NCBI GenBank assembly: GCA_050174015.1 | Contig: JBFXKG010000012.1 | Coordinates: 44,622 to 108,621, forward strand | Length of the DNA stretch: 64,000 nucleotides | Direction of reading: 5' to 3' | Source of the DNA: Candidatus Krumholzibacteriia bacterium | GTDB lineage: Bacteria; Krumholzibacteriota; Krumholzibacteriia; LZORAL124-64-63 | In this document: piece by piece, positions 1 through 64,000 of the stretch | How the letters are laid out: every line of letters begins with the position of its first letter | How positions within the stretch are numbered: position 1 is the stretch's first letter | Translations under genes and position numbers: made by a program | Notes under the pieces: model-generated | The model's input: only the letters and a program-made list of their open reading frames with translations | The model's database searches: none | What the model was told of the DNA's origin: nothing

Positions 1-1
1 C

Positions 2-115
2 GCCGACGTCGAGGTCATCCCGATCCAGCAGGTCAACGAGGCGTACGAGCGGATGCTGAAGTCCGACGTGAAGTACCGTTTCTCCATCGACATGGCGTCG
101 TTGAAGAACGAATAG
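2..115 (+). CDS. C-terminal end of a Zn-dependent NAD(P) alcohol dehydrogenase (cinnamyl-ADH/YahK-like), 5'-truncated by the window edge
   Basis: Manual translation from position 2: [37 protein letters not shown]. This is the typical CAD-family C-terminus; TAG at 113-115. Confidence 0.8.
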
Positions 116-126
116 GATTCCGGTGG

Positions 127-153
127 GGAGGCCGGTCCCGAGGGCCGGCCTCC
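127..153 (+). terminator. GC-rich hairpin after the ADH stop
   Basis: GGAGGCCGGTCC-CGA-GGGCCGGCCTCC, a 12-bp stem with one G-U pair; no U-tract. Confidence 0.5.
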
Positions 154-375
154 ACGGAATCGCCTTGCCCCTTCCCTGGGGGCGTATTTGATGAATGGAC
201 TGGTAAAACCGGTCACGGCGGGCGTGATATTTGAACAAGTAGCTTCATTTCAGTCGATGATTTCGATAAACAACCCCGAAATTCTTAAAAAAGGATTGAC
301 GCGGTCCTGTTTTTGGGGGAGATTCTTCCCCTACCACATAGGTGGGGGTAAAAACCATAGCAGGAGGTCCCGCAA

Positions 376-891
376 ATGAAGCGAATGGGATCGGGGTGCG
401 GGGTGCTTGTGTGTCTTTTCCTTCTCGCCGGATGCCAGGGTGACGATTCGCCCATGTCCGTCGAGAGACAGCAGAAATGGAACGCGAAGCTGGCCGGGTA
501 CCAGGCCCAGGTCGACCAGGTCAAGGCCGAGGTCGAGGGCGTCACCGACCTGCGCGAGGTCTTCGGCGAAGGCAGCGGCGAGGTCGCCGGCGACGGCACC
601 TTCATCGGCGACGGTGTGGGCACCGCGACCCTGACGGGCGTCGGGGTCGTCACCGGCACGGTCGAGGGCAGCTTCAAGGTCAAGGGGACCCGCGATGTCA
701 GCGTCACCGGTCTGGTCTACCAGGGCAAGGAAGCGGAGTACGACCGTTACGCCGGATTCGGGTACTTCACAGCCACCTCGGACGTGGCCCAGGAGATCGA
801 GGTCGTCGTCGACGGTGATTGCTGGGTCGTGGGCGCGGGAACCGGCATGGTCTTCTGGTCGGGAGAGGGCTGGGCGTTCTGGTACCACTAG
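376..891 (+). CDS. Hypothetical lipoprotein with a Gly-periodic beta-rich C-terminal region
   Basis: GGAGG RBS upstream, lipobox LLAG-C20, GC3-biased codons; family not recognised. Confidence 0.75.
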   Translation: MKRMGSGCGVLVCLFLLAGCQGDDSPMSVERQQKWNAKLAGYQAQVDQVKAEVEGVTDLREVFGEGSGEVAGDGTFIGDGVGTATLTGVGVVTGTVEGSFKVKGTRDVSVTGLVYQGKEAEYDRYAGFGYFTATSDVAQEIEVVVDGDCWVVGAGTGMVFWSGEGWAFWYH

Positions 892-955
892 TCCGCTGGA
901 TGATGAGGCCGATCCTCCCGGCAACGGGAAATGAGGCCCGATCCGGATTTCTTGT

Positions 956-984
956 CCAGGCCCCGGGATTTTTCCGGGGCCTGG
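956..984. terminator. Hairpin between the lipoprotein and ABC-F genes
   Basis: CCAGGCCCCGG-N7-CCGGGGCCTGG, a perfect 11-bp stem; weak U-tract. Confidence 0.45.
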
Positions 985-1075
985 TGCTATATTCCCCGGT
1001 CCTTTCCGGTCTCCGGAACCCCCACAGCTTCAACCCGCGGCGGTCGGCCGTCCGCCAGATCCGGATGTCCCCGCA

Positions 1076-2734
1076 GTGATCAATCTGACCGGCATCTCCA
1101 AGCGCTACGGGCGCCAGATCCTCTTCGTGGAGACCTCGTTCCAGCTCAACCCCGGCGAGAAGGTCGGGCTCGTGGGACCCAACGGCGCGGGAAAGACCAC
1201 CGTCTTCCGCATGATCACCGGCGAGGAGAGCCCCGACGAGGGGACGGTCTCGGTGCCGAAGAGGACCACCATCGGGTACTTCAGGCAGGACATCGGGGAC
1301 ATGGCCGGCCGCTCGGTCCTGGACGAGACCATCGCGGGCTGCGGCGACCTGGGCGAACTCCACCACGATTTGCAGGACCTGGAGCACGCCCTGGCCGACC
1401 CCGACCGGGCCGACGAGATGGACGGGATCCTCGCCCGGTTCGGCGAGGTCCTGGACTCCTACCAGAGCCGCGGAGGCTACGAGCTGGAGGCCCGGGCCAA
1501 GGAGATCCTGCACGGCCTGGGGTTCGCCGACGACCGGATCGCAGGCGATGCGGGCCACCTGTCCGGGGGCTGGAAGATGCGCATCGGCATGGCCCGGGTG
1601 CTGCTCTCGCGGCCCGACGTGCTGCTCATGGACGAGCCCACCAACCACCTGGACATCGAATCCATCCTGTGGCTGGAGACCTTCATCAAGGGCTACCCCG
1701 GGGCGGTGCTGCTGACCTGCCACGACAAGGACTTCATGAACCGCGTGGTCTCGCGGATCATCGACATCGACGGCGGCGAGTTCGTCTCCTACACCGGGAA
1801 CTACGACTTCTTCGTCCAGCAACGGGCGGTGGCCGAGGCCAACCGCGAGGCCACCTTCGCCCGGCAGCAGGCCATGCTGGCCAAGGAGCGCCGCTTCGTC
1901 GAGCGGTTCGCGTCCCACGTGGCCAAGGCCGCCCAGGTGCAGAGCCGCCTGAAGAAGCTGGACAAGATCGAGATGGTCGAGCCGCCCCGGCGGCGCAAGG
2001 TCGTCGAGTTCGAGTACCGCAAGCCGCCGCGCTCGGGCGAGGACGTGGTCGCGATCAAGGGCCTGGCCAAGGCCTACGGGGACCGCGTCGTCTACGACGG
2101 CTTCGACCTGATGATCCGGCGCACCGAACGGTGGTGCGTCCTGGGCTGCAACGGGGCCGGCAAGACCACGCTGCTCAAGCTGGTGGCGGGGATCATCGAG
2201 CCCGATGCCGGCACGGTGAGGCTGGGGGCCAACCTGAAGGTCGGCTACTTCGCCCAGCAGGCCCTCGAACAGCTCGACCCCGGCCTGACCGTCTTCGAGC
2301 ACCTGCAGAAGGCCTTTCCTGCCGAGGGCCCCGGCGTCCTGCGGAATCTCCTGGGGGCCTTCCAGTTCAGCGGCGACGATGCGGACAAGCCCTGCCGCAT
2401 CCTCTCGGGCGGGGAGAAGTCGCGCCTGGTCCTGGCGCGCATGCTGCTGGATCCGCCCAACTTCCTGATCCTCGACGAGCCCACCAACCACCTCGACCTC
2501 GAGACCAAGGAGATGCTGGTGAAGTCGCTGGCGGACTTCGAGGGCACCATGCTCTTCGTCAGCCACGACCGGACCTTCCTCAAGGGCCTCAGCAATCGGG
2601 TCCTGGTTCTCGGCGGCGCCGGCGCCGCGGCCGCGGGGGAGGACCCCGGATACCAGGCGCCCCGGATCTACGACGGGTCCTACACGGAGTACGTGGCGAG
2701 CACTGGCAGCGAGTCGGCGGGCGTGCACCGCTGA
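1076..2734 (+). CDS. ABC-F family ATP-binding protein (ribosome-associated)
   Basis: Two NBDs (GPNGAGKTT...LSGGW...LLMDEPTNHLD; GCNGAGKTT...LSGGE...LILDEPTNHLD) with an interdomain linker and no TM segments; GTG start. Confidence 0.95.
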   Translation: MINLTGISKRYGRQILFVETSFQLNPGEKVGLVGPNGAGKTTVFRMITGEESPDEGTVSVPKRTTIGYFRQDIGDMAGRSVLDETIAGCGDLGELHHDLQDLEHALADPDRADEMDGILARFGEVLDSYQSRGGYELEARAKEILHGLGFADDRIAGDAGHLSGGWKMRIGMARVLLSRPDVLLMDEPTNHLDIESILWLETFIKGYPGAVLLTCHDKDFMNRVVSRIIDIDGGEFVSYTGNYDFFVQQRAVAEANREATFARQQAMLAKERRFVERFASHVAKAAQVQSRLKKLDKIEMVEPPRRRKVVEFEYRKPPRSGEDVVAIKGLAKAYGDRVVYDGFDLMIRRTERWCVLGCNGAGKTTLLKLVAGIIEPDAGTVRLGANLKVGYFAQQALEQLDPGLTVFEHLQKAFPAEGPGVLRNLLGAFQFSGDDADKPCRILSGGEKSRLVLARMLLDPPNFLILDEPTNHLDLETKEMLVKSLADFEGTMLFVSHDRTFLKGLSNRVLVLGGAGAAAAGEDPGYQAPRIYDGSYTEYVASTGSESAGVHR

Positions 2735-2837
2735 GACCGAGGCCGTGCCCAGGGCCTTGAATTCGGATCACCTGGGGGTTACGATGGGCAGGATTCTCGC
2801 GGAATCCGAGGGCGGATCCTATCCAGGGAGGTCACCG

Positions 2838-3335
2838 ATGCACGAGAAGAGCGTGACGCTGCTGAACCAGGCGGTCGCCGACGAGCTGTCGGCCGTCCAC
2901 CAGTACATGTACTGGCACTTCCACTGCGACGACCAGGGCTTCGACCTTCTCGCCGGCCTGTTCAAGCGGACGGCGATCGAGGAGATGATCCACATCGAGA
3001 AGCTGGCCGAACGCATCCTCTTCCTCAAGGGCGAGGTGGAGATGACTGCCAGTGATCCGGTCAAGAAGGAGACCGACGTCCAGAAGATGCTGGAGATGGC
3101 CGCCGGCATGGAGGAACACAGCGCCAAGGACTACAACCGCATGGCCAACGAGTGCGCCCAGAACGCCGACAGCCGATCCAAGCAGCTGTTCGAGGAACTG
3201 GTGGCCGACGAGGAGCGCCACTACGACCAGTACGACACCGAGCTGGACAACCTCGCCCGCTTCGGCAAGGACTACCTCGCCCTGCAGAGCATCGAGCGGG
3301 CCAGGAATCGCGGGGCCGGCAATCCTCCCGAATGA
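2838..3335 (+). CDS. bfr: Bacterioferritin
   Basis: Ferroxidase residues DELSAVHQY, EEMIH (heme-ligand Met retained), DEERH; ATG at 2838 after GGAGG. Confidence 0.88.
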   Translation: MHEKSVTLLNQAVADELSAVHQYMYWHFHCDDQGFDLLAGLFKRTAIEEMIHIEKLAERILFLKGEVEMTASDPVKKETDVQKMLEMAAGMEEHSAKDYNRMANECAQNADSRSKQLFEELVADEERHYDQYDTELDNLARFGKDYLALQSIERARNRGAGNPPE

Positions 3336-3356
3336 CCCACGATCCGGCGGTTCACC

Positions 3357-3388
3357 GGCGGAGCGGGAGGCTTCCCGCTCCGCCTTTT
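3357..3388 (+). terminator. Rho-independent terminator after bfr
   Basis: GGCGGAGCGGGA-loop-TCCCGCTCCGCC followed by TTTT. Confidence 0.8.
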
Positions 3389-3417
3389 GATGACACCCTC
3401 CCGGAAGGACCGTTCCC

Positions 3418-5640
3418 ATGTCCCGACCGATCTACCTCGACTACAACGCCACCACGCCCATCGATCCGGGCGTGGCCGCCGTCATGCGTCCCTACCTGGA
3501 GGAGTTCTTCGGCAACCCCTCCTCGAGCCACTGGTACGGGGTCCAGACCCACAAGGCGGTGGAGAAGGCCCGCCGGCAAGTCGCCGACCTGATCGGGGCG
3601 CGGCCGGGGGAGGTGGTCTTCACCAGCGGGGGCAGCGAGTCGAACAACTACGCCCTCAAGGGCGCGGCTTTCGCACTTCGATCCCGGGGCAACCACATCA
3701 TCACCTCGGTGGTGGAACATCCCGCCGTCGGGGAGGTCTGCCGTTACCTGGAGTCGCAGGGATTCACCGTCTCCCACCTGCCGGTCGACCGCACCGGAAG
3801 GGTCGATCCCGCCGACCTGGAGGATCTCATCACGCCGGGGACCATCCTGCTTTCGGTGATGCACGCCAACAACGAAACCGGCACGATCCAGCCCATCGCC
3901 GAGCTGGCGGAGATCGCCCGCCGTCACGGGATCGTGGTACATTCGGATGCGGCCCAGTCGGTCGGCAAGATCCCCGTGGACGTGGCCGGGCTAGGCGTCG
4001 ACCTGCTGTCGGTCGCCGGCCACAAGTTTTACGGGCCCAAGGGTATCGGGGCCCTGTACATCAGGCCGGGGGTCACCATCGAGAAGCTGATCCACGGCGC
4101 CGATCACGAGCGGAACCTGCGGGCCGGGACCGAGAACGTCCTGGAGATCGCCGGGTTGGGAGCTGCGGCCGAAATCGCCGCGGCCACCCTCGCGAAGAAC
4201 GCCGAGCACAGCCGCTCGCTGCGGGAACTGCTCTGGGACCGGCTGCATGCCGCCCTGCCGGAGATGCGTCTGAACGGGCATCCCGTCCTGCGCCTGCCCA
4301 ACACCCTGAACGTGAGCTTTCCCCGCATCGAAGCGAACACCCTCCTGGCCGAGCTGACGGGAGTGGCGGCTTCCGCCGGAGCGGCCTGCCACGCCGAGTC
4401 GGTCGAGGTGTCGAGCGTGATCGCCGCGATGAAGGTTCCGCCCGAATACGCCATGGGCACGGTCCGTTTCTCGACGGGGAAGTTCCTGACCCGCAAGGAG
4501 GTCGAGGAAGCGGCCGACCAGGTCATCGCCGCGGTGGAGCGGTTGCGCCCCCGGGAGGCCGGACCGGTCGGGCCGGTCGCGGTCCCCGAACGGGACTCCG
4601 TCAAGCTCACGCATTTCACCCATGGCCTGGGCTGCGCCTGCAAGTTGCGGCCCCAGGTGCTGGAAGAGGTGGTGCGGAACCTGCCCCCGGTGAACGACCC
4701 GGCGGTCCTGGTGGGAACCGGGTCGTCCGACGACGCAGCGGTCTATCGCCTCGACGAGAAGACGGCCATCGTGGGCACCGTGGATTTCTTCACACCCATC
4801 GTGGACGACCCCTACCATTTCGGGGCCATCGCCGCGGCCAACGCCCTCAGCGACGTTTACGCCATGGGGGCCGAGCCCCTGTTCGCCCTGAACATCGTCG
4901 GCTTTCCCACCAACCGGCTGCCGGTGTGGGTGCTCGAGGAGATCCTCAAGGGGGCGGCGGACAAGGCGGCCGAGGCCGGCATCCCCATCGTGGGCGGGCA
5001 CACGGTCGACGACACCGAACCGAAGTTCGGGATGGCGGTGACGGGCAGGGTCCATCCCGACCGGATCCTGTCCAATGCCGGAGCCCGGCCGGAGGATCGG
5101 TTGATCCTGACCAAGCCCCTGGGCCTGGGGATCATCACGACGGCTCTCAAGCGTGGTCTGGTGGACCCCGCGACCGCGGACCAGGCCATCCGGATCATGG
5201 CCGCCCTGAACCGGACGGCGGCTGAGGTCATGGGGCGTTTCGACGTTTCGGCCCTGACGGACGTCACGGGATTCGGCTTGCTGGGACATCTCCGGGAGAT
5301 GACCACCGGAAGCGGCGTGGATGCGGAAGTCTTCGCGGACAGGGTGCCGGTCATCCCCTCGGCGTGGGATCATGCGGCGGCGGGCATCGTCCCGGGGGGG
5401 ACCCGGGACAACCAGGCCTTCGTCGCCGATTCGGTGGACTGGGCCGACGGCGTCTCCGAACTCCAGAAGACCCTGCTCTGCGACGCCCAGACCAGCGGCG
5501 GCCTCCTGATCGCCGTGGCCGCGGACCAGGCGGACGACCTGGTGGCCGCCCTCCGCGAAGCCGGAGTGGATGCCGCCGTTGCGATCGGCAGCATCAGGGG
5601 CCCCGGCACGGGTCGGATCCGGGTTCGCCTGGATCGCTGA
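3418..5640 (+). CDS. selD: Fusion of a group I cysteine desulfurase/selenocysteine lyase (NifS/IscS-like) with selenophosphate synthetase SelD
   Basis: N-half: YLDYNATTP, FTSGGSESNN, PLP Lys in GHKFYGPKG, catalytic SAGAAC. C-half: HGLGCACKL, SDDAAVY, DFFTPIVDDP, ANALSDVYAMG, DVTGFGLLGH, DAQTSGGLL. One uninterrupted ORF. Confidence 0.93.
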   Translation: MSRPIYLDYNATTPIDPGVAAVMRPYLEEFFGNPSSSHWYGVQTHKAVEKARRQVADLIGARPGEVVFTSGGSESNNYALKGAAFALRSRGNHIITSVVEHPAVGEVCRYLESQGFTVSHLPVDRTGRVDPADLEDLITPGTILLSVMHANNETGTIQPIAELAEIARRHGIVVHSDAAQSVGKIPVDVAGLGVDLLSVAGHKFYGPKGIGALYIRPGVTIEKLIHGADHERNLRAGTENVLEIAGLGAAAEIAAATLAKNAEHSRSLRELLWDRLHAALPEMRLNGHPVLRLPNTLNVSFPRIEANTLLAELTGVAASAGAACHAESVEVSSVIAAMKVPPEYAMGTVRFSTGKFLTRKEVEEAADQVIAAVERLRPREAGPVGPVAVPERDSVKLTHFTHGLGCACKLRPQVLEEVVRNLPPVNDPAVLVGTGSSDDAAVYRLDEKTAIVGTVDFFTPIVDDPYHFGAIAAANALSDVYAMGAEPLFALNIVGFPTNRLPVWVLEEILKGAADKAAEAGIPIVGGHTVDDTEPKFGMAVTGRVHPDRILSNAGARPEDRLILTKPLGLGIITTALKRGLVDPATADQAIRIMAALNRTAAEVMGRFDVSALTDVTGFGLLGHLREMTTGSGVDAEVFADRVPVIPSAWDHAAAGIVPGGTRDNQAFVADSVDWADGVSELQKTLLCDAQTSGGLLIAVAADQADDLVAALREAGVDAAVAIGSIRGPGTGRIRVRLDR

Positions 5641-5641
5641 T

Positions 5642-6406
5642 CTACCAGCGTGCGGGATCCACGGCGAAGTGCTCGCTCAGCACGGCGTAGAGGTCCCCGA
5701 ACTCCTGACGGAGATCCCGGGGCAGGCTGAAGAAGAGCTCCACCGCGGTGGCGAAGAACTCGGCGGGGGATTCGGCGGCGTTGTCGTCGAAAAGGATCTC
5801 CCTTCTCCGCCGCAGGCTGCGTTCGTGGCGGCTGAAGGCCTGGGCGAAGGCGTCCGACCAGCGCGCCAGCAGTTCCTGGGACCCGATCAGGGGAGCCCCG
5901 TCCGCCTCGCCCGTCTGTTCGTCAAGCTGGTGGGCGAATTCGTGGAGGACGACGTTGTAGCCCCCCTCCGGCTCGCCGAGCTCCTCGGTGACGTCCTGCC
6001 AGCTGAGGATCACGGACCCGCGCTGCCACGACTCCCCGGCCAGCTCGTCCGGGTCCTCGCTGACGATCCCGAACTCGTCCTCGACCTGGTGTTGGACGGT
6101 GAACGCCTCGGGATAGATCAGGACCGTGTCGAGACCGGGGAAGTAGTCGGCGTGGGGATGGACCTGGAGCAGGGCTGCCTGGCAGCAGACCATCAGGGGC
6201 ATCTCGGGTTCGAGCGCGAGCCCTCCGCATCCCTCGAAGTGCTTCTCCTCCATCAGGACCCTGGCGGCCGCACGGACCCTCCCCGCCACGTCGTCGGGCA
6301 GGCGGCGCAGCATGGGCACGCGGCTGCAGGCCAGGCTCCAGGCCGGATCGTCCAGGCCTTCTGCCAGCAACTGCCGGCGCTTGCGGTTCCTCCTGAAGAA
6401 GATCAT
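5642..6406 (-). CDS. MtfA-like Zn-dependent peptidase (M90)
   Basis: GESWQRGSVILSW, NVVLHEFAHQLD (HExxH), AESPAEFFA. Confidence 0.88.
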   Translation of the reverse strand: MIFFRRNRKRRQLLAEGLDDPAWSLACSRVPMLRRLPDDVAGRVRAAARVLMEEKHFEGCGGLALEPEMPLMVCCQAALLQVHPHADYFPGLDTVLIYPEAFTVQHQVEDEFGIVSEDPDELAGESWQRGSVILSWQDVTEELGEPEGGYNVVLHEFAHQLDEQTGEADGAPLIGSQELLARWSDAFAQAFSRHERSLRRRREILFDDNAAESPAEFFATAVELFFSLPRDLRQEFGDLYAVLSEHFAVDPARW

Positions 6407-6451
6407 GCCCTTATGGTACCCGGGGAACCGCCGGGGGGCAACGGCCGGATT

Positions 6452-7669
6452 CTACTCGTACCTGAGGGCCTCGATGGGGTTCAGGGCGGCGGCCTTGCGG
6501 GCCGGCCAGAATCCGAAGAACACACCCACTCCGGCGGAGAACCCCAGGGCCAGGCCCACGGTTCCCGGATCGATCACCGTCGGCCATCCGGTGATCTCGC
6601 CCACCAGCCGGCTGCCGCCGTAGCCGAGGCCGACGCCCAGCAGGCCCCCGAACAATGAGAGCACCACGCTTTCGACCAGGAACTGGGTGAGGACGTCGCC
6701 GGGACGTGCGCCGATGGCCATGCGGATCCCGATCTCGCGGGTCCGCTCGGTGACCGACACCAGCATGATGTTCATGATGCCGATGCCGCCGACCAGGAGG
6801 GAGATCCCCGCGATGGCCGCCAGCAGGATGGTCATGACCTCGGTGGTGCCGGTGGCCGCCTCGGCGATGTCGTTCTGGTTGCGGACGGTGAAGTCGTCCT
6901 CCTCCCATTCGGCCAGGCCGTGGCTCTCCCGCAGGATCACCCCGGCCTCGTCCATGGCGGCGTCGACGTCGTCCGGGGACCAGGCCGATCCGAGGATCTG
7001 GGGGATGAACTGGCGGCCGGAGAGACGCTCCTGGACGGTGGTGTAGGGGCACAGGACCATGTCGTCCTGGTCGCTCCCGTCGGCGGTCTGGCCCTTCTCG
7101 GCCAGGACCCCGATGACGTTGAAGGGGACTCCGCGCAGGATGACCTGCTGCCCGATGGCGCTCTGCTCGGGAAAGAGGTTCTGAGCGACGGTGGCGCCGA
7201 GGACCGCCACCTTGCGGCGCGACCGGATGTCCTTGACGTCGAAGAACTGCCCGTCCTCCAGATTCCAGTCGCGGACGGTCCGGTAGGAGACGTCCACGCC
7301 GTAGATGGGGGCGCGCCAGTTGCCGCCGCCGCCGCGGATCCGGGAGAAGGTCATGATCACCGGGGAGACCTCGGCCAGGAGCAGGGATTCGCGGGCGAGC
7401 TTGACCGCGTCGTCGACGGTCAGGCTGCTCATCGTGCCCGCGCCCCGGCTGACCCCGCCCGTCGTGCTGGCGCCGGGAGTGATGACCACCATGTTGGTCC
7501 CGAGGTTGCGGATGTTCTCCTCGATGCGCGAGCGGGCTCCGCTGCCGATGGCCACCATGACGATCACCGCGCCGACGCCGATGATGATGCCCAGCATGGT
7601 CAGGGCGCTGCGCAGCTTGGTGCGGGCGATGCCCCGCAGGGCGATCCGGATCAGCTGGTCGGGGCGCAT
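6452..7669 (-). CDS. MacB-like ABC transporter permease
   Basis: RSALTMLGIIIGV, periplasmic domain, GGIGIMNIMLVSVTERTREIGIRMAIGA, LNPIEALRYE. Confidence 0.93.
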   Translation of the reverse strand: MRPDQLIRIALRGIARTKLRSALTMLGIIIGVGAVIVMVAIGSGARSRIEENIRNLGTNMVVITPGASTTGGVSRGAGTMSSLTVDDAVKLARESLLLAEVSPVIMTFSRIRGGGGNWRAPIYGVDVSYRTVRDWNLEDGQFFDVKDIRSRRKVAVLGATVAQNLFPEQSAIGQQVILRGVPFNVIGVLAEKGQTADGSDQDDMVLCPYTTVQERLSGRQFIPQILGSAWSPDDVDAAMDEAGVILRESHGLAEWEEDDFTVRNQNDIAEAATGTTEVMTILLAAIAGISLLVGGIGIMNIMLVSVTERTREIGIRMAIGARPGDVLTQFLVESVVLSLFGGLLGVGLGYGGSRLVGEITGWPTVIDPGTVGLALGFSAGVGVFFGFWPARKAAALNPIEALRYE

Positions 7670-8409
7670 GCGACACCTCCGGTGGGCAGGGCGGCCAGGT
7701 CGACCCGGGCGTCGCCGCGGCCGGCGACCGGCTCGTCCCTGACGATCCGTCCGTCCCGCAGCTCGACGATGCGCCGGGCGTAACGGGCGATGTCCTGTTC
7801 ATGGGTCACCATCAGCAGGGTCAGCCCCTGGTCGTTCAGTTCCTGGAACAGGGCGAGGACCTCGATGCTGGTGCGGGTGTCGAGATTGCCCGTGGGTTCG
7901 TCGGCCAGCAGCAGGGCCGGTCCGGTGACCAGCGCCCGGGCGATGGCCACCCGCTGCTGCTGCCCTCCCGACAGCTCGTTGGGCAGATGGGAGGCCCGGT
8001 CGGCCAGCCCCACACGCTCCAGAGCCTTGCGGGCCAGGTCCCGGGGCCGGCCGGGCCGGCCGGTGCGGTCGTAGAGCAGGGGCAGTTCGACGTTCTCCAG
8101 GGCGCTGGTCCGGGCCAGCAGGTTGAAGCCCTGGAAGACGAATCCCAGCCTGCGGTTGCGGATGTCGGCCAGCCGGTTGCGGTCCAGGCTCTCGACCCGT
8201 TCGCCGTCCAGCTCGTAGCTGCCGGAGGTCGGCTGGTCCAGGCAACCGATGATGTTCATCAGGGTGGACTTCCCCGACCCCGAGGCTCCCATCACGGCCA
8301 CCATCTCCCCCGGCTCCACGACCAGGTCGATGCCCGCCAGGGCGTCCACCCGCGTGGCGCCCATGTCGTAGGTCTTGGTCAGCTCCCGGATGCGGATGAT
8401 GTCGCCCAT
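7651..8409 (-). CDS. ABC transporter ATP-binding protein (MacB/LolD-type)
   Basis: GASGSGKST, LSGGQQQRVAIARAL, LLADEPTGNLD; start set at MGDII (8409); 19-bp overlap with the permease. Confidence 0.93.
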   Translation of the reverse strand: MGDIIRIRELTKTYDMGATRVDALAGIDLVVEPGEMVAVMGASGSGKSTLMNIIGCLDQPTSGSYELDGERVESLDRNRLADIRNRRLGFVFQGFNLLARTSALENVELPLLYDRTGRPGRPRDLARKALERVGLADRASHLPNELSGGQQQRVAIARALVTGPALLLADEPTGNLDTRTSIEVLALFQELNDQGLTLLMVTHEQDIARYARRIVELRDGRIVRDEPVAGRGDARVDLAALPTGGVACAPTS

Positions 8410-8410
8410 G

Positions 8411-9685
8411 CTAGAACCCGCCCGGTCGCGGCGGACCCGATGGCCGGCCCTGCTGCTGGAAGGGCGAGCTCGCCGCCGCGGCGGCCTTGCTGGCGACGCC
8501 CGCGATGACCTCCAGTCCCTCGACCAGGTCACGCCCCTCGACGGCCGTGTTGGTGCCGTCGGTGATGCCGGTGCGGACCATGACGACGTCCAGGGTCCCG
8601 TCCTCGCGGGTCACCCAGAGCATGCCCCGGTCGGCGGGCATCGTGCCGCCGGGTTGCCCGCCCTGCCCGCCGGGCCCGGAGTCGGCGCCTTGACCGCGGG
8701 GACCCGTCGTCCCCTCCTCGCCCGGGCCCCGGCCTCGCTCGGCCCGCCTGCGCGCGAAGGCCGCGGCCATCTCTTCCTGGGACGGGCGGAAGCGGAGGGC
8801 GGCGTTGGGTGCGAACAGGACGTCGGTGGCCTCGTCGACGATGAAGTCGACGGTGGCGGTCATGCCGGGGAGCAGCCGCATCCCGGGATTCTCCACGCGG
8901 ACGACCACCTGGTAGTTGACGACGTTGTCGTCGACCACCGACTGCAGCCGCAACTGCCTGACGGTTCCCTGGAAGGTATCGTCCGGGTAGGCCTGGACCG
9001 TGAATCTGGTGGCCTGGCCTTCACGGATCCGGCCGATGTCGCTCTCGTCCACGGCCGCCAGGATCTGCATCTCGGTCAGATCCCCGGCGATCTGGAAGAG
9101 TTCGGGGGCGGAAAAGGAGGACTGGACGGTCTGGCCCACGTCGACCGATCGCCGGACGACGGTCCCGGCGATGGGGGCCGTGATGGTGGCGTAGGCCAGG
9201 TTCCGCCGGGCCCGGTCCAGGTCTACCCGCGCGCCCTTCAGACCGGCCCGGGCCACGTCCAGGCCGTACTGGACCCCGTTGAACTCGCTGGCCGAGATCA
9301 TCTCCTCGCGGAAAAGGGGTTCGGTGCGGGCGAACTCCCGTTCGGCCTGGCGGAGCTCCGCGGTCGCACGGTCCAGCTGGGCCTCGGCCGAGGCCACCGC
9401 CGCGGCCAGCAGGGTCGTGTCGATGCGGGCGATGACCTGCCCTGCGGCGACCCGGTCGTTGAAGTCGGTCAGGATCTCGTCGACGATCCCGCTGACCTGG
9501 GTGCCGACCTGGACGGTCGTGACCGGTTCGAGGGTCCCGGTGCTGGTCACCACGGAAGCCAGGTCGCCGCGGGCGACGGCGACCAGACGGAAGGAGGCGG
9601 CCTGGTCGCCGTCTTCGCCGCGCACCTGCCAGTAGACGGCGGCCGCGACCAGACAGAAGGCCAGGACGGTCAGGGCTCTTTTCAT
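8411..9685 (-). CDS. MacA/HlyD-family periplasmic adaptor subunit
   Basis: N-terminal anchor, VQVGTQVSG, alpha-hairpin, ITAPIAGTV, LLPGMTA. Confidence 0.92.
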   Translation of the reverse strand: MKRALTVLAFCLVAAAVYWQVRGEDGDQAASFRLVAVARGDLASVVTSTGTLEPVTTVQVGTQVSGIVDEILTDFNDRVAAGQVIARIDTTLLAAAVASAEAQLDRATAELRQAEREFARTEPLFREEMISASEFNGVQYGLDVARAGLKGARVDLDRARRNLAYATITAPIAGTVVRRSVDVGQTVQSSFSAPELFQIAGDLTEMQILAAVDESDIGRIREGQATRFTVQAYPDDTFQGTVRQLRLQSVVDDNVVNYQVVVRVENPGMRLLPGMTATVDFIVDEATDVLFAPNAALRFRPSQEEMAAAFARRRAERGRGPGEEGTTGPRGQGADSGPGGQGGQPGGTMPADRGMLWVTREDGTLDVVMVRTGITDGTNTAVEGRDLVEGLEVIAGVASKAAAAASSPFQQQGRPSGPPRPGGF

Positions 9686-9796
9686 GAGGCGCTCCGATGC
9701 GAGAGGGGACGCGAGGGTGCTTGCGCAACACCGAACGACTGTGCATCCGGATTCCAGCGGCGGACAAGGGGATTTTTTCCAGGCAGGGTGTGGAGG

Positions 9797-9827
9797 AAAA
9801 AAGCCGGCGCCGCGGGGGCGCCGGCTT
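9797..9827 (-). terminator. Rho-independent terminator for the minus-strand paralog at 9848-10567
   Basis: AAGCCGGCGCC-GCGGG-GGCGCCGGCTT preceded on the plus strand by an A run (U-tract on the minus strand). Confidence 0.8.
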
Positions 9828-9847
9828 GGGGAATCGCCGATCCGGAC

Positions 9848-10567
9848 CTACTTGAACATGGCCTTGAGCGTGCCCCAGGAGGCGCTCTCGTTGTCCACGA
9901 TGCAGTTGACGTCCACCAGGGCGCAGCAGACGTCGAACAACTCGCCGCCGTTGGCTCCGCACAGGAAGGCGGGATAATCGGCAGGCATGGGGGAGGCCAT
10001 GCCGCTGTCCCAGACCTTCATGGCGTTGGCGATGGAGAAGCGGATCTCGCAGCCGTTGAGCTGGGGGCAGTTGTCGAACGTTCCGCTGAAGGTGATGTTC
10101 GAGGTCAGGCCGACGGGGACGCCACCGAAGAAGGTGATGGTGGCCACGACCTGGTAGCTGGTGAGCTGGCCGGACAGATCGGCCACCCCGTCGGACCAGG
10201 TGTTGTCCTTGGTCATCCAGAACTCCCCGCCGACGTAGTCGGTGGAGTAGGTGCGGGACCCGTTGCCGTACCCGTCGAGGGAGTCGTCGATGAGGGTGGC
10301 GCCGTTGGCGTCGATGGCCATCCCGAAGGCCTTCCATTCGGTGCCCAGGGTGGACCCGTTCCAGGACATGGCGTTCTGGGTGTTGCCGGGCTGGCCGGGT
10401 TGCAGGGGAGCTCCGTCGACGCCGCACCAGGCTTCGGAGGCGCGGCCGCCCAGCATGGTGCCGTTGTAGGTGGCCCAGGCGCCGTTGAGGTTGGGGCACT
10501 GGGCGGAGGCGAGGGTCGAGACGAGCAGGAGCAGCAAGACCAGGGAAGCCGTTCTCAAGATGTGCAT
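9848..10567 (-). CDS. Secreted Cys-rich hypothetical protein (239 aa) with C-terminal SWGTLKAMFK tail; paralog 2
   Basis: Signal peptide ending ASA-QC, GGAGG RBS, 8 Cys conserved with the neighbouring paralog. Confidence 0.88.
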   Translation of the reverse strand: MHILRTASLVLLLLLVSTLASAQCPNLNGAWATYNGTMLGGRASEAWCGVDGAPLQPGQPGNTQNAMSWNGSTLGTEWKAFGMAIDANGATLIDDSLDGYGNGSRTYSTDYVGGEFWMTKDNTWSDGVADLSGQLTSYQVVATITFFGGVPVGLTSNITFSGTFDNCPQLNGCEIRFSIANAMKVWDSGMASPMPADYPAFLCGANGGELFDVCCALVDVNCIVDNESASWGTLKAMFK

Positions 10568-10749
10568 GGGGTACCTCCGAACCGGTGTCAGGAATATCGA
10601 AACGATTCAGGATCCTTCTGGGGATTCGCCCTGGTCCGTCGGGCAGGACAATGATACGGCAAAAGAAAAGGCAATGTCAATAAATTCCGCCCATGGGCGG
10701 ATAGCCGCGGGGCCCGATCCGGCTCCGCGGCATCCCCCTCGCGTCCACG

Positions 10750-11469
10750 TCACTTGTACTGGGCCTTCAGGTCGCCCCAGGAGGTCGGTTCGGTGTCGAT
10801 GGCGCAGGCGATGTCCATGCTGATGCAGCAGACGTCGAAGAATTCCCCCGCACTCGCCGAGCACAGGAACGCGGGGTAATTGGCCGGCATGGGAGTGGCC
10901 ATGTTGGTGTCCCAGATCTTCATGGCGTTGGCGATGGCGAAACGGACCTCGCAGCCGTTGACCGCCGGACAGTTCAGGAAATCCCCGGTGAAGGAGATGT
11001 TGCTGGTGGCTCCCATGGGGATCCCCGTGTAGAAGGTGATGGTCGTGAACACGACGTAGGACGTCAGGACGCCCTCGAGGTCGGCCGCACCGTCGGCCCA
11101 GGTGTTGTCCCGGGTCAACCAGAACTGCCCGCCCAGGTAGTTGGTCCTGTAGGTCCGCGTCCCGGTCCCCGATCCGTCCAGGGTGTCGGAGATCAGGACG
11201 GCGCCGGCGCCGTCGATCTCCATGCCCCAGGCCTTCCACAGGGCCCCCAGGGCGGCCCCGTTCCAGGACATGGCGTTCTGCGTGTTGCCGGGCACTCCGC
11301 CCTGGATGGGCATCCCTCCGGACCCGCACCAGGCTTCCGAGGCCCGGCCGCCGGTCATGGAGCCGTCATTGGTGGTCCAGTAGCCGTTGAGGTTGGGGCA
11401 CTGGGCCCAGGCCGCCGCAGCGATCAGGACGAGCGCCGCCGTGAGAATGAGCATTGTCATGGTGCGCAT
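10750..11469 (-). CDS. Secreted Cys-rich hypothetical protein (239 aa) with C-terminal SWGDLKAQYK tail; paralog 1
   Basis: Start set at MRTMT (11469) after GGAGG; signal peptide ending AWA-QC; ungapped colinear with 9848-10567. Confidence 0.88.
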   Translation of the reverse strand: MRTMTMLILTAALVLIAAAAWAQCPNLNGYWTTNDGSMTGGRASEAWCGSGGMPIQGGVPGNTQNAMSWNGAALGALWKAWGMEIDGAGAVLISDTLDGSGTGTRTYRTNYLGGQFWLTRDNTWADGAADLEGVLTSYVVFTTITFYTGIPMGATSNISFTGDFLNCPAVNGCEVRFAIANAMKIWDTNMATPMPANYPAFLCSASAGEFFDVCCISMDIACAIDTEPTSWGDLKAQYK

Positions 11470-11868
11470 GGAAAACCTCCCGCGATAACGGTACCGCATC
11501 GGGACTCGAGGATCGATGAGTCGGCGAATGATGGGGGGCGAGAGGGCGAGGCTTACCGCATCGGTGTCGTCCAGCAACTGCCGGCTCACCAACGGAACCA
11601 GGTGAGGATATCAGAATGATCGGATGAATTCAAGAAAGATCATTGCCCCCAAATCCCACCGGATGGCTTATTTGCCGGGAAAATTTTGCCGGTCCGGACC
11701 AGGAGAGGGGGCAGATTTCAGGGACCAGTCGACCTGCGATCAATTATGAAAATCATTGTCGTTAAAAAAATAACTTAAGGTTGACGCGTACGACTCGAAA
11801 GCCCTAGGGTGCTTCTATGAGTAGGGCGGTCCGGCCCTGCTCGCGACCCCAATCGAGAGGTTTGAGTC

Positions 11869-12825
11869 TTGCGGACACGAACAAAACTTCGGGTTGAGCT
11901 GACGAGGCACGCCCTGGCGAGGGCGGCCGGGTTGGCTCTGGCGACGGGCCTCCTGCTGGCCCTGCCCGTGCTCGCCGCCCAGGGAGGGGCGGGCCAGGTT
12001 TGCCTGGATTGTCATGAGGATCAAGCAAGCAGTCTGGAATTCGGACCCCACAGCCTTTCCCCGGGCGGCGAGGGCAGGTTGAACTGCCTGTCGTGCCATG
12101 ACGGCGACCCCCGACACTGGGAGGACGATCCTTCTTCCTACCCCATGGCCAATCCGGCCGACATGGGCGGCGAGGAGGCCGGCAGGCTCTGCGGCCGGTG
12201 CCACGATTCGGTCCACCAGATCAACCAGCAGACGGTCAGCCCCCATGCGGCCGCCGGCGTCTCCTGCCTGGCCTGCCACCAGGTCCACGGCAGCGAGCTC
12301 CGCGGGTCGCTGGTCTCGGAGCAGCCGGGACTCTGCTTCGGATGCCACGCAGGGCAGCGGGCCGACTTCGCCCAACCGTTCCATCACCCTGCCGACGAAG
12401 GGTTCATGGACTGCAGCGATTGCCACCTGAAGTCCGACGACGGGTGGGATTCCCTGGTGATGCGCGGCGGCGACGCCGTCTGTCTCGGTTGCCATGCCGA
12501 GTTCCAGGGGCCGTTCCCCTTCGAACACCAGGCCGGAGTGGGATACTCCACCGAGGAGGGCAGCTGCCTCAACTGTCACGAGCCCCACGGTTCGGCCCAT
12601 CCCCGGCTGCTGAAGCAGCCTTACGAGGGGCCCCACTTCCAGCTCTGCTCCCAGTGCCACTCGGTTCCCGGGCACCGCGACAACAGCCAGCACGGAACGG
12701 AGTGGGCGGACATGGCCTGCGGTGAGTGCCACGTGGACATCCACGGCTCCTACACCAGCAGCAAGTTCTTCGCGCCGATCATCGAGGCCCAGGGCTGCAA
12801 CACCCTGGGTTGCCACCAGCGGTAG
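11869..12825 (+). CDS. MtrA/DmsE/PioA-like periplasmic decaheme cytochrome c, plus one CX4CH motif
   Basis: 10 CXXCH (CLDCH, CLSCH, CGRCH, CLACH, CFGCH, CSDCH, CLGCH, CLNCH, CSQCH, CGECH), GPFPFEH and CHEPHGS DmsE-type segments, signal peptide; TTG start is uncertain. Confidence 0.88.
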   Translation: MRTRTKLRVELTRHALARAAGLALATGLLLALPVLAAQGGAGQVCLDCHEDQASSLEFGPHSLSPGGEGRLNCLSCHDGDPRHWEDDPSSYPMANPADMGGEEAGRLCGRCHDSVHQINQQTVSPHAAAGVSCLACHQVHGSELRGSLVSEQPGLCFGCHAGQRADFAQPFHHPADEGFMDCSDCHLKSDDGWDSLVMRGGDAVCLGCHAEFQGPFPFEHQAGVGYSTEEGSCLNCHEPHGSAHPRLLKQPYEGPHFQLCSQCHSVPGHRDNSQHGTEWADMACGECHVDIHGSYTSSKFFAPIIEAQGCNTLGCHQR

Positions 12826-12837
12826 GAGGAGGCTGAA

Positions 12838-14400
12838 ATGCGACGGATTGCAACGATTTCAAGCCTGGCCGCCCTGCTGCTCGTGCTGGCCTTGCCGGCG
12901 GCTGCGGAATCCCTGAAGGGGACGGTCAAGCTCGGAGTCATCACCAAGGACGAGGACACGAGCGACGTGACGGCCATCCAGGAGACGGTCAACATCCACG
13001 ACGGATTCTCCGTCACCCAGGTGGCCCTGCGCGGGGCCCTGGGCGGCGGCAGCGCCTTCCGCCTCGACCTGGAGGAGATGAACCTCGATTCGCGGCGGGG
13101 TTACTTCAACTACCGGCTGCAGGATCGCCTCCACCTGACCGCGCGTTACGATCGCCGCCGGCATCTCTTCGACGCCGACGGGGCCGTGGAGAGCGAACGG
13201 GAGAAGTGGATGTTCGGCGCGAGGGTGACCCCGGCGGACTGGCTGCGGATCACCGGGGACTATTCCCGGCAGACCCGCCAGGGCGACCGTCTTGGTTACG
13301 GGGCCGGCTTCCAGAGCTGGCTGGGCGACGCCTACGATTACACCTTCGGGATCGGCCGGGTGGAGGCCGAGGCGCGCCGGGGCGCCCGGGCCTTCGCGGT
13401 CGGATTCGAGACCAGCAGCTTCGAGGACGCCCAGCTGACCGCGGCCGACCGGACCGGGCAGGTCTTCTCGGCCCGCGCCAACCTGCCTTGCCTGCTGTGG
13501 CCCGGCAAGCTGTCGCACTACCTGCGGGGCACCCTCGGCGAGCAGAAGCTCGACCAGGGGGGATTGGCCTACACCATGTCGACCTTCCAGTACGTCGGCG
13601 TCGCGCGGCCCGTCCGGCCCTTCCAGCTCGACTACCGGTTCTTCGGCAGCAGGGTGGAGGACGACGCCACCGGCCTGCAGACCGACGAGGTCCGCAACGA
13701 CTTCGACCTGACCTGGCATCACGCCCACGGCAAGGTCTTCGGCGGTTACGGCTACTTCACCAACGACAACGAGAGGTCGCTGACCAGCGACAACGTCTGG
13801 CGCGTCGGGACGGTGGTCGGCGACGGCAAGGTCTTCAAGGGCAAGGTCAGCTACGCCAGCAGCGAGAAGACGGACACCGAAGGCCTGACCCTCCTGAAGG
13901 ACATCGAGGCCAGCCGGCTCCGGTTTAGCCTGGACGTCAATCCCGACGACAAGATGAACTTCGGCGTCTCCTACATCGACCATGACCGGACCTTCCCGGT
14001 CATCGGGGTGGAATCCTCCGGACTCCGCTACGCGGCCCGGGGCGGCTACCGGCTGGACGGCCTCGGCGCCTTCAACCTGACCTACAGCTATTCGGACGAC
14101 GAATACCAGGACCTGGCAGGCTCCTTCCAGGCGGACAACCACGCCGTGACCGGTCGTCTGGACATCGATCGCTTCCGCGACCTGAAACTGTCGGCGGGGC
14201 TGACTTACCTCGACATCGGCAAGGACCTGGACATCGAGAAGTCCATCCTGATGTTCGCCGGCGAGTACGCCCTGCAGGACGATTACTTCGTGGAGGTGAA
14301 ATACAACGTCTACAACTACGACGATTTCATCCTCATGGATCGCTACTACACCGCGAACGTGGTGTGGGTGAATGTCGGCTACAAGCTTTCGATCGACTAG
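12838..14400 (+). CDS. Outer-membrane beta-barrel, MtrB/PioB-like porin
   Basis: Signal peptide, alternating amphipathic Tyr/Gly-rich strands, no CXXCH, directly after the decaheme gene with a GGAGG RBS; 520 aa. Confidence 0.78.
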   Translation: MRRIATISSLAALLLVLALPAAAESLKGTVKLGVITKDEDTSDVTAIQETVNIHDGFSVTQVALRGALGGGSAFRLDLEEMNLDSRRGYFNYRLQDRLHLTARYDRRRHLFDADGAVESEREKWMFGARVTPADWLRITGDYSRQTRQGDRLGYGAGFQSWLGDAYDYTFGIGRVEAEARRGARAFAVGFETSSFEDAQLTAADRTGQVFSARANLPCLLWPGKLSHYLRGTLGEQKLDQGGLAYTMSTFQYVGVARPVRPFQLDYRFFGSRVEDDATGLQTDEVRNDFDLTWHHAHGKVFGGYGYFTNDNERSLTSDNVWRVGTVVGDGKVFKGKVSYASSEKTDTEGLTLLKDIEASRLRFSLDVNPDDKMNFGVSYIDHDRTFPVIGVESSGLRYAARGGYRLDGLGAFNLTYSYSDDEYQDLAGSFQADNHAVTGRLDIDRFRDLKLSAGLTYLDIGKDLDIEKSILMFAGEYALQDDYFVEVKYNVYNYDDFILMDRYYTANVVWVNVGYKLSID

Positions 14401-14438
14401 TTGCAAGTCATGACGCCCGTCACAAGGAGGATCCGATA

Positions 14439-15428
14439 ATGACGGCAGCCCGCAAAAACCTGATGATCCTGATCTGCCTCGTGTCGTTGCTGGCCCTCGG
14501 CGCCTGTACCCGCGAGATCACCTACACCCAGGTGAACGAGAGCGCCTCGAGCTGCTTCGACTGCCACAACGATCAGGACACCTTCCTGATGGAAGCCCAG
14601 CTCGAGTGGACCTACTCCATGCACGCCATCGGCGCCAACGTCGCCTATGCCGGCGGCCGCAGCGGATGCTCCAATTGCCACTCCGGGGCGGGCTTCGAAG
14701 CTGCCCTGGCCGGCGAAACCGCAGTTCCTTACGCGACGTCCATCCGCTGCTTCAGCTGCCACGCTCCCCACACCAACGAGGACTTCCAGCTGCGGGTGAC
14801 GGAGGCCCAGACCCTGGCTGACGGAACGGTCCTGGACATCGGGGACGGCAATCTCTGCCTGTCCTGCCACCAGGCCCGCCGCGACGTGGCCACCGAGATC
14901 GTGGCCGACGACGAGGGCAACTACGTCATCCCCAGCAGCCACTGGGGCCCCCACCACGGTCCCCAGGGCGACCTCCTGGCCGGGACCAACGGCTACGAGT
15001 TCGAGGGCTACACCTACCGCAGTGCGGCTCCTCCGGCCCACCTGGCCAACGGCTGCATCAGCTGCCACTTCGCCGAGAACAGTGCCGCGGACCTGGGCGG
15101 CCACTCGTTCAACATGACCAACGCCGCCGGCGCCATGAACGTCAACGGCTGCAACCTCTGCCATACCGACCTGACGGACTTCAACTACGAAGGCCGCGTG
15201 GCGGAGATCGACGAGCTGGGCGAGGAACTGCACGCCCTGCTGGTCGCCGAGGGGACGGTCGACGAGGACGGGCATCCGATCCAGGACGCCGTCACGACCC
15301 TCGAGGGGAAGGCCGCGACGTGGAACTTCCTGTTCTGGGAAGAGGACCGGAGCCACGGCGTCCACAACCCCGACTATGCCGAAGACCTGCTCCGGGCCTC
15401 GATCGCGGTCATGAGCGGCGAGAAGTAG
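14439..15428 (+). CDS. Hexaheme c-type cytochrome lipoprotein (C-terminus resembles Geobacter OmcB-type surface cytochromes)
   Basis: Lipobox LALGA-C; 6 CXXCH (CFDCH, CSNCH, CFSCH, CLSCH, CISCH, CNLCH); C-terminal DRSHGVHNPDYAEDLL; AAGGAGG RBS. Confidence 0.85.
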   Translation: MTAARKNLMILICLVSLLALGACTREITYTQVNESASSCFDCHNDQDTFLMEAQLEWTYSMHAIGANVAYAGGRSGCSNCHSGAGFEAALAGETAVPYATSIRCFSCHAPHTNEDFQLRVTEAQTLADGTVLDIGDGNLCLSCHQARRDVATEIVADDEGNYVIPSSHWGPHHGPQGDLLAGTNGYEFEGYTYRSAAPPAHLANGCISCHFAENSAADLGGHSFNMTNAAGAMNVNGCNLCHTDLTDFNYEGRVAEIDELGEELHALLVAEGTVDEDGHPIQDAVTTLEGKAATWNFLFWEEDRSHGVHNPDYAEDLLRASIAVMSGEK

Positions 15429-15465
15429 GCTTGACCTACAGCGGGGAGTCGTTCCCCGGTTGAAA

Positions 15466-15493
15466 CGGCGGGCGGGGGATTCCCCGCCCGCCG
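15466..15493 (+). terminator. Hairpin ending the porin-cytochrome operon
   Basis: CGGCGGGCGGGG-GATT-CCCCGCCCGCCG, a perfect 12-bp stem, followed by an AT-rich promoter-like stretch (about 15510-15570). Confidence 0.65.
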
Positions 15494-15612
15494 GCGTTTA
15501 CAGGGGTCTTTCCCGTTAGGAAGTAAACGATGTTATTTTGTTAACGAATTTTGTTTTACTTTAGTCAGGTCTCATATTGGCCACGTGGATTGGGGAATCG
15601 GAGGTGATCCCG

Positions 15613-16029
15613 GTGGCCATGCCCCCCCCGGAGCCCAAGGCGGTGCTCCACCTGAGAATCGTCCTGTGGGCGGCGGCCCTTCACTCGTTCGCCGTCGGTC
15701 TGGGCCTCATCCTGCACCCGGCGCCCGTCCTGGCCTTTTTCGGCTATGCCCCCCTGACCGAACCGTTCTTTCCCACCCAGGGGGGCGTCTTCCACGTCCT
15801 GATGGCCGTGGGCTACGCGATGGGGGCCGTCCATCCGAACCGCTTCCGGTGCCTGGTGATCTTCGCGGTCATCGTGAAGACGGCGGCCACCGTTTTCCTG
15901 CTCACCTACTGGTCCCTGGTTTCCCCCCTGTTGATCGTCCTGCTGTCCGCAGTGGGCGACGGCGTCCTCGCCGCCGCGCTGTGGTTGACGTATCGCCGCT
16001 GGCGCCGGTCCGTGCGCCTGGGAGGTTGA
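15613..16029 (+). CDS. Small integral membrane protein (about 4 TM), function unknown
   Basis: Four hydrophobic segments; GTG 15613 after GGAGG (ATG 15619 is an alternative); stop is 2 nt before the next ATG. Confidence 0.75.
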   Translation: MAMPPPEPKAVLHLRIVLWAAALHSFAVGLGLILHPAPVLAFFGYAPLTEPFFPTQGGVFHVLMAVGYAMGAVHPNRFRCLVIFAVIVKTAATVFLLTYWSLVSPLLIVLLSAVGDGVLAAALWLTYRRWRRSVRLGG

Positions 16030-16031
16030 GG

Positions 16032-17711
16032 ATGGACAAGCAGCTTCCCGGAATCGTCGTCACCGGGGCTTCGGGTTTCGTCGGCCGGCATTTCCTGGCC
16101 AGCGCGGCGGGCCGCTACCGCCTGTTCTGCCTGGCCCGGCGCTCCCGTTCGGAGGCGGGCGTTCCCGAGGATCCCAACCTGCGCTGGACCCAGGTGGACA
16201 TCGCCAAGTGGGACACCATGCGCCAGGTGGTCAACTGCGTGAAGGAGCATGGCGGGGCGGACTACGTCCTGCACCTGGCGGGATATTACGACTTCAAGTT
16301 CATGGAGCATCCGGAGTACGAGCGGACGAACGTCCTGGGGACCCGGAACGTCCTGAAGCTGGCCAAGCAGCTCGGGGTCAAGCGGTTCCTGTTCGCCAGC
16401 TCCCTGGCGGCCTGCCGTTTCCCCCCCGCCGGCGGCAGCGTGAACGAGGATTCCCCCGCCGATGCGGAATTCGCCTACGCCCGGAGCAAGCGCCAGGGGG
16501 AGGACATGGTGCGGGACAGCGCCGAGTGGTTCCCCGGCGCCATCATCCGGCTCGCGGCGGTCTTCAGCGACTGGTGCGAGTATCCGCCCCTCTACGTATT
16601 CCTCCAGACCTGGTTGGGACAGCGCTGGAACAGCCGGATCCTCGGCGGTAAGGGAAATTCCGCGGTCACCTACATCCACATCCAGGATCTGGTGAAGCTC
16701 TTCCACACGGTGATCGAGAAGAGCGATTCCCTGCCTCGGATCGGCGTCTACAACGCGAGTCCCAACTTCTGCACCAGCCACCGGGATCTCTTCCAGATCG
16801 CCACGCGCTACTACACGGGCGAGCAGGTGCGCCCGCTCTTCATGCCCCGGCGTCTGGCGGGTCCGGGCATCTATCTCCGCTGGTGGCTGGGCCGTCTGGT
16901 GGGGCGGATTCCCTTCGAGGCCCCGTGGATGACCAGGTACATCGACCGTCAGCTGGTGGTGGACGCCTCGCGGACCTACGAGGCGCTGGGCTGGAGCCCC
17001 GCGCGCCGGTCGGACATCTCCCGCAGGTTGCTCCTGATGATCGAGAACATGAAGGCCCACCGGGAGACCTGGAACCAGCGCAACGAGGCCGCCCTGCGCC
17101 GGGTGGCGCGGCGGCCGAACTTCGTCATCGCGGAGGCCCTCCAGGAGATGCGGGAGCATTGCCTCGGGCTCCTCGAGGATTTCGTGGCCGATCCAGGCCA
17201 TCGGGACCGGTTCCCCCACTACAGCCTGATGGAACCGGAAGCCATGCGGTGGTTCCTCACCTTGATCTATCAGGTCCTTTATTCCGCGGTCCAGACGCGG
17301 GACCGCCAGCTGATGCGCCACTACGCCCAGGTCATCGCGGCCAGGCGACGCCAGGAGGGTTTCGAGGCATCCGAGGTCATGGACCTGATGACTTCGGTGG
17401 GCGAGATCGTCAGCGAGGCCCTGCGCCGCAGGCGGGACCTGGAGGACCTGGGCCAGCAGATCCACGACCACGTGGTGCTCAGTTTCCAGCTGGCCATCGA
17501 CGCGGTGGAGGACGCCTACGAGACGATGGAGTCGCGTCCCCAGGAACTTGACGAGCGGCTGGGCGGGGTGGAACTCCCCACCAACGCGTCCGATCTCGAA
17601 CACATGGTCCATCAGCTCAGCGACATCTGTGACGAGGCCCTGCCTTCGCTGTACGGCGGGACGGGCCGTCCGTTGACGCGGGAACAGGTCCTGGGAAAGG
17701 GGCAGCCATGA
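16032..17711 (+). CDS. Extended SDR (NAD-dependent epimerase/dehydratase) fused to a C-terminal helical RsbRD_N/globin-like domain
   Basis: VVTGASGFVG, HLAGYY, FASSLAA, YARSK (YxxxK). C-terminal about 170 aa helical with RRRQEGFEASEV. Start set at MDKQL (16032). Confidence 0.8.
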   Translation: MDKQLPGIVVTGASGFVGRHFLASAAGRYRLFCLARRSRSEAGVPEDPNLRWTQVDIAKWDTMRQVVNCVKEHGGADYVLHLAGYYDFKFMEHPEYERTNVLGTRNVLKLAKQLGVKRFLFASSLAACRFPPAGGSVNEDSPADAEFAYARSKRQGEDMVRDSAEWFPGAIIRLAAVFSDWCEYPPLYVFLQTWLGQRWNSRILGGKGNSAVTYIHIQDLVKLFHTVIEKSDSLPRIGVYNASPNFCTSHRDLFQIATRYYTGEQVRPLFMPRRLAGPGIYLRWWLGRLVGRIPFEAPWMTRYIDRQLVVDASRTYEALGWSPARRSDISRRLLLMIENMKAHRETWNQRNEAALRRVARRPNFVIAEALQEMREHCLGLLEDFVADPGHRDRFPHYSLMEPEAMRWFLTLIYQVLYSAVQTRDRQLMRHYAQVIAARRRQEGFEASEVMDLMTSVGEIVSEALRRRRDLEDLGQQIHDHVVLSFQLAIDAVEDAYETMESRPQELDERLGGVELPTNASDLEHMVHQLSDICDEALPSLYGGTGRPLTREQVLGKGQP

Positions 17712-18181
17712 CCTCCGACAGGGATAGCAGGAAGAGCGGCTGGGAAGACCTGGCCTGGCGCAGTACGCGCTACAACGACCGGACCGTGCTCAAGTCCGGA
17801 TCGTTCCTGAACACCTTCTGCCCGCACTGCGGCGCCTCCCTCCTCCACGAGGGGATGGTGTTGCTGGAAACGGTCACGGCCGAGGGCGTGGAGGGCCGTC
17901 TGGAGCTCAGCCCCTACCTGAACGTGTTCGAGAGGCGCAGCGACATCCACATTCCCGAAGGCCAGGAGGTCAAGGACCTGCGCTGCAGCAGCTGCCACGC
18001 CTCCCTGAAGGCCGAAGGCCGGGTGTGCGGGGACGGACAGTCGGCGGTGGCCTGCGTCCTGGTGGGGATCTCGACCATCCGGGTGCCTTTCTTCTTCTGC
18101 ATGCGGGAGGGCTGCCGCTGGCAGCTCATCGACCCCGACGACGAGCACAAGATCATCCTGGACGACAGCAGGGAGTGGTAG
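17708..18181 (+). CDS. Cytoplasmic Cys-rich, putative metal-binding hypothetical protein
   Basis: CPHC, CSSC(H), C..C and CMREGC motifs; no signal peptide; ATGA overlap with the SDR gene. Confidence 0.75.
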   Translation: MTSDRDSRKSGWEDLAWRSTRYNDRTVLKSGSFLNTFCPHCGASLLHEGMVLLETVTAEGVEGRLELSPYLNVFERRSDIHIPEGQEVKDLRCSSCHASLKAEGRVCGDGQSAVACVLVGISTIRVPFFFCMREGCRWQLIDPDDEHKIILDDSREW

Positions 18182-18185
18182 ACCC

Positions 18186-18689
18186 ATGACCAATGCCCAA
18201 CCGGGACGCGGACGTGCGGTGATGCTCGCGGTGGTCACCCTGGCCCTGCTCGTCGTGGGCGCCGGGGGATACCTGCGGGAAGGCCCGGCTGATGATCCCC
18301 CCCGCTTCTATCTCCCGAATTCGGCCGGTGCGGTCCTGTTCACCCACGCGGATCACCTGGACATCGTCGGCGATTGCGAGACGTGCCACCACGAAAGCGC
18401 GGCCATGGATCCGCGCAATTGCCGGAGCTGCCACCCGGCGACGGCGGCCGAAGGCGAGCCGTTCCGCGGTTGCGGGTCCTGCCACGACGACCCGGACTAC
18501 ACGGCGGACTTCCTCGACCACGCCGGACTCCTGGAGATCGAGGAGCACGAGTGTTCCGGGTGCCACGATCCGGTGGGGGTGTCCGACGCCTATCATGCCT
18601 TGTGCAACGGTTGCCACCTGGAGAACGATCCCGACCGGTTCGCCGGTCCGGGCGGGCAGCCCCTCTGCGCGGCCTGCCATCTCAGGTAA
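18186..18689 (+). CDS. Class III (c3-type) hexaheme cytochrome c
   Basis: N-terminal anchor/signal, GAVLFTHADH class III motif, 6 CXXCH (CETCH, CRSCH, CGSCH, CSGCH, CNGCH, CAACH). Confidence 0.88.
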   Translation: MTNAQPGRGRAVMLAVVTLALLVVGAGGYLREGPADDPPRFYLPNSAGAVLFTHADHLDIVGDCETCHHESAAMDPRNCRSCHPATAAEGEPFRGCGSCHDDPDYTADFLDHAGLLEIEEHECSGCHDPVGVSDAYHALCNGCHLENDPDRFAGPGGQPLCAACHLR

Positions 18690-18706
18690 CGAGGGAAGGA
18701 CCGAGG

Positions 18707-19987
18707 ATGAACCTGCTGGACATGCTCAGATCGCCGGCGCGCAGAGTTCCCGAACCGGGGGCGGCCCGTCCCGGCATCATCGACATCCCCGATCCCGACC
18801 GGGTGATCATCGCCCTGGAGTACCCGGGCAAGATCCTCTTCAGACCGGTGGTGAAGGAGGGGGACACGGTCGCCGCCAACCAGTTGATCGGCAGGTCCGG
18901 GCAGGGCAACTGCCTGCACGCTTCGATCGGGGGCACCGTGCAGGAGATCCGGCCGGTCTGGTCGGCCACCAGCGACCACGTGCCTGCGGTGGTCATCGCC
19001 CGCAGCGCGGTGCCGCCCCTTTCCCCGGAAAGGGTCCTGGCCCAGGCGGGCCTCGAATTGACGCGGGCCACGCGGGTGGAGTTGATGAAGGCCTGCGGGG
19101 TCGTCAGTCCCTGGACCACGCCGGGCCCGAACGACAGCGAGGAGGACGTCGCCCGGTATCCCGAGGTGCGGCACCTGGTGATCGTCGGGGTCAACCAGGA
19201 ACCGACCACCGTCAACTACGAGCTGCTGCTCCAGCAGGAGGTCGAGGCCGTCAAGATCGGCCTGCACCGGCTCCGGGAATTCTGCCCCCGGGTGCGCCCG
19301 CGGCTGCTGGTGGCGGCGGGCATGGCGGCCTGGGCGCGCAAGGAGCTGGGGGACTCCCTCGACATCGTGCCCCTCGGGGCGGACTACCGCAGGCGGATCA
19401 GGCGGCTGGTGATTCCGGAGCTCACCGGCGAAAAGGTGGCGGCGACCGAGGCCTTCCGGGCCCACGGGATCGCCTCGATCACCGTCGAACAGCTGCTGGC
19501 CATGGTGGATTCCCAGGCGGGCCTGCCGTTCGTCCGCAAGACGGTGTCGGTGGCGGGGGCCGGGCTGGACGGCACGGTCACCGTACGGGTCCCGGTGGGG
19601 ACGCCCGTCCGCTGGATCCTGGAACAGCTGGACCTCCCCGAACCCCGCGGCGGCCGCCTGATCATGGGCGGCCCCATGCGCGGCATGGCCCATTACACCC
19701 TCGACGCCCCGGTGAGCAAGTTCGAGAACGGGGTCTATCTGCTGGACCGTGAGCACCTGCCCTCCGAGGTGAACCTCACCTGCATCAACTGCGGGGTCTG
19801 CACCCGGACCTGCCCGGTGGGTCTGCAGGTCCACCTCCTGGGCCGGTGCGTGGAATTCGGCAGCCTGTCCGACACTCCCCGCTACCACCCCGAGGCCTGC
19901 CTGGAATGCGGCCTTTGCGCGTTCGTCTGTCCGGCGCACCGGCCCCTGGTGCAGATGATCAAGATGGCCAAGAAATACGGCGGTTGA
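18707..19987 (+). CDS. rnfC: RnfC-like subunit with a degenerate NADH/FMN-binding site
   Basis: N-terminal barrel (VKEGDTV...LHASIGGTV), SLBB region, GGPMRG, two ferredoxin motifs CINCGVCTRTCP and CLECGLCAFVCP. The GMGGAGFP motif is replaced by GVVSPWTT. Confidence 0.85.
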   Translation: MNLLDMLRSPARRVPEPGAARPGIIDIPDPDRVIIALEYPGKILFRPVVKEGDTVAANQLIGRSGQGNCLHASIGGTVQEIRPVWSATSDHVPAVVIARSAVPPLSPERVLAQAGLELTRATRVELMKACGVVSPWTTPGPNDSEEDVARYPEVRHLVIVGVNQEPTTVNYELLLQQEVEAVKIGLHRLREFCPRVRPRLLVAAGMAAWARKELGDSLDIVPLGADYRRRIRRLVIPELTGEKVAATEAFRAHGIASITVEQLLAMVDSQAGLPFVRKTVSVAGAGLDGTVTVRVPVGTPVRWILEQLDLPEPRGGRLIMGGPMRGMAHYTLDAPVSKFENGVYLLDREHLPSEVNLTCINCGVCTRTCPVGLQVHLLGRCVEFGSLSDTPRYHPEACLECGLCAFVCPAHRPLVQMIKMAKKYGG

Positions 19988-19989
19988 CC

Positions 19990-20988
19990 ATGGCGACTTC
20001 GCTCGAAAAATCCCCGTTCCTGACCTCCTCCGACTTCAACGTCGCCTCCAGTCCGCACTGGCGCGACGGCAGTTCGCTCGCCCAGATCCAGGTGCTGTGG
20101 CTCGTCGCCCTGATGCCCGCGGTCTGGGGGGCCTGGAGCCATTTCGGTCTGACGGGTGTGCGGGTCCTCTGCCTGGCCACCGCCACGGCGGTGATGTGGG
20201 ACGCCCTGGGCAACCGGATCTTCCCGGGCAAGGACCACACGACCAACCTCAGCAGCGTGACCCTGGGCCTGCTGCTGGGCCTGATCCTGCCGGTGGACGC
20301 CCCCTGGTGGCTGGTCACGGTCGGCACCTTGATGATGATCATGGTCGGCAAGAAGATGTTCGGGGGCTGGGGCGGATATCCGGTCCACCCGGTGGCGCTG
20401 AGCTACGCCATGCTCGCGGTCTCCTGGCCGGGACGACTGGACCGGACGGCGGCCCTGGCCGGGCTGGACTGGCCGGTGACCATGATCGAGCCCCTGCGCC
20501 TGGTCAAGACCCTGGGCCCGGCGGCCGAAGGGGCCTTCGCGCCCCTGGACCTGTTGCGCGGCGACCAGGTGGCGGGGGTGGGGGACGGGATGGTGATCCA
20601 CCTCGCCGCCGGCGGCCTTCTGCTGGTCCTGCTGCGCCAGGTTCCCTGGCAGATCCCGGTGGGGACGCTGCTGGGAACCGCGGGTACCGCGGCGGCCCTC
20701 GCCTGGCTGACCCCGGACAGGGTGGCGTCGGCCCAGTTCCATCTGCTGACCGGGGGCACGGTCCTCATGGCGTTCTTCCTGCTGGCCGAGCACACGACCT
20801 CCCCGGTGAACGCCCGACCGATGCTGCTCTACGGGCTGCTGGCGGGGTTGCTGATGGTCCTCATCCGCACCTTCAGCAGCCACGTCGACGGGGGCATGTT
20901 CGCGCTCCTGCTGGTGAACCTGTGTTCCCCCCTGCTGGACCGCTGGGTTCCCCGTCTCAAGGGTTTGGAGGTGGGAAGCGATGCGTGA
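19990..20988 (+). CDS. rnfD: RnfD-like membrane subunit lacking the FMN-carrying Thr
   Basis: SSPHWR, GKKMFGGWG...HPVA, AEHTTSP, FALLLVNL; VTMIEPL where RnfD has (S/T)GATPL. Confidence 0.88.
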   Translation: MATSLEKSPFLTSSDFNVASSPHWRDGSSLAQIQVLWLVALMPAVWGAWSHFGLTGVRVLCLATATAVMWDALGNRIFPGKDHTTNLSSVTLGLLLGLILPVDAPWWLVTVGTLMMIMVGKKMFGGWGGYPVHPVALSYAMLAVSWPGRLDRTAALAGLDWPVTMIEPLRLVKTLGPAAEGAFAPLDLLRGDQVAGVGDGMVIHLAAGGLLLVLLRQVPWQIPVGTLLGTAGTAAALAWLTPDRVASAQFHLLTGGTVLMAFFLLAEHTTSPVNARPMLLYGLLAGLLMVLIRTFSSHVDGGMFALLLVNLCSPLLDRWVPRLKGLEVGSDA

Positions 20989-21568
20989 CATCGGCCGTCT
21001 CGTCCTGGTTCTGGTGGCGATCTGCTCGCTCAGCGCAGCCTCCCTGTCCTACGTGAGGACGTCGCTGGCGACCCGGATCGAACAGCAGGGCGACTACTAC
21101 GTCAGGGGACCGGCCCTGGCCCGGCTGTTCCAGCAGCCGGCTTCCCAGCTGCTGGCCAACAAGGTCAAGATCACCAGGGATGGGATCGAGTATCCGGTCT
21201 TTTTCCGGAAGGACGGGGAGCAGGTCACCGGTCTCGCGGTGGAAGCCTCCGGCCAGGGAGGCTACGGCGGTCCCATCGTGATGATGATCGGGATCGATCT
21301 GGCCACCGACACGGTCCTGGGCGTGGAGATCGTCTTCCACAGCGAGACCCCCGGCCTGGGCGCCCAGGTCGAGAAGGCCGGGTTCCGGCAGCAATGGGTC
21401 GGGCTTCCCCTGGGGTCGTCCGTGGCCCTCGCCGGGTCCGGAGGGTCGGTGGACGCCATCACCGGGGCGACCTTCTCCTCCAGCGCCATGGTGGACGGAA
21501 CGAACCAGGTCCTTGACCTGATGAACACGAACAGGGCAGCCATTCTGGCCGAGATCGCCGGTCGCTGA
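20981..21568 (+). CDS. rnfG: RnfG periplasmic FMN-binding subunit
   Basis: N-terminal anchor, GYGGPI, HSETPGLG, covalent-FMN motif DAITGATFSS intact. Confidence 0.92.
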   Translation: MRDIGRLVLVLVAICSLSAASLSYVRTSLATRIEQQGDYYVRGPALARLFQQPASQLLANKVKITRDGIEYPVFFRKDGEQVTGLAVEASGQGGYGGPIVMMIGIDLATDTVLGVEIVFHSETPGLGAQVEKAGFRQQWVGLPLGSSVALAGSGGSVDAITGATFSSSAMVDGTNQVLDLMNTNRAAILAEIAGR

Positions 21569-21593
21569 CCGGGGAGCCGACGGGAGCGGGATC

Positions 21594-22205
21594 ATGGATT
21601 TCAAGCAGGCGTTGACCCACGGTTTCTGGCGCGACCTGCCGCCTTTCCGCCTGGTGCTGGGGCTGTGCCCCTCGCTCGCGGTGACCGCCGCGGCGGAGAA
21701 CGGTTTGGGCATGGGGCTGGCGGTCACCTTCGTGCTGATCTTCAGCAACATGTTCATCTCGCTGCTGCGCCGGGTGATCCCCGACAAGGTGAGGATCGCC
21801 AGCTACATCGTCGTCATCGCCACCCTGGTGGTTCTGGTGGAGCTGAGCATGAAGGCCTTCTTCTTCCCGCTCTCGCAGCAGCTCGGCATCTACATCCCCC
21901 TGATCGTGGTGAACTGCATCATCCTGGGACGGGCCGAGGCCTTCGCCAGCCGCAACCCGGTGCTGATCTCCATGGCCGACGGCCTGAGCGTGGGCCTGGG
22001 CTTCACCGTTTCGTTGACCCTGGTGGGATCGCTGCGGGAGATCCTGGGCTCGGGCACCTGGTTCGGGATGGGACTTTTCGGTCCGGGCTTCGAGCCGTTC
22101 GGTTTCATGGTCAAGGCCCCGGGCGCCTTCCTCTGCCTGGGGGTGCTGCTGGGGCTCATGAACGCGTGGAGCCGCCGCCGCGGGGAAATCTTCGTCCAGA
22201 CCTGA
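21594..22205 (+). CDS. rnfE: RnfE membrane subunit
   Basis: LGLCPSLAVT, IYIPLIVVNCIILGRAE, PGAFL. Confidence 0.95.
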   Translation: MDFKQALTHGFWRDLPPFRLVLGLCPSLAVTAAAENGLGMGLAVTFVLIFSNMFISLLRRVIPDKVRIASYIVVIATLVVLVELSMKAFFFPLSQQLGIYIPLIVVNCIILGRAEAFASRNPVLISMADGLSVGLGFTVSLTLVGSLREILGSGTWFGMGLFGPGFEPFGFMVKAPGAFLCLGVLLGLMNAWSRRRGEIFVQT

Positions 22206-22217
22206 GGAGCGTGACTC

Positions 22218-22793
22218 GTGGATCTGATCATCCTGGCCGTCGGGGCCATCTTCGTGCAGAACATCCTGCTCGCGCAGTACCTGGGCAACTGCCCGTTCTG
22301 CGGCGTCTCCAAGAAGACGGGGACCGCCGTCGGCATGGGGGTCGCGGTGATCTTCGTGGCCACCCTGGCCTCGATCTTCACGTGGCTGGCCTATTACCTG
22401 CTCCTGGTGCCGCGCCACCTGGAGTACCTGCAGACCATGGTCTTCATCCTCATCATCGCCGCCCTGGTCCAGCTGGTGGAGATCTTCCTGAAGAAGCAGA
22501 GCAGGACCCTGTACGACGCCCTGGGCATCTACCTGCCCTTGATCACGACCAACTGCGCCGTGATGGGCATCGCCCTGCTGAACATCAAGCACGGGTTCGG
22601 TTTCGTGGAGATGGTGGTGTATTCCGCGGCGAGCGCGGCGGGATTCGCCCTGGCGATCATCCTGTTCGCAGGAGTGCGGGAGCGGATGTTCCTGGCGCCC
22701 GTCCCCAAGGCGATGCGCGGCACCGCCATCGCCCTGGTCACGGCCGGGATCATGTCGCTCGCGTTCATGGGGTTCGCGGGCATGGGCAAGTAG
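22218..22793 (+). CDS. rnfA: RnfA membrane subunit
   Basis: YLGNCPF, LGIYLPLITTNCAVMG, GVRER; GTG start after GAGGAG. Confidence 0.95.
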   Translation: MDLIILAVGAIFVQNILLAQYLGNCPFCGVSKKTGTAVGMGVAVIFVATLASIFTWLAYYLLLVPRHLEYLQTMVFILIIAALVQLVEIFLKKQSRTLYDALGIYLPLITTNCAVMGIALLNIKHGFGFVEMVVYSAASAAGFALAIILFAGVRERMFLAPVPKAMRGTAIALVTAGIMSLAFMGFAGMGK

Positions 22794-22809
22794 CAGCCGA
22801 GGAGTCGAC

Positions 22810-24909
22810 ATGCTGGTTCCGGCAATGGTACTCGGGGGCATCGCGGCGGTGGCGGCCGTCGCCCTCGGCATCGCGGCGCGGATCTTCCACGTGGAGGAGG
22901 ATCCCCGCTTCAAAGGCGTGGCCGACCTGCTGCCCGGCGCCAACTGCGGCGGCTGCGGTTTCGCCGGCTGCTCGGCCTGCGCCGAGGCCATCGTGCGCGG
23001 CCAGGCCGAGGTGAACGCCTGCGTGGTCGGCCAGACCGATACCGCCCGGCAGGTGGCGGCCTTCCTGGGCATGGAGATGGTGGACAACGAGCCCCAGATC
23101 GCCTGCCCCGACTGTCGGGGGGGGATCCGGGCGACGCGCAAGTACGACTACGCGGGGTTCGACGACTGCCGGGCCGCCATGCAGCTCTTCCACGGTCCCA
23201 CCGTCTGCGACCACGGCTGCCTCGGTCTGGGGACCTGCATCCGGGCCTGCCAGTTCGGCGCCATCCGGATGGGGGACGAGGGCCTGCCGGTCTTCGATCC
23301 CTTGAGGTGCGTCGGTTGCGGCTCCTGCGTGCGGGCCTGTCCCAAGGGGATCATCTCCATCATCAGCGAGACCACCAAGATCCTGCACTGGAACCGCTAC
23401 AGCGAGTGCCTGGCGCCCTGCCGCCAGAAGTGCCCGGCCCAGGTCAACGTGCCCAAGTACATCGAGCACATCCGCAAGGGCGAGTACGCCCAGGCCCTGA
23501 TGACGGTGCGGGAAAGCAATCCGCTGCCCCTGAGCACCGGGCGGGTCTGCCCCGAACCCTGCTCCCTGGCCTGCCGGCGCCAGATCGAGGACGAACCGGT
23601 GGCCATCAACTACCTCAAGCGGTTCCTGGCCGACTGGGAGATGGAGCAGGAGACCAGGCTGCACATCCCCGTCGCCCCGGACACGGGCAAGCGGATCGCG
23701 GTGATCGGCGGGGGACCGGCCGGGCTGAGCGCCGCCTACTATCTGCGCCGCCTCGGCCACGCGGTCGCCATCTTCGAGAAGATGCCTGCCCTGGGCGGCA
23801 TGCTGCGCTACGGCATTCCCGAGTACCGGTTGCCCAAGCGGATCCTGGACTGGGAGATCCAGGGCATCCTGGGCCTGGGCATCCAGGCGACCTGCAACGT
23901 GGAGCTCGGCAAGCACTTCAGCATCGACTTCCTGCGGGCCGAGGGCTTCGACGCCATCTTCATGGCCGTGGGCGCCTGGCTGGACAAGGGCCTGGGCCTG
24001 GACGAGGACGGTCTGGAGGGCGTGGCGCCCGGCATCAAGTTCCTCGAGACCTACCACCACCAGAAGGACATCACCGTCACCGGGAGGGTGGCGGTCATCG
24101 GCGGCGGCAACACCGCCATCGATTGCGCCCGGACGTCCCTGCGGTCGGGCGCCGAGAAGGTGACCATCGTCTACCGTCGCAGCCGCGACGAGATGCCGGC
24201 CAATCCCGCCGAGATCATCGCCGCCGAGGAGGAAGGCATCGAGTTCCGCTTCCTCAGCGCACCGAGCTGCATCCTGAGCGAGGATGGGCGGGTCACGGGG
24301 CTGGAGGTCCTGCGCATGGAACTCGGCGAGCCCGACCCCAGCGGCAGGCGCCGTCCCGTGCCGGTGGCGGGCAGCGAGGAGACCGTGCCCTGCGACCTGA
24401 TCATCGAGGCCGTGGGCCAGGAGCCCGACCTCGAATTCCTGAAGTCCGAGGGCATGCCCAAGCTGCCGCTCACCCGCTGGAACACCATCGACGCCAAGGA
24501 GGAGACCCTGCAGACGGACGTCCCGTTCATCTTCACGGGGGGGGACTGCTTCACCGGTCCCGGCCTGATGGTGGAGGCCATCGGAGCGGGCCGGTACGCC
24601 GCCCGGTCCATCCACTACTACGTGACCGACGGGGTGATTCCCCCGATCGAGCACCGTCAGACCGACCTGATTCCCGCCTCGCTGTTCGAGTCGATCAGCG
24701 GGGTGGAGGAGAAGCCCAAGGTGCACGAACCCATCGTGTCGCTGGAGGACCGGCTGGGGACCTTCAAGGAGGTCGAGGGCACCATCGACGAGGAGGACGC
24801 GGTCTACGAGGCGAGCCGGTGCCTGCACTGCGGGACCTTCTGCTACGACCACGACCTCGAGGTGGCCAGGCAGGAGGCGGAACAGGACAGGATGCAGGAG
24901 AGCACCTGA
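22810..24909 (+). CDS. rnfB: RnfB fused to a GltD/NfnB-like FAD/NADP(H) oxidoreductase module
   Basis: LPGANCGGCGFAGCSAC, CLGLGTCIRAC, CVGCGSCVRACP; then PCRQKCP...GRVCPEPCSLAC, IGGGPAG (FAD), IGGGNTAID...YRRS (NADP-type), EASRCLHCG. Confidence 0.9.
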   Translation: MLVPAMVLGGIAAVAAVALGIAARIFHVEEDPRFKGVADLLPGANCGGCGFAGCSACAEAIVRGQAEVNACVVGQTDTARQVAAFLGMEMVDNEPQIACPDCRGGIRATRKYDYAGFDDCRAAMQLFHGPTVCDHGCLGLGTCIRACQFGAIRMGDEGLPVFDPLRCVGCGSCVRACPKGIISIISETTKILHWNRYSECLAPCRQKCPAQVNVPKYIEHIRKGEYAQALMTVRESNPLPLSTGRVCPEPCSLACRRQIEDEPVAINYLKRFLADWEMEQETRLHIPVAPDTGKRIAVIGGGPAGLSAAYYLRRLGHAVAIFEKMPALGGMLRYGIPEYRLPKRILDWEIQGILGLGIQATCNVELGKHFSIDFLRAEGFDAIFMAVGAWLDKGLGLDEDGLEGVAPGIKFLETYHHQKDITVTGRVAVIGGGNTAIDCARTSLRSGAEKVTIVYRRSRDEMPANPAEIIAAEEEGIEFRFLSAPSCILSEDGRVTGLEVLRMELGEPDPSGRRRPVPVAGSEETVPCDLIIEAVGQEPDLEFLKSEGMPKLPLTRWNTIDAKEETLQTDVPFIFTGGDCFTGPGLMVEAIGAGRYAARSIHYYVTDGVIPPIEHRQTDLIPASLFESISGVEEKPKVHEPIVSLEDRLGTFKEVEGTIDEEDAVYEASRCLHCGTFCYDHDLEVARQEAEQDRMQEST

Positions 24910-25986
24910 TCAGGAACCGGCGCCCGTCCTCAGGCGGTAGCGGTCCGCGTAGCCGGGCAGGACGGCGATCCTGCCGGCGAGGCCCGGGGTGGGGATGACG
25001 TCGATCTCGCCGGGGCCGGGACCGGGCACGACGAAGACGGCTTCGACTCCGGGGTGGTGGCGGGCGAGCAGCAGCGCCCCCTGCTCGGGCCCCAGGATGA
25101 ACAGGGTCGTCGAGAGCCCGTCGGCGAGGATCCCCGTGGGGGCGATGACGGTCGCGCTGAGGGTCCCGGCGGCCGGGCTGCCGGTGGCGGGATTCATGAT
25201 GTGACCGTACCGCACGCCGTCGATGGTCACGAACTTCTCGTAGGATCCGCTGGTCGCCACGGCCGCGTTCGAGACGGTGACGGTGGCGAAGATCCGGGTC
25301 TTGTCCAGGGGATCCTTGATCCCCACCCGCCAGTCGGCCCGGCCAGGCGCCCCGCCCAGGCAGAAGAGGTTTCCCCCCAGGTCGATCAGGCCGCCCTTGA
25401 CCCCTGCGGCGCGCAGGCGGGCGACGGCCAGATCCACGGCCAGGCCCTTGGCGATCCCGCCCAGATCGAACCGGGTCCCCCCCGATTCCTTGACCACGGC
25501 CCGCCCCTCCTGGACGAAGCGCCAGCGTCCCAGGAGGGCCCGGGCCGAGTCCACGGCCGCCGCACCCGGCAGGACCCCCCGCTTCCGGTGGAATCCCCAC
25601 AGGTCCAGCAGGGCGCCGGCGGTGGGGTCGAAGGCCCCGCCGCTCTGTTCTCCCAGCTGCCGGGACAGTTCCAGGCAACGGCCCAGCCAGGGCGATACGG
25701 CGACGGCGGAGTCCGCGGGGGCGCGGTTCAGGCGGCTGATCGCGGAATCCGGGCGCCGGATGCTCAGCTCCGACTCCAGGGAATCGTACACCGCCTGCAC
25801 CAGGGCCTCGGCCCGGGAGGCATCCAGCCCCGGGGGCAGCTCGAGGGAACAGGCGGCCACCGTCCCCATGCTGGCGAATTCGAAACTGCCCGAGGCGGGG
25901 CCGGGCGAGGATGAGCGGCAAGCCGGAAGGGCGGCCAGGAGGGGAACCAGGAACATGGCGGGAATCCGCAGGGTTCGGCTGATCAT
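24910..25986 (-). CDS. apbE: ApbE/Ftp FAD:protein FMN transferase (lipoprotein)
   Basis: SMGT, FDPTAG, DLGGIAKGLAVD, LGGN, ATSGSYE, GHIMNP, ADGLST; lipobox ALPA-C; start set at MISRT; stop abuts the rnfB stop (TGATCA). Confidence 0.92.
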   Translation of the reverse strand: MISRTLRIPAMFLVPLLAALPACRSSSPGPASGSFEFASMGTVAACSLELPPGLDASRAEALVQAVYDSLESELSIRRPDSAISRLNRAPADSAVAVSPWLGRCLELSRQLGEQSGGAFDPTAGALLDLWGFHRKRGVLPGAAAVDSARALLGRWRFVQEGRAVVKESGGTRFDLGGIAKGLAVDLAVARLRAAGVKGGLIDLGGNLFCLGGAPGRADWRVGIKDPLDKTRIFATVTVSNAAVATSGSYEKFVTIDGVRYGHIMNPATGSPAAGTLSATVIAPTGILADGLSTTLFILGPEQGALLLARHHPGVEAVFVVPGPGPGEIDVIPTPGLAGRIAVLPGYADRYRLRTGAGS

Positions 25987-26160
25987 CGGATCCTTCCCGG
26001 TCGGTTCTCGGGACCTGGCAAGGCGAGCTTCCCCCAAGATATCCCTCCGGATCACGAGATCAAATCGTGAGGATTCGTTGCGGGCGCCCAGGAAGCATAC
26101 TAAAATGATATGGTTTAAGAAATATGATTCTCATTTTCGCCGAACGGGAGCGCGCCGCTG

Positions 26161-26298
26161 CAGGGGAAGCAGGTCGGGCCGGACGTGATGGGGGAGCTGA
26201 TCCGCCGGGGCGGGATGGGCGAGGTCCACCGCGCCCGGGCCACCGCCATGACCCAGATCACCCGCCGGGGGAATCTGCTGGAAAGGAGGAGGGGATGA
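26161..26298 (+). pseudogene. Relic N-terminus of a Hanks-type Ser/Thr protein kinase
   Basis: Translation QGKQVGPDVMGELIRRGGMGEVHRARATAM... matches subdomain I (GxGGMGEVYRA); ends at a TGA overlapping the phosphatase ATG; no catalytic subdomains. Confidence 0.6.
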
Positions 26299-27953
26299 CC
26301 TCGCTTGACTGGAACCTGGTGGGCGTGGTGGGAGGGAAGCAGGTCCGGCACCCGCTGGGCGGCGGCGTGCATCTGGTGGGGCGGGCCGACGACGCCAACC
26401 TGAAACTGGCCGAGCCGAGCGTGTCCCGCCGCCATGCCGAGATCATCGTGGAGGGGGCGGGGGTCCGCGTCCGGGATTTGGGCAGCCACAACGGGACCCG
26501 GCTGAACGCCGCCGCGGTGGACGGGAATTCCGTCCAGGTCCGGCCGGGGGACGTCATCGAGTTCGCCCACCTGAGCTTCCGCGTGGAGACCGGCCGCGCG
26601 GGGTCGGCCACCGACATGGGCCTGACCATGCTCAACGAATCCCATTCCCTGGTGCCGAGCGCCGAGCTCAGCTGGGACGAGTTCCGGACGGGCCACGGAT
26701 CCCAGCAGGACAAGCGTTCCCAGCTCTTCCGCGTGCTGGCCGAGGCCGGAGACCTGCTGACCGCGGTGCGCACGCCAGCCGAGCTGTTCGATCCCATCCT
26801 GGACCTCGTGGAGGCGGCCCTCGGGCCCGAGCGGACCTTCCTGATGCTGCGGGAGTCGGCGGGCGACGAACCCCAGGTGGTGGCCGCCCGGGTGCCGGGC
26901 GAGCGCAGCACCGACAGCCTGGCCCTCAGCCGGACCATGATGGAGCAGGTGCTGAGCGAAAAGAAATCGTTCCTGACCTCCGATCCCCTGAACGACCCGG
27001 GCGGGGGGATGATGAGCATGATTTCCCTGGGCATCAGGTCGGCCATCGCCGTGCCCCTGTTCGACAACGAGGAGGTCATCGGGCTGCTCTACGCGGACGA
27101 CACGCGGGCCGGCAAGCGGTTCGAGCGCGACGAGCTCGCCGCCTGCACCATGCTGGCCAACGTCATCGCGGTCGCCCTGACCCGGGCCCGCCTGCACGCC
27201 CTGGAGGAGGAGAAGCGGCGCCAGGACGCCGAGCTCCAGGCGGCCGGCGACATCCTCGACGGGATCATCCCCGCGGAATTGCCCGCTTGCCCGGGCTACG
27301 AGGCGTTCGCCCGCATCCAGCCCTGCTTCGAGGTCGGCGGCGACCTCTACGACGCCCACCTGATGGCCGACGGCCGCTACGTCTTCCTGGTGGGGGACGT
27401 CTCGGGCAAGGGGATGGGGGCGGCGTTGCTCGTGTCCCACATCCTCTCGGTGGCGCGGTTCATGATCGAGGAGGGCTGGGAGCCCCTGGCCATGATCAAC
27501 CGGCTCAACCGCGAGATCTTCCGGATCACCGACTTCCTGCGCTTCGCCACCCTCTTCGTCGGCTACCTCACGCCCGCCACCGGGCGGATCGAGTACGTGA
27601 ACGCCGGCCACAACCCACCCCTGGTCCTGCGGCGCGACGGCCGCGTGGAGACTTGTCCGGCCACCGGAATGCCCGTCGGGGTCCTGGACGAAGCGGTCTA
27701 CCGGTCGGCCGAACTGGTGCTCGAACCCGGTGACATGATCAGCCTGTTCAGCGACGGGATCCCGGAGACCCAGCGCATCGACGACGAGGACGAGTTCGGC
27801 GACGAGCGGTTCCAGGAGTTCCTGCTCGGGCAGAGGAACGGTGAGCTGGAAGGGGTGTTCGGCAGGATCCAGGAGGAACTGGCGGCCTACCGGGAGGATG
27901 CTCCGGTGGGCGACGACATCACCCTGCTGCTGCTGCGCAGGGCGGCGGTCTGA
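26295..27953 (+). CDS. FHA-GAF-PP2C (SpoIIE-type) Ser/Thr phosphatase
   Basis: FHA: VGR...SVSRRHA...DLGSHNGT. GAF: RSAIAVPL. PP2C: VGGDLYD, GDVSGKG, NAGHNPP, FSDGIPE, DDITLL. AGGAGG RBS. Confidence 0.93.
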   Translation: MTSLDWNLVGVVGGKQVRHPLGGGVHLVGRADDANLKLAEPSVSRRHAEIIVEGAGVRVRDLGSHNGTRLNAAAVDGNSVQVRPGDVIEFAHLSFRVETGRAGSATDMGLTMLNESHSLVPSAELSWDEFRTGHGSQQDKRSQLFRVLAEAGDLLTAVRTPAELFDPILDLVEAALGPERTFLMLRESAGDEPQVVAARVPGERSTDSLALSRTMMEQVLSEKKSFLTSDPLNDPGGGMMSMISLGIRSAIAVPLFDNEEVIGLLYADDTRAGKRFERDELAACTMLANVIAVALTRARLHALEEEKRRQDAELQAAGDILDGIIPAELPACPGYEAFARIQPCFEVGGDLYDAHLMADGRYVFLVGDVSGKGMGAALLVSHILSVARFMIEEGWEPLAMINRLNREIFRITDFLRFATLFVGYLTPATGRIEYVNAGHNPPLVLRRDGRVETCPATGMPVGVLDEAVYRSAELVLEPGDMISLFSDGIPETQRIDDEDEFGDERFQEFLLGQRNGELEGVFGRIQEELAAYREDAPVGDDITLLLLRRAAV

Positions 27954-27965
27954 GGAAGGTCCCGC

Positions 27966-28364
27966 CTAGCGGGGGCGGCCGTAGTCGGTGTAGGACTTCT
28001 CCTCGACCAGGCGGCTGCCGAGCCTGAGGTTCAACTCGCGCTTGAGGGCGGCGCGCTCGTCGTTGCTGAAGTAGACCGAACGGGCCAGGGCGATGAACCG
28101 CTCCCCGAAATCCCCGGCGGCCTCCAGGTCGCGGATGCCGTCCTCGATGTCCCACAGCTTCTCGTTGACCGCCTTCAGGCGGACAAGGAGGCCGGCGATG
28201 TCCCCGCTGCTGAGGGGCGAGGCCGCCCAGGTTTCCCGCAGGGCCTGCAGCTCCGTGCGGACGTTCGCCAGCTTGGCGGGATCGGTGATCCGCTCCGACT
28301 TGATCTCCAGGATCGTGATCTTGTCCAGCAGTTCCCCCACCGAGATTTCGACCGTCAACGCCAT
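27966..28364 (-). CDS. DUF6165 family protein
   Basis: ISVGELLDKITILEIK, NEKLWDIED, ARSVYFSNDERAALK, EEKSY. Confidence 0.8.
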   Translation of the reverse strand: MALTVEISVGELLDKITILEIKSERITDPAKLANVRTELQALRETWAASPLSSGDIAGLLVRLKAVNEKLWDIEDGIRDLEAAGDFGERFIALARSVYFSNDERAALKRELNLRLGSRLVEEKSYTDYGRPR

Positions 28365-28448
28365 CGTATCCGCTTCCTTTGCGCCCGGGAGTGATGATTG
28401 TATTTTCAGGGCTCGCCCCGGAGCCTAATATACACCCGGGAGCGGCAG

Positions 28449-28483
28449 GGCCAAGACCCAAGAGCCAAGGGCCAGCAGCCAAG
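28449..28483. repeat. Five tandem imperfect heptamers (consensus RGCCAAG)
   Basis: GGCCAAG ACCCAAG AGCCAAG GGCCAGC AGCCAAG, intergenic. Confidence 0.75.
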
Positions 28484-28507
28484 TTCCCGCTGTCCAGAGG
28501 AGTCCCG

Positions 28508-29548
28508 GTGGCCGGTAGACCGAAGATCCTGATCGTGCGCGTGGGGCGGGCGGGCGATCTCATCATGATCACCCCGGCGGTGCGCAGCCTGCTCGAGGCC
28601 TTTCCCGCGGCGGAATTCCACCTGCTGACCGGGGCCGAGGGCAACCGGGTCATGCGGGGCTTCGATCCCCGCCTGACGAAGACCTGGATCTACAGCCGCC
28701 GTTTCCCGCGTTCCTGGATCCTCAAGGGCCCCCTGAAGCGGGCCTTCCTGCGCGAGGGATACGACCGGATCTACATCTTCGAGGCCAAGCCCATGTACCG
28801 GCGGTGGCTGGCGGATGCGGCCCCGGAATGCCACGGGTTCCCGTCGACCGTGGCGGACTCCCACTACTGCGAGCGCTGTCTCCGGGTCGTCGACGCCTCC
28901 TTGCCGGGCGCCGCGGCCCGGGGCTGGGTCGACCTGCCGGTGACCGCCGAGGGCCGCGCCAAGGCCAGGGCCCTGCTCGAGGAGAACGGGGTGGATCCCG
29001 ACGGCCTGGTGGTCGGCCTGCATCCCACCTTCAGCGGCAGCCGCCTGCCGTTCTTCCGGGATCGCGAGGGCATGCGCCACCGCCACTGGCCCCAGGAGAG
29101 CTTCGGCCGCCTGGCGGTCCTGCTGCGGGAGCAGGCGCGGAAGGAGGGCCGCGACCTCGCGGTCGTCATCGACGCCCTGCCCGAGGAGAAGCCCATCGTC
29201 GAACCCGTGGTCGCCGCGGCCGGGGGAGCGGCGACCCTGCTCTGCGCGCCGCCCGACTTCCAGCGCTACAAGGGGCTGCTGGCGGGGCTGTCGGTCCTGG
29301 TCACCCCCAACACCGGCCCCATGCACATCGCCGCCGCGGTGAACACGCCCCTGGTGGCCCTGTTCTCGCGCTGGTCGGCGGCCGATTGCGGCCCCTTCAT
29401 GGACCCCGCCCGCTACACCGTCCTGCGGTCCGAGGACACCCCTCATCCCGGCAGGGGACTGGCCGCCATCACGCCGGAGACGGCGGCTGCCGCGGTCTGG
29501 GACCTGATCGCGCGGACGGGTCAGTCCGCCCCGACCGGCTGCACGTAG
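28508..29548 (+). CDS. Glycosyltransferase family 9 (heptosyltransferase-like)
   Basis: KILIVRVGRAGDLIMITP, GLHP, RHWPQESF, NTGPMHIAAA; GTG start after GAGGAG. Confidence 0.9.
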   Translation: MAGRPKILIVRVGRAGDLIMITPAVRSLLEAFPAAEFHLLTGAEGNRVMRGFDPRLTKTWIYSRRFPRSWILKGPLKRAFLREGYDRIYIFEAKPMYRRWLADAAPECHGFPSTVADSHYCERCLRVVDASLPGAAARGWVDLPVTAEGRAKARALLEENGVDPDGLVVGLHPTFSGSRLPFFRDREGMRHRHWPQESFGRLAVLLREQARKEGRDLAVVIDALPEEKPIVEPVVAAAGGAATLLCAPPDFQRYKGLLAGLSVLVTPNTGPMHIAAAVNTPLVALFSRWSAADCGPFMDPARYTVLRSEDTPHPGRGLAAITPETAAAAVWDLIARTGQSAPTGCT

Positions 29549-30633
29549 CCGGCCCGGTGCAGTTCCTCGACGTCCTTGAACGGGTGGGCGGGCTTCAGGT
29601 GCCGTTCGAGGAAGCGGTAGACCTTGAGCCGGATCTCCTGGGCTCCTCGCGTGTCCAGCCGGTCGAAGCTGTGGCCGCCCGGGAAGTCCTGGTAGATCTC
29701 GTACTCGAACTGCTTGCCCTCGGCCTTGAGCGCCCGGATCAGGCTCTCGACCTCGAGCACGTTGACGTCCTCGTCGTTGGTGTTGGTGTGGATCAGCAGC
29801 GGGGTCTTCAGCTTCCCGGCGTTCCAGACCGGCGACCGCCGCTTGTACTCGGCGATGTTGTCGGTCACGGGCTGCCCGATGTGATAGTCGGCGCTGTAGA
29901 GATCCCGGTAGTCGTCGTCCAGATAACCGAGGCGGGCGATCAGGTCGCTCACGGGCACGCCGGCGTAGGCGCAGGCGTAGTCGTCGGGATGGGCGAAGAC
30001 GTTCATCAGGCTGATCAGGCCGCCGTGGCTCCAGCCGATCATGCCGACCCGGTCCCCGTCGATGAAGCCGTAGTTGTCCAGCATGTACCTGCGGCAGGCG
30101 TGGTTGTCCTCGACCTCCAGGCCGCCGTAGTCGATGTTCTCGTAGTAGCTCCTGCCGTAGCCCGTGCTGCCGCGGTATTCGGGCGCGATCACGGCGTAGC
30201 CCTGGGCCAGCATCTCCCTGACGATGTGGACGTAGTAGGTGGTGAAGTCCGCGTGGACGCCGCCGTGGGGAAAGACCAGCAGGGGCGTCTTGCGGGCTGT
30301 GTCCAGATCCCGCGGCAGGAAGACGTAGGCGTAGAACTTGACCGGATTGCCGGCCCCGATGGCCGTCTCGCTCTCCTCCTTCCAGCGGGGAGGGCCGTAG
30401 AGGCGCACCTTGTCCACGACCGCGACGTCGCCCAGGCGCGCGAACCACAGGTTGTCGTCGATCTGCTTCTGCAGCTCGTCGAGACGGTGCCCGAACCCCT
30501 CCAGCTTCTTCTCGATGCCCTGGAGCGCCTCCAGGACCGGGTCGGCCCCGCCGGCGGACACCTGGGCCGGGGCCGGACCCGCCGCGAGCGTCAGGGCGGG
30601 CAGCAAGGCGAGCAGCACGATCATCCTTTTCAT
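29521..30633 (-). CDS. Secreted S9 family (prolyl oligopeptidase-like) alpha/beta hydrolase
   Basis: Signal peptide, HGGVH, EYRGSTGYG, GWSHGG nucleophile, DEDV, GGHSF. Confidence 0.88.
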   Translation of the reverse strand: MKRMIVLLALLPALTLAAGPAPAQVSAGGADPVLEALQGIEKKLEGFGHRLDELQKQIDDNLWFARLGDVAVVDKVRLYGPPRWKEESETAIGAGNPVKFYAYVFLPRDLDTARKTPLLVFPHGGVHADFTTYYVHIVREMLAQGYAVIAPEYRGSTGYGRSYYENIDYGGLEVEDNHACRRYMLDNYGFIDGDRVGMIGWSHGGLISLMNVFAHPDDYACAYAGVPVSDLIARLGYLDDDYRDLYSADYHIGQPVTDNIAEYKRRSPVWNAGKLKTPLLIHTNTNDEDVNVLEVESLIRALKAEGKQFEYEIYQDFPGGHSFDRLDTRGAQEIRLKVYRFLERHLKPAHPFKDVEELHRAGYVQPVGAD

Positions 30634-30658
30634 CTCTGTCCTTTCCTCGGGCCGGGGG

Positions 30659-32359
30659 TCAGTACCCGGCAGCCTGTCCGTCCTTGCGCGATTCGCTGGC
30701 GCCGTAGTAGACGCCCTGAACGGGGTCGCGCATGATGGCCTGGTAGCCCCCGAACGAGCCGACGTCCACCTGGATGCGGTGGCCCATCCCGCTCAGGGCG
30801 CGGACGACTTCGTAAGCGAATCCGGTCTCCAGATGCGCGGTCCCGCCGTCCGTCATGGTGGCGCCCGTGGGCTCGCTGGATCCGGTGTGCAGCAGGCGGG
30901 GGGCGTCCCCGGCCTCCTGCAGGTTCATGCCGAAGTCCACCAGGTTCATGATGATCTGGGCGTGGGCCTGGGGCTGGGTGCCCCCGCCCATGACTCCGAA
31001 GGCCAGCCAGGGTTCGCCGTTCCGCGTGGCGAAGGCGGGGATGATGGTGTGGAAGGGACGCTTGCCCGGAGCGTAGGTGTTGGCCTGGCCGGGCACGAGG
31101 CTGAACAGCTCCCCCCGGTCCTGCAGGCCGAAGCCCAGGCCCTCGGGGCAGATCCCGCAGCCCATCCCCCGGTAGTTGCTCTGGATCAGGGAGACCATGT
31201 TGCCCTCGCCGTCGGCGGTGCACAGGTAGATGGTGTCGCCGTCGTGGAGGGCGGGATTGCCGGCGTCCAGCCGGCGCGAGGCGCGCGGGCCGATGAGCTT
31301 CCGGCGCTCGGCGGCGTACTCCTTGGAGATCAGGCCCCGGACGGGCACCGCGGCGAAGTCCATGTCGGCGTAGAACCGGGCCCGGTCCTCGAAGGCGAGC
31401 TTCTTGGCCTCGAGGAAGTGGTGGATGTGCTCGGCGCTGCCGAAGCCCCACTCGGACAGGGGATACCCTTCGAGGATGTTCAGGATCTGCAGGGCGGCGA
31501 TGCCCTGGCCGTTGGGCGGCAGTTCCCAGACGTCCACTCCCCGGTAGTTCGTGGAGACGGGGTCGATCCACTCGCTCCGGTGGGCCGCCAGGTCCTCGGT
31601 GGAGAGGAAGCCTCCGGCGGACTGGACGGTGCGGGCGATGACCTCGGCGATCTCCCCCCGGTAGAAGGCGTCGCGGCCGTCTTCGGCCAGGATCTCCAGG
31701 GTGCGGGCCAGGGGTTCGTTGCGCCAGATCTCGCCCTTGCGGGGGGCCTTGCCGTCCTTCGTGAACGTCTCCAGGAAGAACGGCTGGTCCTGCCGTGACG
31801 GCACCGAAAGGTCCCAGTAGTAGGCGATCAGTTCGCTGACCGGAAACCCCTCGCGGGCGTACCGGATGGCCGGGGCCAGCACCTCGGCCATGGGCAGGGC
31901 GCCGAACTTCCCGTGCAACTCGAACCAGCCGTCGACGCAGCCCGGGACGCTGACCGGCAGGGGGCCGTAGGGGGGGATCGAGGTCAGGCCGCGCTTCCGG
32001 AATTCCTCCAGGGTCAGCGACCGGGGCGACCGGCCGCTGGCGTTCAGGCCGTGGAGTTGCCGCGTTCCGGCATCCCAGACGATGGCGAACAGGTCGCCGC
32101 CCATGCCGCAGCCCGTGGGTTCCATCAGACCCAGGGCGGCGTTGGCGGCGATGGCCGCGTCCACCGCGTTGCCGCCTCGGCGCATGACGTCCAGGGCGAT
32201 CTGGGTCGCCAGGGGCTGGCTGGTGGCGGCCATGGCTTCGGGGGCGATCACCTCGCTGCGGGTGGCGAAGGTCCGGCCGGTGACGCGATCGCCTCCGGCG
32301 GCATCGCCGCAGCACAGGATCAGGGTTCCGAGAATCAAAAGGCGGGCATGGGCATTCAT
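30659..32359 (-). CDS. ggt: Gamma-glutamyltransferase
   Basis: GGNAVDAAIA, GMGGDLF, VPGCVDGW, LPPNGQG, GDTIYL autoproteolysis Thr, KRPFHTIIP, GVMGG. Confidence 0.95.
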   Translation of the reverse strand: MNAHARLLILGTLILCCGDAAGGDRVTGRTFATRSEVIAPEAMAATSQPLATQIALDVMRRGGNAVDAAIAANAALGLMEPTGCGMGGDLFAIVWDAGTRQLHGLNASGRSPRSLTLEEFRKRGLTSIPPYGPLPVSVPGCVDGWFELHGKFGALPMAEVLAPAIRYAREGFPVSELIAYYWDLSVPSRQDQPFFLETFTKDGKAPRKGEIWRNEPLARTLEILAEDGRDAFYRGEIAEVIARTVQSAGGFLSTEDLAAHRSEWIDPVSTNYRGVDVWELPPNGQGIAALQILNILEGYPLSEWGFGSAEHIHHFLEAKKLAFEDRARFYADMDFAAVPVRGLISKEYAAERRKLIGPRASRRLDAGNPALHDGDTIYLCTADGEGNMVSLIQSNYRGMGCGICPEGLGFGLQDRGELFSLVPGQANTYAPGKRPFHTIIPAFATRNGEPWLAFGVMGGGTQPQAHAQIIMNLVDFGMNLQEAGDAPRLLHTGSSEPTGATMTDGGTAHLETGFAYEVVRALSGMGHRIQVDVGSFGGYQAIMRDPVQGVYYGASESRKDGQAAGY

Positions 32360-32503
32360 GGGGCGCTCCAGGTCGGGTGGTTGAAGCCGGCGGGTCGCCG
32401 GCCATCATACCTCAACCTGGATGGCTGATCCACGCCCAAGGGACGGCCCAAGGGAAGGGACGGCAGGGCAGGGCGCCCCGCCGCGGCGGCGGCAGGGTCC
32501 GTT

Positions 32504-32602
32504 TCAGGCCCGGGAGACCGACTTCCGTCTGCTCCAGCGGAGCTGGATCCTCTTCCAGCCCAGGGCCTGGTAGGCGGCGGCCATCACGTCGAGGATTCTC
32601 AT
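32504..32602 (-). CDS. Probable unannotated 32-aa basic small protein MRILDVMAAAYQALGWKRIQLRWSRRKSVSRA
   Basis: GAGGAG RBS 7 nt upstream of the ATG; 30 of 32 codons end in G/C; missing from the supplied ORF track (too short). Confidence 0.55.
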   Translation of the reverse strand: MRILDVMAAAYQALGWKRIQLRWSRRKSVSRA

Positions 32603-32673
32603 GGCTACTCTCCTCAGGTTTGATCCGGGTCACTCCGGCCATGACCAGATCCGCATTCCGGGTTCCGGATAAA

Positions 32674-32773
32674 TATATACAAAAACTCTACAAAAATAAG
32701 AAAATAAATCCAAAAAATCGGCCATTTACGGCAATATAACAAATTTGTTTAGTTTGATATTGTTTTGTATATA
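32674..32773. promoter_or_regulatory. AT-rich divergent promoter region with a 12-bp palindrome and an 11-bp inverted repeat pair
   Basis: AACAAATTTGTT at 32738-32749; TATATACAAAA at 32674-32684 with TTTTGTATATA at 32763-32773. Confidence 0.5.
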
Positions 32774-32827
32774 AAATTTGGAAGGGAGGGGGAAGAAACC
32801 GCGGATCCATCAGCAGGTGGATTGCGC

Positions 32828-32857
32828 TTGTTCCGTCAAGTATCTTTGTGGTATCAT
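32828..32857 (+). promoter_or_regulatory. Possible sigma70 promoter for the GH57 operon
   Basis: TTGTTC-N18-TATCAT with an extended TG (TGgTATCAT). Confidence 0.4.
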
Positions 32858-32959
32858 TTCTTTTGCAATGGATTCGTCAGATTTGTTCACTTGCCCAACA
32901 CCTCCCCGCGAGGTGGTGGGGCTTTTCGGTGTGTGCAGCATCGTGAGGTTGGCCGAAAC

Positions 32960-35900
32960 ATGATGGACTCGCCCCTTCGCATCCTGGTTCCTGCCTGCCT
33001 GGCGATCCTCCTGACCGGGACCGCCGTGGCCGGAACCGATCTCGAACTGCGGTCGGTGCTCGCCGTCGACAGGGTGGGGGTCGAGGACTCGCTCTCCCCC
33101 GCCGCGGACATCCTGTCGGTGACCATGTATCGCGACGCCGCACTCGACCGGGACGTCCTGCGGATCGCCTTCCTGTCCCTGGGGCGGCAGGCTCCTCCGG
33201 ATCTGATGGCCGCCCTGGCCTCGGCGTCCGCGGCGCCCATCGATGTGATCGTGACCGACAGGTCGACGCCGTCGGAGGCCTTGCTGGCGGAGGCCACGCT
33301 CCATGACCGGGGATCGGTCTACCTCCCGGCCGAAATGCCCGTGAACAAGGCCCGCACGGGAACGGTGTGGACCGTGCCCGACGATCCCGACGCCCTCTAC
33401 CTGACGTTGCCCCGGGGACTGGCCGCCGGGGCCGATGCCGTGAATCCCCTGCGGATCGCGGTCCGGTCCTCCCACGCAACCCCGTCCGGGGCCATCGTCG
33501 CCGACGAGGTGACCGCGGCGTATCCCGCCGACAAGGCCTACCAGGCCAACTGCTCCCTGGTCCTTCACGGCAATCAGGGCCTCGGTTACAGCGACGTCTT
33601 CCACGGCCGCAGCGACGATCTCGAGGGCAGCGGTTTCGACGAGGCCCTGCAGGTGCATCAGGGGACGGGCGTCCCGGGCAACTTCCACCTCAGCGGGACC
33701 CTGCAGTCGTCCGCCGAGTGGGCGGCCAACAACGGGGACCCCACCGACTTCAACGCCTGGCTGGCCGCCGGGGTGACCGCCGGCTGGGCCGGAATGGTCA
33801 CCTCCGCCTACGCCCAGCACATCATGCCCTTCGTCACCGACGACATGAACGACTGGGCGGTCGCCATCCAGGCCCAGATGACCGACACGCGGTACGGCTA
33901 CTTCCCGACCGTGGCCTGGGTGCCCGAGCGCGTCTGGCTGAACACCGGCGGCTATCCCAGCAGCGGGGTGAACGACTGGATCGGCGACAACTGGCTCCCC
34001 CACGGAGTGGGCGCCGTGATCCTCGACGACGACGTCCACCTCACCGGCCACGACAATCACCAGATCCACACCCTCTCGGGCAGCAGCCTGCGTCTGGTGC
34101 CCCGCGACCGCGCCTTCACCGGCAACATCCTGGGCGGCAACGGCCAGGCGTCGCTGGACATCCTGACCGGTCTGGCCGGCAGCGGCGTGGGCGAATTCCG
34201 CATCGCGGTCCTGGCCGAGGACTGGGAGGCCATCGGCGAGATGGGGGGCTGGGCGACCATCACGCCCAACGCCAAGGAGACCTACGACTGGTTCGTGGGC
34301 AAGTGCAGCACCGAGAGCGCCTGGCTCAGCACCTGGAAGCTCGCCGACGCCGTCGCCAACCCCGACTTCAACGGCGGCACGATCACCGTGACGCCGGGCA
34401 CCTACCAGGAGATCGGCGGCTTCGACGGCTACGGGGGCGGGGACAACGGCTGGTACACCCACTGGGCAGGCTTCGTGCCGTACGCCAACGGCGGCGACGG
34501 CAACGGGTCCTGCGCCGGAACCGGAGGCAACTGCAAGGACTACGGCACTCTCTGGAGCGACGCCTACAACGCCCTGATGGCCGCCCCCGACAACAACATC
34601 AGCCAGGCCGGCTGGTACGTGATGATGACCAACCTGCACGAGACCGCCTGGCACGACTACCTCGGCGGGCCCATCTCGGGCTGGCAGCACAAGTACAGCG
34701 CGCACATCAAGAATGCCATGATCTACGCGGAGGCGGCCCACTGGGCCAACGGCGACTACGCGGTGACGACCGCCGCCTTCACCAGCGACGTCGACAACGA
34801 CGGGTACCTCGAAGTGGTCATGCACAACGACCGTCTGTTCGGCGTCTTCGAGGGCAACGGCGGCCGCTTGACCCACCTGTTCGTCAAGGGATCCGGCAAG
34901 GCCGGCATCTTCAACGACACCGCCATCGGGGTGGACAACGCCTACTGGTCCGACACCGAGGGCGACTTCAACGACGCCAACCACGTGGGGGCCTTCAGCG
35001 ACGTCTCCCCGAACTACCAGCATGACGGGTACGGGTGGGCCATCGGCCCGGTGGACCCCGCGGGGCCCACGGTCACCCTGACGTTGACCCGCAACGAGGT
35101 CGCCAAGACCGTCGCCCTGACCGAAGGCGACAGCTTCTTCGACGTGGTCTACGACGTGGGACCGGCCACCCACTGGATCCAGGCCGGGTTCTCGCCCAGC
35201 CTGGTGGATCTGGTCTGGAACGCGCAGATGGACCGGATCTGGGCCCCCGACGCGGCCTACATGGGGCAGCGCAATCCCAGCACCGGGGTGACCGCAGCCT
35301 GGGTCCTGGGTTCCGGAGGCGCCGGCCACCAGCGGGACTTCTCGGGAACCCTGATGAAGGGCGACGAGATCAAGGGCGAGGGCGTGTTCCAGCTGCGGCT
35401 GTTCGCCGGGGTCACGAGCGCTCCGGACGTCGCCGGCGACGTCGCCGAGCTGCGCGCCATGGTGCCCGAGGTGACCGACACCATCGGGCCGGCCGTCACC
35501 GCGGCGGTCTATTACCCTGCCACGGACCGGCTGCAGCTGACCTTCGACCAGATCGTGGCCGGCTGCGATCCGTCCGGCGTGGCCGTGGTCGAGGGGGCCG
35601 GCGCCACCACGGTGGTGACCTTGCCCGTGTCCACTCCGGTCAGCGAGACCGGACCTGCGATCACGCGGACCTTCGAGCTGGATGCCGGCACCGCCGCCGC
35701 CGTCGAGGCCCTGGCCGGCGACCTCTACCTGACGCTGGACGCCGATGCGGCCCTGGACGGGAACGGTGTGGGAAACCTGGCCGTCGTCGCAGGCGAGATC
35801 CCGGTGGATGTCGCAGCCACGGCCATCGCCGTCGACGGCAACGTCGAGGCGGGGGAATGGGAGAACGCCCTGGCCCTGGCCGACAGCAACGACTCGGCCT

Positions 35901-36790
35901 GGACGGCCGCCAACGAGATCGACCGGCTGCTGGTCCACTGGGACCAGGACTACCTGTACCTGGCCATCGACGGCCAGGTCAGCGCCAACAGCTGGCTGCT
36001 GTACCTGGACGTCGATCCCGGGACCGCAAGCGGGCAGACCGACCTGACGGCCATCGACTCCTGGGAGCGGGGCGCCTCGTTCAGCGCGCCCGGATTCGCC
36101 CCCGACTTCCAGTACGCCTGCTACCAGCACCAGTCGGTGTGGGACGGCGACGGGTTCTGGCAGCTCCTCTCGCCGACGGCGACCCAGGACCGGTCCGGCG
36201 AGGTCGAATCGGCCTTCGACTCCTACCACACCTTCGGCGACGCTTCCGGCAGCGAGATCGCCATCCCCTGGAACACCCTTTACGGCCTGGGGGCGGGCCA
36301 CGTCCCGCCGGGGGCCCAGCTCGCCCTGGCGGCCGCGATCTGCTGGGATCCCGAGCCGGGCGGGGAACTGGGCGGCGATTCGGCTCCCGACAATCTCGCG
36401 GCATCGTTGCCGGTGATCGACAACGCCTGGACCGTCCCCGTCGACGGTGATGGCGACGGGCGCCCCGACGGGAGCGGCCTGTCCCCGGTGCCGGCGGTCG
36501 ATCCGTCCCTGGTCCGGCTCCTGCCCAACGTGCCCAACCCCTTCAATCCCGTCACGTCCATCCATTTCGAGGTGTCGGGCTCCGAGGCCGTGGACGTCGA
36601 GCTGACGATCTACGACCTGAGGGGCCGCCTGGTGACGACCCTGGTGCGTGGGCCGATGGCACCCGGCGCCCACGAGGCCGTCTGGGACGGCCGCGCCGCC
36701 GACGGGCGTCCGGTTTCCGCCGGAACCTATTTCAGCAGACTGCAAAGCCGCGGGATGGCCTGGACCCGCCCGCTGTCACTCGTCAAGTAA
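32960..36790 (+). CDS. Secreted multidomain GH57-family glycoside hydrolase (GH57 + DUF1926-like + Ig-like + DOMON/CBM9-like + FlgD-Ig)
   Basis: Signal peptide; GH57-type regions LHGNQ, WVPERVW (Glu nucleophile) and AEDWE; DVDNDGYLEV...GGRL as in the 4-alpha-glucanotransferase C-domain; VDGNVEAGEW...DYLYLAI; PNPFNP FlgD-type tail. Confidence 0.75.
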   Translation: MMDSPLRILVPACLAILLTGTAVAGTDLELRSVLAVDRVGVEDSLSPAADILSVTMYRDAALDRDVLRIAFLSLGRQAPPDLMAALASASAAPIDVIVTDRSTPSEALLAEATLHDRGSVYLPAEMPVNKARTGTVWTVPDDPDALYLTLPRGLAAGADAVNPLRIAVRSSHATPSGAIVADEVTAAYPADKAYQANCSLVLHGNQGLGYSDVFHGRSDDLEGSGFDEALQVHQGTGVPGNFHLSGTLQSSAEWAANNGDPTDFNAWLAAGVTAGWAGMVTSAYAQHIMPFVTDDMNDWAVAIQAQMTDTRYGYFPTVAWVPERVWLNTGGYPSSGVNDWIGDNWLPHGVGAVILDDDVHLTGHDNHQIHTLSGSSLRLVPRDRAFTGNILGGNGQASLDILTGLAGSGVGEFRIAVLAEDWEAIGEMGGWATITPNAKETYDWFVGKCSTESAWLSTWKLADAVANPDFNGGTITVTPGTYQEIGGFDGYGGGDNGWYTHWAGFVPYANGGDGNGSCAGTGGNCKDYGTLWSDAYNALMAAPDNNISQAGWYVMMTNLHETAWHDYLGGPISGWQHKYSAHIKNAMIYAEAAHWANGDYAVTTAAFTSDVDNDGYLEVVMHNDRLFGVFEGNGGRLTHLFVKGSGKAGIFNDTAIGVDNAYWSDTEGDFNDANHVGAFSDVSPNYQHDGYGWAIGPVDPAGPTVTLTLTRNEVAKTVALTEGDSFFDVVYDVGPATHWIQAGFSPSLVDLVWNAQMDRIWAPDAAYMGQRNPSTGVTAAWVLGSGGAGHQRDFSGTLMKGDEIKGEGVFQLRLFAGVTSAPDVAGDVAELRAMVPEVTDTIGPAVTAAVYYPATDRLQLTFDQIVAGCDPSGVAVVEGAGATTVVTLPVSTPVSETGPAITRTFELDAGTAAAVEALAGDLYLTLDADAALDGNGVGNLAVVAGEIPVDVAATAIAVDGNVEAGEWENALALADSNDSAWTAANEIDRLLVHWDQDYLYLAIDGQVSANSWLLYLDVDPGTASGQTDLTAIDSWERGASFSAPGFAPDFQYACYQHQSVWDGDGFWQLLSPTATQDRSGEVESAFDSYHTFGDASGSEIAIPWNTLYGLGAGHVPPGAQLALAAAICWDPEPGGELGGDSAPDNLAASLPVIDNAWTVPVDGDGDGRPDGSGLSPVPAVDPSLVRLLPNVPNPFNPVTSIHFEVSGSEAVDVELTIYDLRGRLVTTLVRGPMAPGAHEAVWDGRAADGRPVSAGTYFSRLQSRGMAWTRPLSLVK

Positions 36791-36801
36791 GGAGGATTCG
36801 C

Positions 36802-39207
36802 ATGCGACTGATGAACGGAATGACCGGCGGGTTCCTGCCGGTGGTGGCTGTCCTGGCGCTGCTGGCGGGCGTGGCTTCGGCCCAGACCCCGCAGACCATC
36901 GTCCTGGACGGCGTCAACGACTTCCTGCCCGGAAACCTGATCGACCCCGACGGCGGCGACACCCAGTTTCCCAACATCGACCTGGGCGACTTCTACCTGA
37001 CCAACGACGCGGTCAACCTGTACGTGGGCATGGCCCACGATCAGGGCGGCTGGGGCAGCGTGCAGCTGGGCCTGGCCATCGACGTCGACACTGCAGCCGG
37101 CGGCGACACCGATCCCTGGGGCCGGCAGCTGGAATGGACCCTCGCGCCCTTCAAACCCGACTTCATCTTCTACGTCAACCTCGACAACAACTGGCAAGCG
37201 AGCTACCGCTGGGACGCCGGGAGCTGGACCAACCTGAACCAGGGCCCCGGCAGCTTGAACTGGCAGACCGGCACCGCCTTCCGGGAACTGGCCGTCATGC
37301 TCGGCACCCTGGGCGTGGCCCCCGGCGGCACCCTCCACGTCGAGGCCTGGGTGACCCAGGACGGCGGGACCAAGGGCCCCCTGGATGCGGCCGCGGGCGA
37401 CGGCGACCAGCTGTCCACTCCGGGCTTCACCCTCTGGGATACCGCGGTGGCCATCCCCATGACCGCCATGCATCCCTACGCCGTCCAGGCCGCCGCGGAT
37501 CCCAATCCGCCGGTGGTTTCGGGAGTCGAGCCCACGGGATTCCCCGTGGATTCCTTCTTCGACGTCTTCTTCAACGAGCCGGTGGACCAGGCGACCGCCG
37601 AGACCGCCGGCAACTACGCCCTGGCCGGCGCCACCGTCACCGGCGCGGTCCGGGACGCCGGCGACCCGAGCATCGTGCACCTGACCCTCGGCGCTCCCCT
37701 GGCCGAGTCGGCCTCCCTGTACAGCTTGACGGTGACGGGGGTCAAGGATCTGGCCGGCAACACCATCGTCAACGACGGTTCCGGCAACGTGGCCTGCTTC
37801 ATGCTCAAGAAGGTCGTGTTCCGCGGCCTGTTCGGCCCCTTCCTGGCCAACCAGGGCGTCGGTCCCCATGCCTTCTCGGTCGAGGGGGATACGCCCCCGC
37901 TGACCTTCGGGGCAACCTGCGACACCGGCATCATGACCGACACCGGCGTCGACGACATCTGGGAATTCGAGACCATCTTCCTGGTGAACGGGGACTGCGT
38001 CGGGGGCACGGCCACGGCCGACGTCCAATGGAAGTTCAACTACAACTGCACCACCTACGAGCCCCTGGCGAGCAACCGGGTCCACACCCTGGACCTGGCG
38101 AACGGCGCCACGGACGTCATCGAGGTCTACTGGAACGACCAGGATCCCTCGGCTTTCACCGCCCACGACATCGACGTCGAGTTCTTCGTGGACATGAACG
38201 ACTCGGCCTACCAGCCCGGCGACACGGTGACCCTCAACGGCTCCGTCCTGCCCCTGACCTTCGACGTTCCCTCGCTGACCGCGATGGTCGACGACGGGAC
38301 GGGCAACGACGCGACCGCGGGCGACGGGATCTTCTCCGGCCTGGTGACCTTCCCCGCCGGGGCCATCAAGGACGTCACCTACAAGTTCCTGCTCAACGAC
38401 GCGTACGAATGCGCCACCCAGGGCGACCGGTACCTGTTCCTCAACGACGAGATGTTCGACACGGTGGGAGGGACCCTCGGGCCCCTGACCCTTCCGGTCG
38501 TCCATTACGACTTCTGCAACACCCTGTGGCGCGCGGTCGAGGTGGTCTTCAGCGTCGACTTCAACGGCACCGGCTGGGAATCCATCGGCCCCGGCGACGT
38601 GGTCGGGGTCAACGGCACGCCGAACAACGCGGAGCCCCCGACGTTCGACTGGTCGGTGCCCTCGCTGAACACCATGGCCGACGACGGCGTGTATCCCGAC
38701 CTGGTGGCCGGCGACAAGATCTACACCGTGGCCGTGGTCTTCCCGGACACCAGCAGCCAGAACATCGAGTACAAGTTCCTGGTCAACGACGTGTACGAAT
38801 GCTCCACCCAGAGCAACCGCACGGCCTCGCTGGACCCGGACAACCACGATGCGACAGGCAATCCCCAGATCCTGGCGGTGGACGTGTTCCAGCGCTGCAA
38901 CATCACGGACGTCCCGCTCGCCGGCCGGTCCCGGGTGACCCTGCAGCAGAACGCCCCCAACCCGTTCAACCCCATGACGGAGATCCGCTTCACCGCGGCC
39001 CGCGAGGGCCGGGGCAGCCTGCGGATCTACAACGCGCGCGGCGAGCTGGTCCGCACCCTGCTGGACGGGGTCATCGCGGCCGGCGAGGGCTCGGTCATCT
39101 GGAACGGCCGGACCGACAACGGCAACCAGGCCGGCAGCGGCGTGTACTTCTACCGTCTCGAGGTGGCCGGTGACTCGGTCAGCAAGCGGATGGTGCTCTT
39201 GAAGTAG
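36802..39207 (+). CDS. Secreted non-catalytic multi-module carbohydrate-binding protein (DOMON-like + Ig-like + three CBM20-like/choice-of-anchor-X repeats + FlgD-Ig)
   Basis: Signal peptide ASA-Q; internal repeats V.F.VD...M.DDG...D..AGD.I...YKFL.ND.YEC; PNPFNP tail; AAGGAGG RBS 11 nt after the GH57 stop. Confidence 0.7.
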   Translation: MRLMNGMTGGFLPVVAVLALLAGVASAQTPQTIVLDGVNDFLPGNLIDPDGGDTQFPNIDLGDFYLTNDAVNLYVGMAHDQGGWGSVQLGLAIDVDTAAGGDTDPWGRQLEWTLAPFKPDFIFYVNLDNNWQASYRWDAGSWTNLNQGPGSLNWQTGTAFRELAVMLGTLGVAPGGTLHVEAWVTQDGGTKGPLDAAAGDGDQLSTPGFTLWDTAVAIPMTAMHPYAVQAAADPNPPVVSGVEPTGFPVDSFFDVFFNEPVDQATAETAGNYALAGATVTGAVRDAGDPSIVHLTLGAPLAESASLYSLTVTGVKDLAGNTIVNDGSGNVACFMLKKVVFRGLFGPFLANQGVGPHAFSVEGDTPPLTFGATCDTGIMTDTGVDDIWEFETIFLVNGDCVGGTATADVQWKFNYNCTTYEPLASNRVHTLDLANGATDVIEVYWNDQDPSAFTAHDIDVEFFVDMNDSAYQPGDTVTLNGSVLPLTFDVPSLTAMVDDGTGNDATAGDGIFSGLVTFPAGAIKDVTYKFLLNDAYECATQGDRYLFLNDEMFDTVGGTLGPLTLPVVHYDFCNTLWRAVEVVFSVDFNGTGWESIGPGDVVGVNGTPNNAEPPTFDWSVPSLNTMADDGVYPDLVAGDKIYTVAVVFPDTSSQNIEYKFLVNDVYECSTQSNRTASLDPDNHDATGNPQILAVDVFQRCNITDVPLAGRSRVTLQQNAPNPFNPMTEIRFTAAREGRGSLRIYNARGELVRTLLDGVIAAGEGSVIWNGRTDNGNQAGSGVYFYRLEVAGDSVSKRMVLLK

Positions 39208-39237
39208 CTCGCCTCATCGAGCGGGCGGTTCGCGATG

Positions 39238-39274
39238 GGCCGCCGGATCCGTCAGGGTCCGGCGGCCATCTTTT
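39238..39274 (+). terminator. Terminator between the convergent GH57 operon and the sigma54 regulator
   Basis: GGCCGCCGGATCC-GTCA-GGGTCCGGCGGCC then ATCTTTT. Confidence 0.75.
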
Positions 39275-40650
39275 CAGCCCAGGTCGTACTTCGAAAGCCG
39301 GTAGACCAGGACGTGCCGGGGGATGCCGAGGTACTCGGCGGTGCGGGTCTGGTTGCCGCCGCACAGGGCCAAGGCCCGGCGGATGGCTTCCTTTTCCAGC
39401 TCGACCAGGGAGAACCCCCCGGGAGGCAAAGGGCCGAGAGGCAGGGGATCGTCCCGTTCGGCGGCCGGCAGGGCTGGGGGGACCTCCCCGGCCCGGGGCG
39501 CCAGCCGTTGCAGGTCAGCCGCCGTCAGCTCGTCCCCCCGGCGCATGAGCACCAGCCGCTGGTTGAGGTTCCGCAGCTCGCGCACGTTGCCGCGCCAGGT
39601 CCGGCGCTTCAATTCCTCGATCAGCGCGGGTTCGCTGCGCAGGCTCTCCCCGTTGTGCAGGAGGGTGAAGTGCTCCCAGAGGAGGGGGACGTCATCCGGG
39701 CGTTGGCGCAGCGGCGGCATCGCGATCTCCACCACCTGGATCCGGTACAGCAGGTCTTCTCGGAAGCGGCCGGCCTTCACCTCGGCGGCGAGGTCACGGC
39801 TGGTGGCGCAGACGAGCCGGAAGTCCGCGGCGACGGGCCCGGTACCGCCGACCGGATCGACCTGCCGCGTCTCGAGCACGCGCAGGAGCTTGGGCTGGAG
39901 AGCCGGTGGGAGCTCGGCGATCTCGTCGAGGAACAGGGTGCCCCCTTCGGCGGCGCGAACGCGCCCCGTCGACTCGCGCACCGCGCCGGTGAACGCGCCC
40001 TTAGTGTGGCCGAACAGCTCGGACTCCATGAGCTCGGCGGGGATGGCCCCGCAGTTGACGGCCACGAAAGGGCGGTCCCAGCGGCCCGACAGATCGTGTA
40101 CGGCGCGGGCGGCCAGCTCCTTGCCGGTCCCGCTTTCCCCGGTGATCAGGACGGTGGCGTCGCTGGGGGCGGCGCGTCTCAGGGACTCCATGGTCTCCCG
40201 CATGGCCCCGCCCCCGAACACGAGGCCCGAAGCGTCGGTGCGTTTCCGGAGCAGGGTGCGCAGGCGGCGGTTGTCCTGTTCCAGCTCCCGGGTGTGGAGG
40301 GCCTGGGCGACGGAGTGACGCAGATCGTCCCGCTGGAAGGGCTTCAGCAGGTAGGTGAAGGCGCCGAGCTTCATGGCCGCCACGGCCTGCTCCACCGTGC
40401 CGTGCGCCGTCAGGATGATGACCGGCGGGGGGGATTCGTCGGCATCCTCGCGGACGCGCCGCAGCACCTCCATGCCGTCGATCCCGGGCATGCGAATGTC
40501 GGAGATGACCAGGTCGAATCCAGCCGGCAAGATCTTCAGGCCCTCCTCGCCGGAGGCGGCGACCGTCACGTCGTGGCCCGCGTCGGCCAGGATGAAGCGG
40601 ACGACCTCGCGCAGGCTGGCGTCGTCGTCGATGACCAGGATCCGGGCCAT
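39274..40650 (-). CDS. Sigma54-dependent response regulator (NtrC/ZraR family)
   Basis: Receiver ILVIDDD...SDIRMP, Walker A GESGTGKE, ESELFGHTKGAFTGA, FREDLLYR, Fis-type HTH. Confidence 0.95.
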   Translation of the reverse strand: MARILVIDDDASLREVVRFILADAGHDVTVAASGEEGLKILPAGFDLVISDIRMPGIDGMEVLRRVREDADESPPPVIILTAHGTVEQAVAAMKLGAFTYLLKPFQRDDLRHSVAQALHTRELEQDNRRLRTLLRKRTDASGLVFGGGAMRETMESLRRAAPSDATVLITGESGTGKELAARAVHDLSGRWDRPFVAVNCGAIPAELMESELFGHTKGAFTGAVRESTGRVRAAEGGTLFLDEIAELPPALQPKLLRVLETRQVDPVGGTGPVAADFRLVCATSRDLAAEVKAGRFREDLLYRIQVVEIAMPPLRQRPDDVPLLWEHFTLLHNGESLRSEPALIEELKRRTWRGNVRELRNLNQRLVLMRRGDELTAADLQRLAPRAGEVPPALPAAERDDPLPLGPLPPGGFSLVELEKEAIRRALALCGGNQTRTAEYLGIPRHVLVYRLSKYDLG

Positions 40651-40678
40651 GGGAGGCTCCTCAGGGTGTGACCGTCGG

Positions 40679-41818
40679 TCAGGTGCCATTTCGGATCATC
40701 TCCTCGGGATCGGCGGCAGGCAGCGCGAGAACGACGCAGGCGCCCGGTGCGAACCCCCGGTCGACGGTCAGGGTTCCGCCCATGTCCTCGGCCAGGCGCA
40801 GGCTGGTGGCCAGGCCAAGTCCGGTCCCCTCCCGGCGGGTGGAATAGAACGGGGTGCCGAAGTTTTCCAGACCCTCGGAGGTGAACCCCGGCCCGGTGTC
40901 GCAGACCCTGCAGACCGCCCGGTCGTCCCGGCGCTCCACCGAGAAGGAGGTGCGGCCGGAGGGACCGGACGCAGCCACCGCGTTCAGGCCCAGGTTCAGC
41001 AGCACCTGTCTGACCTGTTCCCGGTTGGCGAAGGCCGGGCAGGGTGCGCCGGCGATCCGCACGTCCACAACCGGATTTCCGGGCCGGTGGCGCAACAGAT
41101 CGGCTACGGTCCGGACCTCCTCCCCGAGGTCGAAGACGGCCCGCTCCCCGGGTTCGCTGCGGGCGAAAGTCAGGAACCGGGTGAGCACCTGGTTCAGCCG
41201 GCCGGCTTCCTGCAGCAGGATGCGCAGCAGGTCCGACTTGGGGTGGTCCGCGGGAAAGTCGTCGGCCAGGACTTCGGCCGATCCCTGGATGCTGGCCAGG
41301 GGGTTGCGGATCTCGTGCGCCAGCCCGGCCGATAGCCTTCCCACCGCCGCGAGCCGGGCCGTCCGGACCAGTTCGTCCTCCATCCGCGTCTTCTCGTCCA
41401 GGGCGTCCTGCAGGTCGGCGGCTGTCCGGGCGAGGCGGCCGCGGGCGGCGTCGATGCGTTCGACCAGCTTGCCGGCCAGCAGTCCCAGGGCCAGGTAGAG
41501 GACCATCTCCAGCACCTTCTCGGTGGTGGCCGCCGGATCGAAACCGATCAGGCCGAAGGCGTGGGGGAGGTACATCACCACCACCAGGACCGCGGCCAGC
41601 AGCCCGCCCCGGACCCCGCCCCGGAAGGCCGCGATCACGATGGGGAAGTAATACAGGCGCCGGTAGATGCCGTGCAGGGCGTGGATGTGGATGGCGGTGT
41701 TGTAATGCAGGAAGGACACCAGGGCGATCAGAAGGGCCGGCAGCCAGTAGCGGCGCACCAGGGCGACCGCCCGGCCGGGCGTGCTGGAGGAAGGGATCGG
41801 GGGTTGCTCGGTGACCAT
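40679..41818 (-). CDS. Membrane sensor histidine kinase with a His-rich N-terminal TM sensor region
   Basis: TM region with HYNTAIHIHALHGIYRRLYY; H-box LAHEIRNPL; N, G1 (DTGPG), F and G2 (GTGLGL) boxes. Confidence 0.92.
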   Translation of the reverse strand: MVTEQPPIPSSSTPGRAVALVRRYWLPALLIALVSFLHYNTAIHIHALHGIYRRLYYFPIVIAAFRGGVRGGLLAAVLVVVMYLPHAFGLIGFDPAATTEKVLEMVLYLALGLLAGKLVERIDAARGRLARTAADLQDALDEKTRMEDELVRTARLAAVGRLSAGLAHEIRNPLASIQGSAEVLADDFPADHPKSDLLRILLQEAGRLNQVLTRFLTFARSEPGERAVFDLGEEVRTVADLLRHRPGNPVVDVRIAGAPCPAFANREQVRQVLLNLGLNAVAASGPSGRTSFSVERRDDRAVCRVCDTGPGFTSEGLENFGTPFYSTRREGTGLGLATSLRLAEDMGGTLTVDRGFAPGACVVLALPAADPEEMIRNGT

Positions 41819-41889
41819 GGATCCTCGCCGGGGAACGTCGAACCTTTCCGTCATCATCGGTCAGGGTGCCGGCGCTGGCAACGGGCAAC

Positions 41890-44800
41890 TCAAGGGCCGG
41901 TCTCCCCGGGATCTTCCGTTCGGCCCAGGGCCACCTCCCGCCGCCAGCAGTAGAGTACCGGCACCACCAGCACCGTGAGCATGGCGATGGTCATGCCTCC
42001 GAAGGAGGGGATGGCCATGGGCACCATAATGTCGGATCCCCGTCCGGTCGAGGTCAGGACCGGCAGCAGGGCGAGGACGGTGGTCGCGGTGGTCATCATG
42101 GCCGGGCGGATGCGGCGTTCGGCTCCGTCCAGGACCAGGTCGCGCACCTCTCGCCGCGACCGGGCGCGGACTCCCCGGAAGGCCTGGTCGAGGTAGGTGG
42201 CCATGACCACGCCGTCGTCCGAGGCTATCCCGAACAGGGCGATGAATCCCACCCAAATGGCCACGCTGAGGTTGATGGCATCGACCTGGAAGAGTTCGCG
42301 CAGATCGACGCCCAGGAAACCGGCGTCCAGGAACCAGGGCTGACCGTAGAGCCAGATCATCAGGAAGCCCCCGGACCAGGCCACGAAGATGCCGGAGAAG
42401 ACCATGGCGGTGGTCAGCACCGACCTGAACTGGAAGTAGAGGATCAGGAAGATCAGGAAGAGGGCCAGGGGCAGGACCACCATCAGCTTCTTCTCGGACC
42501 GGACCTGGTTCTCGTAGCTGCCCGCGAAGGAGTAGCTGACGCCCGCGGGAATCACGAACTCCCCTTCGGCGATCCGGTCCTCCAGGTACGCCTGGGCGGC
42601 CCGCACGACGTCGACCTCGGCCCGGCCGGGCTGCTTGTCGAACAGCACGTAGCCGAGCAGGAAGGTGTCCTCGCTCTTGATGGCCTGGGGTCCGCGCACG
42701 TACTCGACCACCGCCAGCTGGCCCAGGGGGATCTGGGCCCCGGTGGGTGTGGGCACGAGGATGCGGGTCAGGTCCTCGGGGTTGTCCCTCAGCTCGCGGG
42801 CGTAGCGCACCCGCACCGGGTAGCGCTCCCGTCCCTCGACCGTCATGGTCAGGGGCTTGCCGCCGACGGCGGTCTCGATCACGTCCTGGACCTTGCCGAT
42901 GGTCAGGCCGTAGCGGGCGATGGCCTGCCGGTCGATGCGGATCTCCAGGTAGGGCTTGCCCACGATGCGGTCGGCGATGACCGCGGCGGGCTCCACGCCG
43001 GGAACCTGCTTCAGGAAGCGTTCGATCTGCATGCCCACCTGTTCGATGGTCTCCAGGTCGGGCCCCTTGACCTTGACGCCCATGGGCGCGCGCATGCCGC
43101 TCTGCAGCATGACCAGACGCGCCTCGATGGGCTGGAGGCGGGGCGCCGACGTGGTTCCGGGCAGCCTGGTCGCCCGGACGATCTCGTCCCAGATGTCGTC
43201 GGGGGTGCGGATTTCGTCGCGCCACTGGCGGTAGACCCGACCCCGCCGGTCGGGGACGAGTTCCCCCCGGGAATCCCTGGCGAACTCCCCCTTCTCCTCG
43301 TCGAAGCGGAAGCGCAGGCGGCGGCCGCTGTCGTCCGTCCTGTACTCCGGCACGTAGTTGATGACGGTCTCGATCATGGACACCGGGGCGGGGTCGAGGG
43401 GCGAATCGACCCGGCCCAGCTTGCCGACCACCGAATCCACCTCGGGAATCGCCCGGATGGCCAGGTCCAGCTTCTGCAGCACGTCCAGCGCCTCGCCGAT
43501 GGAGGCGTGCGGCATGGTCGTGGGCATGAACAGGAAGGATCCTTCGTCGAGGGGGGGCATGAACTCCTTGCCCAGGCCGGGCAGGGCGTGGCGGGGGCCG
43601 GACCAGAACCTTCCCGAGGCGGTGGAGGCGTCGTCGTGGATGCCGGGGATCCAGGTGAAGGTCCGTTCGAACCCCAGCCAGATGCAGAGGCCGAAGACCA
43701 CCAGGAAGAGAGGCATGGCCAGGAACGCGGCCTTGTGGTCGAGACACCAGCCGAGGACGGGTCGGTAGAACCGGATGAAGCCGAGGAACACCAGGAGCAG
43801 CCCGCCCAGCAGCAGGGCGACGAACAACGTGTTGAGGAGCAAGCCCCGGCCCGGACCCAGGGGCAGCCATTGCCGGGCCAGCACGATGCCGACCGCGAGC
43901 GCGGCCAGGATGTTGACGGTCCAGGTCGCCCGACGGGCGATCCGGTCCGGAACCGCGAGACGCGGCCGGGTCCCCTTCCGGCCGAACAGCAGGTGGGCCG
44001 CCGGAGGGATGATCGTCAGGGCGACGATGATCGAGGCGAACAGGGCGAAGGTCTTGGTGTAGGCCAGGGGCTTGAACAGCTTGCCTTCGGCCGCCACCAT
44101 GGTGAAGACCGGCAGGAAGCTGATGATGGTGGTCATCACCGCGGTGACGACGGCGCCGCCGACCTCGCTGGCGGCGGTGAAGATGATCTGGCGGCGGGAG
44201 GTCCGGGGGTCGGCCTCCTCGATCCGGCGCATGATGTTCTCCACCAGGATCACGCCCATGTCCACCATGGTCCCGATGGCGATGGCGATGCCCGAGAGGG
44301 CGACGATGTTGGCGTCGACACCGAAGAACTTCATGCCGATGAAGCTCATCAGCACGGCCAGCGGCAGCAGGCCCGCCACGAGCAGGCTGCTGCGCAGGTT
44401 CATCACCATCACCAGGACGACGATGATCGTCACCAGGATCTGCTGGGTCAGGGCGTCCCGGAGGGTGCCGAGGGTTTCGCCGATCAAGCCGCTGCGGTCG
44501 TAGAACGGGACGATGGTCACCCGGCTCTCGGTCCCGTCAGGCAGGGTCTTGCGGGGCAGGCCGCCGCTGATCTCGGCGATCTTGGCCTTCACGTTCTTGA
44601 TCGCCTCCAGGGGGTTCTCCCCGTACCTGACGACCACCACGCCTCCGACCGCCTCGGCGCCTTCCTTGTCCAGGGCCCCGCGCCTGGCGGCCGGTCCCAG
44701 CCCCACCGTGGCCACGTCGCCGACTGTGATGGGGACGTTGTCGCGCACGGTGATGACGGCGGCCGCCAGGTCGTCCACGCTCTTGACGAAGCCGACGCCG

Positions 44801-45582
44801 CGGATCAGGTACTCCACCCGGTTGATCTCCATGGTGCGGGCGCCGACGTCGAGGTTGGACCGGCGCACCGCCTGGAAGACCTGGTCCAGTCCGACGCCCG
44901 CCGCCAGCAGGGCGCCGGGATCCACGTCGATCTGGTATTCGCGCACGAATCCGCCCACCGAGGCCACCTCGGCCACGCCTTCGGCCGCAGCCAGGCCGTA
45001 CCGGACGTACCAGTCCTGGATGGACCGCAGCTCATCGAGATCCCAGCCCCCGGCGGGGTTCCCCTGAGGATCGCGCCCCTCGAGGGTGTACCAGAAGATC
45101 TGGCCCAGTGCGGTGGCGTCTGGCCCGAGGGCGGGCTGCACATCCGGAGGCAGGGTGCCCGGAGGCAGGCTACCCAGCTTCTCGATGATGCGGGTGCGCG
45201 AGTCGTAGAAGTCGGCCCGCTCGTCGAAGATGACGTAGATGGTCGAGAACCCGAAGTAGGAATAGCTGCGGATGGTCTTGACGTCCGGCAGCCCCAGCAG
45301 GGCCACGGTCAGGGGGTAGGTGACCTGGTCCTCCATGTCCTGGGGCGACCGGCCCATCCACTCGGTGAAGACGATCTGCTGGTTCTCGCCCAGGTCGGGA
45401 ATGGCATCGACGGCGACCGGGTCCCGGGGCAGGCCACCCAGGTGCCAGTCGAAGGGGGCGACCATCAGGCCGTAGCCGACGATCAGCAGGACCAGCAATC
45501 CGACCACCAGCTTGTTGTCCAGGCAGAAGGCCAGGACGGATTCGATCCAGGCGGGTCCGGCTCCTCTTTCCAGGGGTTTCAC
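41890..45582 (-). CDS. cusA: CusA/CzcA heavy-metal RND permease
   Basis: DAIPDLGENQQIV, IAIGTMVD, EFMPPLDEGS, GIASDDGV, RIRPAMMT, IMVPMAIP. Confidence 0.95.
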   Translation of the reverse strand: MKPLERGAGPAWIESVLAFCLDNKLVVGLLVLLIVGYGLMVAPFDWHLGGLPRDPVAVDAIPDLGENQQIVFTEWMGRSPQDMEDQVTYPLTVALLGLPDVKTIRSYSYFGFSTIYVIFDERADFYDSRTRIIEKLGSLPPGTLPPDVQPALGPDATALGQIFWYTLEGRDPQGNPAGGWDLDELRSIQDWYVRYGLAAAEGVAEVASVGGFVREYQIDVDPGALLAAGVGLDQVFQAVRRSNLDVGARTMEINRVEYLIRGVGFVKSVDDLAAAVITVRDNVPITVGDVATVGLGPAARRGALDKEGAEAVGGVVVVRYGENPLEAIKNVKAKIAEISGGLPRKTLPDGTESRVTIVPFYDRSGLIGETLGTLRDALTQQILVTIIVVLVMVMNLRSSLLVAGLLPLAVLMSFIGMKFFGVDANIVALSGIAIAIGTMVDMGVILVENIMRRIEEADPRTSRRQIIFTAASEVGGAVVTAVMTTIISFLPVFTMVAAEGKLFKPLAYTKTFALFASIIVALTIIPPAAHLLFGRKGTRPRLAVPDRIARRATWTVNILAALAVGIVLARQWLPLGPGRGLLLNTLFVALLLGGLLLVFLGFIRFYRPVLGWCLDHKAAFLAMPLFLVVFGLCIWLGFERTFTWIPGIHDDASTASGRFWSGPRHALPGLGKEFMPPLDEGSFLFMPTTMPHASIGEALDVLQKLDLAIRAIPEVDSVVGKLGRVDSPLDPAPVSMIETVINYVPEYRTDDSGRRLRFRFDEEKGEFARDSRGELVPDRRGRVYRQWRDEIRTPDDIWDEIVRATRLPGTTSAPRLQPIEARLVMLQSGMRAPMGVKVKGPDLETIEQVGMQIERFLKQVPGVEPAAVIADRIVGKPYLEIRIDRQAIARYGLTIGKVQDVIETAVGGKPLTMTVEGRERYPVRVRYARELRDNPEDLTRILVPTPTGAQIPLGQLAVVEYVRGPQAIKSEDTFLLGYVLFDKQPGRAEVDVVRAAQAYLEDRIAEGEFVIPAGVSYSFAGSYENQVRSEKKLMVVLPLALFLIFLILYFQFRSVLTTAMVFSGIFVAWSGGFLMIWLYGQPWFLDAGFLGVDLRELFQVDAINLSVAIWVGFIALFGIASDDGVVMATYLDQAFRGVRARSRREVRDLVLDGAERRIRPAMMTTATTVLALLPVLTSTGRGSDIMVPMAIPSFGGMTIAMLTVLVVPVLYCWRREVALGRTEDPGETGP

Positions 45583-45585
45583 GGG

Positions 45586-47454
45586 TCACCTCCGCTCTTC
45601 GGCGGCAGCGGTCCCGAGAGAGTCGGTCTGCAGGCCGCACCGCAGCATGGCCGCCCCGAAGTAGGGGTTGGCGGTCGTGGGATCCAGCTGCAGCCAGTCC
45701 CCGCCCTGGTTCCCGTAGGCCATGGGACAGTTGAAGCGCCGGACGGTTTCCCGGTATTCGACCTGGTAGCGCTCCAGCACGCGCCACAGGGCGAGGGTGA
45801 GATCCTGGAGAGGCCTGCGCCGGGAATCGATGTCCTCCGCGGCCGTCATGGCCGCCAGGGGCCCGGCCAGATCGGCGGCATCCCGGGTCCACGCCCGGGC
45901 GGCCTCGCCTCCCGGATCACCGGGAACGGCCTCCAGCGCGCGATGCAGGGAGCCGACGGCTGCGGCGGCTGCGCCGTCGGCGTCGGCGGCCAGGGCGGCG
46001 GTGAGCTCGAGGTAGGCGTCGAGGACCGGGACCAGCGCTGCGCGGAAGGCCCGGGGGGCGGGGACCGGCCCGGTGTCAGGCTCCGTGGGCGCGGGGGGCA
46101 TGGATGCGCCGTCACCGTGGTGGTGGGCCGGCGGGGCTCCGCCCCCCAGGGGGCTCATCATGCTCGGCTTGGCCTGGATCTGCAGGGCGCTGTCGATCTT
46201 GAACGCGCCGTTGGTGACCACCAGTTCCCCTTCCTCGAGGCCCTCGGCCACGATGAACCCCTCTGCGGTGCGGGGACCCAGGACGATTTCCCGTCCCTCG
46301 AAGGCCGGCTTGTCGTGATGGGGAAGACGAACGTAGACCACGGCGCGCTTGCCGGTGCGCAAGGGGGCGCTCGCCGGGATGACCAGGGGCCGGTCCGCCT
46401 CGGCCGGAGACCCGGCCCGGACGACCGCCCCGGCCAGCATGCCCGGTTTGAGCAACCGTTCCGCGTTGTCCACGCTCAGCCGGACTTCGGCGGTGCGGGT
46501 CTTCTCATCCACCACCGGGTCGATGAAGACCACCGATCCGGCGAAGGCGTGGCCGGGGACGGCCGAGACGGTGAAATCGACGTCCTGGCCGGTCCGCAGC
46601 CAGGGCAGGTCCTGCTCGTAGGCGTCCAGGACGACCCAGACCCTGGACAGGTCGGTCACCGTGTAGAGGGGGGTTCCGGTCTGGACGTAGGCGCCCATGG
46701 TGGCGTTCCGGTGGGTGACCACCCCGGCGATGGGGGCCTCGATGCGCAGGTGGGTCGCCGGCGTTTCCTGCCCGGCGATGCGGTCCACCTGCTCGGGCGA
46801 CAGCCCCCACAGCAGCAGGCGTCGGCGGGCCGCCTCCAGGGCGGTGGCGGCCGACGCCCGCACGGGCTCGCCGGCTGCGGCGAGGGACTCGACGTTCCTG
46901 CGGGCCGCGATCAGCTCGGTCTGGCCCGCGTAGAGGTCGGGGCTGTAGAGGGACAGGAGGGGTTGTCCCCGGGAGACTTCGGCCCCGGTGTAGTCCACGA
47001 ACAGGGTGTCGATGCGCCCGGCGATGCGGGCGGCGATGGTGCGGGTCCGGGTCTCGTCCGCCTGCACCTTGCCGATCAGGCGGACGGTGGTGCCGGCCGA
47101 GGCGCGCGTCACCGCCGTCGTCCGGATCTCCGCCAGGGCGGCCGCGCCTTCGGAGAGCTCGAGGGTGCGGGGCCCCAGGTCGTCGTCGCCGCCGTTTTCC
47201 AGGGGGATCAGATCCATGAAGCAGATGGGGCACTTGCCCTTTTCCGGCAGCTGGATCTGGGGGTGCATGGAACACGTCCAGACTTCCGGGGCGGAGGCGC
47301 CGTCCGGTCGACCGGCCTCCCGGTGCCCGGCGTGGGGGTCGGTGGCGGGGGAGTCCCCGGCCGTGCGTCCGCCCAGCATGAAGGCCAGGACCGCCACCAC
47401 GGCGATCAGGGCGGCCAGGCCCGGGGTCCGGAGGTTGAAGGTCCGCTTGGGCAT
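45586..47454 (-). CDS. cusB: CusB-type membrane fusion protein with a heavy-metal-binding domain and a DUF3347-like C-terminus
   Basis: WTCSMHPQI...CPICFMDL, LKPGML, CPMA...NPYFGAAMLRCG. Confidence 0.92.
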   Translation of the reverse strand: MPKRTFNLRTPGLAALIAVVAVLAFMLGGRTAGDSPATDPHAGHREAGRPDGASAPEVWTCSMHPQIQLPEKGKCPICFMDLIPLENGGDDDLGPRTLELSEGAAALAEIRTTAVTRASAGTTVRLIGKVQADETRTRTIAARIAGRIDTLFVDYTGAEVSRGQPLLSLYSPDLYAGQTELIAARRNVESLAAAGEPVRASAATALEAARRRLLLWGLSPEQVDRIAGQETPATHLRIEAPIAGVVTHRNATMGAYVQTGTPLYTVTDLSRVWVVLDAYEQDLPWLRTGQDVDFTVSAVPGHAFAGSVVFIDPVVDEKTRTAEVRLSVDNAERLLKPGMLAGAVVRAGSPAEADRPLVIPASAPLRTGKRAVVYVRLPHHDKPAFEGREIVLGPRTAEGFIVAEGLEEGELVVTNGAFKIDSALQIQAKPSMMSPLGGGAPPAHHHGDGASMPPAPTEPDTGPVPAPRAFRAALVPVLDAYLELTAALAADADGAAAAAVGSLHRALEAVPGDPGGEAARAWTRDAADLAGPLAAMTAAEDIDSRRRPLQDLTLALWRVLERYQVEYRETVRRFNCPMAYGNQGGDWLQLDPTTANPYFGAAMLRCGLQTDSLGTAAAEERR

Positions 47455-47455
47455 G

Positions 47456-48823
47456 TCATTCGCCTTTCAGGTTCGAATCCGCAGGCCCGACGAGGGGACC
47501 GGCGATCAGGCCCTCGATCCGGGCCCGGTGGACGTTCAGGTCGGCGGCCGCCCTGGCCCGCGCCCGCTCGAAGGAGAGCAGGTCGCGCTGGGCCTCGATC
47601 AGGTCGAGGTAGCCGGTCCGTCCGGCCTCGTAAGCGGAACGGGTCACCGCGAGCGCCTGCCTGGCCAGCGGCAGAAGCGTCGAATCGTGGAGCTCCAGGC
47701 TGCGGCGGGCGTTCCGGTAGGAGGCGAGTTCCCGTTCCAGGTCCCGCTGCAGATCCAGCAGCACGGCCTGCCGCCGGGCGGCCGCGCCCTGGAGGTTCCC
47801 GGCGGCTTCCCGCCGGGCGGCATCCACCTTGCCGCGCCACAGGGGCAGGGTCATGCCGAAGGCCACGCCGAAGGCGTCGCGGCCGTTGTCCGCATCCATG
47901 GATTCCGGGCGGGGGTCGACCTGGAGGTATTGCAGACCCAGGGTGAAGCCGGGCAGGCCCTGCTTCGCGGCCAGTGTCCCGGCCGACCGGAATCCGTCCA
48001 TCCTGCTCGACCAGATCCGGAGCTGGGGATTCGAGGCCGCCAACCGCGAGGTCAGGTCGAAGGTTGCGGTTTCCGCGACGGCGGCGGCCCCGGAGAAGGC
48101 ATGCGGATGGTCGCGGGGATCGACCGGGATTCCCACCGCCGCCTCGAGGGCCGCCAGGAGGGCGGGACGCCGGTCCTCGAGGGAAGCCAGGTCGTTGGCC
48201 AACGTGCCCAGTTCCTTCTGGATCTTCAGGACGTCGGCCAGCCCCGTCTGCCCGGCTGCGAACCGGGCCTGGGCCACGGCGTCGAGGTCGGCGACGAGGC
48301 GCTGGTGGTCCCGGATGATGGCCATGGCGGTGTCGAGATAGGCGAGTTCGTGGTAGGTCTCCCGGGTGCGCGTCAGGATGCCGAGAGCGACCAGGTCCCG
48401 TTCCGCGCGGGCGCCGGCGACCGCTGCCCGTTTCATGTCGGCCATGGCGCCGAGGGTGCCGAACCAGGGAAAAGACTGGCTGAGGGTCACCGCACGGACC
48501 TGGGGGCCCAGCCTGGTCTCGATGGGTTGCAGGTTCTCGCTGTACCCCAGGCGGGGATCGGGGAGACTGCCGGCCGCTTCCGCCGCTGCCCTTGCCGCGG
48601 CCAGCCGGGACTCGGCTGCCGCCAGCTCGGGGTTGCGGTCCAGGGCCAGGGCGAGCAGCTCGCGGGGAACCCCGTCCTCGCTGCCGCCGGCCTCGTCCGG
48701 GCCCAGGAAGGAATCGAGAAAGCGGCCGGAGGTCTCCAGCGGGGAATCGGCGTTCCCCGGGGCCGCGCCGGCCCAGAGGACCATCCCCAGGAAACCGATC
48801 ATGATGTTTAGCCGGAATTTCAT
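47456..48823 (-). CDS. TolC/CusC outer-membrane efflux protein
   Basis: Signal peptide, RNPEL, LPDP, TLPLWRGK, YEAG...YLDLIEAQ. Confidence 0.9.
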   Translation of the reverse strand: MKFRLNIMIGFLGMVLWAGAAPGNADSPLETSGRFLDSFLGPDEAGGSEDGVPRELLALALDRNPELAAAESRLAAARAAAEAAGSLPDPRLGYSENLQPIETRLGPQVRAVTLSQSFPWFGTLGAMADMKRAAVAGARAERDLVALGILTRTRETYHELAYLDTAMAIIRDHQRLVADLDAVAQARFAAGQTGLADVLKIQKELGTLANDLASLEDRRPALLAALEAAVGIPVDPRDHPHAFSGAAAVAETATFDLTSRLAASNPQLRIWSSRMDGFRSAGTLAAKQGLPGFTLGLQYLQVDPRPESMDADNGRDAFGVAFGMTLPLWRGKVDAARREAAGNLQGAAARRQAVLLDLQRDLERELASYRNARRSLELHDSTLLPLARQALAVTRSAYEAGRTGYLDLIEAQRDLLSFERARARAAADLNVHRARIEGLIAGPLVGPADSNLKGE

Positions 48824-48873
48824 GCCCTTGACGGTCCTTGGCGAAGGTCCACGTTCGTTCGCTTCAAGTGCAT

Positions 48874-48889
48874 TGCAGGGCCCGTGCCA
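48874..48889 (-). promoter_or_regulatory. Sigma54 -24/-12 promoter of the cus operon
   Basis: Minus strand reads TGGCACG-GGCC-CTGCA, with GG-N10-GC spacing, 51 nt upstream of the tolC ATG. Confidence 0.85.
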
Positions 48890-48957
48890 TGGCCCTGGGC
48901 GTAAAAACCGTTGCGGAACAAGGAATTATGGGTATTCTGGGGGGTGATCGACTCCTG

Positions 48958-49000
48958 GCTGGAGAATATTCTCCAGCAATATCGGAGAATTTTCTCCAGC
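48958..49000. promoter_or_regulatory. Tandem palindromic enhancer (bEBP binding) sites
   Basis: Perfect 20-bp palindrome GCTGGAGAATATTCTCCAGC and a second copy GGAGAATTTTCTCC starting 23 bp after the first core. Confidence 0.75.
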
Positions 49001-49043
49001 TTCGTTCCGAGGCCCGCGCAGGTTGCCCGCAAAGGATGCCCAC

Positions 49044-49796
49044 ATGGAATTGATCTCCTGGAACGTCAACGGTTTGCGTTCGTGCATCGCCGGAGGCTTC
49101 GAATCGTTCGTGGCGGAATGCGGGGCGGACGTCATCTGTCTGCAGGAGGTCCGGGCGTTGCCCGAGCAGGTCCGCCCGGAGGTTCCGGGATATTCCATGT
49201 TCTGGAACCCGGCCCTGAAGCGGGGCTACAGCGGGACGGCGATCCTCACCCGGACCGCGCCGCTGGCGGTGTTCCCCGGCCTGGGCATCGCCGACCACGA
49301 CACCGAGGGCCGGGTCCTGACCGCCGAGTTCGCCGATTTCTTCGTCGTGACGGTCTACACCCCCAACGTCCAGCGGGAACTGACGCGACTGGAATACCGG
49401 GACCGGCGGTGGGATCCGGATTTCCTGAAGTTCCTCAAGAACCTCGAGAAGACCAAGCCCGTGGTCTTCTGCGGGGACCTCAACGTGTCCCACCGGGAGA
49501 TCGACCTGGCCAATCCCCGCGCCAACCGGGGCAACGCCGGGTTCACCGACGAGGAACGCGCGGGTTTCGACCGCCTGCTGCAGGCCGGCTTCATCGACAC
49601 CTTCCGCGAGTTCGAACCGGGCGGGGGCCATTACACCTGGTGGAGCAACCGCAAGGGGGTCCGGGAGCGGAACGTCGGCTGGCGGATCGATTACTTCCTG
49701 ATCTCCTCGAGCCTCCGGCCCCGTCTGCGGGGGGCCGGCATCCTGCCTCATGTCATGGGTTCGGACCACTGTCCCATCACTCTCTCCCTGGAATAG
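49044..49796 (+). CDS. xth: Exodeoxyribonuclease III / AP endonuclease
   Basis: ISWNVNGLR, CLQEV, EGRV, VYTPN, GDLNVSH, YTWWS, GWRIDY, GSDHCP. Confidence 0.95.
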   Translation: MELISWNVNGLRSCIAGGFESFVAECGADVICLQEVRALPEQVRPEVPGYSMFWNPALKRGYSGTAILTRTAPLAVFPGLGIADHDTEGRVLTAEFADFFVVTVYTPNVQRELTRLEYRDRRWDPDFLKFLKNLEKTKPVVFCGDLNVSHREIDLANPRANRGNAGFTDEERAGFDRLLQAGFIDTFREFEPGGGHYTWWSNRKGVRERNVGWRIDYFLISSSLRPRLRGAGILPHVMGSDHCPITLSLE

Positions 49797-49876
49797 CCCG
49801 GAAATACCGGGATGAACCAGGGAAAGCCCAGGTCGCCCGGGGCGCGCCGGGCGGTTCGCCCGGCCCCGCCGGGGAT

Positions 49877-49892
49877 CGGCACCCCCCTTGCA
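49877..49892 (+). promoter_or_regulatory. Sigma54 -24/-12 promoter upstream of the LysM-DUF4015 gene
   Basis: CGGCAC-CCCCC-TTGCA, with GG-N10-GC spacing, about 70 nt before the start. Confidence 0.65.
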
Positions 49893-49960
49893 ATGACCGC
49901 CGTGAAGTCCGGTTCCACCGATCACGATGCACATTCCAGGGGGAGGATGGGGTGGGAGCC

Positions 49961-51268
49961 ATGCAGTTTGCCCGAATCGTCGCCCTGCCCTTGATCCTGT
50001 CGGCGGCAGCCTTCCTGCCGACGCTGCAGGCGCCCCGCGCCCTGGCCGGCATCGTCGCCGCCGGCGCGGACACCCTCGCCTACAAGGTCGAACCCGGCGA
50101 CACGATCCTGGGCATCTGCGCCGAGGTCCGGGACCGGACCGGCCACTACGCGCTCGAGGACCTGCGAGAGGACATCCGCCGGATCAACGGGCTCCGGAAC
50201 CACCACCTGTCCGTGGGCCAAATCCTGGCCATCCCCGTGGCCGGTCCCGACCCGGGGCCCCGGGTGGCCCTCCCCGTCGCCAGCGGGGCCGAGCCCAGGG
50301 GCATCTACATCTCCGGACCGGCGGCCGGGGTGTCGACCGTGCTCCAGCGGATCGACAGGTTCGTCGAGGCCGGCGGCAACGCCGTGGTCCTCGATGCCAA
50401 GGACATCGACGGCATCCTCACCTACCGGTCGGCCGCGGCGGGGCCCAGGACGGGCCCGGGCCCGTACGTCCCGTCCCTGCCCCGATTGCTGGACCGGCTG
50501 GGCGCGCAGGACCTCTACCGCATCGCCCGCCTCGCCGTGTTCCTGGACGGGAACCTGGGCGCCCGGCGTCCGGACCTGGCCCTGGCGGACCCTGATGGGG
50601 AGGCCTGGCGAGAACGAGGCTGCGTCTGGATGGACCCGGCCGATCCGGAAGTGCGCGGTTACAATCTCGCCCTGATCGCGGAACTGGCCCGGGCGGGATT
50701 CGAGGAGATCCAGCTGGACTACATCCGCTATCCCACCAACGGTTGGAAGGGGGACTGGACCGGGACCCTCGAAGGGACGGCTGCGGCGCGGCGGGCCCAA
50801 ATCGGCAGCTTCGTGGCGGCGGCCAGGGACACGGCGGCGCGCTACGGGAGTCGCCTGTCCGTGGCCCTTTTCGGCGTGATGGCCTGGGGGAGGACGGCGG
50901 ATCTGGCCCTGACCGGGCAGGACGTCCGCGAGCTGGCGGGCTGCGTGGACGTCATCTGTCCCATGGTCTATCCATCCCATTTCGGTCCGGGATTCGGCGG
51001 CTACGCGGATCCGGCGGAGAATCCCGAGGACATCGTGGGTGAGGCGGTCCTGCGGTTCCGGGAACTGGCCGGCCCGGGGACGGAGATCCGTCCGTGGCTG
51101 CAGTCCTTCCCATTCGGCGTCCGGGATTTCGGGCCGGAGTACGTGGGCCGCCAGGCGGCGGCCTCGCGCCTGTCCGGGGGGGACGGCTGGTGCTTCTGGA
51201 ACCCGGCCTGCAGGTACGAGGTCCTCGCCGACCATCTCCAGGGCAAATTCGCCATGGCATCCCCCTGA
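49961..51268 (+). CDS. Secreted LysM + DUF4015 putative glycoside hydrolase
   Basis: Signal peptide; LysM YKVEPGDTI...INGL...LSVGQILAIP; PRGIYIS, EIQLDYIRYP, PMVYPSHF, RPWLQ, WCFWNP; GTG 49952 is an alternative start. Confidence 0.82.
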   Translation: MQFARIVALPLILSAAAFLPTLQAPRALAGIVAAGADTLAYKVEPGDTILGICAEVRDRTGHYALEDLREDIRRINGLRNHHLSVGQILAIPVAGPDPGPRVALPVASGAEPRGIYISGPAAGVSTVLQRIDRFVEAGGNAVVLDAKDIDGILTYRSAAAGPRTGPGPYVPSLPRLLDRLGAQDLYRIARLAVFLDGNLGARRPDLALADPDGEAWRERGCVWMDPADPEVRGYNLALIAELARAGFEEIQLDYIRYPTNGWKGDWTGTLEGTAAARRAQIGSFVAAARDTAARYGSRLSVALFGVMAWGRTADLALTGQDVRELAGCVDVICPMVYPSHFGPGFGGYADPAENPEDIVGEAVLRFRELAGPGTEIRPWLQSFPFGVRDFGPEYVGRQAAASRLSGGDGWCFWNPACRYEVLADHLQGKFAMASP

Positions 51269-51332
51269 TCCGTAGCTTAGATTTGCGGTCAGCCAACGAG
51301 GTCACGACCGCATCCTCGCAGGGGACGAAGCC

Positions 51333-52541
51333 ATGCCATTCAGCCAGATCGCCCGATCCATCTCCGCTTCCGCCACACTGAAACTCAACGCCCAGGCGGC
51401 CAGGATGCGCGCCGCCGGCGAACCGGTCATCCATCTGGGCGGAGGTGAACCGAAGTCTCCGGCGCCCGCGTCCGCCGTCGACGCGGGTGTGGCCATGCTG
51501 AAGACCGGCGAGATCCGGTACACGCCCGCAGCGGGGACCCCGGCCATGCGCGATGCGATCATCGCCTACACGGAGCGGTACTACGGCAGGAAGGTCGACC
51601 GCGCCAACGTCATGGCCTCGGCGGGCGCCAAGCAGGCCATCATGGTGGCGATGATGGCGCTGGTCGACCCGGACGACGAGATCGTCTTCCCCGTGCCCTA
51701 CTGGGTGAGCTATCCGGACATGACCCGCCTGGCCGGAGGCAGGCCCGTTCCCGTGCGGTCGGCCGACGGCTCGCTGGAGCCTGCGGCGTCCGAGATGGAG
51801 GCCGCACTCACCGACCGCACCCGGGCGATCCTGCTCAACAGCCCCAACAACCCCTCGGGTCACGTCTATTCGGACGCCTTCATCCGGGCCATGGTGAAGC
51901 TCTGCGAGGATCGAGACATCTACCTGCTGATGGACGACATCTACCACCGCCTGGTCTTCGACGGCAGGAAGGCCCTGCACTGCTACGACTGCACCGACCG
52001 CAGCGTGGACGACGCGAAGATCGTGGTCCTCAACGGCGTGTCGAAGCAGTACGCCATGACCGGCTTCCGGATCGGCTGGGCCGTGGGGCCGCGCGAACTG
52101 ATCACGGCCATGAGCAACATCCAGTCCCACCAGTCGGGCGGTCCCTGCAGCCTGAGCCAGGTCGCCGCCGCGGCGGCCATCGAGGGTCAGCAGGGGTCGG
52201 TCGCCCGCCTGCGGGAGGAACTGGAGATCCGCCGCAACGAGCTGGTCGCGCTGCTGGGCGACGTGCCCGGAGTGAAGGTCCACGTCCCGGGGGGCACCTT
52301 CTACGGCTTCTTCGACTTCTCGGCCCACGACACCGATTCGGCCCGCCTGGCCGCCTACCTGCTGGACAAGGTGCAGGTGGTCACGGTGCCCGGCATCGAG
52401 TTCGGCCTGGACGGTTTCCTGCGCCTGAGCTTCTGCGGTCCCATCGAGGACGTGCGCGAGGGCGTGCGCCGCATCAAGTGGCTGCTGGATCCGGCCAGTC
52501 CCGCGGAACTCGCGGCGGGGGACCGGATCTTCCGCAAGTGA
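51333..52541 (+). CDS. Class I PLP-dependent aminotransferase (aspartate aminotransferase-like)
   Basis: LGGGEP, NSPNNPSG, DDIY, NGVSKQYAMTGFRIG, FLRLSF. Confidence 0.93.
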   Translation: MPFSQIARSISASATLKLNAQAARMRAAGEPVIHLGGGEPKSPAPASAVDAGVAMLKTGEIRYTPAAGTPAMRDAIIAYTERYYGRKVDRANVMASAGAKQAIMVAMMALVDPDDEIVFPVPYWVSYPDMTRLAGGRPVPVRSADGSLEPAASEMEAALTDRTRAILLNSPNNPSGHVYSDAFIRAMVKLCEDRDIYLLMDDIYHRLVFDGRKALHCYDCTDRSVDDAKIVVLNGVSKQYAMTGFRIGWAVGPRELITAMSNIQSHQSGGPCSLSQVAAAAAIEGQQGSVARLREELEIRRNELVALLGDVPGVKVHVPGGTFYGFFDFSAHDTDSARLAAYLLDKVQVVTVPGIEFGLDGFLRLSFCGPIEDVREGVRRIKWLLDPASPAELAAGDRIFRK

Positions 52542-53071
52542 GGCGCTCTCCCCGCAGCTTTTCCGGGGAGGACCTCGACCGGCTGTCCCGGCTGCACGCG
52601 GAGATCGACGGACGGGCCGCCGAGGTGGCGCGCCGGGTCGCAGGGAGCCTGGCCTGTCGCCGGGGTTGCTGCGATTGCTGCCAGGATGGTCTGACGGTCC
52701 TGGAGATCGAGGCCGCGCTGATCCTGGCGAACCGGGACGGATGGTCGGATCCCCTTTCCGGCCCGGCGGCTCCCGGCGGCTGCCCCTTCCTCGCTGCGGA
52801 CGGTTCCTGCCGTACCTACCGGTGGCGGCCCTACATCTGCCGCACCCAGGGCCTGCCCTTGCGCTGGTTGACGCAAGAGCCCCCGGGCGAGGGCCGCAGC
52901 ATCTGCCCGCTCAACGACGGCCGGACCGCCCCGTCGGGCGTGAACCTCGACGAACTCGCTGCCGGATCCATGTGGACGCTCGGGGAGTGGGAGGGCAGGT
53001 TGGCCTCGCTGCAGGCCGAAGCGTCGGGCGAGTTCGCCCTGGTCAGGATTCCTCTGCGGGACCTCTGGTAG
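52538..53071 (+). CDS. YkgJ/CxxCxxCC family cysteine-cluster protein
   Basis: CRRGCCDCC, CPFL...CRTYRWRPYICR; GTGA overlap with the aminotransferase stop. Confidence 0.8.
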   Translation: MRRSPRSFSGEDLDRLSRLHAEIDGRAAEVARRVAGSLACRRGCCDCCQDGLTVLEIEAALILANRDGWSDPLSGPAAPGGCPFLAADGSCRTYRWRPYICRTQGLPLRWLTQEPPGEGRSICPLNDGRTAPSGVNLDELAAGSMWTLGEWEGRLASLQAEASGEFALVRIPLRDLW

Positions 53072-53083
53072 GGGCGGCCGCCC

Positions 53084-53761
53084 TCAGTCGCGCTCGTCCT
53101 CGTCCTCGACCCCGTGCCTCACGATGATGCCTTCCACCGTGTAGATCGTATCCTCGGCGATGTTGGTGGCGTGATCGGCCACCCGTTCCAGGCTCTTGGC
53201 CGCCAGCAGCCAGCAATAGTGGCTCTCGGCCCGTTCCGGAGTGCGGGAAAGCTCCTGGAGCATCAACCGGGCAAGGTCGTGGTAGGCGGCGTCGACCTCG
53301 TCGTCCGCGGCAAGGACGGTGCGGGCCTTGGCGGCGTCCATCTCCATCAGGGCATCCAGGCTGTTGCGGAGCATGCGGCTGGCCATGGCGCCGAGTTCCC
53401 GGAACTTCTCCACCAGGGATGGGGGCAGGGGACTGCCGGCGAAGCACCCCTTGCCCCGGGCGATGTTTACGGCCCGGTCCCCGATCCGTTCGATGTCGTT
53501 GTTCATCTTCAGGACCGCGATCAGGTAGCGCAGATCCACCGCCACGGGCTGGTGCAGGGCCAGGATCTTCAGGCAATCCTCCTCGACCTCCACCTCCAGC
53601 AGATCGATCTCCCGGTCCCTGCGCCGCACTTCCCGGGCCAGTTCGGTGTCCCCGTCGCAGACGGCGCGGATGGACCGTTCCAGGTTCTCCTCCACCAGGG
53701 AGCTCAGGTGGAACAGGCGCTTCTTGAGTCTGTCGATTTCCTTCTGCAGGTGGATCTTCAT
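53084..53761 (-). CDS. phoU: Phosphate signalling protein PhoU
   Basis: HQPVAVDLR, DIERIGD, DDEVD, LERVADHATNIAE. Confidence 0.95.
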   Translation of the reverse strand: MKIHLQKEIDRLKKRLFHLSSLVEENLERSIRAVCDGDTELAREVRRRDREIDLLEVEVEEDCLKILALHQPVAVDLRYLIAVLKMNNDIERIGDRAVNIARGKGCFAGSPLPPSLVEKFRELGAMASRMLRNSLDALMEMDAAKARTVLAADDEVDAAYHDLARLMLQELSRTPERAESHYCWLLAAKSLERVADHATNIAEDTIYTVEGIIVRHGVEDEDERD

Positions 53762-55545
53762 GCCTCGACCTCACGGGGGATGTGCAGGGTGAAGGTGCTG
53801 CCCTCGCCCAGCCGGCTTCGGACCTCAACGCGGCCGTGGTGGACCTGGGCGATGTGCTTGACGATGGCCAGGCCCAGACCGGTTCCGCCCATCTGGCGGC
53901 TGCGGGCCTTGTCCACCCGGTAGAACCGTTCGAACAGGCGGGGCAGATGCTCGGCGGCGATGCCGGGGCCCTCGTCGCGGACGCTGATCACCACGTCGGG
54001 GCCGGCCAGGGAGCATTCCAGGGCGATGGGAGAGCCTTCGGGACTGTACTTCAGGGCGTTCTCCAGCAGGTTGGTCACGGCCTGTTCGACCAGGGGGGCG
54101 TTGATGCGGGCCCGGGCCTCGGCGGGACAACGCAGGGCCACCCTGGTTTCGGCTTCCGGGCGCCTCGTGAACAGGTCGCGCAGGACCCGTTCGAGGACCG
54201 GGCCCAGGGGCAGGGAATGGACTTCGATGCCTCCGCCGTCCGTCTCCTTTTCCAGGCGGGACAGGGCGAGCAGGTCGCTGATGATGGAATCCAGACGGTC
54301 CGCCTGCTTGCTGATGATGGCGAGGAACCGCTCCAGTTCGGCGGGGTCCTCCGGGGGGTCCTCGATCAGGGTCTCCACGAAACCCTTGATGGAGGTGATG
54401 GGAGTCTTCAGTTCGTGGCTCACGTTGGCCACGAAGTCCCGCCGCATGTTCTCCAGCCGCCGCAGGCGCGTGATGTCGTTCAGCACGAGCAGGGCGCCGA
54501 TCGTCTTTCCGCCCGGCCCGACCACGCAGGAGGCGTGGACCTGGACCCAGACGTCCCTTTCGGCGCCCAGGTGGAGATCCCTTTCCAGGGGACCCCTGCC
54601 GGCAAGGGCGTCCTGGGCCAGGCGGGTGAGCATGGGATTCTTGCCGACCTCCTGGATGGTCCGCCCCAGGGCGGTGTCCCGGTTGACGCCCAGCAGCCGG
54701 CAACCGGCCCGGTTGAGATTCATGACGTTCTCGTCGGTGTCCACGGCCAGGACGCCCTCCACCATGCTGGTCAGCACGGCTTCGAGTTCGTTGCGCTGGT
54801 TCTCGATGGTGGCGATGCGTTCGCCCAGCTGTTCGGCCATGGCGTTCATGGCCTCGGCGACCGCGGCGATCTCGGTGGTGCTGCTGATCCGCAGGCGGCG
54901 GGTCAGATCCCCCCGGGCGAAGGCCTGGGCTCCCGCCTGCAGCCTGCCCAGGGATTGCGCGAAGGCCCGCGACAGCAGGATGCTGGCCCCCCCGGCCACC
55001 AGGAAGAGAGCCAGGCCCACCAGGGCGATCCTGCGGTTGACCCGGCCGGTGACCTCGTTCAGCTGGGTCAGGGGCAAGGAGATGCGCAGGACGAAACCCA
55101 CCGCGGCAGGGTCTGCGGCGAAGGAGGGGACGGCCACATAGAGCCGTTGATGGCCGAGGGTGGGGCTGTACCGGATGGCGGATCCGGTCTCGCCCCGCAG
55201 GGCGGCGGCGATTTCCGGACGGTCGGCGTGATTCTCCATCTTTTCCGGCCGGCTGCGGGAATCGCCGATCACCTTCCCGTCGGGCAGGACGACGGTCAGC
55301 CGGGATCCGCTGACCCGGCCCAGGTCCTGGCAGGCGGCCTGGACGCCGGGAAAATCACCATCCGACACCAGCGGGGCGAACCGGGCCTCGAGGACCTCGC
55401 CCTGCCGCTGGAGTTCCTCGGTGGACCTCTCGATGAAGAAGATCCGCATGGCCCGGCCCGCGAAACCGGTCACCAGCACGATCGCCACCAGCAGGATGAC
55501 GAACAGGGGAGGGGCGAACGTCCACAGCAGATTGCGCCTGGCCAT
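53758..55545 (-). CDS. phoR: Phosphate regulon sensor kinase PhoR (HAMP, PAS)
   Basis: MENHADRPE sensor region, RRDFVANVSHELKTP, FERFYRVDKARSR, GGTGLGLAIVKH. Confidence 0.93.
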   Translation of the reverse strand: MARRNLLWTFAPPLFVILLVAIVLVTGFAGRAMRIFFIERSTEELQRQGEVLEARFAPLVSDGDFPGVQAACQDLGRVSGSRLTVVLPDGKVIGDSRSRPEKMENHADRPEIAAALRGETGSAIRYSPTLGHQRLYVAVPSFAADPAAVGFVLRISLPLTQLNEVTGRVNRRIALVGLALFLVAGGASILLSRAFAQSLGRLQAGAQAFARGDLTRRLRISSTTEIAAVAEAMNAMAEQLGERIATIENQRNELEAVLTSMVEGVLAVDTDENVMNLNRAGCRLLGVNRDTALGRTIQEVGKNPMLTRLAQDALAGRGPLERDLHLGAERDVWVQVHASCVVGPGGKTIGALLVLNDITRLRRLENMRRDFVANVSHELKTPITSIKGFVETLIEDPPEDPAELERFLAIISKQADRLDSIISDLLALSRLEKETDGGGIEVHSLPLGPVLERVLRDLFTRRPEAETRVALRCPAEARARINAPLVEQAVTNLLENALKYSPEGSPIALECSLAGPDVVISVRDEGPGIAAEHLPRLFERFYRVDKARSRQMGGTGLGLAIVKHIAQVHHGRVEVRSRLGEGSTFTLHIPREVEA

Positions 55546-55547
55546 GC

Positions 55548-56234
<687 letters not shown>

Positions 56235-56386
56235 GTCGGTCCGCCCTTTCCCGTGTTAACCCGATGCCAACACGAAACCATTCGCGGGAAGCGTCCAAGA
56301 GGGTCGGTCCGCGGGCCGGTTTGCGCAAGTTAGGAATTGGTAAAGGCGGCAGGCGAGTCCGGATCGTAAAGTCCACGGCGGCGGTA

Positions 56387-56425
56387 TTTACGTTCTTTTT
56401 ACATTGCATTGGTTTTCCATTGACA
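56387..56425. promoter_or_regulatory. Pho box: 11-bp-periodic direct repeats between phoB and pstS
   Basis: TTTACG-N5-TTTACA-N5-TTGGTT-N5-TTGACA; the minus strand reads TGTCAA, TGTAAA and CGTAAA. Confidence 0.65.
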
Positions 56426-56538
56426 TACGGGGCCTACCGTGTGGTCCGAGTTCCGGTCCCCGTTCCGGCCCATCGACCCGGTGGCGGGGGATGACGGATA
56501 CCTGAATCCGGTTGGGTTGCGATGAAAGGATGGTTGAC

Positions 56539-57534
56539 ATGTCCCGACGCATGACCAGGATCGCGGCCGCGGTCACCCTCTGTCTGTTCAGCATCAGCGG
56601 CGCGCTTGCCGCGGTGGCGGTGGACCCGGCCCTGCCCGGCTACCGGAAGCAGTCCGAGGTCTCAGGCAACATCAAGAGCATCGGCTCCGACACCATGAAC
56701 AACGAGATGGCCCTGTGGGCCGAGGGCTTCCGGGCCTTCCACCCCGGCGTCAAGGTCGAGGTCGAGGGCAAGGGGTCCTCCACCGCTCCCCCGGCCCTGA
56801 TCGCGGGGACCAGCAACTTCGGCCCCATGAGCCGGCAGATGAAGAGCAAGGAGATCGACGAGTTCGAGAAGCGGTTCGGCTACAAGCCCGTGCAGCTGCG
56901 CACCAGCATCGACATGCTGGCGGTCTACGTCCACAAGGACAACCCCATCAAGGGGCTGACCCTCCAGCAGATCGACGCGATCTTCAGCAAGACCCGCAAG
57001 GGCGGCTACGATCGGGACATCAGGACCTGGGGCGACCTGGGCCTCGGCGGAGAATGGGCCGACAAGCCCATCAGCCTCTACGGCCGCAACAGCGCCTCCG
57101 GCACCTACGGGTACTTCAAGGACCACGCGCTGTTCAAGGGCGACTACAAGGACGAGGTCAAGGAGCAGCCGGGCAGCAGCTCCGTGGTCCAGGGCGTCGC
57201 TTCCGATCTCTACGGCATCGGCTACAGCGGCATCGGCTACATGACGTCGGACGTCCGCCCCGTGCCCCTTTCCGCCGAGACCGGCGCCCAGGTGGAATTC
57301 ATGGACGCGGCCCCGGAGAACGCCTACTCTGGCGACTATCCCCTGGCCCGATTCCTCTACCTGGTCGTCAACCACAAGCCCGGCAGCCAGCTCGACGACC
57401 TGCGCAGGGAATTCGTCAGGTTCGTGTTCAGCAAGGACGGCCAGGAAGTGGTGGTCAAGGACGGCTACCTGCCGGTGCCGGCGACCGTCGCCCGCCAGGA
57501 GCTGGAATCGGTGGGCATCGAGGCCGGATTCTGA
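56539..57534 (+). CDS. pstS: Phosphate ABC transporter binding protein PstS
   Basis: GSDTM, GKGSSTAP, GPMSR, GRNSASGTY, IGYSGIGY, YPLARFLY. Confidence 0.95.
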   Translation: MSRRMTRIAAAVTLCLFSISGALAAVAVDPALPGYRKQSEVSGNIKSIGSDTMNNEMALWAEGFRAFHPGVKVEVEGKGSSTAPPALIAGTSNFGPMSRQMKSKEIDEFEKRFGYKPVQLRTSIDMLAVYVHKDNPIKGLTLQQIDAIFSKTRKGGYDRDIRTWGDLGLGGEWADKPISLYGRNSASGTYGYFKDHALFKGDYKDEVKEQPGSSSVVQGVASDLYGIGYSGIGYMTSDVRPVPLSAETGAQVEFMDAAPENAYSGDYPLARFLYLVVNHKPGSQLDDLRREFVRFVFSKDGQEVVVKDGYLPVPATVARQELESVGIEAGF

Positions 57535-57567
57535 TTCCGATCCGTTCGACCCGAAACGACCGGAGCC

Positions 57568-60177
57568 ATGAGCCAGGACAAGGACAACCAGCCCAAGCGG
57601 ACCTTCACCGGCCAGAGGTTCGCCAGGAAGCCCCGCCGCCGGGTCCTCCTGGTGGACCGCTGGGCCGAAGGTCTGATCACCCTCAGCGGAATCGGCGGCA
57701 TCGCCGCCGTTTCCCTCGTGGGGTTGTTCCTCCTCTGGGTGGTCCTGCCCCTGCTCCGGTCCACCGGGCTCGAGAGGGAGACCGATCTGACCCGTCCCGG
57801 GGGACCGTCCTCCGGTGAGGGAGGGCCGATCGTGGCGCAAGCCACGGACGGCTATGGGACCATGCTCTGGAGCCTGCGCCGGGATGGCCGGATCTTCGTC
57901 CAGGATCTGGCATCCGGGGCGGAGCTCGACCATACTCTTCTGAACGGGGAGTCCGGGCTGCGTGCCTGGTCCGGGGTCAGCGAGGATCGGGTGGCCTGCG
58001 GATTCGCCGACGGAACCGTGATCCTGGCCGGCATCGGGTTCGCCACCGCCTACTACGAGGGCGGGGACGTCCCGCCGGGATTCGGCGATTTGGAGTCCGG
58101 GCAAAGCCGGGTCTACGGCGACGGCCTGCTGACCAGAACGCCCGAGGGCCAGTTCCGGCACCAGTATCTTGCCCTGGACCTGCCCGATCCGCTGGAATTG
58201 AGCCCGCATCCCCTGGTCCTGGTCGACTTCACCCGGACCACCAGCGGTTTCGTGGTGGCGGCCCTGGATTCGGCCGGGATCTTCCATTACCGCAAAATCA
58301 CCCGGAAGACCAACATGCTGACGGGCAAGACGACTCTCCGCAGTGCAGGCGAGAGTCTGGATCTTGTCGACTTCGGGGTGGAGCGGGTCGACCGGATCAC
58401 CCACCTGAAGCTGAGCGACACCGGTGACCTCTCCCTGTTGATCCATGCGGACGGCGTGGCCTCGCTCCTGGAGGTCCGGGAGGGAACCTTCCGTTTGCTG
58501 GGCGATCAGGATCTGATCCCGGAACCGGGAGTGCGGGTGACGGCCGTCGCGTTCCTGGCGGGGCACGCCTCGCTCGCGGTCGGGGACAGCGGGGGCGGGG
58601 TCACGGTCTGGTTCCCGGTCCTGGGGGAGATGGGGGAGTCGTCGGCTTACGTTCCGGCCCACGAGCTGGAGCCGGGCCCCGCCCCGGTGACGGCCCTGGC
58701 CCCCTCGACCCGGTCGCGGATGCTCGCCGCGGGTTTCGCCGACGGGAGCCTGCGGGTCTATCACGTGACCGCCGACCGGCTGCTGGGCGAAGGCCGGACG
58801 TCGGGGGGAGAGGTCGAGCGGATCGTCATCGCGCCCCGCGAGGATCTGGTCGTCGTTTCGGGAGCCGCCGGGGTCGGGTTGTGGGCCCTGGACGCCCCCT
58901 ACGCCGAGATCAGCCTCAAGACCCTCCTGCGGCCGGTCTGGTACGAAGGATACCCCGCTCCGGCGTACGTCTGGCAGTCCAGCGGGGCCGCGGACAGCTT
59001 CGAGCCCAAGATGAGCCTGGTCCCCCTGGTGTTCGGCACCCTGAAGGCAACCTTCTACTCCCTGTTCTTCGGTCTGCCCCTGGCGGTGCTGGCGGCGATC
59101 TACACCAGCGAATTCCTGCACAAGAGGACCAGGGCCCGGGTCAAGCCGGTCATCGAGATCATGGCCAGCCTGCCGAGCGTCGTCCTCGGATTCCTGGCCG
59201 CCCTGGTGATGGCGCCCCTGGTGGAACGCCACGCCATGCCCATCATCGGGGTGATCGTCATGACTCCCGTGTTCGTGCTGCTCGGGGCCCAGCTGTGGCA
59301 GTTCATGCCCAGGCACCTCGCGGCCAGGTTCGACCATTCCCGTCCGGTGGCCATGTTCGCGGCCATGGCCCTGGGGGCCGTCGCTGCGTGGAATCTGGCG
59401 CCGTTGCTGGAGCGCATCGCCTTCGCGGGCGACTTCAAGCTCTGGCTGGACGGGCAGGTCGGTTCGGGAGTCGCCGGCTGGGTGGTCATGCTCATGGTTC
59501 CGGCCGGCATGCTCATGGGCTGGCTGAACGCCCTGCACGGGGAGAGGATCATCCGGACGCTGAACCCCGCCTGGAGCCTGCAGCGGATCGCCCTTGTCGA
59601 TCTCCTCCGCTTCCTGGTCAGCCTGGGCGGGGCCCTGGTGATCGCCCTGGCCCTCGGGTGGCTCCTGGACTCCGCAGGGTGGGATCCGCGCGGGTCGGTC
59701 CTGGGCACCTACGTCCAGCGCAACGCCCTGATCGTGGGGATCGCCATGGGCTTCGCGGTCATTCCCATCATCTACTCCATCAGCGAGGACGCCCTGGTCT
59801 CGGTGCCCGATTCCTTGCGGGCGGCCTCGCTCGGGGCCGGGGCGACCCCCTGGCAGACCGCCCTCCTGGTGGTCATCCCCCCGGCGATGAGCGGCTTGTT
59901 CTCCGCGGCCATGATCGGGGTGGGGCGCGCGGTGGGTGAGACCATGATCGTCCTGATGGCGGCCGGCAATACACCCATCATGGACATGAACATCTTCAAC
60001 GGATTCCGGACGCTCTCGGCCAACCTGGCCGTGGAACTGCCTGAAGCGGTCCAGAACAGCACGCACTACCGGACCCTGTTCCTGGCCGCCTTGACCCTGT
60101 TCGTGATGACCTTCATCCTGAACACGGTGGCTGAAGGGGTCCGCCTCCACTTCCGGAAGAAGACGAGCCAGCTGTGA
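57568..60177 (+). CDS. pstC: Long-form PstC with a large periplasmic beta-propeller-like insertion
   Basis: GTLKATFY, EIMASLPSVVLG, AVIPIIYSISEDA, GRAVGETMIV, RTLFLAAL; WD-like segments in the first half. Confidence 0.9.
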   Translation: MSQDKDNQPKRTFTGQRFARKPRRRVLLVDRWAEGLITLSGIGGIAAVSLVGLFLLWVVLPLLRSTGLERETDLTRPGGPSSGEGGPIVAQATDGYGTMLWSLRRDGRIFVQDLASGAELDHTLLNGESGLRAWSGVSEDRVACGFADGTVILAGIGFATAYYEGGDVPPGFGDLESGQSRVYGDGLLTRTPEGQFRHQYLALDLPDPLELSPHPLVLVDFTRTTSGFVVAALDSAGIFHYRKITRKTNMLTGKTTLRSAGESLDLVDFGVERVDRITHLKLSDTGDLSLLIHADGVASLLEVREGTFRLLGDQDLIPEPGVRVTAVAFLAGHASLAVGDSGGGVTVWFPVLGEMGESSAYVPAHELEPGPAPVTALAPSTRSRMLAAGFADGSLRVYHVTADRLLGEGRTSGGEVERIVIAPREDLVVVSGAAGVGLWALDAPYAEISLKTLLRPVWYEGYPAPAYVWQSSGAADSFEPKMSLVPLVFGTLKATFYSLFFGLPLAVLAAIYTSEFLHKRTRARVKPVIEIMASLPSVVLGFLAALVMAPLVERHAMPIIGVIVMTPVFVLLGAQLWQFMPRHLAARFDHSRPVAMFAAMALGAVAAWNLAPLLERIAFAGDFKLWLDGQVGSGVAGWVVMLMVPAGMLMGWLNALHGERIIRTLNPAWSLQRIALVDLLRFLVSLGGALVIALALGWLLDSAGWDPRGSVLGTYVQRNALIVGIAMGFAVIPIIYSISEDALVSVPDSLRAASLGAGATPWQTALLVVIPPAMSGLFSAAMIGVGRAVGETMIVLMAAGNTPIMDMNIFNGFRTLSANLAVELPEAVQNSTHYRTLFLAALTLFVMTFILNTVAEGVRLHFRKKTSQL

Positions 60178-61700
60178 GCAGGAATCCGGAATCAACCCGG
60201 CCAGGGCGCCCCCGGCGCTCCCCGACCGCGACCTCCATGCTGGCGCGGGGCGAACCCGTCGTCTGGTTGACGGGGTCGGGCCTGGTCATCGGCCTGTTGA
60301 TGGTGACGGTGCTGGTGGGCTACGTCTTCCACCAGGGGCTGATCACCTTCTGGCCCCGGCCGGTGGTCGCCCTGACGACGCCGGATGGACGGACCCATCT
60401 GGGCGAGGTCACGCGCGAGGACAGCTTCATCCCCCCGCCGGACCTGATCCCGGGGCTCGATGGCGAGCCGCGGGGGCGGGCCGAGGCCGAAGCCGCCCTG
60501 AGGGAGGGAGCCCTGGGTCGACGTCTGCTGCGCACCGGCAACTTCGAACTGACCGGGGAGCACTTCCGCTGGGTCGAGGATTACCTGATCGCCGAAGGCG
60601 GCGAAACGCGCCCCGAATGGGCGCTGGTCATCGAGAGGATGACCTGGGGCCGGTTCTACGGGTTCCCCACGGCCTTCTTGCTGGGAGGCGAGGTGACGGC
60701 GGAGGATCCGTCCCGCATCTGGGACCTCTTCCAGGCCCATCATGGCGATGACCATTCCGCCGGGGCCGTCCTGAGGGTGCGGGCCGCCTCCGGCGAGGAA
60801 AAGGATCTGGAGCTGGCGGAGATCGTGCGGGCCTACCCCGCCAACCGGCTGGGTTTCCTGGACAAGGTCCGGGTGTACGCGAGCCGGTGGAACGAGTTCC
60901 TGACCGCCGAGCCCCGTGAGGCCAACAGCGAGGGGGGCGTGTTTCCCGCCATCTTCGGCACGGTGGTCATGACCCTGGCCATGACCATCCTGGTGATGCC
61001 GTTCGGCGTCATGGCCGCGCTGTACCTGCGGGAATATGCCAGGCAGGGCTGGCTGACCAGCGTGGTCCGGATCTCCATCAACAACCTGGCCGGGGTGCCC
61101 AGCATCGTCTTCGGGGTGTTCGGCCTCGGCTTCTTCTGCTACATCGTCGGAGGCGGCATCGACCAGGTGTTCTTCTCCGACAAGCTGCCCAGCCCTACCT
61201 TCGGGACCGGAGGGATCATGTGGGCCTCGCTGACCCTGGCCCTGCTGACCCTGCCGGTGGTCATCGTGGCGACGGAGGAGGCCCTGGCGGCCGTGCCGAC
61301 CTCGATGCGCGAGGGCTCCTTCGCCTGCGGGGCGACGCGCTGGCAGACCATCCGGCGCGTGGTCCTGCCCCGAGCCCTGCCCGGCGTCATGACGGGGGCG
61401 ATCCTGGCCATGGCGAGGGGCGCGGGAGAGGTCGCCCCGTTGATGCTGGTCGGCGCGGTCAAGCTGGCGCCCGACCTGCCGCTGGACCTGGAATGGCCCT
61501 TCATGCATCCCGAGCGCAGCTTCATGCACCTGGGTTTCCACATCTACGATCTGGGCTTCCAGAGCCAGAATTCGGAAGCCGCCAAACCCATGGTCTTCAC
61601 CACGACGCTGCTCTTGATGGGCATCGTCCTGTTCCTGAACGCGGCGGCGATCCGGCTCCGTTCCGGTCTGACCCGCAAGTACACGGGATCGAAGTTCTGA
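60174..61700 (+). CDS. pstA: Long-form PstA
   Basis: [40 protein letters not shown]; GTGA overlap. Confidence 0.93.
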
Positions 61701-62581
61701 TGACCATGCCCCTGATGCGAAAGGAAAGCAACGCCATGGACGCCAAGCCCGCCGCCTTCGACAGGCTGGCCGCCATCGTCGCCGGGGAAACCGTGCCCCC
61801 GGAGATCCACTCCGAGGTGAGGGCGGAGGAGGCGATCCTCCAGGTCGAGGGTTTCAACCTCTGGTACGGGGCGAAGCAGGCGCTCTTCGACATCGGCATG
61901 CCCATTCCCCGGGGCAAGGTGACCGCCCTGATCGGTCCGTCGGGGTGCGGAAAAAGCACCCTGCTGCGGTCCGTCAACCGCATGAACGACCTCATCGATA
62001 CGGTCCGGATCTCGGGCAACATGCGCATCGCCGGGGACGAGATCTACGGCAAGGCGGTGGACGTCATCGAGCTGCGGCGCCGCATGGGCATGGTCTTCCA
62101 GAAGTCCAACCCGTTTCCCATGAGCATCCGGGAGAACGTGGTCTACGCCCTGCGCATCAACGGCGAGCGCAACCGCGCGGTTCTCGACGAGGTCTGCGAG
62201 AAGGCCCTGCGGGGGGCCGCCCTGTGGGACGAGGTCAAGGACCGCCTGGACGAGAGCGCCCTGGGGATGTCGGGAGGGCAGCAGCAGCGGCTGTGCATCG
62301 CCCGGGCCATCGCCGCCGAGCCCGAGATGCTGCTCATGGACGAGCCCTGCAGCGCCCTGGACCCCATCGCCACCAGCCGGGTGGAGGAGCTCATCCTCGA
62401 ACTCAGGGGCGACTACACCGTCCTGATCGTCACCCACAACATGCAGCAAGCCTCCCGGGTGAGCGACTACACCGCCTTCATGTACCTCGGCCAGGTCGTC
62501 GAATACGGTCCGACCGCACGGCTCTTCACCAATCCCCGCCTCAAGGAGACCGAGGACTACATCACCGGCCGTTTCGGTTGA
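61700..62581 (+). CDS. pstB: Phosphate ABC transporter ATPase PstB
   Basis: [44 protein letters not shown]; start could be 61736. Confidence 0.95.
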
Positions 62582-63173
62582 AACGGCCCTTCGGTACGGC
62601 GCGAAACGGCCTGTTCATCGCAATTTGAGACTGTTAATCATTTGTCCGGGGCCTCGCCGGCGGGCCTGGGATGGGACGCCTGGTCGTTCCGTCATGTCCA
62701 AGCCAACGCATGAAGCCGTTGATTGAAAACAGGATCCTGCGGGTCCGGCCTTAGCGAAGTTTTTTTCTCACAATGGCTTGTCATTATCCTGAAAATGGCC
62801 CTCGCTGCCGGGGCAGCGGCCCCGGTATCGAGGGAGCCTCCTGTCGGGCGCGGAATGTTCTTGAAAAAACACCCATGAACCTACTATGTTTTAACTGTTT
62901 CTTTTCGCTTAAGTTAGGAGATTAAAGTCTTTGAAGTCATGTGGGTGTTGACTAGATTTGTGACAGGACCATGACGGCGGATGCTTGCCGTGACCCCTGG
63001 CGGACCTTGTGCCGGGGGCGAGTCGAGACAAGCCGGCTGTTAAGGACGTGACAGGTTCTGGGCCCGTCGCGTTTCCGGGCCGCAGGGCCGTCGTCGGGGT
63101 TCCCATGACGACGGTCGCCATTGGAGCCATCGCCATACCGGGCCGACCGGTAGCAGGGAAAGGTAGCGGAACC

Positions 63174-64000
63174 ATGTCCAGCAGCAGATCGACGCTGACT
63201 GCCCTCATCCTCCTGACCGGGATCCTCGGCTGGTCGTCTGCGCTTGCCGGGGACTTCCCCGACGCCATCTGCAACGACTGCCATACCAACACCGGCGGTT
63301 CCCCCACGGAGGTCAGCCTGCACGAGCTGGAGGGGAGCATCCACGAGGGGCTTTCCTGCACCGATTGCCACGTGGGAATCAAGTCGGTTCCCCACCCCCG
63401 GGAACTGGCCAGGCCCGATTGCGAGTCCTGTCACGAGGACGTGGTCGAAACCTACGTCCAGCACGGCCGGGGATTCGTGGGCGTGTCTCCCCACGTGCCC
63501 GCCTGCCAGGATTGTCACGGCAGCCATCAGATCCTGCCGCACACCGATCCGCAATCGACGGTCCACGCGTCCAACCTGCCGGCGACCTGCGGCGCCTGCC
63601 ACGAGGACCAGGACTTCCTCGAGCAGCTCAACATCAAGTTCAAGCACCCCATCGAGGTCTACCAGCAGGGGGTGCACGGCAAGGCGACCGCCGGCGGCAA
63701 GGACACCGCCGCATCCTGCAACGATTGCCACTCGACCGGCGGCAGCGCCCACCGGATCCTGCCTCCCGGCAACATCGAATCGACCATCAACTTCTTCAAC
63801 ATCTCCAAGACCTGCGGCAAGTGCCACGGCACCATCCAGGAGGAATTCGAAACCGGCATCCACGGCGAATTCGTGGCCCGCGGCGAGGTGGACGCTCCCA
63901 CTTGCACCCACTGCCACGGCGAACACGGCATCCTGGCGACGGACGATCCGCGGTCGCCCGTCAGTCCCTTCCGCGTCGCGGAGGCGACCTGCTCCCCCTG
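63174..64000 (+). CDS. Multiheme c-type cytochrome, 3'-truncated by the window edge; repeat pattern like CbcL/CbcA-type cytochromes
   Basis: Manual translation (not in the ORF track): signal peptide, then CNDCH, CTDCH, CESCH, CQDCH, CGACH, CNDCH, CGKCH, CTHCH and a truncated CSPC at the edge. Confidence 0.88.
   Translation, partial: MSSSRSTLTALILLTGILGWSSALAGDFPDAICNDCHTNTGGSPTEVSLHELEGSIHEGLSCTDCHVGIKSVPHPRELARPDCESCHEDVVETYVQHGRGFVGVSPHVPACQDCHGSHQILPHTDPQSTVHASNLPATCGACHEDQDFLEQLNIKFKHPIEVYQQGVHGKATAGGKDTAASCNDCHSTGGSAHRILPPGNIESTINFFNISKTCGKCHGTIQEEFETGIHGEFVARGEVDAPTCTHCHGEHGILATDDPRSPVSPFRVAEATCSP

What the first reader, a model, noticed from the sequence alone, without database searches (positions are those of the whole stretch)
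18707..19987. RnfC has lost the NADH/FMN-binding motifs but keeps both 4Fe-4S clusters
Seen: ACGVVSPWTTPG (about 19090-19125) where RnfC/NqrA/NuoF-type domains have AGIVG(M/L)GGAGFP, and IVGVNQEP in place of INGAECEP. Both CxxCxxCxxxCP motifs are intact. Inference: not an NAD+ reductase; possibly structural or a ferredoxin-type relay.
Basis: partly seen in the sequence, partly recalled or inferred. Interest (0 to 1): 0.58.

Follow-up and report, generated by a model that had tools for sequence, protein, structure and literature searches.

The report
Flavin-less RnfC of an Rnf2-type pump
This gene encodes the C subunit of a little-studied "Rnf2-type" membrane redox pump: it has lost its own NADH/flavin pocket but keeps two iron-sulfur clusters, because an NADPH-binding flavoprotein is fused to subunit B and a multihaem cytochrome is added. 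The layout is already described in sulfate reducers, but nobody has tested how it works.

Summary
The 426-aa RnfC at 18707-19987 has ACGVVSPWTTPG where solved RnfCs have AGIVG(L/M)GGATFP. It has VGVNQEPT for NGAECEP and DYRRRIRR for KYPQGxEK. Both CxxCxxCxxxCP motifs are intact.

This is not decay. About 68 homologue clusters from several phyla share the replacement loop, which is more conserved (0.84 identity) than the protein average (0.63).

Across 80 genomic loci the loss co-varies with two other changes:
- RnfB is fused to a GltD/NfnB-like NADPH-FAD domain (here 699 aa).
- RnfD has lost its flavin-carrying threonine (here Glu).

RnfG's flavin threonine and the RnfA/E cluster cysteines are kept. 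The operon also encodes a hexahaem cytochrome, and the genome holds a separate canonical Rnf.

This is the published but biochemically untested "Tol2-type/Rnf2" complex of Desulfobacteraceae (PMC5109826, PMC11887813), here in an unclassified non-sulfate-reducer lineage. This scan has already met the type on at least 11 other genomes.

The most likely route is NAD(P)H to the RnfB fusion, then RnfA/E, RnfG and the cytochrome. RnfC would then be an NqrA-like cap. Why its clusters are retained is unexplained.

Verdict: a new member of a known kind, of moderate interest.

The parts
18707..19987 (+). RnfC variant (426 aa): N-terminal barrel-sandwich domain, NuoF-like fold without flavin/NADH motifs, C-terminal 2x[4Fe-4S] ferredoxin domain
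19091..19126 (+). Former FMN-phosphate loop: ACGVVSPWTTPG replaces AGIVGLGGATFP. G131, P135 and W136 are invariant in 28 clade members.
19178..19201 (+). IVGVNQEP replaces INGAECEP. E165 is invariant in the clade.
19382..19405 (+). DYRRRIRR replaces KYPQGxEK, the third flavin-site motif. R230 is invariant in the clade.
19781..19816 (+). First CxxCxxCxxxCP motif (C359-P370)
19898..19933 (+). Second CxxCxxCxxxCP motif (C398-P409)
17708..18181 (+). Cytoplasmic Cys-rich Zn-ribbon-like protein (157 aa) with seven conserved Cys and a conserved C-terminal S-x-E-W. It is conserved in the operon of this clade.
18186..18689 (+). Membrane-anchored hexahaem c7/c3-like cytochrome (6 CxxCH), 17 nt upstream of rnfC
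19990..20988 (+). RnfD. The likely start is ATG 19990. The flavin-carrying Thr (A. woodii T156) is Glu at nt 20488-20490.
20981..21568 (+). RnfG, with the FMN-attachment motif TGAT retained
21594..22205 (+). RnfE, with cluster cysteines C25 and C108 retained
22218..22793 (+). RnfA, with cluster cysteines C25 and C113 retained
22810..24909 (+). RnfB (residues 1-192) fused to a GltD/NfnB-like 2x[4Fe-4S]-FAD-NAD(P)H domain (residues ~195-699)
24910..26055 (-). ApbE flavin transferase (divergent strand)
16032..17711 (+). Extended-SDR protein with a C-terminal helical domain. It sits next to this operon type in 9 related loci; its role is unknown.

Best explanation
The gene encodes the RnfC subunit of an Rnf2-type (Desulfobacula toluolica Tol2-type) ion-translocating redox complex.

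In this type the pyridine-nucleotide site is not on RnfC. It sits on a GltD/NfnB-like FAD/[4Fe-4S]/NAD(P)H module fused to the C-terminus of RnfB. RnfC keeps the RnfC/NuoF fold and its two [4Fe-4S] clusters but no longer binds FMN or NAD(H). RnfD has also lost its covalently bound FMN.

The inferred electron route is NAD(P)H, then FAD and FeS of RnfB::GltD, then the RnfA/E cluster, then RnfG-FMN on the outer face, then the operon's membrane-anchored hexahaem cytochrome. The route could also run in reverse. It would be coupled to Na+/H+ movement as in Nqr.

RnfC then acts mainly as an NqrA-like cytoplasmic cap that holds RnfD and RnfB in place. Its clusters are either structural or a side port whose partner is unknown.

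Shown here: the motif losses, their conservation, the co-variation, the retained cofactor ligands and the retained fold. Inferred: absence of flavin, the direction and end points of electron flow, and ion coupling.
For: - Motifs: all three flavin/nucleotide-site motifs are replaced, and both FeS motifs are intact.
- Domain models: Pfam Complex1_51K and SLBB are not detected, and TIGR01945 scores below its cut-off.
- Fold: the AF2 model is confident over residues 20-350. Foldseek ranks RnfC first (9eri_C, 1e-25), then NqrA (3e-16), then NuoF/HydB.
- Co-variation: in 80 loci, every RnfB::GltD fusion goes with a motif-less RnfC and every canonical RnfC goes with a 266-346 aa RnfB. On the RnfC tree the two states need one change (SH-aLRT 91).
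- RnfD: the T156 equivalent is Glu in 17/17 clade loci, non-Thr in the other fused-RnfB loci except L045, and Thr in 21/21 canonical loci.
- Retained path: RnfG keeps TGAT, and RnfA C25/C113 and RnfE C25/C108 are kept.
- RnfB fusion: the GltD part matches the NADPH-binding subunits of NfnABC/StnABC (9bov_A, 1e-131) and NfnB/GltD. It shows the FAD and NAD(P)H Rossmann motifs and a VYRR stretch.
- Operon partners: a hexahaem cytochrome with an N-terminal anchor and ApbE next door.
- Second Rnf: a separate canonical rnfABCDGE elsewhere in the genome can cover Fd:NAD+.
- Literature: the same domain changes are described for Rnf2.
- Polarity argument (inference from the published Rnf/Nqr mechanism): the RnfB side is the low-potential input. 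With NAD(P)H there, the acceptor must be more positive than NAD(P)H, which fits a cytochrome or quinone and not ferredoxin.
Against: - All eight cluster cysteines of RnfC are invariant in 54 Rnf2-type sequences that share only 25-50% identity. NqrA lost them, so a purely structural role is not an easy fit.
- The riboflavin-contacting positions of RnfD are replaced only conservatively (N to H/Q, D to E/D). A riboflavin-RnfC link may therefore survive.
- Some fused-RnfB loci have no cytochrome within 9 kb. The cytochrome cannot be the universal acceptor of the class.
- No biochemistry exists for any Rnf2-type complex.
Confidence: 0.65

Rival explanations
1. RnfC is a working second cytoplasmic electron port. 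Its two [4Fe-4S] clusters exchange electrons with a one-electron partner, which could be ferredoxin, the operon's Cys-rich Zn-ribbon protein or the clusters of the fused GltD domain. The complex would then have three ports (NADPH, Fd or X, cytochrome c) and might be confurcating or bifurcating, like the NfnABC/StnABC enzymes that its GltD domain resembles.
For: - The eight cluster cysteines are invariant across the whole class.
- The riboflavin-ligand positions in RnfD are conservatively kept.
- The GltD domain's nearest solved relatives are subunits of electron-bifurcating transhydrogenases.
- A conserved Cys-rich cytoplasmic protein sits in the operon.
- Some fused-RnfB loci lack a cytochrome.
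- PMC5109826 says an RnfC donor/acceptor other than NAD 'has to be identified'.
Against: - RnfD lacks the covalent FMN that links RnfG to riboflavin and RnfC.
- In solved Rnf the RnfB and RnfC clusters are 25 A to more than 30 A apart.
- The Zn-ribbon protein is not tied to this RnfC type. It was found in two genomes with other Rnf2 subtypes and not found in one genome of this clade.
- With NAD(P)H on the input side, ferredoxin as the output would be thermodynamically backwards for a pump (inference).
Confidence: 0.2
2. RnfC still binds a flavin or nucleotide. The conserved SPWTTPG / N(E/Q)EPT / YRxRIER residues would form a re-modelled pocket for a different cofactor or substrate, so RnfC remains catalytic.
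For: - The replacement loop is among the most conserved segments outside the FeS motifs: 0.84 identity against a 0.63 mean, with invariant G131, P135, W136, E165 and R230.
- The AF2 model is confident there, with pLDDT 93-96.
Against: - The glycine-rich phosphate-binding loop shared by all NuoF/RnfC flavin sites is gone.
- In the other Rnf2 subclades the same loop is variable or deleted, so the class as a whole does not need a ligand there.
- An invariant Trp, Glu and Arg are equally well explained as pocket-filling, salt-bridging residues that stabilise an empty site (inference).
Confidence: 0.08
3. The gene is a decaying, non-functional paralogue of the genome's canonical rnfC.
For: A canonical Rnf exists elsewhere in the genome.
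Against: - The reading frame is intact, with an RBS and tight operon spacing.
- About 68 homologue clusters at 39-99% identity across several phyla share the same replaced motifs.
- The nine-gene operon is conserved.
- Rnf2 subunits are abundantly detected in proteomes of Desulfobacteraceae.
Confidence: 0.02

Closest known systems
Rnf2 / 'Desulfobacula toluolica Tol2-type' Rnf complex of Desulfobacteraceae (PMC5109826 section 23, citing Woehlbrand et al. 2016; PMC11887813 supplementary text and fig. S18)
   Same: [quoted passage not shown]
- RnfC lacks the NADH-ubiquinone-oxidoreductase/FMN and SLBB domain signatures.
- A cytochrome c gene lies in the cluster.
- It coexists with an A. woodii-type Rnf1 in the same genome.
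   Different: - This copy comes from an unclassified high-GC bacterium (NCBI label 'bacterium'). Its clade spans MAGs labelled Krumholzibacteriia, Zixibacteria, Calditrichota, Thermoanaerobaculales and Fibrobacteraceae, plus Desulfocapsaceae and Geopsychrobacteraceae.
- RnfC is only 25-30% identical to the Desulfobacteraceae loci.
- The former FMN loop is a conserved SPW(T)xPG motif rather than variable or deleted.
- RnfD has Glu rather than mostly Tyr at the flavin Thr position.
- The operon adds a Zn-ribbon Cys-rich gene and lies beside a porin-cytochrome cluster.
Canonical RnfC of Fd:NAD+ Rnf (A. woodii 9ERI, C. tetanomorphum 7ZC6, A. vinelandii 8AHX)
   Same: - Same overall fold (Foldseek E 1e-25 to 3e-23).
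- Same N-terminal barrel-sandwich domain.
- Same two C-terminal [4Fe-4S] motifs.
- Same position in an rnfCDGEAB operon.
   Different: - No GxGGAxFP, NGAECEP or KYPQGxEK motifs, so no predicted FMN or NADH site.
- 23% identity.
- Below the TIGR01945 cut-off.
NqrA of Na+-NQR (V. cholerae 4U9Q, 8ACY)
   Same: - It is an RnfC homologue that lost the flavin/NADH site after an NADH-oxidising flavoprotein (NqrF there, the GltD fusion here) took over the input side.
- It is the second-best structural match (E 3e-16).
   Different: - NqrA has lost all cluster cysteines, whereas this protein keeps all eight.
- NqrB keeps its covalent FMN and binds quinone, whereas this RnfD has lost the FMN threonine.
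- The input module is unrelated (NqrF is FNR-like, this one is GltD-like).
Methanosarcina Rnf with cytochrome MmcA (PMC4023990)
   Same: - It is a cytochrome-linked Rnf that does not use NAD.
- A Methanosarcinales RnfC in the sample (L048) also lacks the flavin-site motifs while keeping eight Cys.
   Different: - There RnfB is short and ferredoxin is the donor.
- The loss sits on the canonical side of the RnfC tree, so it is probably independent.

Membership tests
Canonical RnfC (TIGR01945, NAD+-reducing subunit) | NuoF-like FMN/NADH site: GxGGAxFP loop, NGAECEP and KYPQGxEK (Pfam PF01512) | tested here: not met
   All three motifs are replaced. PF01512 is not detected.
Canonical RnfC (TIGR01945, NAD+-reducing subunit) | Score above the curated family cut-off | tested here: not met
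   172.4 bits against 245.95. The genome's other RnfC scores 562.
Canonical RnfC (TIGR01945, NAD+-reducing subunit) | Two C-terminal CxxCxxCxxxCP [4Fe-4S] motifs | tested here: met
   C359/362/365/369 and C398/401/404/408
Canonical RnfC (TIGR01945, NAD+-reducing subunit) | RnfC fold and N-terminal barrel-sandwich domain, encoded with rnfDGEAB | tested here: met
   PF13375 at 3.5e-9. Foldseek top hits are RnfC chains. Operon shown.
Rnf2 / Tol2-type Rnf | Large RnfB (~700 aa) with a C-terminal NAD(P)-binding pyridine-nucleotide oxidoreductase domain | tested here: met
   699 aa. The RnfB models match the N-terminal ~190 residues, with a longest stretch of 5-259 (NF005503). Fer4_20 + Pyr_redox_2 / PRK12771 cover 195-682.
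Rnf2 / Tol2-type Rnf | RnfC without the Complex1_51K/FMN and SLBB domain signatures | tested here: met
Rnf2 / Tol2-type Rnf | Cytochrome c gene in the rnf cluster | tested here: met
   Hexahaem cytochrome at 18186-18689
Rnf2 / Tol2-type Rnf | RnfC groups with fused-RnfB loci rather than with canonical RnfC on a tree | tested here: met
   One change separates the two states, SH-aLRT 91. The window lies in a 100%-supported 17-row clade inside the fused-RnfB side.
Rnf2 / Tol2-type Rnf | Catalytic activity and ion coupling of the complex | not testable with these tools
   No biochemical data were found for any member.
NqrA (Na+-NQR subunit A) | No redox cofactors: cluster cysteines absent | tested here: not met
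   All eight Cys are retained.
NqrA (Na+-NQR subunit A) | Encoded with nqrBCDEF (NqrF input subunit; NqrB with covalent FMN) | tested here: not met
   The operon has RnfB::GltD instead of NqrF. The neighbours score best as RnfD/G/E/A.

The most novel reading that the evidence does not exclude
In this SPW-motif clade the former flavin/NADH cleft of RnfC may have been re-used as a docking site for a new partner or ligand, such as the co-encoded Cys-rich Zn-ribbon protein or the fused GltD domain. RnfC's two [4Fe-4S] clusters would then form a third electron port. The complex would be a membrane-bound, ion-coupled, possibly bifurcating or confurcating NADPH/ferredoxin/cytochrome c oxidoreductase, not a simple Nqr-like two-port pump.
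Probability: 0.1. Interest if true: 0.8.

Novelty: new member of a known kind. Interest (0 to 1): 0.33.

Why it matters
Rnf and Nqr are the textbook pair of sodium- or proton-pumping redox complexes. The 2025 review of the family states that the membrane-core cofactors are strictly conserved, and it does not mention this type.

Rnf2-type complexes break that rule. They lack the flavin on RnfC and the covalent flavin on RnfD, and the NAD(P)H site sits on RnfB. They repeat, with different parts, the rewiring that produced Nqr from Rnf.

They are constitutively abundant in marine sulfate reducers. As this window shows, they also occur in several uncultured sediment phyla, here beside an outer-membrane cytochrome conduit. 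Such a complex could be a major, unmeasured link between cytoplasmic NADPH and periplasmic or extracellular electron transfer.

The finding itself adds a member and a conserved motif. It does not add a new kind of system.

Tried and rejected
Gene context was taken instead from the search for related loci plus my own tblastn.
- I tested whether the Zn-ribbon Cys-rich protein is tied to the SPW-type RnfC. It sits in the operon in nearly all clade loci. A whole-genome search, however, found it in two genomes with other Rnf2 subtypes and not in one clade genome. No strict link exists, so that idea is downgraded.
- I looked for a description of this type in the structural and review literature. The only papers found were the Desulfobacteraceae proteogenomic ones, reached through an earlier scan note.
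I could not measure whether W136, E165 and R230 fill the old FMN pocket.
- I could not name the organism. NCBI calls it only 'bacterium'.
- The swapped-ends model (NAD(P)H on RnfB, ferredoxin on RnfC, full U-shaped path) is rejected as the main reading. RnfD lacks its FMN, and the polarity would make an exergonic reaction consume the ion gradient (inference).
- The pseudogene reading is rejected on the conservation data.

Full report
**The observation**

The ORF at 18707-19987 (+) translates to a 426-aa protein. A GAAGGA/GAGG ribosome-binding stretch precedes its ATG, 17 nt after the stop of the upstream cytochrome gene.

Pfam finds an RnfC_N barrel-sandwich domain and 4Fe-4S dicluster domains. 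It finds neither Complex1_51K (PF01512) nor SLBB (PF10531). NCBIfam's rnfC model matches end to end but scores only 172 bits against a cut-off of 246.

phmmer alignments to the solved RnfC chains 9eri_C, 7zc6_C and 8ahx_C place the motifs as follows:
- ACGVVSPWTTPGPN lies opposite (N/E)AGIVG(L/M)GGATFPTHVK.
- VIVGVNQEPT lies opposite V(L/V)N(G/A)AECEPY.

A third motif that lines the NuoF-type flavin site is also replaced. KYPQGxEK is the counterpart of the YxxGEE motif of NuoF, which I state from background knowledge. Here it reads DYRRRIRR.

Both CxxCxxCxxxCP motifs are intact.

**Not decay**

The same genome (G000, 4.36 Mb, 57 contigs) has a second RnfC on contig 8. It scores 562 bits and carries GIVGLGGATFPT, NGAECEP and KYPQGSEK. 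It lies in a canonical rnfABCDGE cluster with a 247-aa RnfB.

The variant has about 68 homologue clusters at 39-99% identity in metagenomes. Where sources give a name, they come from Krumholzibacteria, Zixibacteria, Gemmatimonadales, Acidobacteriota and Calditrichaceae MAGs.

All of them share the replacement motifs GV(I/V)SPWTTPG, N(E/Q)EPT and (D/E)YRxRIER. In a 28-sequence alignment the former FMN loop has 0.84 mean column identity against 0.63 for the whole protein. G131, P135, W136, E165 and R230 are invariant.

**The operon and the co-variation**

The neighbours on the + strand are:
- an SDR-plus-helical-domain protein (16032-17711);
- a Cys-rich Zn-ribbon-like protein (17708-18181);
- a membrane-anchored hexahaem c7/c3-like cytochrome (18186-18689);
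- RnfC;
- RnfD (probable start 19990);
- RnfG, RnfE and RnfA;
- a 699-aa RnfB whose residues ~195-699 form a GltD/NfnB-like Fer4_20 + FAD/NAD(P)H domain.

ApbE lies divergently downstream.

A scan of GTDB species genomes returned 80 loci. I ran tblastn with the window's proteins and tabulated motifs per locus. The result is a clean co-variation:
- Every locus with an RnfB::GltD fusion has an RnfC without the flavin-site motifs.
- Every locus with canonical motifs has a short RnfB (266-346 aa).

On a maximum-likelihood tree of 80 RnfC sequences the two states need a single change (SH-aLRT 91). The window sits in a 17-row clade with 100% support. That clade joins MAGs labelled Fibrobacteraceae, Krumholzibacteriia, Thermoanaerobaculales, Zixibacteria and Calditrichota with Desulfocapsaceae and Geopsychrobacteraceae.

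A third change travels with these two. The flavin-carrying threonine of RnfD is T156 in A. woodii (PMC11889175). Its state across the loci is:
- Glu in all 17 loci of this clade;
- Tyr, Glu, Pro, Asp or Ala in the other fused-RnfB loci, with L045 keeping Thr;
- Thr in all 21 canonical loci.

By contrast RnfG keeps its TGAT attachment motif. RnfA C25/C113 and RnfE C25/C108, the ligands of the intramembrane cluster, are kept.

**What the fused domain is**

The C-terminal 500 residues of RnfB match the NADP(H)-binding, GltD-like parts of the bifurcating transhydrogenases best: NfnABC (9bov_A at 1e-131, 9n5u_A) and StnABC (8oh5_C). NfnB (4ylf_B, 5jca_L), GltD and dihydropyrimidine dehydrogenase follow.

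The sequence shows the FAD (GGGPAG) and NAD(P)H (GGGNTA...VYRR) Rossmann signatures. That the Arg pair indicates NADPH is background knowledge and was not tested here.

**Structure**

An AlphaFold2 model built on the clade alignment has mean pLDDT 79.9. It is confident for residues 20-350, including the replaced loop (block means 93-96). It is poor for the cofactor-dependent ferredoxin domain.

Foldseek ranks RnfC chains first (1e-25 to 3e-23), then NqrA (3e-16 to 4e-14), then NuoF/HydB-type subunits. The fold is retained, and the protein lies between RnfC and NqrA in cofactor content.

**Comparison with what is known**

The architecture is published.

PMC5109826 describes a 'D. toluolica Tol2-type' Rnf (Rnf2). 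Its RnfB is about 700 aa and carries NAD-binding sites. [quoted passage not shown]

PMC11887813 and its supplement repeat this. They add that the cluster encodes a cytochrome c3 and that Rnf2 is constitutively abundant in six Desulfobacteraceae.

No biochemical or structural study was found. The 2025 Rnf/Nqr review does not mention the type and calls the membrane-core cofactors strictly conserved.

This scan has already reported the same type on at least 11 other genomes.

**Mechanism**

In canonical Rnf, electrons run from ferredoxin through RnfB, RnfA/E, RnfG-FMN, RnfD-FMN, riboflavin and the RnfC clusters to RnfC-FMN and NAD+ (PMC9588780, PMC11889175).

Here the first half of that path keeps all its ligands, and the second half has lost both FMN sites. 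With an NAD(P)H dehydrogenase module on the input side and a cytochrome next to RnfG, the simplest route is NAD(P)H to RnfB::GltD, then RnfA/E, RnfG-FMN and the hexahaem cytochrome. This is an Nqr-like two-port pump, or its reverse.

The electrons may therefore go on to the cell surface. I did not test that.

A ferredoxin output at RnfC is unlikely. The input side of the machine must be the lower-potential side for ion export (inference from the published mechanism).

RnfC would then be what NqrA is in Nqr, a cap that anchors RnfD and the input subunit.

**What does not fit**

- NqrA lost its cluster cysteines, but all eight are invariant in 17 + 37 Rnf2-type sequences. There is a caveat: the loci were retrieved with patterns built on these very motifs, so invariance is partly an ascertainment effect. 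The word-based protein search shows the same picture.
- The two riboflavin-contacting residues of RnfD are replaced only conservatively.
- The former FMN loop is under unusually strong constraint in this clade, although it is variable or deleted in other Rnf2 subclades.
- Five fused-RnfB loci have no multihaem gene within 9 kb.

These points keep alive the reading that RnfC's clusters are a real electron port with an unidentified partner. I tested the Zn-ribbon protein as a candidate. It has seven conserved Cys and a conserved C-terminal S-x-E-W. It also occurs in genomes with other Rnf2 subtypes and was not found in one genome of this clade, so there is no specific link.

**Distribution**

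In 120 sampled genomes of the organism's own phylum, the variant RnfC was found in 8 of 48 genomes of the same family and in none of 72 from other families. Identities within the family were about 50% apart from one congener at 97%. It is thus a patchy accessory system. NCBI labels the organism only 'bacterium'.

**Verdict**

The protein is a new member of the published Rnf2/Tol2-type class, in a lineage and subclade outside the Desulfobacteraceae where it was described. It has its own conserved loop motif.

Interest is moderate. The class is mechanistically untested and runs against the textbook cofactor set, but the finding itself is already known and has been met repeatedly in this scan.

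Noticed in passing
G000:C8, L007:5229-10222: A complete canonical rnfABCDGE cluster in the same genome: short 247-aa RnfB, RnfC with all flavin motifs, RnfD with TGAT. Its gene order differs from the variant's rnfCDGEAB.
   Followed up: partly
window 17708-18181: A 157-aa cytoplasmic Cys-rich protein with a CPxC...CxxC Zn-ribbon, three further conserved Cys and a conserved C-terminal S-x-E-W. It has no family name in Pfam, NCBIfam or the ESM Atlas. It is conserved in the operon but is not restricted to genomes with this RnfC subtype.
   Followed up: partly
window 22810-24909: The nearest solved relatives of the GltD-like half of RnfB are the NADPH-binding subunits of the electron-bifurcating NfnABC/StnABC transhydrogenases (9bov_A at 1e-131), ahead of classical NfnB/GltD.
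   Followed up: no
L048 (Methanosarcinales MAG): The RnfC of a Methanosarcinales locus with a short RnfB also lacks the three flavin-site motifs and keeps eight Cys. It branches on the canonical side of the tree, so this looks like an independent loss in the cytochrome-linked archaeal Rnf.
   Followed up: no
L028, L030, L039, L045, L046: These fused-RnfB loci have no multihaem cytochrome gene within about 9 kb, and L045 still has Thr at the RnfD flavin position. The class is heterogeneous.
   Followed up: no
window 16032-17711; L008, L009, L010, L013, L014, L015, L023, L034: A ~560-aa extended-SDR protein with a long C-terminal helical domain sits immediately before or after this operon type in nine loci. 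It occurs in the non-Desulfobacterota half of the clade only.
   Followed up: no
window 19846-19990: The mechanical RnfD ORF starts at GTG 19846 and overlaps rnfC by 141 nt. An in-frame ATG at 19990, 3 nt after the rnfC stop, fits the homologues better.
   Followed up: yes
window 12838-15428: Upstream ORFs give a weak MtrB/PioB porin hit and a multihaem MtrC/c7-like hit. This fits a porin-cytochrome conduit next to the rnf operon.
   Followed up: no

Follow-up and report, generated by a model that had tools for sequence, protein, structure and literature searches.

Can an Rnf complex still return electrons through RnfD when this subunit has lost the threonine that carries its covalent FMN? The question is raised by an rnf operon in a stretch of 64,000 nucleotides (hereafter the window) on contig JBFXKG010000012.1 of a Candidatus Krumholzibacteriia bacterium. 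An earlier note, made by eye from the sequence, had read a glutamate in place of the flavinylated Thr (T156 in A. woodii and T153 in C. tetanomorphum; PMC11889175, PMC9588780), had considered the loss specific to RnfD, as RnfG seemed to retain its own motif, and had proposed that the path from RnfG through RnfD to RnfC would be broken. The features concerned are collected in table 1.

Table 1. Genes of the cytochrome-rnf block and key RnfD residues, in window positions (Ct, C. tetanomorphum; Aw, A. woodii; Vc, V. cholerae).
Feature	Positions	Strand	Match or basis
157-aa Cys-rich protein, head of the cytochrome-rnf block	17708..18181	+	weak DZR match
hexahaem cytochrome c (c7/c3-like), N-terminal signal or anchor, directly upstream of rnfC	18186..18689	+	PF14522
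rnfC-like gene (426 aa), RnfC fold without NADH/FMN loops, two 4Fe-4S motifs retained	18707..19987	+	
rnfD (332 aa, P0001), Rnf2-type, without covalent-FMN site	19990..20988	+	PF03116
His133, at Asn H-bonding riboflavin (Aw N123, Ct N124)	20386..20388	+	alignment
Tyr139, at Arg adjoining the FMN isoalloxazine ring (Ct R130)	20404..20406	+	alignment
Glu167 (GAG), at the flavinylated Thr (Ct T153, Aw T156, Vc NqrB T236)	20488..20490	+	
Asp199, at Glu of the G..GE(T/S) segment (Ct E185, adjoins the FMN ring)	20584..20586	+	phmmer alignment; role PMC9588780
Glu267, at Asp of the riboflavin site (Aw D249, Ct D248), acidic character retained	20788..20790	+	alignment
rnfG with intact ApbE site DAITGAT (Thr164, 21470-21472)	20981..21568	+	PF04205
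rnfE, both Cys of the intramembrane 2Fe-2S cluster retained	21594..22205	+	PF02508
rnfA, both Cys of the intramembrane 2Fe-2S cluster retained	22218..22793	+	PF02508
rnfB fused to GltD/NfnB-like NAD(P)H flavoprotein module (Fer4_20 + Pyr_redox_2), 699 aa	22810..24909	+	
apbE flavin transferase, convergent with the operon, lipoprotein-like N-terminus (LAALPAC)	24910..26055	-	PF02424, 257 bits

The rnfD gene and its flavin-threonine position

The gene, which starts at ATG 19990, belongs to an rnfCDGEAB cluster with all six rnf genes, in which rnfC precedes and rnfG follows it. Its frame is open, and its only domain, PF03116, was matched in a profile search at 230 bits (cut-off 27.7) over profile positions 2-290 of 296. 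[quoted passage not shown] 0.4). The N-terminal SPH arm motif, shown docked into RnfC by the solved structures (PMC9588780), is conserved, and 39 columns are invariant in an alignment of 40 RnfD sequences. As dN/dS is 0.15 relative to a 96% identical relative (L008), rnfD is a functional gene under purifying selection, which rules out pseudogene decay.

Positions 20461-20505 code for G158-K173, GLDWPVTMIEPLRLVK. In the phmmer alignments, 'ldwpvtmiepl' of this RnfD is set against 'tD-tvtTATPL' of 9eri_D and 'LDG-VTTATPL' of 7zc6_D, with E167 on the flavinylated Thr, exactly where the earlier note had placed it. The same register was obtained in two phmmer and two MAFFT L-INS-i alignments, so the author's own reservation that the reading might be off register is not upheld. 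The multiple alignment that the note had proposed as a check is equally clear: in the L-INS-i alignment, the flavin-Thr column is T in 59/59 canonical RnfD, versus E in 61, Y in 4, A in 2, D in 2 and S or T in none of the 69 relatives of the window RnfD. Moreover, (I/V)-E-P occupies the site in 61/61 related genome loci, and chance is therefore excluded; in other subclades, Glu is replaced by Tyr, Asp or Ala. Neither the ApbE recognition sequence D-x-x-[ST]-G-A-[ST] nor any match to [ST][GAS][AS][ST] was found anywhere in the RnfD protein.

From these sequences, we infer that RnfD would carry no FMN on its periplasmic side. Glu167, which directly precedes helix 168-175 in the AF2 model, most likely has a structural role: it may cap this helix, or pair with the co-conserved Arg170 or Arg149.

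An inherited state of the whole clade

When the RnfD library was clustered at 50% identity, 28 representatives fell in a Thr-less clade, supported at 99% in the tree, and 94 outside it. The ApbE motif was detected in 0/28 of these representatives versus 64/94 of the rest, and the pattern [ST]x[AS][ST] in 0/28 versus 75/94; the residues found at the Thr position across the wider clade are E, Y, D, A, L, P and F. The loss of Thr is thus no private mutation: a large and old monophyletic clade that spans several phyla has inherited it as a fixed trait.

The remainder of the FMN pocket, mapped through the phmmer alignment onto the contacts given in PMC9588780, is altered as well (in C. tetanomorphum numbering: R130>Y, E185>D/N, N90>I/L/M and S284>M/V/I). 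The pocket Arg is retained by 0/28 representatives of the clade versus 70/94 of the others, and the pocket Glu by 2/28 versus 73/94. The AGVGDGM segment, which the earlier note had matched to G..GE(T/S), does align there, with D199 on E185 of C. tetanomorphum; this position holds N in 30, D in 13 and E in 10 of 61 relatives, versus E in 59/59 canonical RnfD. At the riboflavin site, position 267 is D or E in 28/28 of the clade and 94/94 of the others, and its partner residue remains polar (N, H or Q), with H in 33 and Q in 28 of 61 relatives at position 133; in A. woodii, the N123A variant is inactive (PMC11889175). The co-variation of positions 133 and 267 (H/E, H/D and Q/D, never Q/E) tracks phylogeny and is uninformative. 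One idea would be that the clade-specific His133, His268 and His298 form a new cofactor site.

The change in RnfD does not come alone. Pfam detects only RnfC_N and Fer4 in the RnfC-like protein, with neither Complex1_51K nor SLBB, and in a full-length alignment with 9eri_C, the glycine-rich loops are substituted, GLGGATFP by VVSPWTTPGP and NGAECEP by VGVNQEP; its eight 4Fe-4S cluster Cys are nonetheless 100% conserved (57 sequences). RnfB matches FeS, Fer4, Fer4_20 and Pyr_redox_2. Every complete related locus encodes the full-length RnfB::GltD fusion as well as the cytochrome, whose six CxxCH motifs are 93-100% conserved (56 sequences). The Cys-rich protein, which few loci of the Glu subclade lack, has seven Cys 100% conserved (54 sequences). 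The outward half of the path has been preserved: in addition to the haem motifs, C25 and C108 of RnfE (57 sequences) and C25 and C113 of RnfA are 100% conserved, and the DAITGAT of RnfG aligns with the FMN-bearing Thr in 7zc6_G and 9eri_G. Both further claims of the note hold here, namely that RnfG retains TGAT and that the loss is confined to RnfD in this operon, as the RnfG motif is present in every complete related locus. The adjacency of apbE is restricted to a minority of related loci.

This linked architecture was retrieved in approximately 57 loci from at least seven phylum-level lineages, plus more distant Tyr and Asp variants. The loss of the RnfD Thr always comes together with the stripped RnfC, the RnfB::GltD fusion and a multihaem cytochrome c, none of which occurs in the canonical Acetobacterium control loci; neither rnfC nor rnfD has been lost in any lineage of the related loci. 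Beyond sulfate reducers, the carriers include Krumholzibacteriia, Gemmatimonadales, Zixibacteria, Calditrichota and other uncultured lineages. Cultured carriers are Desulfopila aestuarii DSM 18488, Desulfofustis glycolicus DSM 9705 and Desulfosediminicola flagellatus IMCC35005; in the cluster look-ups of the clade, the named genera were Pseudodesulfovibrio and Desulfofustis only, with no Desulfobacteraceae. A separate canonical rnf operon lies elsewhere in the genome studied here, and it can cover ferredoxin:NAD+ exchange.

Relation to known systems

On the basis of shared architecture, the operon is of the type published as Rnf2, or Desulfobacula toluolica Tol2-type Rnf. Both have a large RnfB (approx. 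700 aa, here 699) with an NAD-binding pyridine-nucleotide oxidoreductase domain, an RnfC devoid of the NADH-ubiquinone oxidoreductase (Complex1_51K) and SLBB domains, and a cytochrome c gene in the cluster, here hexahaem and upstream of rnfC. As in the genome analysed here, Rnf2 coexists in some genomes with an A. woodii-type Rnf1 (PMC5109826, PMC11887813). A ferredoxin/NAD(P)H-linked, ion-translocating activity would also belong to this type, a mode of action that PMC5109826 leaves to experimental proof. However, the window comes from a lineage outside the Desulfobacterota, its cytochrome is hexahaem and it has extra upstream genes (the Cys-rich protein, an SDR fusion and a 4-TM protein). In the Rnf2 of Desulfobacteraceae, the remaining subunits were called 'very similar', and the descriptions in PMC5109826 and in PMC11887813 with its supplementary text make no mention of the loss of the RnfD flavinylation site.

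With canonical RnfD/NqrB (7zc6_D, 9eri_D, 8ahx_D and V. cholerae NqrB), the window RnfD shares Pfam family, ten-helix fold, operon position, the SPH arm and the acidic residue of the riboflavin site, but lacks the Thr and the ApbE motif; its pocket Arg, Glu, Asn and Ser are swapped, and the riboflavin Asn is His. An experimental counterpart of the Thr loss itself is NqrB-T236Y of the V. cholerae Na+-NQR (9ud3, 9ud4), in which FMN and electron flow are lost while the structure of the complex remains wild-type-like (PMC12901251). Tyr is also found at this position in some natural Rnf2-type RnfD. That protein, though, is a laboratory mutant with disrupted electron flow, whereas the change in the window arose in nature long ago and goes with rewired modules for both input and output.

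Two other systems share features with the complex. The two-subunit Nqr/Rnf-like systems combine a Thr-less NqrB/RnfD-like protein with a flavinylated RnfG/NqrC-like subunit, and one-way electron export from NAD(P)H was proposed for them (PMC8238504; 10.1101/2024.03.13.584918); they differ in having a PF00175 NAD-binding domain fused to the RnfD-like protein and no RnfA, E, B or C, whereas the window has all six Rnf subunits and bears its NAD(P)H module on RnfB. The Rnf of M. acetivorans makes no use of NAD: its RnfC has no NAD(P) function and retains two 4Fe-4S clusters, and RnfG was proposed as donor to the co-transcribed multihaem cytochrome c, MmcA (PMC4023990; PMC12174285). It is archaeal, however, with an ordinary RnfB free of any flavoprotein fusion, and its acceptor is methanophenazine.

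Which electron path remains

We propose, with a probability of about 0.6, that RnfD of the Rnf2-type complex holds no FMN, that the return path has been retired and that the complex connects NAD(P)H or ferredoxin with a periplasmic cytochrome. Without a periplasmic FMN on RnfD, electrons could no longer return to NAD+ by the canonical route, from RnfG-FMN over RnfD-FMN and riboflavin to RnfC. The Fe-S chain of RnfB, the 2Fe-2S cluster of RnfA/E and RnfG-FMN would instead carry electrons between NAD(P)H or ferredoxin, on the cytoplasmic side at RnfB::GltD, and the periplasmic hexahaem cytochrome. Ion translocation would be placed at RnfA/E; in A. woodii, the Na+ path was assigned to these subunits and RnfD to electron transfer only (PMC11889175). 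RnfC and RnfD would be kept as a scaffold for the cytoplasmic modules, possibly also retaining a cytoplasm-side relay of riboflavin and 4Fe-4S clusters to another partner. The interpretation given in the earlier note is partly supported: the Thr and the ApbE motif are gone, but a whole clade shares this state in fixed form, and the route from RnfG through RnfD and RnfC to NAD+ is better called retired and replaced than broken, because RnfC is also devoid of its NADH/FMN site, RnfB has acquired the NAD(P)H flavoprotein module and the operon now includes a multihaem cytochrome c.

Several features invite another reading, in which a flavin is held non-covalently in or near the old RnfD pocket and the U-shaped path still feeds the 4Fe-4S clusters of RnfC and a new cytoplasmic partner (ferredoxin, the 157-aa Cys-rich protein or the GltD-like FAD). 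Riboflavin or FMN could be bound there, with Glu167 as a stand-in for the phospho-threonine link, or the RnfG-bound FMN could swing in, as was proposed for a covalent RnfG-type FMN sampling a Thr-less RnfD-like site in a two-subunit system (10.1101/2024.03.13.584918). The invariant cluster Cys of RnfC, the acid conserved at the riboflavin site throughout the clade with its polar partner, the persistence of rnfC and rnfD in all lineages and the conserved SPH arm for RnfC docking (PMC9588780) would all fit. Nevertheless, four more polar residues of the FMN pocket are swapped, mostly to hydrophobic or aromatic ones, the Thr-to-Tyr change in Na+-NQR leaves the site empty (PMC12901251), and the residue at the Thr position varies across the wider clade, so that Glu is no general flavin ligand. 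We consider this reading less likely. It is rather unlikely that the complex is a membrane-bound flavin-based bifurcating or confurcating enzyme, in which the loss of FMN from RnfD would insulate two branches: an NfnB-like FAD on RnfB would split NADPH electrons between RnfB, RnfA/E, RnfG-FMN and the high-potential periplasmic cytochrome on the one hand, and a low-potential, cytoplasm-side branch through the 4Fe-4S clusters of RnfC, with or without RnfD riboflavin, to ferredoxin on the other hand.

Flavinylation of another RnfD hydroxyl is very improbable. The note had pointed to the nearby Thr164 (PVTM), three residues upstream of Glu167, and Thr153, invariant in 61/61 relatives and in the same periplasmic linker, could be invoked too. 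Known ApbE substrates, however, present the D-x-x-[ST]-G-A-[ST] context (PMC8238504, PMC12052999), and RnfD has no [ST][GAS][AS][ST]; Thr164 itself lacks any motif context and is K, S, A or V in 19/61 relatives. The sole D..[ST]..[ST] match, DHTTNLS (82-88), has no G-A core, and its Ser88 is conserved in canonical RnfD too. Thr164, Thr153 and Ser88 were accordingly rejected, for want of motif or conservation. As for an alignment artefact, a sequencing error or the decay of a redundant paralogue, the canonical rnf operon in the same genome would make decay conceivable, and automatic MAFFT did set the ATGATPL of the canonical paralogue outside the Glu column, a placement that iterative L-INS-i corrected. 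Yet four independent alignments concur, Glu lies at the same codon position in 61 loci from many assemblies, and the low dN/dS, open frame and confident fold leave such an explanation a negligible chance.

Even if the return path to NAD+ is retired, as we favour, some electron path through RnfC and RnfD may persist, because a purely structural pair would need neither the cluster Cys nor the acid of the riboflavin site.

In marine sulfate reducers, Rnf2-type complexes have been reported to belong to the core set, to be abundant and to form constitutively (PMC11887813). As the covalent-FMN site of RnfD is missing in all the Rnf2-type complexes of this clade, the textbook U-shaped path is inapplicable to them as drawn, and models of Rnf2 as a ferredoxin:NAD+ pump need revising. 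The site of ion pumping is itself in dispute, being placed either at RnfD/NqrB (PMC9588780) or at RnfA/E (PMC11889175), and Rnf2-type complexes constitute a natural experiment in this respect: if an Rnf without FMN on RnfD still pumps, this would favour RnfA/E as the pumping site.

Loss of the flavin threonine in RnfD

The earlier note had read a glutamate at the FMN-threonine position of RnfD, and this reading proved correct and robust. Indeed, when window RnfD was searched with phmmer against all PDB chains, it matched three solved RnfD proteins and NqrB, and its segment 'ldwpvtmiepl' was paired with 'tD-tvtTATPL' in 9eri_D (A. woodii RnfD) and with 'LDG-VTTATPL' in 7zc6_D (C. tetanomorphum RnfD). 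By residue count in these alignments, Glu167 coincides with T156 and T153, respectively, which hold FMN via a phosphoester bond (PMC11889175; PMC9588780). The downstream AGVGDGM, taken in the note for the G..GE(T/S) segment, does align on 'GCIGETS', with Asp199 on C. tetanomorphum Glu185, and the RnfG motif described there as retained aligns with the FMN-bearing Thr in both 7zc6_G and 9eri_G.

The multiple alignment that the note had proposed extends this result to the family. A word-indexed search returned 74 RnfD homologues, of which 66 carry Glu in this column within a conserved (I/V)EP(L/M)RLVKT(L)G block, the most distant ones having Asp, Tyr or Ala. In a MAFFT L-INS-i alignment of 69 relatives of window RnfD with 59 of the canonical RnfD encoded in the same genome, Thr occupies the site in 59/59 canonical sequences, and the 69 relatives display Glu (61), Tyr (4), Ala (2) or Asp (2), never Ser or Thr. 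When a library clustered at 50% identity was scanned in full with HMMER, 4538 family members were obtained; in a tree of 121 full-length top hits, built with linker columns removed, window RnfD lies within a clade of 28 representatives (99% SH-like support). None of these 28 representatives has a [ST]x[AS][ST] pattern whose last residue is the site, versus 75/94 outside, and the five clade members with Thr or Ser in the column read AQT, SET, VLT, AET and GLS, none of them an ApbE context. Finally, scanning one genome per species yielded 57 loci of the subclade with Glu at this position (the Glu subclade); three further copies brought the set to 61 sequences, every one of which has Glu167 and Pro168. 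Judged from these alignments, the loss of Thr is a clade trait and not a private mutation. Since dN/dS between window rnfD and a 96% identical relative (locus L008) is 0.15, and since the AlphaFold2 model is confident (pLDDT 86, pTM 0.85) and matches the fold of solved RnfD (TM 0.80–0.87), window rnfD is functional and constrained.

Mapping the contacts of C. tetanomorphum RnfD (PMC9588780) through phmmer alignments suggests that the FMN pocket was remodelled as a whole. Arg130, beside the isoalloxazine ring, is replaced by Tyr139 (Arg in 0/28 of the clade, 70/94 outside) and Glu185 of GE(T/S) by Asp199, where most relatives have Asn (Glu in 2/28 and 73/94, respectively); Asn90 corresponds to Ile99 (Met or Leu in relatives) and Ser284, bonded to N5, to Met303, for which relatives have Val, Ile or Ala. 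Bulky hydrophobic or aromatic side chains stand at several of these positions, as would be predicted for the filling of an emptied pocket. The cytoplasmic-side riboflavin site is altered less: the position of A. woodii Asp249 is Glu267 in the window and acidic in 122/122 representatives, and that of A. woodii Asn123 is His133 (His or Gln in relatives), the N123A mutant of A. woodii RnfD being inactive (PMC11889175).

Non-canonical flavinylation of another hydroxyl residue of RnfD is very improbable. Thr153 is invariant but stands without motif context, and Thr164, the nearby Thr that the note had named as a possible acceptor, is Lys, Ser, Ala or Val in 19/61 relatives. No [ST][GAS][AS][ST] exists anywhere in window RnfD, and the only D..[ST]..[ST] match, DHTTNLS (82–88), misses the G-A core, its Ser88 being conserved in canonical RnfD too. 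Glu167 is probably structural; it immediately precedes helix 168–175 of the model, is co-conserved with Arg170, Asp151 and Thr153, and gives way to Tyr, Asp or Ala in other subclades.

Operon architecture and class assignment

Features of the Rnf operon and its surroundings in the window
Feature	Position	Strand	Description
4-TM protein and SDR-fusion protein	15577-17711		
157-aa protein	17708-18181		Cytoplasmic-looking; first gene of cytochrome-rnf block
Hexahaem cytochrome c7/c3-like protein	18186-18689	+	Pfam
RnfC-like protein	18707-19987	+	RnfC_N and Fer4 domains only (Pfam)
rnfD (P0001)	19990 (ATG) to 20988	+	332 aa
FMN-site segment of RnfD	20461-20505		G158-K173, GLDWPVTMIEPLRLVK
Codon of Glu167	20488-20490		GAG
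rnfG	20981-21568	+	DAITGAT kept
RnfE and RnfA genes			After RnfD and RnfG (Pfam)
RnfB fused to Fer4_20 and Pyr_redox_2	22810-24909	+	GltD/NfnB-like module (Pfam)
ApbE gene	24910-26055	-	Convergent with operon (Pfam)

The Rnf2 (D. toluolica Tol2-type) complex, abundant and constitutively formed, is described as having an NAD-binding RnfB of about 700 aa, an RnfC lacking both the NADH/FMN and the SLBB domains, and a cytochrome c3 encoded in the cluster (PMC5109826; supplementary text of PMC11887813). The window operon displays all three features and is a further member, in new phyla, of that published type. Its RnfC remains alignable to A. woodii RnfC over the full length, GLGGATFP having become VVSPWTTPGP and NGAECEP VGVNQEP.

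When all window proteins were compared with the ORFs of 83 fetched loci, one gene order emerged in every complete Glu-subclade locus: the Cys-rich 157-aa protein, a cytochrome with 4–10 CxxCH motifs, stripped RnfC, Thr-less RnfD, RnfG with D-x-x-[ST]-G-A-[ST], RnfE, RnfA and the full-length RnfB fusion. Within this subclade, conservation is 100% for all eight Cys in the two 4Fe-4S motifs of RnfC, for the four in the 2Fe-2S site of RnfA/E and for seven in the 157-aa protein; the six haem motifs of the cytochrome reach 93–100%. The core (cytochrome c, RnfC-like, RnfD, RnfG, RnfE, RnfA, large RnfB) is common to the distant Tyr/Asp variants (L084/L085, L086 and L007, the latter from Pseudodesulfovibrio sp. 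F-1). Canonical control loci from the same genome scan (Acetobacterium and Lachnospiraceae/Eubacteriaceae) have Thr, GLGGA.F, NGAECEP and a short RnfB, with no match to the cytochrome.

Named carriers span Krumholzibacteriia, Gemmatimonadales, Zixibacteria, Calditrichota, Thermoanaerobaculales, Desulfocapsaceae/Desulfobulbaceae, Geopsychrobacteraceae and MAGs labelled Fibrobacteraceae, and there are cultured strains among them. Rnf2-type rnfD is patchy among the window genome's relatives (2/7 species of the genus, 3/19 genomes of the family), which points to an accessory and probably transferred module; together with the 58–63% identity of copies in other phyla, this patchiness suggests horizontal spread. 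Another contig of the window genome bears a canonical operon (L001 1-3951; RnfC GLGGATFP and NGAECEP, RnfD DAATGATPL, RnfG DAVTGAT), so the cell has both Rnf types.

The 157-aa protein, found in almost every Glu-subclade locus across phyla, has invariant C38, C41, C93, C96, C107, C131 and C136 and only a weak double-zinc-ribbon Pfam match; it may serve the complex as an Fe-S or Zn protein partner. The 4-TM and SDR-fusion genes accompany the operon in non-Desulfobacterota carriers (L004, L009-L012, L014, L026, L027, L038, L052, L055-L057, L062, L067), either upstream, as in the window, or downstream of rnfB; they were not found adjoining it in Desulfobulbales or Geopsychrobacteraceae loci. RnfG of the latter two groups reads D-x-I-S-G-A-S (L017, L019, L020, L022, L024, L025 and most other Desulfobulbales), so that Ser instead of Thr is the predicted flavin acceptor. 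The ApbE N-terminus looks lipoprotein-like (…LLAALPAC…) downstream of the annotated GTG, and the true start is probably an internal Met (MISRTLRIP…).

Other loci hold partial sets. Bacillota MAGs (L070, L071, L073, L075-L078) have rnfC-rnfD-rnfE-rnfA clusters without a match to RnfG or RnfB, their RnfD site reading DAVSSPTVL, with Pro instead of the usual Ala preceding Thr, and may represent another reduced Rnf variant. A distant Thr-less RnfD-like gene adjoins only an RnfE-like gene in L081-L083 (Candidatus Fimenecus and a Clostridia MAG), with no match to any other Rnf gene. A second copy in Desulfofustis sp. PB-SRB1 (L080, second contig), matched in fragments only (RnfD residues 163–281, RnfC residues 249–395, partial RnfA and RnfB), reflects either the decay of a duplicate or misassembly.

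Electron path and the meaning of the loss

In the best-supported reading, the return leg RnfG-FMN > RnfD-FMN > riboflavin > RnfC > NAD+ would have been retired, the pyridine-nucleotide site would have moved onto RnfB, and the hexahaem cytochrome would be the periplasmic partner of RnfG-FMN. On the input side this parallels Na+-NQR, where the NADH site lies on NqrF and NqrA is a cofactor-less RnfC homologue, whereas the output would be cytochrome c in the Rnf2 type and is quinone in Na+-NQR. The reading builds on three experimental results. The NqrB-T236Y mutant of Na+-NQR loses FMN and electron flow with a wild-type-like structure (PMC12901251). In A. woodii, the Na+ path is assigned to RnfA/E and is coupled to the passage of electrons from RnfB via the 2Fe-2S cluster to RnfG-FMN, RnfD serving electron transfer only (PMC11889175). 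M. acetivorans Rnf operates without NAD(P) use, its RnfG being the proposed donor to a co-transcribed cytochrome c (PMC4023990). The substitution in the solved T236Y mutant (9ud3, 9ud4) is the one found naturally in some Rnf2-type RnfD (L084/L085 7001-7969, L086 7001-7981, P0200, P0210).

A still operative flavin, bound non-covalently, or a cytoplasm-side relay in RnfC/RnfD seems rather unlikely. What speaks for this alternative is that the RnfC clusters and the riboflavin-site acid are strictly conserved, which a purely structural RnfC/RnfD pair leaves unexplained.

The only reports of an RnfD-like protein without the Thr concern two-subunit Nqr/Rnf-like systems (10.1101/2024.03.13.584918), whose architecture differs from that of the window operon. 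The searchable Rnf2 texts, which are the openly accessible ones, do not mention the RnfD site, and the 2025 supplement states that the other subunits 'are very similar' (PMC11887813). The earlier note had held that loss of the flavin site would break the path: flavinylation of RnfD at the canonical site is indeed predicted to be impossible, but the change is not a lesion in a canonical complex, and the idea of one was mistaken. Rather, loss of the RnfD flavin site seems to characterise the Rnf2 type in general, a property that has gone unremarked.

What the first reader, a model, noticed from the sequence alone, without database searches (positions are those of the whole stretch)
22810..24909. 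RnfB fused to a GltD/NfnB-like NADP(H) flavoprotein module
Seen: complete RnfB FeS motifs followed by two GltD-type 4Fe-4S motifs, an FAD Rossmann fold and a second Rossmann fold with GGGNTA...YRRS (basic residues typical of NADP specificity). Established: NfnB carries the bifurcating FAD of Nfn and hands low-potential electrons to ferredoxin, although many GltD-like proteins do not bifurcate. Inference: the pyridine-nucleotide site has moved from RnfC to RnfB and switched to NADP(H).
Basis: partly seen in the sequence, partly recalled or inferred. Interest (0 to 1): 0.66.

Follow-up and report, generated by a model that had tools for sequence, protein, structure and literature searches.

The report
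NADPH-flavoprotein-fused RnfB of a cytochrome-linked Rnf
The gene is real: it fuses the RnfB subunit of a membrane ion pump to an NADPH-binding flavoprotein, in a pump that has lost its usual NADH site and has a cytochrome c instead, but this "Rnf2-type" variant was already described in sulfate reducers and has never been tested biochemically.

Summary
ORF 22810-24909 (+, 699 aa) is an RnfB core (aa 1-191) joined in frame to a GltD/NfnB-type module: two [4Fe-4S] clusters, FAD, and an NADP(H)-type Rossmann fold. It is the last gene of a cyt c-rnfCDGEAB operon. It is not a chimera: more than 120 full-length homologue clusters exist, and single contigs in three independent metagenomes span the junction.

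- RnfC has lost the NADH/FMN motifs.
- RnfD has Glu where canonical RnfD carries the FMN-binding Thr.
- The fused module keeps every NADP(H) contact known from NfnB.

It is unlikely to bifurcate. Its nearest relatives are the non-bifurcating NADPH-entry domains of NfnABC/Stn. It has Lys where NfnSL has Glu, Asn where bifurcating NfnB has Arg333, and no nfnA gene in the operon.

The most likely function is a reversible, ion-translocating NADPH:cytochrome c oxidoreductase. It would have a Methanosarcina-like output and an Nqr-like input.

The architecture is already published as the "Tol2-type/Rnf2" complex (2016, 2025), without biochemistry. This is a new member from a non-sulfate-reducer lineage. 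Added details: the RnfD flavin-site loss, 24 conserved ligands (six clusters), and a conserved 157-aa accessory gene.

The parts
17708..18181 (+). 157-aa cytoplasmic Cys-rich protein (CPxC...CxxC, invariant C-terminal EW); conserved companion of the cluster, function unknown
   Evidence: Weak Pfam DZR hit only. Homologues sit beside cyt c/rnf in L081, L084, L085, L086, L083, L001 and L002.
18186..18689 (+). Hexahaem c-type cytochrome (167 aa) with an N-terminal signal/anchor; proposed periplasmic electron partner
   Evidence: Six CxxCH motifs. Pfam Cytochrome_C7. A multihaem cytochrome lies just upstream of rnfC in fused loci only, plus Methanosarcina and L041.
18707..19987 (+). RnfC (426 aa) with degenerate NADH/FMN motifs; both C-terminal [4Fe-4S] motifs are kept
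   Evidence: Alignment to 9eri_C/7zc6_C. No 51K/SLBB Pfam hit; TIGR01945 171 bits, below its cutoff of 246. Motif table across 51 loci.
19990..20988 (+). RnfD (332 aa) lacking the covalent-FMN threonine (VTTATPL becomes VTMIEPL) and the GxIGExS motif
   Evidence: TIGR01946 177 bits, below its cutoff of 207.
20981..21568 (+). RnfG with an intact flavinylation motif, TGAT (T164)
   Evidence: Best NCBIfam match is RnfG_DVU2794.
21594..22205 (+). RnfE (Cys25, Cys108 kept)
22218..22793 (+). RnfA (Cys25, Cys113 kept)
22810..23382 (+). RnfB core of the fusion (aa 1-191): TM anchor, FeS domain (C46/49/54/71), a family-specific ~21-aa insert with C102/C120, and a 2x[4Fe-4S] domain
23392..23652 (+). Fer4_20 domain (aa 195-281): the FAD-proximal cluster is predicted on C208/C247/C251/K270, and a distal cluster follows
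23677..24627 (+). FAD and NADP(H) Rossmann domains (aa 290-606): GGGPAGL, R340, K393, GGGNTAID, Y455-R456-R457-S458, N465, R513, GGD
24751..24849 (+). C-terminal tail (aa 648-680), FKEVE...EASRCLHCGTFCY: a permuted copy of the N-terminal 'EAxRCLxC' cluster-ligand motif of GltD/DPD/NfnB, as in NfnA/StnC
   Evidence: C671/C674/C678 are invariant.
24910..26055 (-). ApbE flavin transferase (convergent); needed to flavinylate RnfG
   Evidence: Pfam ApbE, E 2e-76. Same position in L081, L084, L003, L005 and L006.

Best explanation
This is the electron-input subunit of an 'Rnf2/Tol2-type' Rnf complex. The membrane-anchored RnfB core is extended by a non-bifurcating, NfnL-like flavoprotein that oxidises or reduces NADP(H) at FAD.

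Proposed path: electrons pass one at a time from FAD through a chain of about six [4Fe-4S] clusters in RnfB. They then go to the RnfA/E [2Fe-2S] centre and on to the covalently bound FMN of periplasmic RnfG. From there they reach the operon-encoded hexahaem cytochrome c and, beyond it, periplasmic or extracellular carriers. The RnfA/E core couples this transfer to Na+/H+ translocation.

The canonical exit is disabled: the RnfD flavin site and the RnfC FMN/NADH site are both degenerate. The complex would therefore be a reversible ion-translocating NADPH:cytochrome c oxidoreductase. Its output resembles Methanosarcina Rnf-MmcA and its input resembles Nqr.

Shown here: the domain architecture, motif losses and retentions, synteny, and that the gene is not a chimera.
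Inferred: NADPH preference, the cluster count, cytochrome c as partner, ion coupling, and the physiological direction.
For: Architecture and operon.

NADP(H) site: all PfNfnI-B NADP(H)/FAD contact positions are kept (R340, K393, R457, R513). The VYRR[ST]xxEMPA loop is shared with Csac NfnA, Tsib NfnA, StnC, Tm NfnB and Pf NfnI-L.

Non-bifurcating:
- Best sequence and fold matches are 9bov_A, 9n5u_A and 8oh5_C. In those enzymes NADPH reduces FAD, which feeds A7-A6-... singly, and the bifurcation site is B1-FMN-C1.
- The A7 ligands Cys108/147/151/Lys170 equal window C208/C247/C251/K270.
- The Arg333 position is Asn465.
- There is no nfnA in the operon.

RnfC and RnfD:
- The RnfC NADH/FMN motifs are degenerate in the window and in all 11 fused loci with an adjacent rnfC. 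They are canonical in 36 of 40 unfused loci.
- The RnfD flavinylated Thr is replaced (Glu in the window). The motif is degenerate in all fused loci and canonical in unfused ones.
- RnfG TGAT, the RnfA/E Cys pairs and ApbE are kept.

Cytochrome: a multihaem cytochrome lies directly upstream of rnfC in the window and in 11 fused loci from several phyla, and in none of the canonical loci.

Precedent: M. acetivorans Rnf does not use NAD(P). Its RnfG is proposed to hand electrons to cytochrome c, and its RnfC/RnfD are likewise degenerate in my alignments.

Literature: Rnf2 is abundant and constitutive in Desulfobacteraceae, with cytochrome c3 proposed as the exit.

Context: a porin-cytochrome-like gene trio lies just upstream.
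Against: - There are no biochemical data for any member, so NADPH versus NADH preference is inferred from motifs only.
- RnfC keeps both [4Fe-4S] motifs in every locus. That argues it still carries electrons to or from an unidentified partner, which this model does not explain.
- Four fused loci with upstream sequence lack an adjacent cytochrome gene (L005, L006, L011 and L036, the last cut at the contig end), so cytochrome c may not be obligatory.
- The RnfB core could still dock ferredoxin.
- The AF2 model is poor (pLDDT below 50) in exactly the cluster-binding loops, and no coordinates were available, so cluster spacing and the bridging cluster are untested.
- Rnf-linked relatives in Desulfobacterales MAGs have degenerate NADPH motifs. 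The published Desulfobacteraceae Rnf2 RnfB probably belongs to that class (not checked against a named Rnf2 sequence), so it may work differently.
Confidence: 0.55

Rival explanations
1. Ferredoxin remains the main donor at the RnfB clusters. The fused module is a built-in, non-energy-conserving ferredoxin:NADP+ oxidoreductase (Cac_0764-type Fnor chemistry). RnfB would then be a hub where Fd and NADPH pools equilibrate and either can feed the pump.
For: Stand-alone Fer4_20+Pyr_redox_2 proteins lacking Arg333 and nfnA are experimentally Fd:NADP+ oxidoreductases. The RnfB core clusters are all kept. [quoted passage not shown]
Against: In clostridial RnfB the distal polyferredoxin domains follow the core (A. 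woodii RnfB is 333 aa and aligns only to aa 2-192). Here that position is taken by the flavoprotein. A free short circuit between Fd and NADPH would waste the Fd/NADPH potential difference.
Confidence: 0.2
2. RnfC, stripped of FMN but keeping two [4Fe-4S] clusters, is still the exit. It reduces an unidentified cytoplasmic acceptor of higher potential than NADPH, or accepts electrons from one. The cytochrome would be accessory.
For: Both CxxCxxCxxxCP motifs of RnfC are conserved in every fused locus. Some fused loci lack a cytochrome gene. A conserved 157-aa Cys-rich cytoplasmic protein co-occurs and could be such a partner.
Against: The RnfD flavin site, which connects RnfG to RnfC in solved Rnf structures, is degenerate. 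That would interrupt the path to RnfC. No candidate acceptor enzyme is conserved in the operon.
Confidence: 0.12
3. The fused module is a true NfnB-like bifurcating site. NADPH electrons would split between a high-potential branch (through Rnf to cytochrome) and a low-potential branch (ferredoxin).
For: Homology to NfnB/NfnL. R340 (= Arg201) is present.
Against: Only one cluster chain leaves the FAD, and there is no NfnA/NfnS-like subunit in the operon. The Arg333 position is Asn465, and Glu126 is replaced by Lys270. The closest relatives (NfnA of NfnABC, StnC) do not bifurcate at this flavin.
Confidence: 0.05
4. The flavoprotein part is a catalytically dead or purely structural relic.
For: In a second class of fused RnfB (class II: rnf-linked Desulfobacterales MAGs and FdhA-adjacent copies) the NADPH loop, YGIPEYRLPK and GGD motifs are degenerate.
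Against: In the window's class every FAD, NADP(H) and cluster ligand position is conserved across phyla at 55-84% identity.
Confidence: 0.03

Closest known systems
'Desulfobacula toluolica Tol2-type' / Rnf2 complex of Desulfobacteraceae (Woehlbrand et al. 2016, cited in PMC5109826; PMC11887813 and supplement)
   Same: RnfB of about 700 aa: residues 1-200 resemble small RnfB and the rest is a pyridine-nucleotide oxidoreductase domain. RnfC lacks the 51K/FMN domain. A small cytochrome c is encoded in the cluster. The gene order is rnfCDGEAB.
   Different: The window protein is only 37-41% identical to the rnf-linked Desulfobacterales proteins. It keeps the full GGGNTAxD/YRRSxxEMPAN/GGD set, which those have lost. 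The host is not a sulfate reducer by context; the cluster is syntenic with MAGs labelled Krumholzibacteria and Gemmatimonadales. The literature says NAD(H), whereas the motifs here say NADP(H). The papers treat the other subunits as unchanged, and RnfD is not.
NfnL-like domain of NfnA in NfnABC (C. saccharolyticus 9BOV, T. sibiricus 9N5U) and of StnC (S. ovata 8OH5)
   Same: These are the best sequence matches (E 1e-132 to 1e-115) and the best fold matches. The Lys-ligated FAD-proximal cluster, the NADPH loop and the permuted 'EAxRCLxCG' tail after the flavin domains are shared. In those enzymes the module works as a single-electron NADPH entry port into an FeS wire.
   Different: There it is fused to an Fdh-like domain and feeds a soluble Bfu bifurcating core. 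Here it is fused behind a membrane-anchored RnfB and feeds an ion pump.
NfnB/NfnL of bifurcating NfnSL (T. maritima 4YLF_B, P. furiosus 5JCA_L)
   Same: Fer4_20 plus FAD plus NADP(H) fold; Arg201 and the NADP(H) contacts are conserved.
   Different: The cluster ligand is Lys instead of Glu126, and Asn replaces Arg333. There is no NfnA/S partner. The cluster-ligand segment is permuted to the C-terminus.
Methanosarcina acetivorans Rnf with cytochrome c MmcA
   Same: A cytochrome c gene lies upstream of rnfC. The complex does not use NAD(P) at RnfC, and RnfG-FMN is the proposed donor to cytochrome c. RnfC/RnfD nucleotide and flavin motifs are degenerate in my alignments.
   Different: The input there is ferredoxin through an ordinary polyferredoxin RnfB. 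The cytochromes differ in size and haem number (5 CxxCH in about 510 aa against 6 in 167 aa).
Na+-NQR (NqrF/NqrA)
   Same: The logic is the same. The pyridine nucleotide is oxidised by a flavoprotein at the RnfB position, and the RnfC homologue (NqrA) has lost its nucleotide site.
   Different: NqrF is an unrelated FNR-type FAD/[2Fe-2S] protein using NADH. NqrB keeps its covalent FMN. The acceptor is quinone, and no cytochrome is involved. This is an analogy, not homology.

Membership tests
RnfB (Rnf complex subunit B) | N-terminal membrane anchor followed by the PF04060 CxxCxxxxC...C cluster domain and a 2x[4Fe-4S] ferredoxin domain | tested here: met
   Helix 2-25 in the AF2 model. PF04060 aa 41-72 and Fer4 aa 134-183. 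TIGR01944 77.4 bits against a cutoff of 68.7. Aligns to 9eri_B/7zc6_B over aa 2-192.
RnfB (Rnf complex subunit B) | Encoded with rnfC, D, G, E and A | tested here: met
   Last gene of rnfCDGEAB. Same order in 20 related loci.
Rnf2 / Tol2-type Rnf | RnfB of about 700 aa with a C-terminal pyridine-nucleotide oxidoreductase domain | tested here: met
   699 aa; Pyr_redox_2 aa 295-594. Definition taken.
Rnf2 / Tol2-type Rnf | RnfC without the NADH-ubiquinone oxidoreductase 51K/FMN and SLBB domains | tested here: met
   No such Pfam hits. Motifs are degenerate against solved RnfC.
Rnf2 / Tol2-type Rnf | Small multihaem cytochrome c encoded in the cluster | tested here: met
   18186-18689, six CxxCH motifs.
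Bifurcating NfnB/NfnL (NfnSL) | Glu ligand (PfNfnI-B Glu126) on the FAD-proximal [4Fe-4S] | tested here: not met
   The aligned residue is Lys270 (LKRF against LERF).
Bifurcating NfnB/NfnL (NfnSL) | Arg333 next to the isoalloxazine ring, fully conserved in bifurcating NfnB | tested here: not met
   EMPAN: Asn465, invariant in 68 homologues. Arg201 is kept as R340.
Bifurcating NfnB/NfnL (NfnSL) | Adjacent nfnA (NfnS) gene providing the second, high-potential branch | tested here: not met
   Nothing like it in the operon or in the related loci. The rest of the genome is unseen.
NfnL-like NADPH entry module (NfnA of NfnABC / StnC) | A7-type cluster on 3 Cys plus Lys, NADPH loop, and a C-terminal 'RCLxCG' segment after the flavin domains | tested here: met
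   C208/C247/C251/K270 equal Csac C108/C147/C151/K170. The tail aligns to 9bov_A residues 525-571.
NfnL-like NADPH entry module (NfnA of NfnABC / StnC) | NADPH oxidised at FAD (activity) | not testable with these tools
   Only motif conservation is available.
GltD (glutamate synthase small subunit) | Reaches the family cutoffs and pairs with a GltB large subunit | tested here: not met
   TIGR01317 238 bits against 447.7; TIGR01318 318 bits against 483. No gltB nearby.
Canonical ferredoxin:NAD+ Rnf | RnfC GxGGAxFP / ECEPY NADH-FMN site and RnfD [ST]GAT-type covalent FMN threonine | tested here: not met

The most novel reading that the evidence does not exclude
The complex is an independently evolved, Nqr-like ion-pumping NADPH dehydrogenase. 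An NfnL-type flavoprotein is wired to RnfB through an extra [4Fe-4S] cluster shared between the two halves. The RnfD/RnfC flavin branch is discarded. Electrons leave through RnfG to a hexahaem cytochrome and on to the neighbouring porin-cytochrome-like conduit. This would directly couple cytoplasmic NADPH to periplasmic or extracellular electron transfer, or, in reverse, make NADPH from extracellular electrons at the expense of the ion gradient.
Probability: 0.35. Interest if true: 0.75.

Novelty: new member of a known kind. Interest (0 to 1): 0.45.

Why it matters
Rnf2-type complexes are reported as core, abundant and constitutive in Desulfobacteraceae, yet their substrates are unknown. This window belongs to a widespread clade found in MAGs labelled Krumholzibacteria, Gemmatimonadales, Thermoanaerobaculales, Zixibacteria, Marinimicrobia and Calditrichaceae, and in Desulfobulbales and Desulfovibrionales relatives. 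In this clade the flavoprotein keeps every NADP(H)/FAD/cluster residue.

If the proposed activity holds, many anaerobes have an unrecognised ion-translocating link between the NADPH pool and periplasmic cytochromes. That would change the energy and redox budgets inferred from genomes that simply annotate 'Rnf = Fd:NAD+'. The motif criteria given here (RnfC, RnfD, K270, N465, YRRS) allow such complexes to be told apart automatically.

Tried and rejected
- **Assembly chimera:** rejected.
- **GltD proper and NfnSL-type NfnB membership:** rejected on cutoffs, ligand, Arg333 and partner genes.
- **C580 (GGDCFTGP) as a cluster ligand:** rejected, because it is not conserved in the Desulfobacterota members of the same class.
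- **Measuring FAD/cluster distances and the Arg near N5 in the AF2 model:** not possible, because no coordinates are returned and the cluster loops have pLDDT below 50. The Arg question was answered by alignment instead.
- **Literature:** searches for RnfB+GltD, RnfB+NfnB and 'fused/long RnfB' found no description beyond the Rabus-group papers. A search for the PDB code 9BOV returned only noise. The 2025 Rnf/Nqr review does not mention the variant. The Proteomics 2016 paper itself is not held.
- **The look-up of encoding contigs for P0112:** found nothing.
- **Not run:** a second homologue search with RnfC, and the representative-library search. The motif correlation was already clear from 51 loci.
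Full report
**1. What is there**

The finding's coordinates hold one uninterrupted ORF, 22810-24909 on the + strand (699 aa). Its ATG is preceded by GAGGAG.

- Residues 1-191 are an RnfB core. They comprise a hydrophobic N-terminal anchor, the PF04060 cluster domain (C46/C49/C54/C71) and a 2x[4Fe-4S] ferredoxin domain. TIGR01944 rnfB scores above its cutoff, and phmmer aligns aa 2-192 to RnfB of the solved A. woodii and C. tetanomorphum complexes.
- Residues 195-682 are a GltD/NfnB-type module. It has Fer4_20 (two [4Fe-4S]), an FAD Rossmann fold (GGGPAGL), a second Rossmann fold (GGGNTAID ... VYRRSRDEMPAN) and the GGD motif.

**2. Not an artefact**

More than 120 protein clusters (55-84% identity) share the full-length architecture. 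The source is a landfill metagenome, whose unitigs tile the junction with no differences at even depth. Single contigs from a sludge and a groundwater metagenome also cross it.

**3. Surroundings**

The gene closes an operon:
- a 157-aa Cys-rich protein (17708-18181)
- a hexahaem cytochrome c (18186-18689)
- rnfC (18707-19987)
- rnfD (19990-20988)
- rnfG, rnfE, rnfA
- rnfB::flavoprotein
- a convergent apbE

The same cluster occurs in MAGs labelled Krumholzibacteria, Gemmatimonadales, Thermoanaerobaculales, Zixibacteria and Marinimicrobia, in an unnamed 3-Mb contig, and in Desulfobulbales/Desulfuromonadales relatives. The loci labelled Krumholzibacteria and Gemmatimonadales are syntenic with the window even further upstream.

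**4.

Against solved RnfC, the glycine-rich NADH loop (GLGGATFP) reads SPWTTPGP, and the FMN motif (GAECEPY) reads GVNQEPT. Pfam finds no 51K or SLBB domain, yet both C-terminal CxxCxxCxxxCP motifs are intact.

Across 51 loci fetched with the fusion as bait, the pattern is consistent:
- Every locus with a fused RnfB and an adjacent rnfC has the degenerate RnfC (11 loci plus the window).
- 36 of 40 loci with an ordinary RnfB have the canonical motifs.
- The four exceptions are two Methanosarcina loci (with MmcA) and two Thermodesulfobacteriota loci.

**5. RnfD is also changed**

I did not find this stated in the papers I read. RnfG keeps its TGAT flavinylation motif, but RnfD has no [ST]GAT-type site. 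'VTTATPL' of A. woodii and C. tetanomorphum RnfD aligns with 'VTMIEPL', so the FMN-bearing Thr is Glu, and the GxIGExS motif is gone.

The motif is degenerate in all fused loci; the Thr survives in three of them. It is canonical in ordinary loci. The Cys pairs of RnfA and RnfE are kept. The whole RnfD-RnfC 'NADH half' has thus lost its flavin and nucleotide sites, while the RnfB-RnfA/E-RnfG half is intact.

**6. What kind of flavoprotein is fused**

By sequence and by Foldseek on an AF2 model (pLDDT 75.5, pTM 0.70), the best relatives are NfnA of NfnABC (C. saccharolyticus 9BOV, T. sibiricus 9N5U) and StnC (8OH5). These rank ahead of NfnB/NfnL, Xfn, DPD and GltD.

In NfnABC, NADPH reduces the FAD of this domain. 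Electrons then go singly through clusters A7-A6-..., and bifurcation occurs at the distant B1-FMN-C1 site. A7 is ligated by Cys108/147/151 and Lys170. By alignment these are C208/C247/C251/K270 here, all conserved.

Published discriminators for bifurcating NfnB map as follows:

| PfNfnI-B residue | Role | Window residue |
|---|---|---|
| Glu126 | proximal-cluster ligand | K270 |
| Arg201 | near FAD, kept in both classes | R340 (kept) |
| Arg333 | hallmark of bifurcating NfnB | N465 (invariant Asn) |
| Arg253 / Arg325 / Arg382 | NADP(H) contacts | K393 / R457 / R513 (kept) |

At the Arg333 position, T. maritima NfnB has Arg, while NfnA and StnC have Glu or Asn. No nfnA gene is present in the operon.

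Conclusion: this is an intact NADP(H)/FAD site of the non-bifurcating, NfnL-like 'entry port' type. NADPH preference is inferred, not measured.

**7. Cofactor count**

In 33 fused proteins of both classes, 23 Cys plus K270 are conserved, with one exception (Gly at the C200 position in L003). That gives 24 ligands, or six [4Fe-4S] clusters.
- Ten of the ligands lie in aa 102-177.
- Ten lie in aa 200-270 plus 671-678.

So one cluster should be shared between the RnfB half and the flavoprotein half. A roughly 21-aa insert carrying C120 is absent from ordinary RnfB.

The C-terminal tail (FKEVE...EASRCLHCG) is the permuted equivalent of the N-terminal 'EAxRCLxC' ligand segment of DPD/GltD, exactly as in NfnA and StnC. 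These points are inferences.

**8. Mechanism proposed**

NADPH -> FAD -> six [4Fe-4S] -> RnfA/E [2Fe-2S] -> RnfG-FMN -> hexahaem cytochrome c, coupled to ion translocation and reversible.

By thermodynamic reasoning from general knowledge, electron flow from the RnfB side is the ion-exporting direction in Rnf. With NADP(H) on that side, the partner must therefore be of higher potential (cytochrome or quinone), not ferredoxin at RnfC.

The precedent is M. acetivorans Rnf. It does not use NAD(P), and its RnfG is proposed to deliver electrons to cytochrome c. Nqr is the analogy for a flavoprotein at the RnfB position and a cofactor-poor RnfC homologue.

Just upstream lie a decahaem cytochrome, a 520-aa secreted protein without a family, and a hexahaem lipoprotein cytochrome (11866-15428). 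This trio resembles a porin-cytochrome conduit.

One thing stays unexplained: why RnfC keeps two clusters.

**9. Prior knowledge**

The architecture is published.
- Doerries et al. 2016 (PMC5109826, citing Woehlbrand et al. 2016) describe a 'D. toluolica Tol2-type' Rnf. It has a ~700-aa RnfB containing NAD+-binding sites, an RnfC lacking the NADH and SLBB domains, and a small cytochrome in the cluster.
- The 2025 Sci. Adv. paper and its supplement call it Rnf2. They find it in all Desulfobacteraceae, plus Da. baarsii and Dv. salexigens, abundant and constitutive. They propose Fd (maybe NADH) -> cytochrome c3 -> Qrc.

I found no biochemistry.

Relative to that literature, the window is a new member from another lineage and of a distinct sequence class. 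Rnf-linked proteins from Desulfobacterales MAGs are 37-41% identical and have lost the GGGNTAxD / YRRS..EMPAN / GGD motifs, whereas the window's class keeps them.

**10. Verdict**

- Observation: confirmed.
- Interpretation: partly supported. Site relocation is supported. NADP(H) is likely. Bifurcation is unlikely.
- Novelty: new member of a known but uncharacterised kind.
- Interest: moderate.

Noticed in passing
window 17708-18181 (+); L081 2770-3243, L084 2770-3243, L085 2448-2921, L086 2191-2664, L083 10139-10597, L001 4748-5236, L002 4660-5235: A 157-aa Cys-rich protein with no signal peptide is conserved beside the cytochrome/rnf cluster across several phyla. It has conserved CPxC and CxxC pairs, further conserved Cys, and an invariant C-terminal EW. 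It has no family assignment and may be an extra subunit or assembly factor.
   Followed up: partly
window 16032-17711 (+); L081 998-2644, L084 966-2612, L082 6970-8634: A ~550-aa protein with an N-terminal NAD-dependent epimerase/dehydratase (SDR) domain and a long helical C-terminal extension lies next to this Rnf type in three other loci. It is upstream in two and directly after rnfB in the Zixibacteria locus.
   Followed up: partly
window 11866-15428 (+): Three genes in a row resemble a porin-cytochrome electron conduit: a decahaem cytochrome c (10 CxxCH), a 520-aa signal-peptide protein with no Pfam hit, and a hexahaem lipoprotein cytochrome (lipobox LGAC). The beta-barrel nature of the middle protein was not tested.
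   Followed up: partly
L008, L010, L011, L013, L027, L032 (rnf-linked) and L014-L026, L033-L035 (not rnf-linked): A second class of fused RnfB-flavoproteins keeps all cluster ligands and the FAD GxGxxG motif. It has degenerate YGIPEYRLPK, GGGNTAxD, YRRS..EMPAN and GGD motifs, so its NAD(P)H site may be altered or lost.
   Followed up: partly
L017 7030-15062 (also L014-L026 generally): Many Desulfobacteraceae carry a stand-alone copy of the fused gene with no rnf genes nearby. In L017 it is divergent from a split (probably selenocysteine-containing) FdhA-type formate dehydrogenase gene, with fdhD a short way downstream. Some JGI records name homologues 'formate dehydrogenase (NADP+) beta subunit'.
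   Followed up: partly
P0099, P0112, P0117 (Desulforhopalus/Desulfopila); L001, L002: The Desulfobulbales subgroup of the window's class has GAGNVAMD, FRFSR (losing the Arg325 equivalent) and GGMPD in place of SGRRR (losing the Arg382 equivalent). This may mean a changed nucleotide preference.
   Followed up: no
L039, L041 (Thermodesulfobacteriota MAGs): These loci have an ordinary short RnfB but degenerate RnfC and RnfD motifs. L041 also has a tetrahaem cytochrome upstream. This looks like a bacterial counterpart of the Methanosarcina arrangement, without the flavoprotein.
   Followed up: no
window 3394-5637 (+): A single 748-aa ORF joins a class-V aminotransferase (NifS/selenocysteine-lyase-like) domain to AIR-synthase-related (SelD/ThiL-type) domains.
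   Followed up: no
window 62994-64000 (+): Another multihaem cytochrome ORF (8 CxxCH) runs off the end of the window.
   Followed up: no
window 32765-39204 (+): Two very large secreted proteins (1341 and 918 aa) end in FlgD_ig-type domains. Similar tails occur in the syntenic locus labelled Krumholzibacteria, hinting at an FCB-superphylum host.
   Followed up: no
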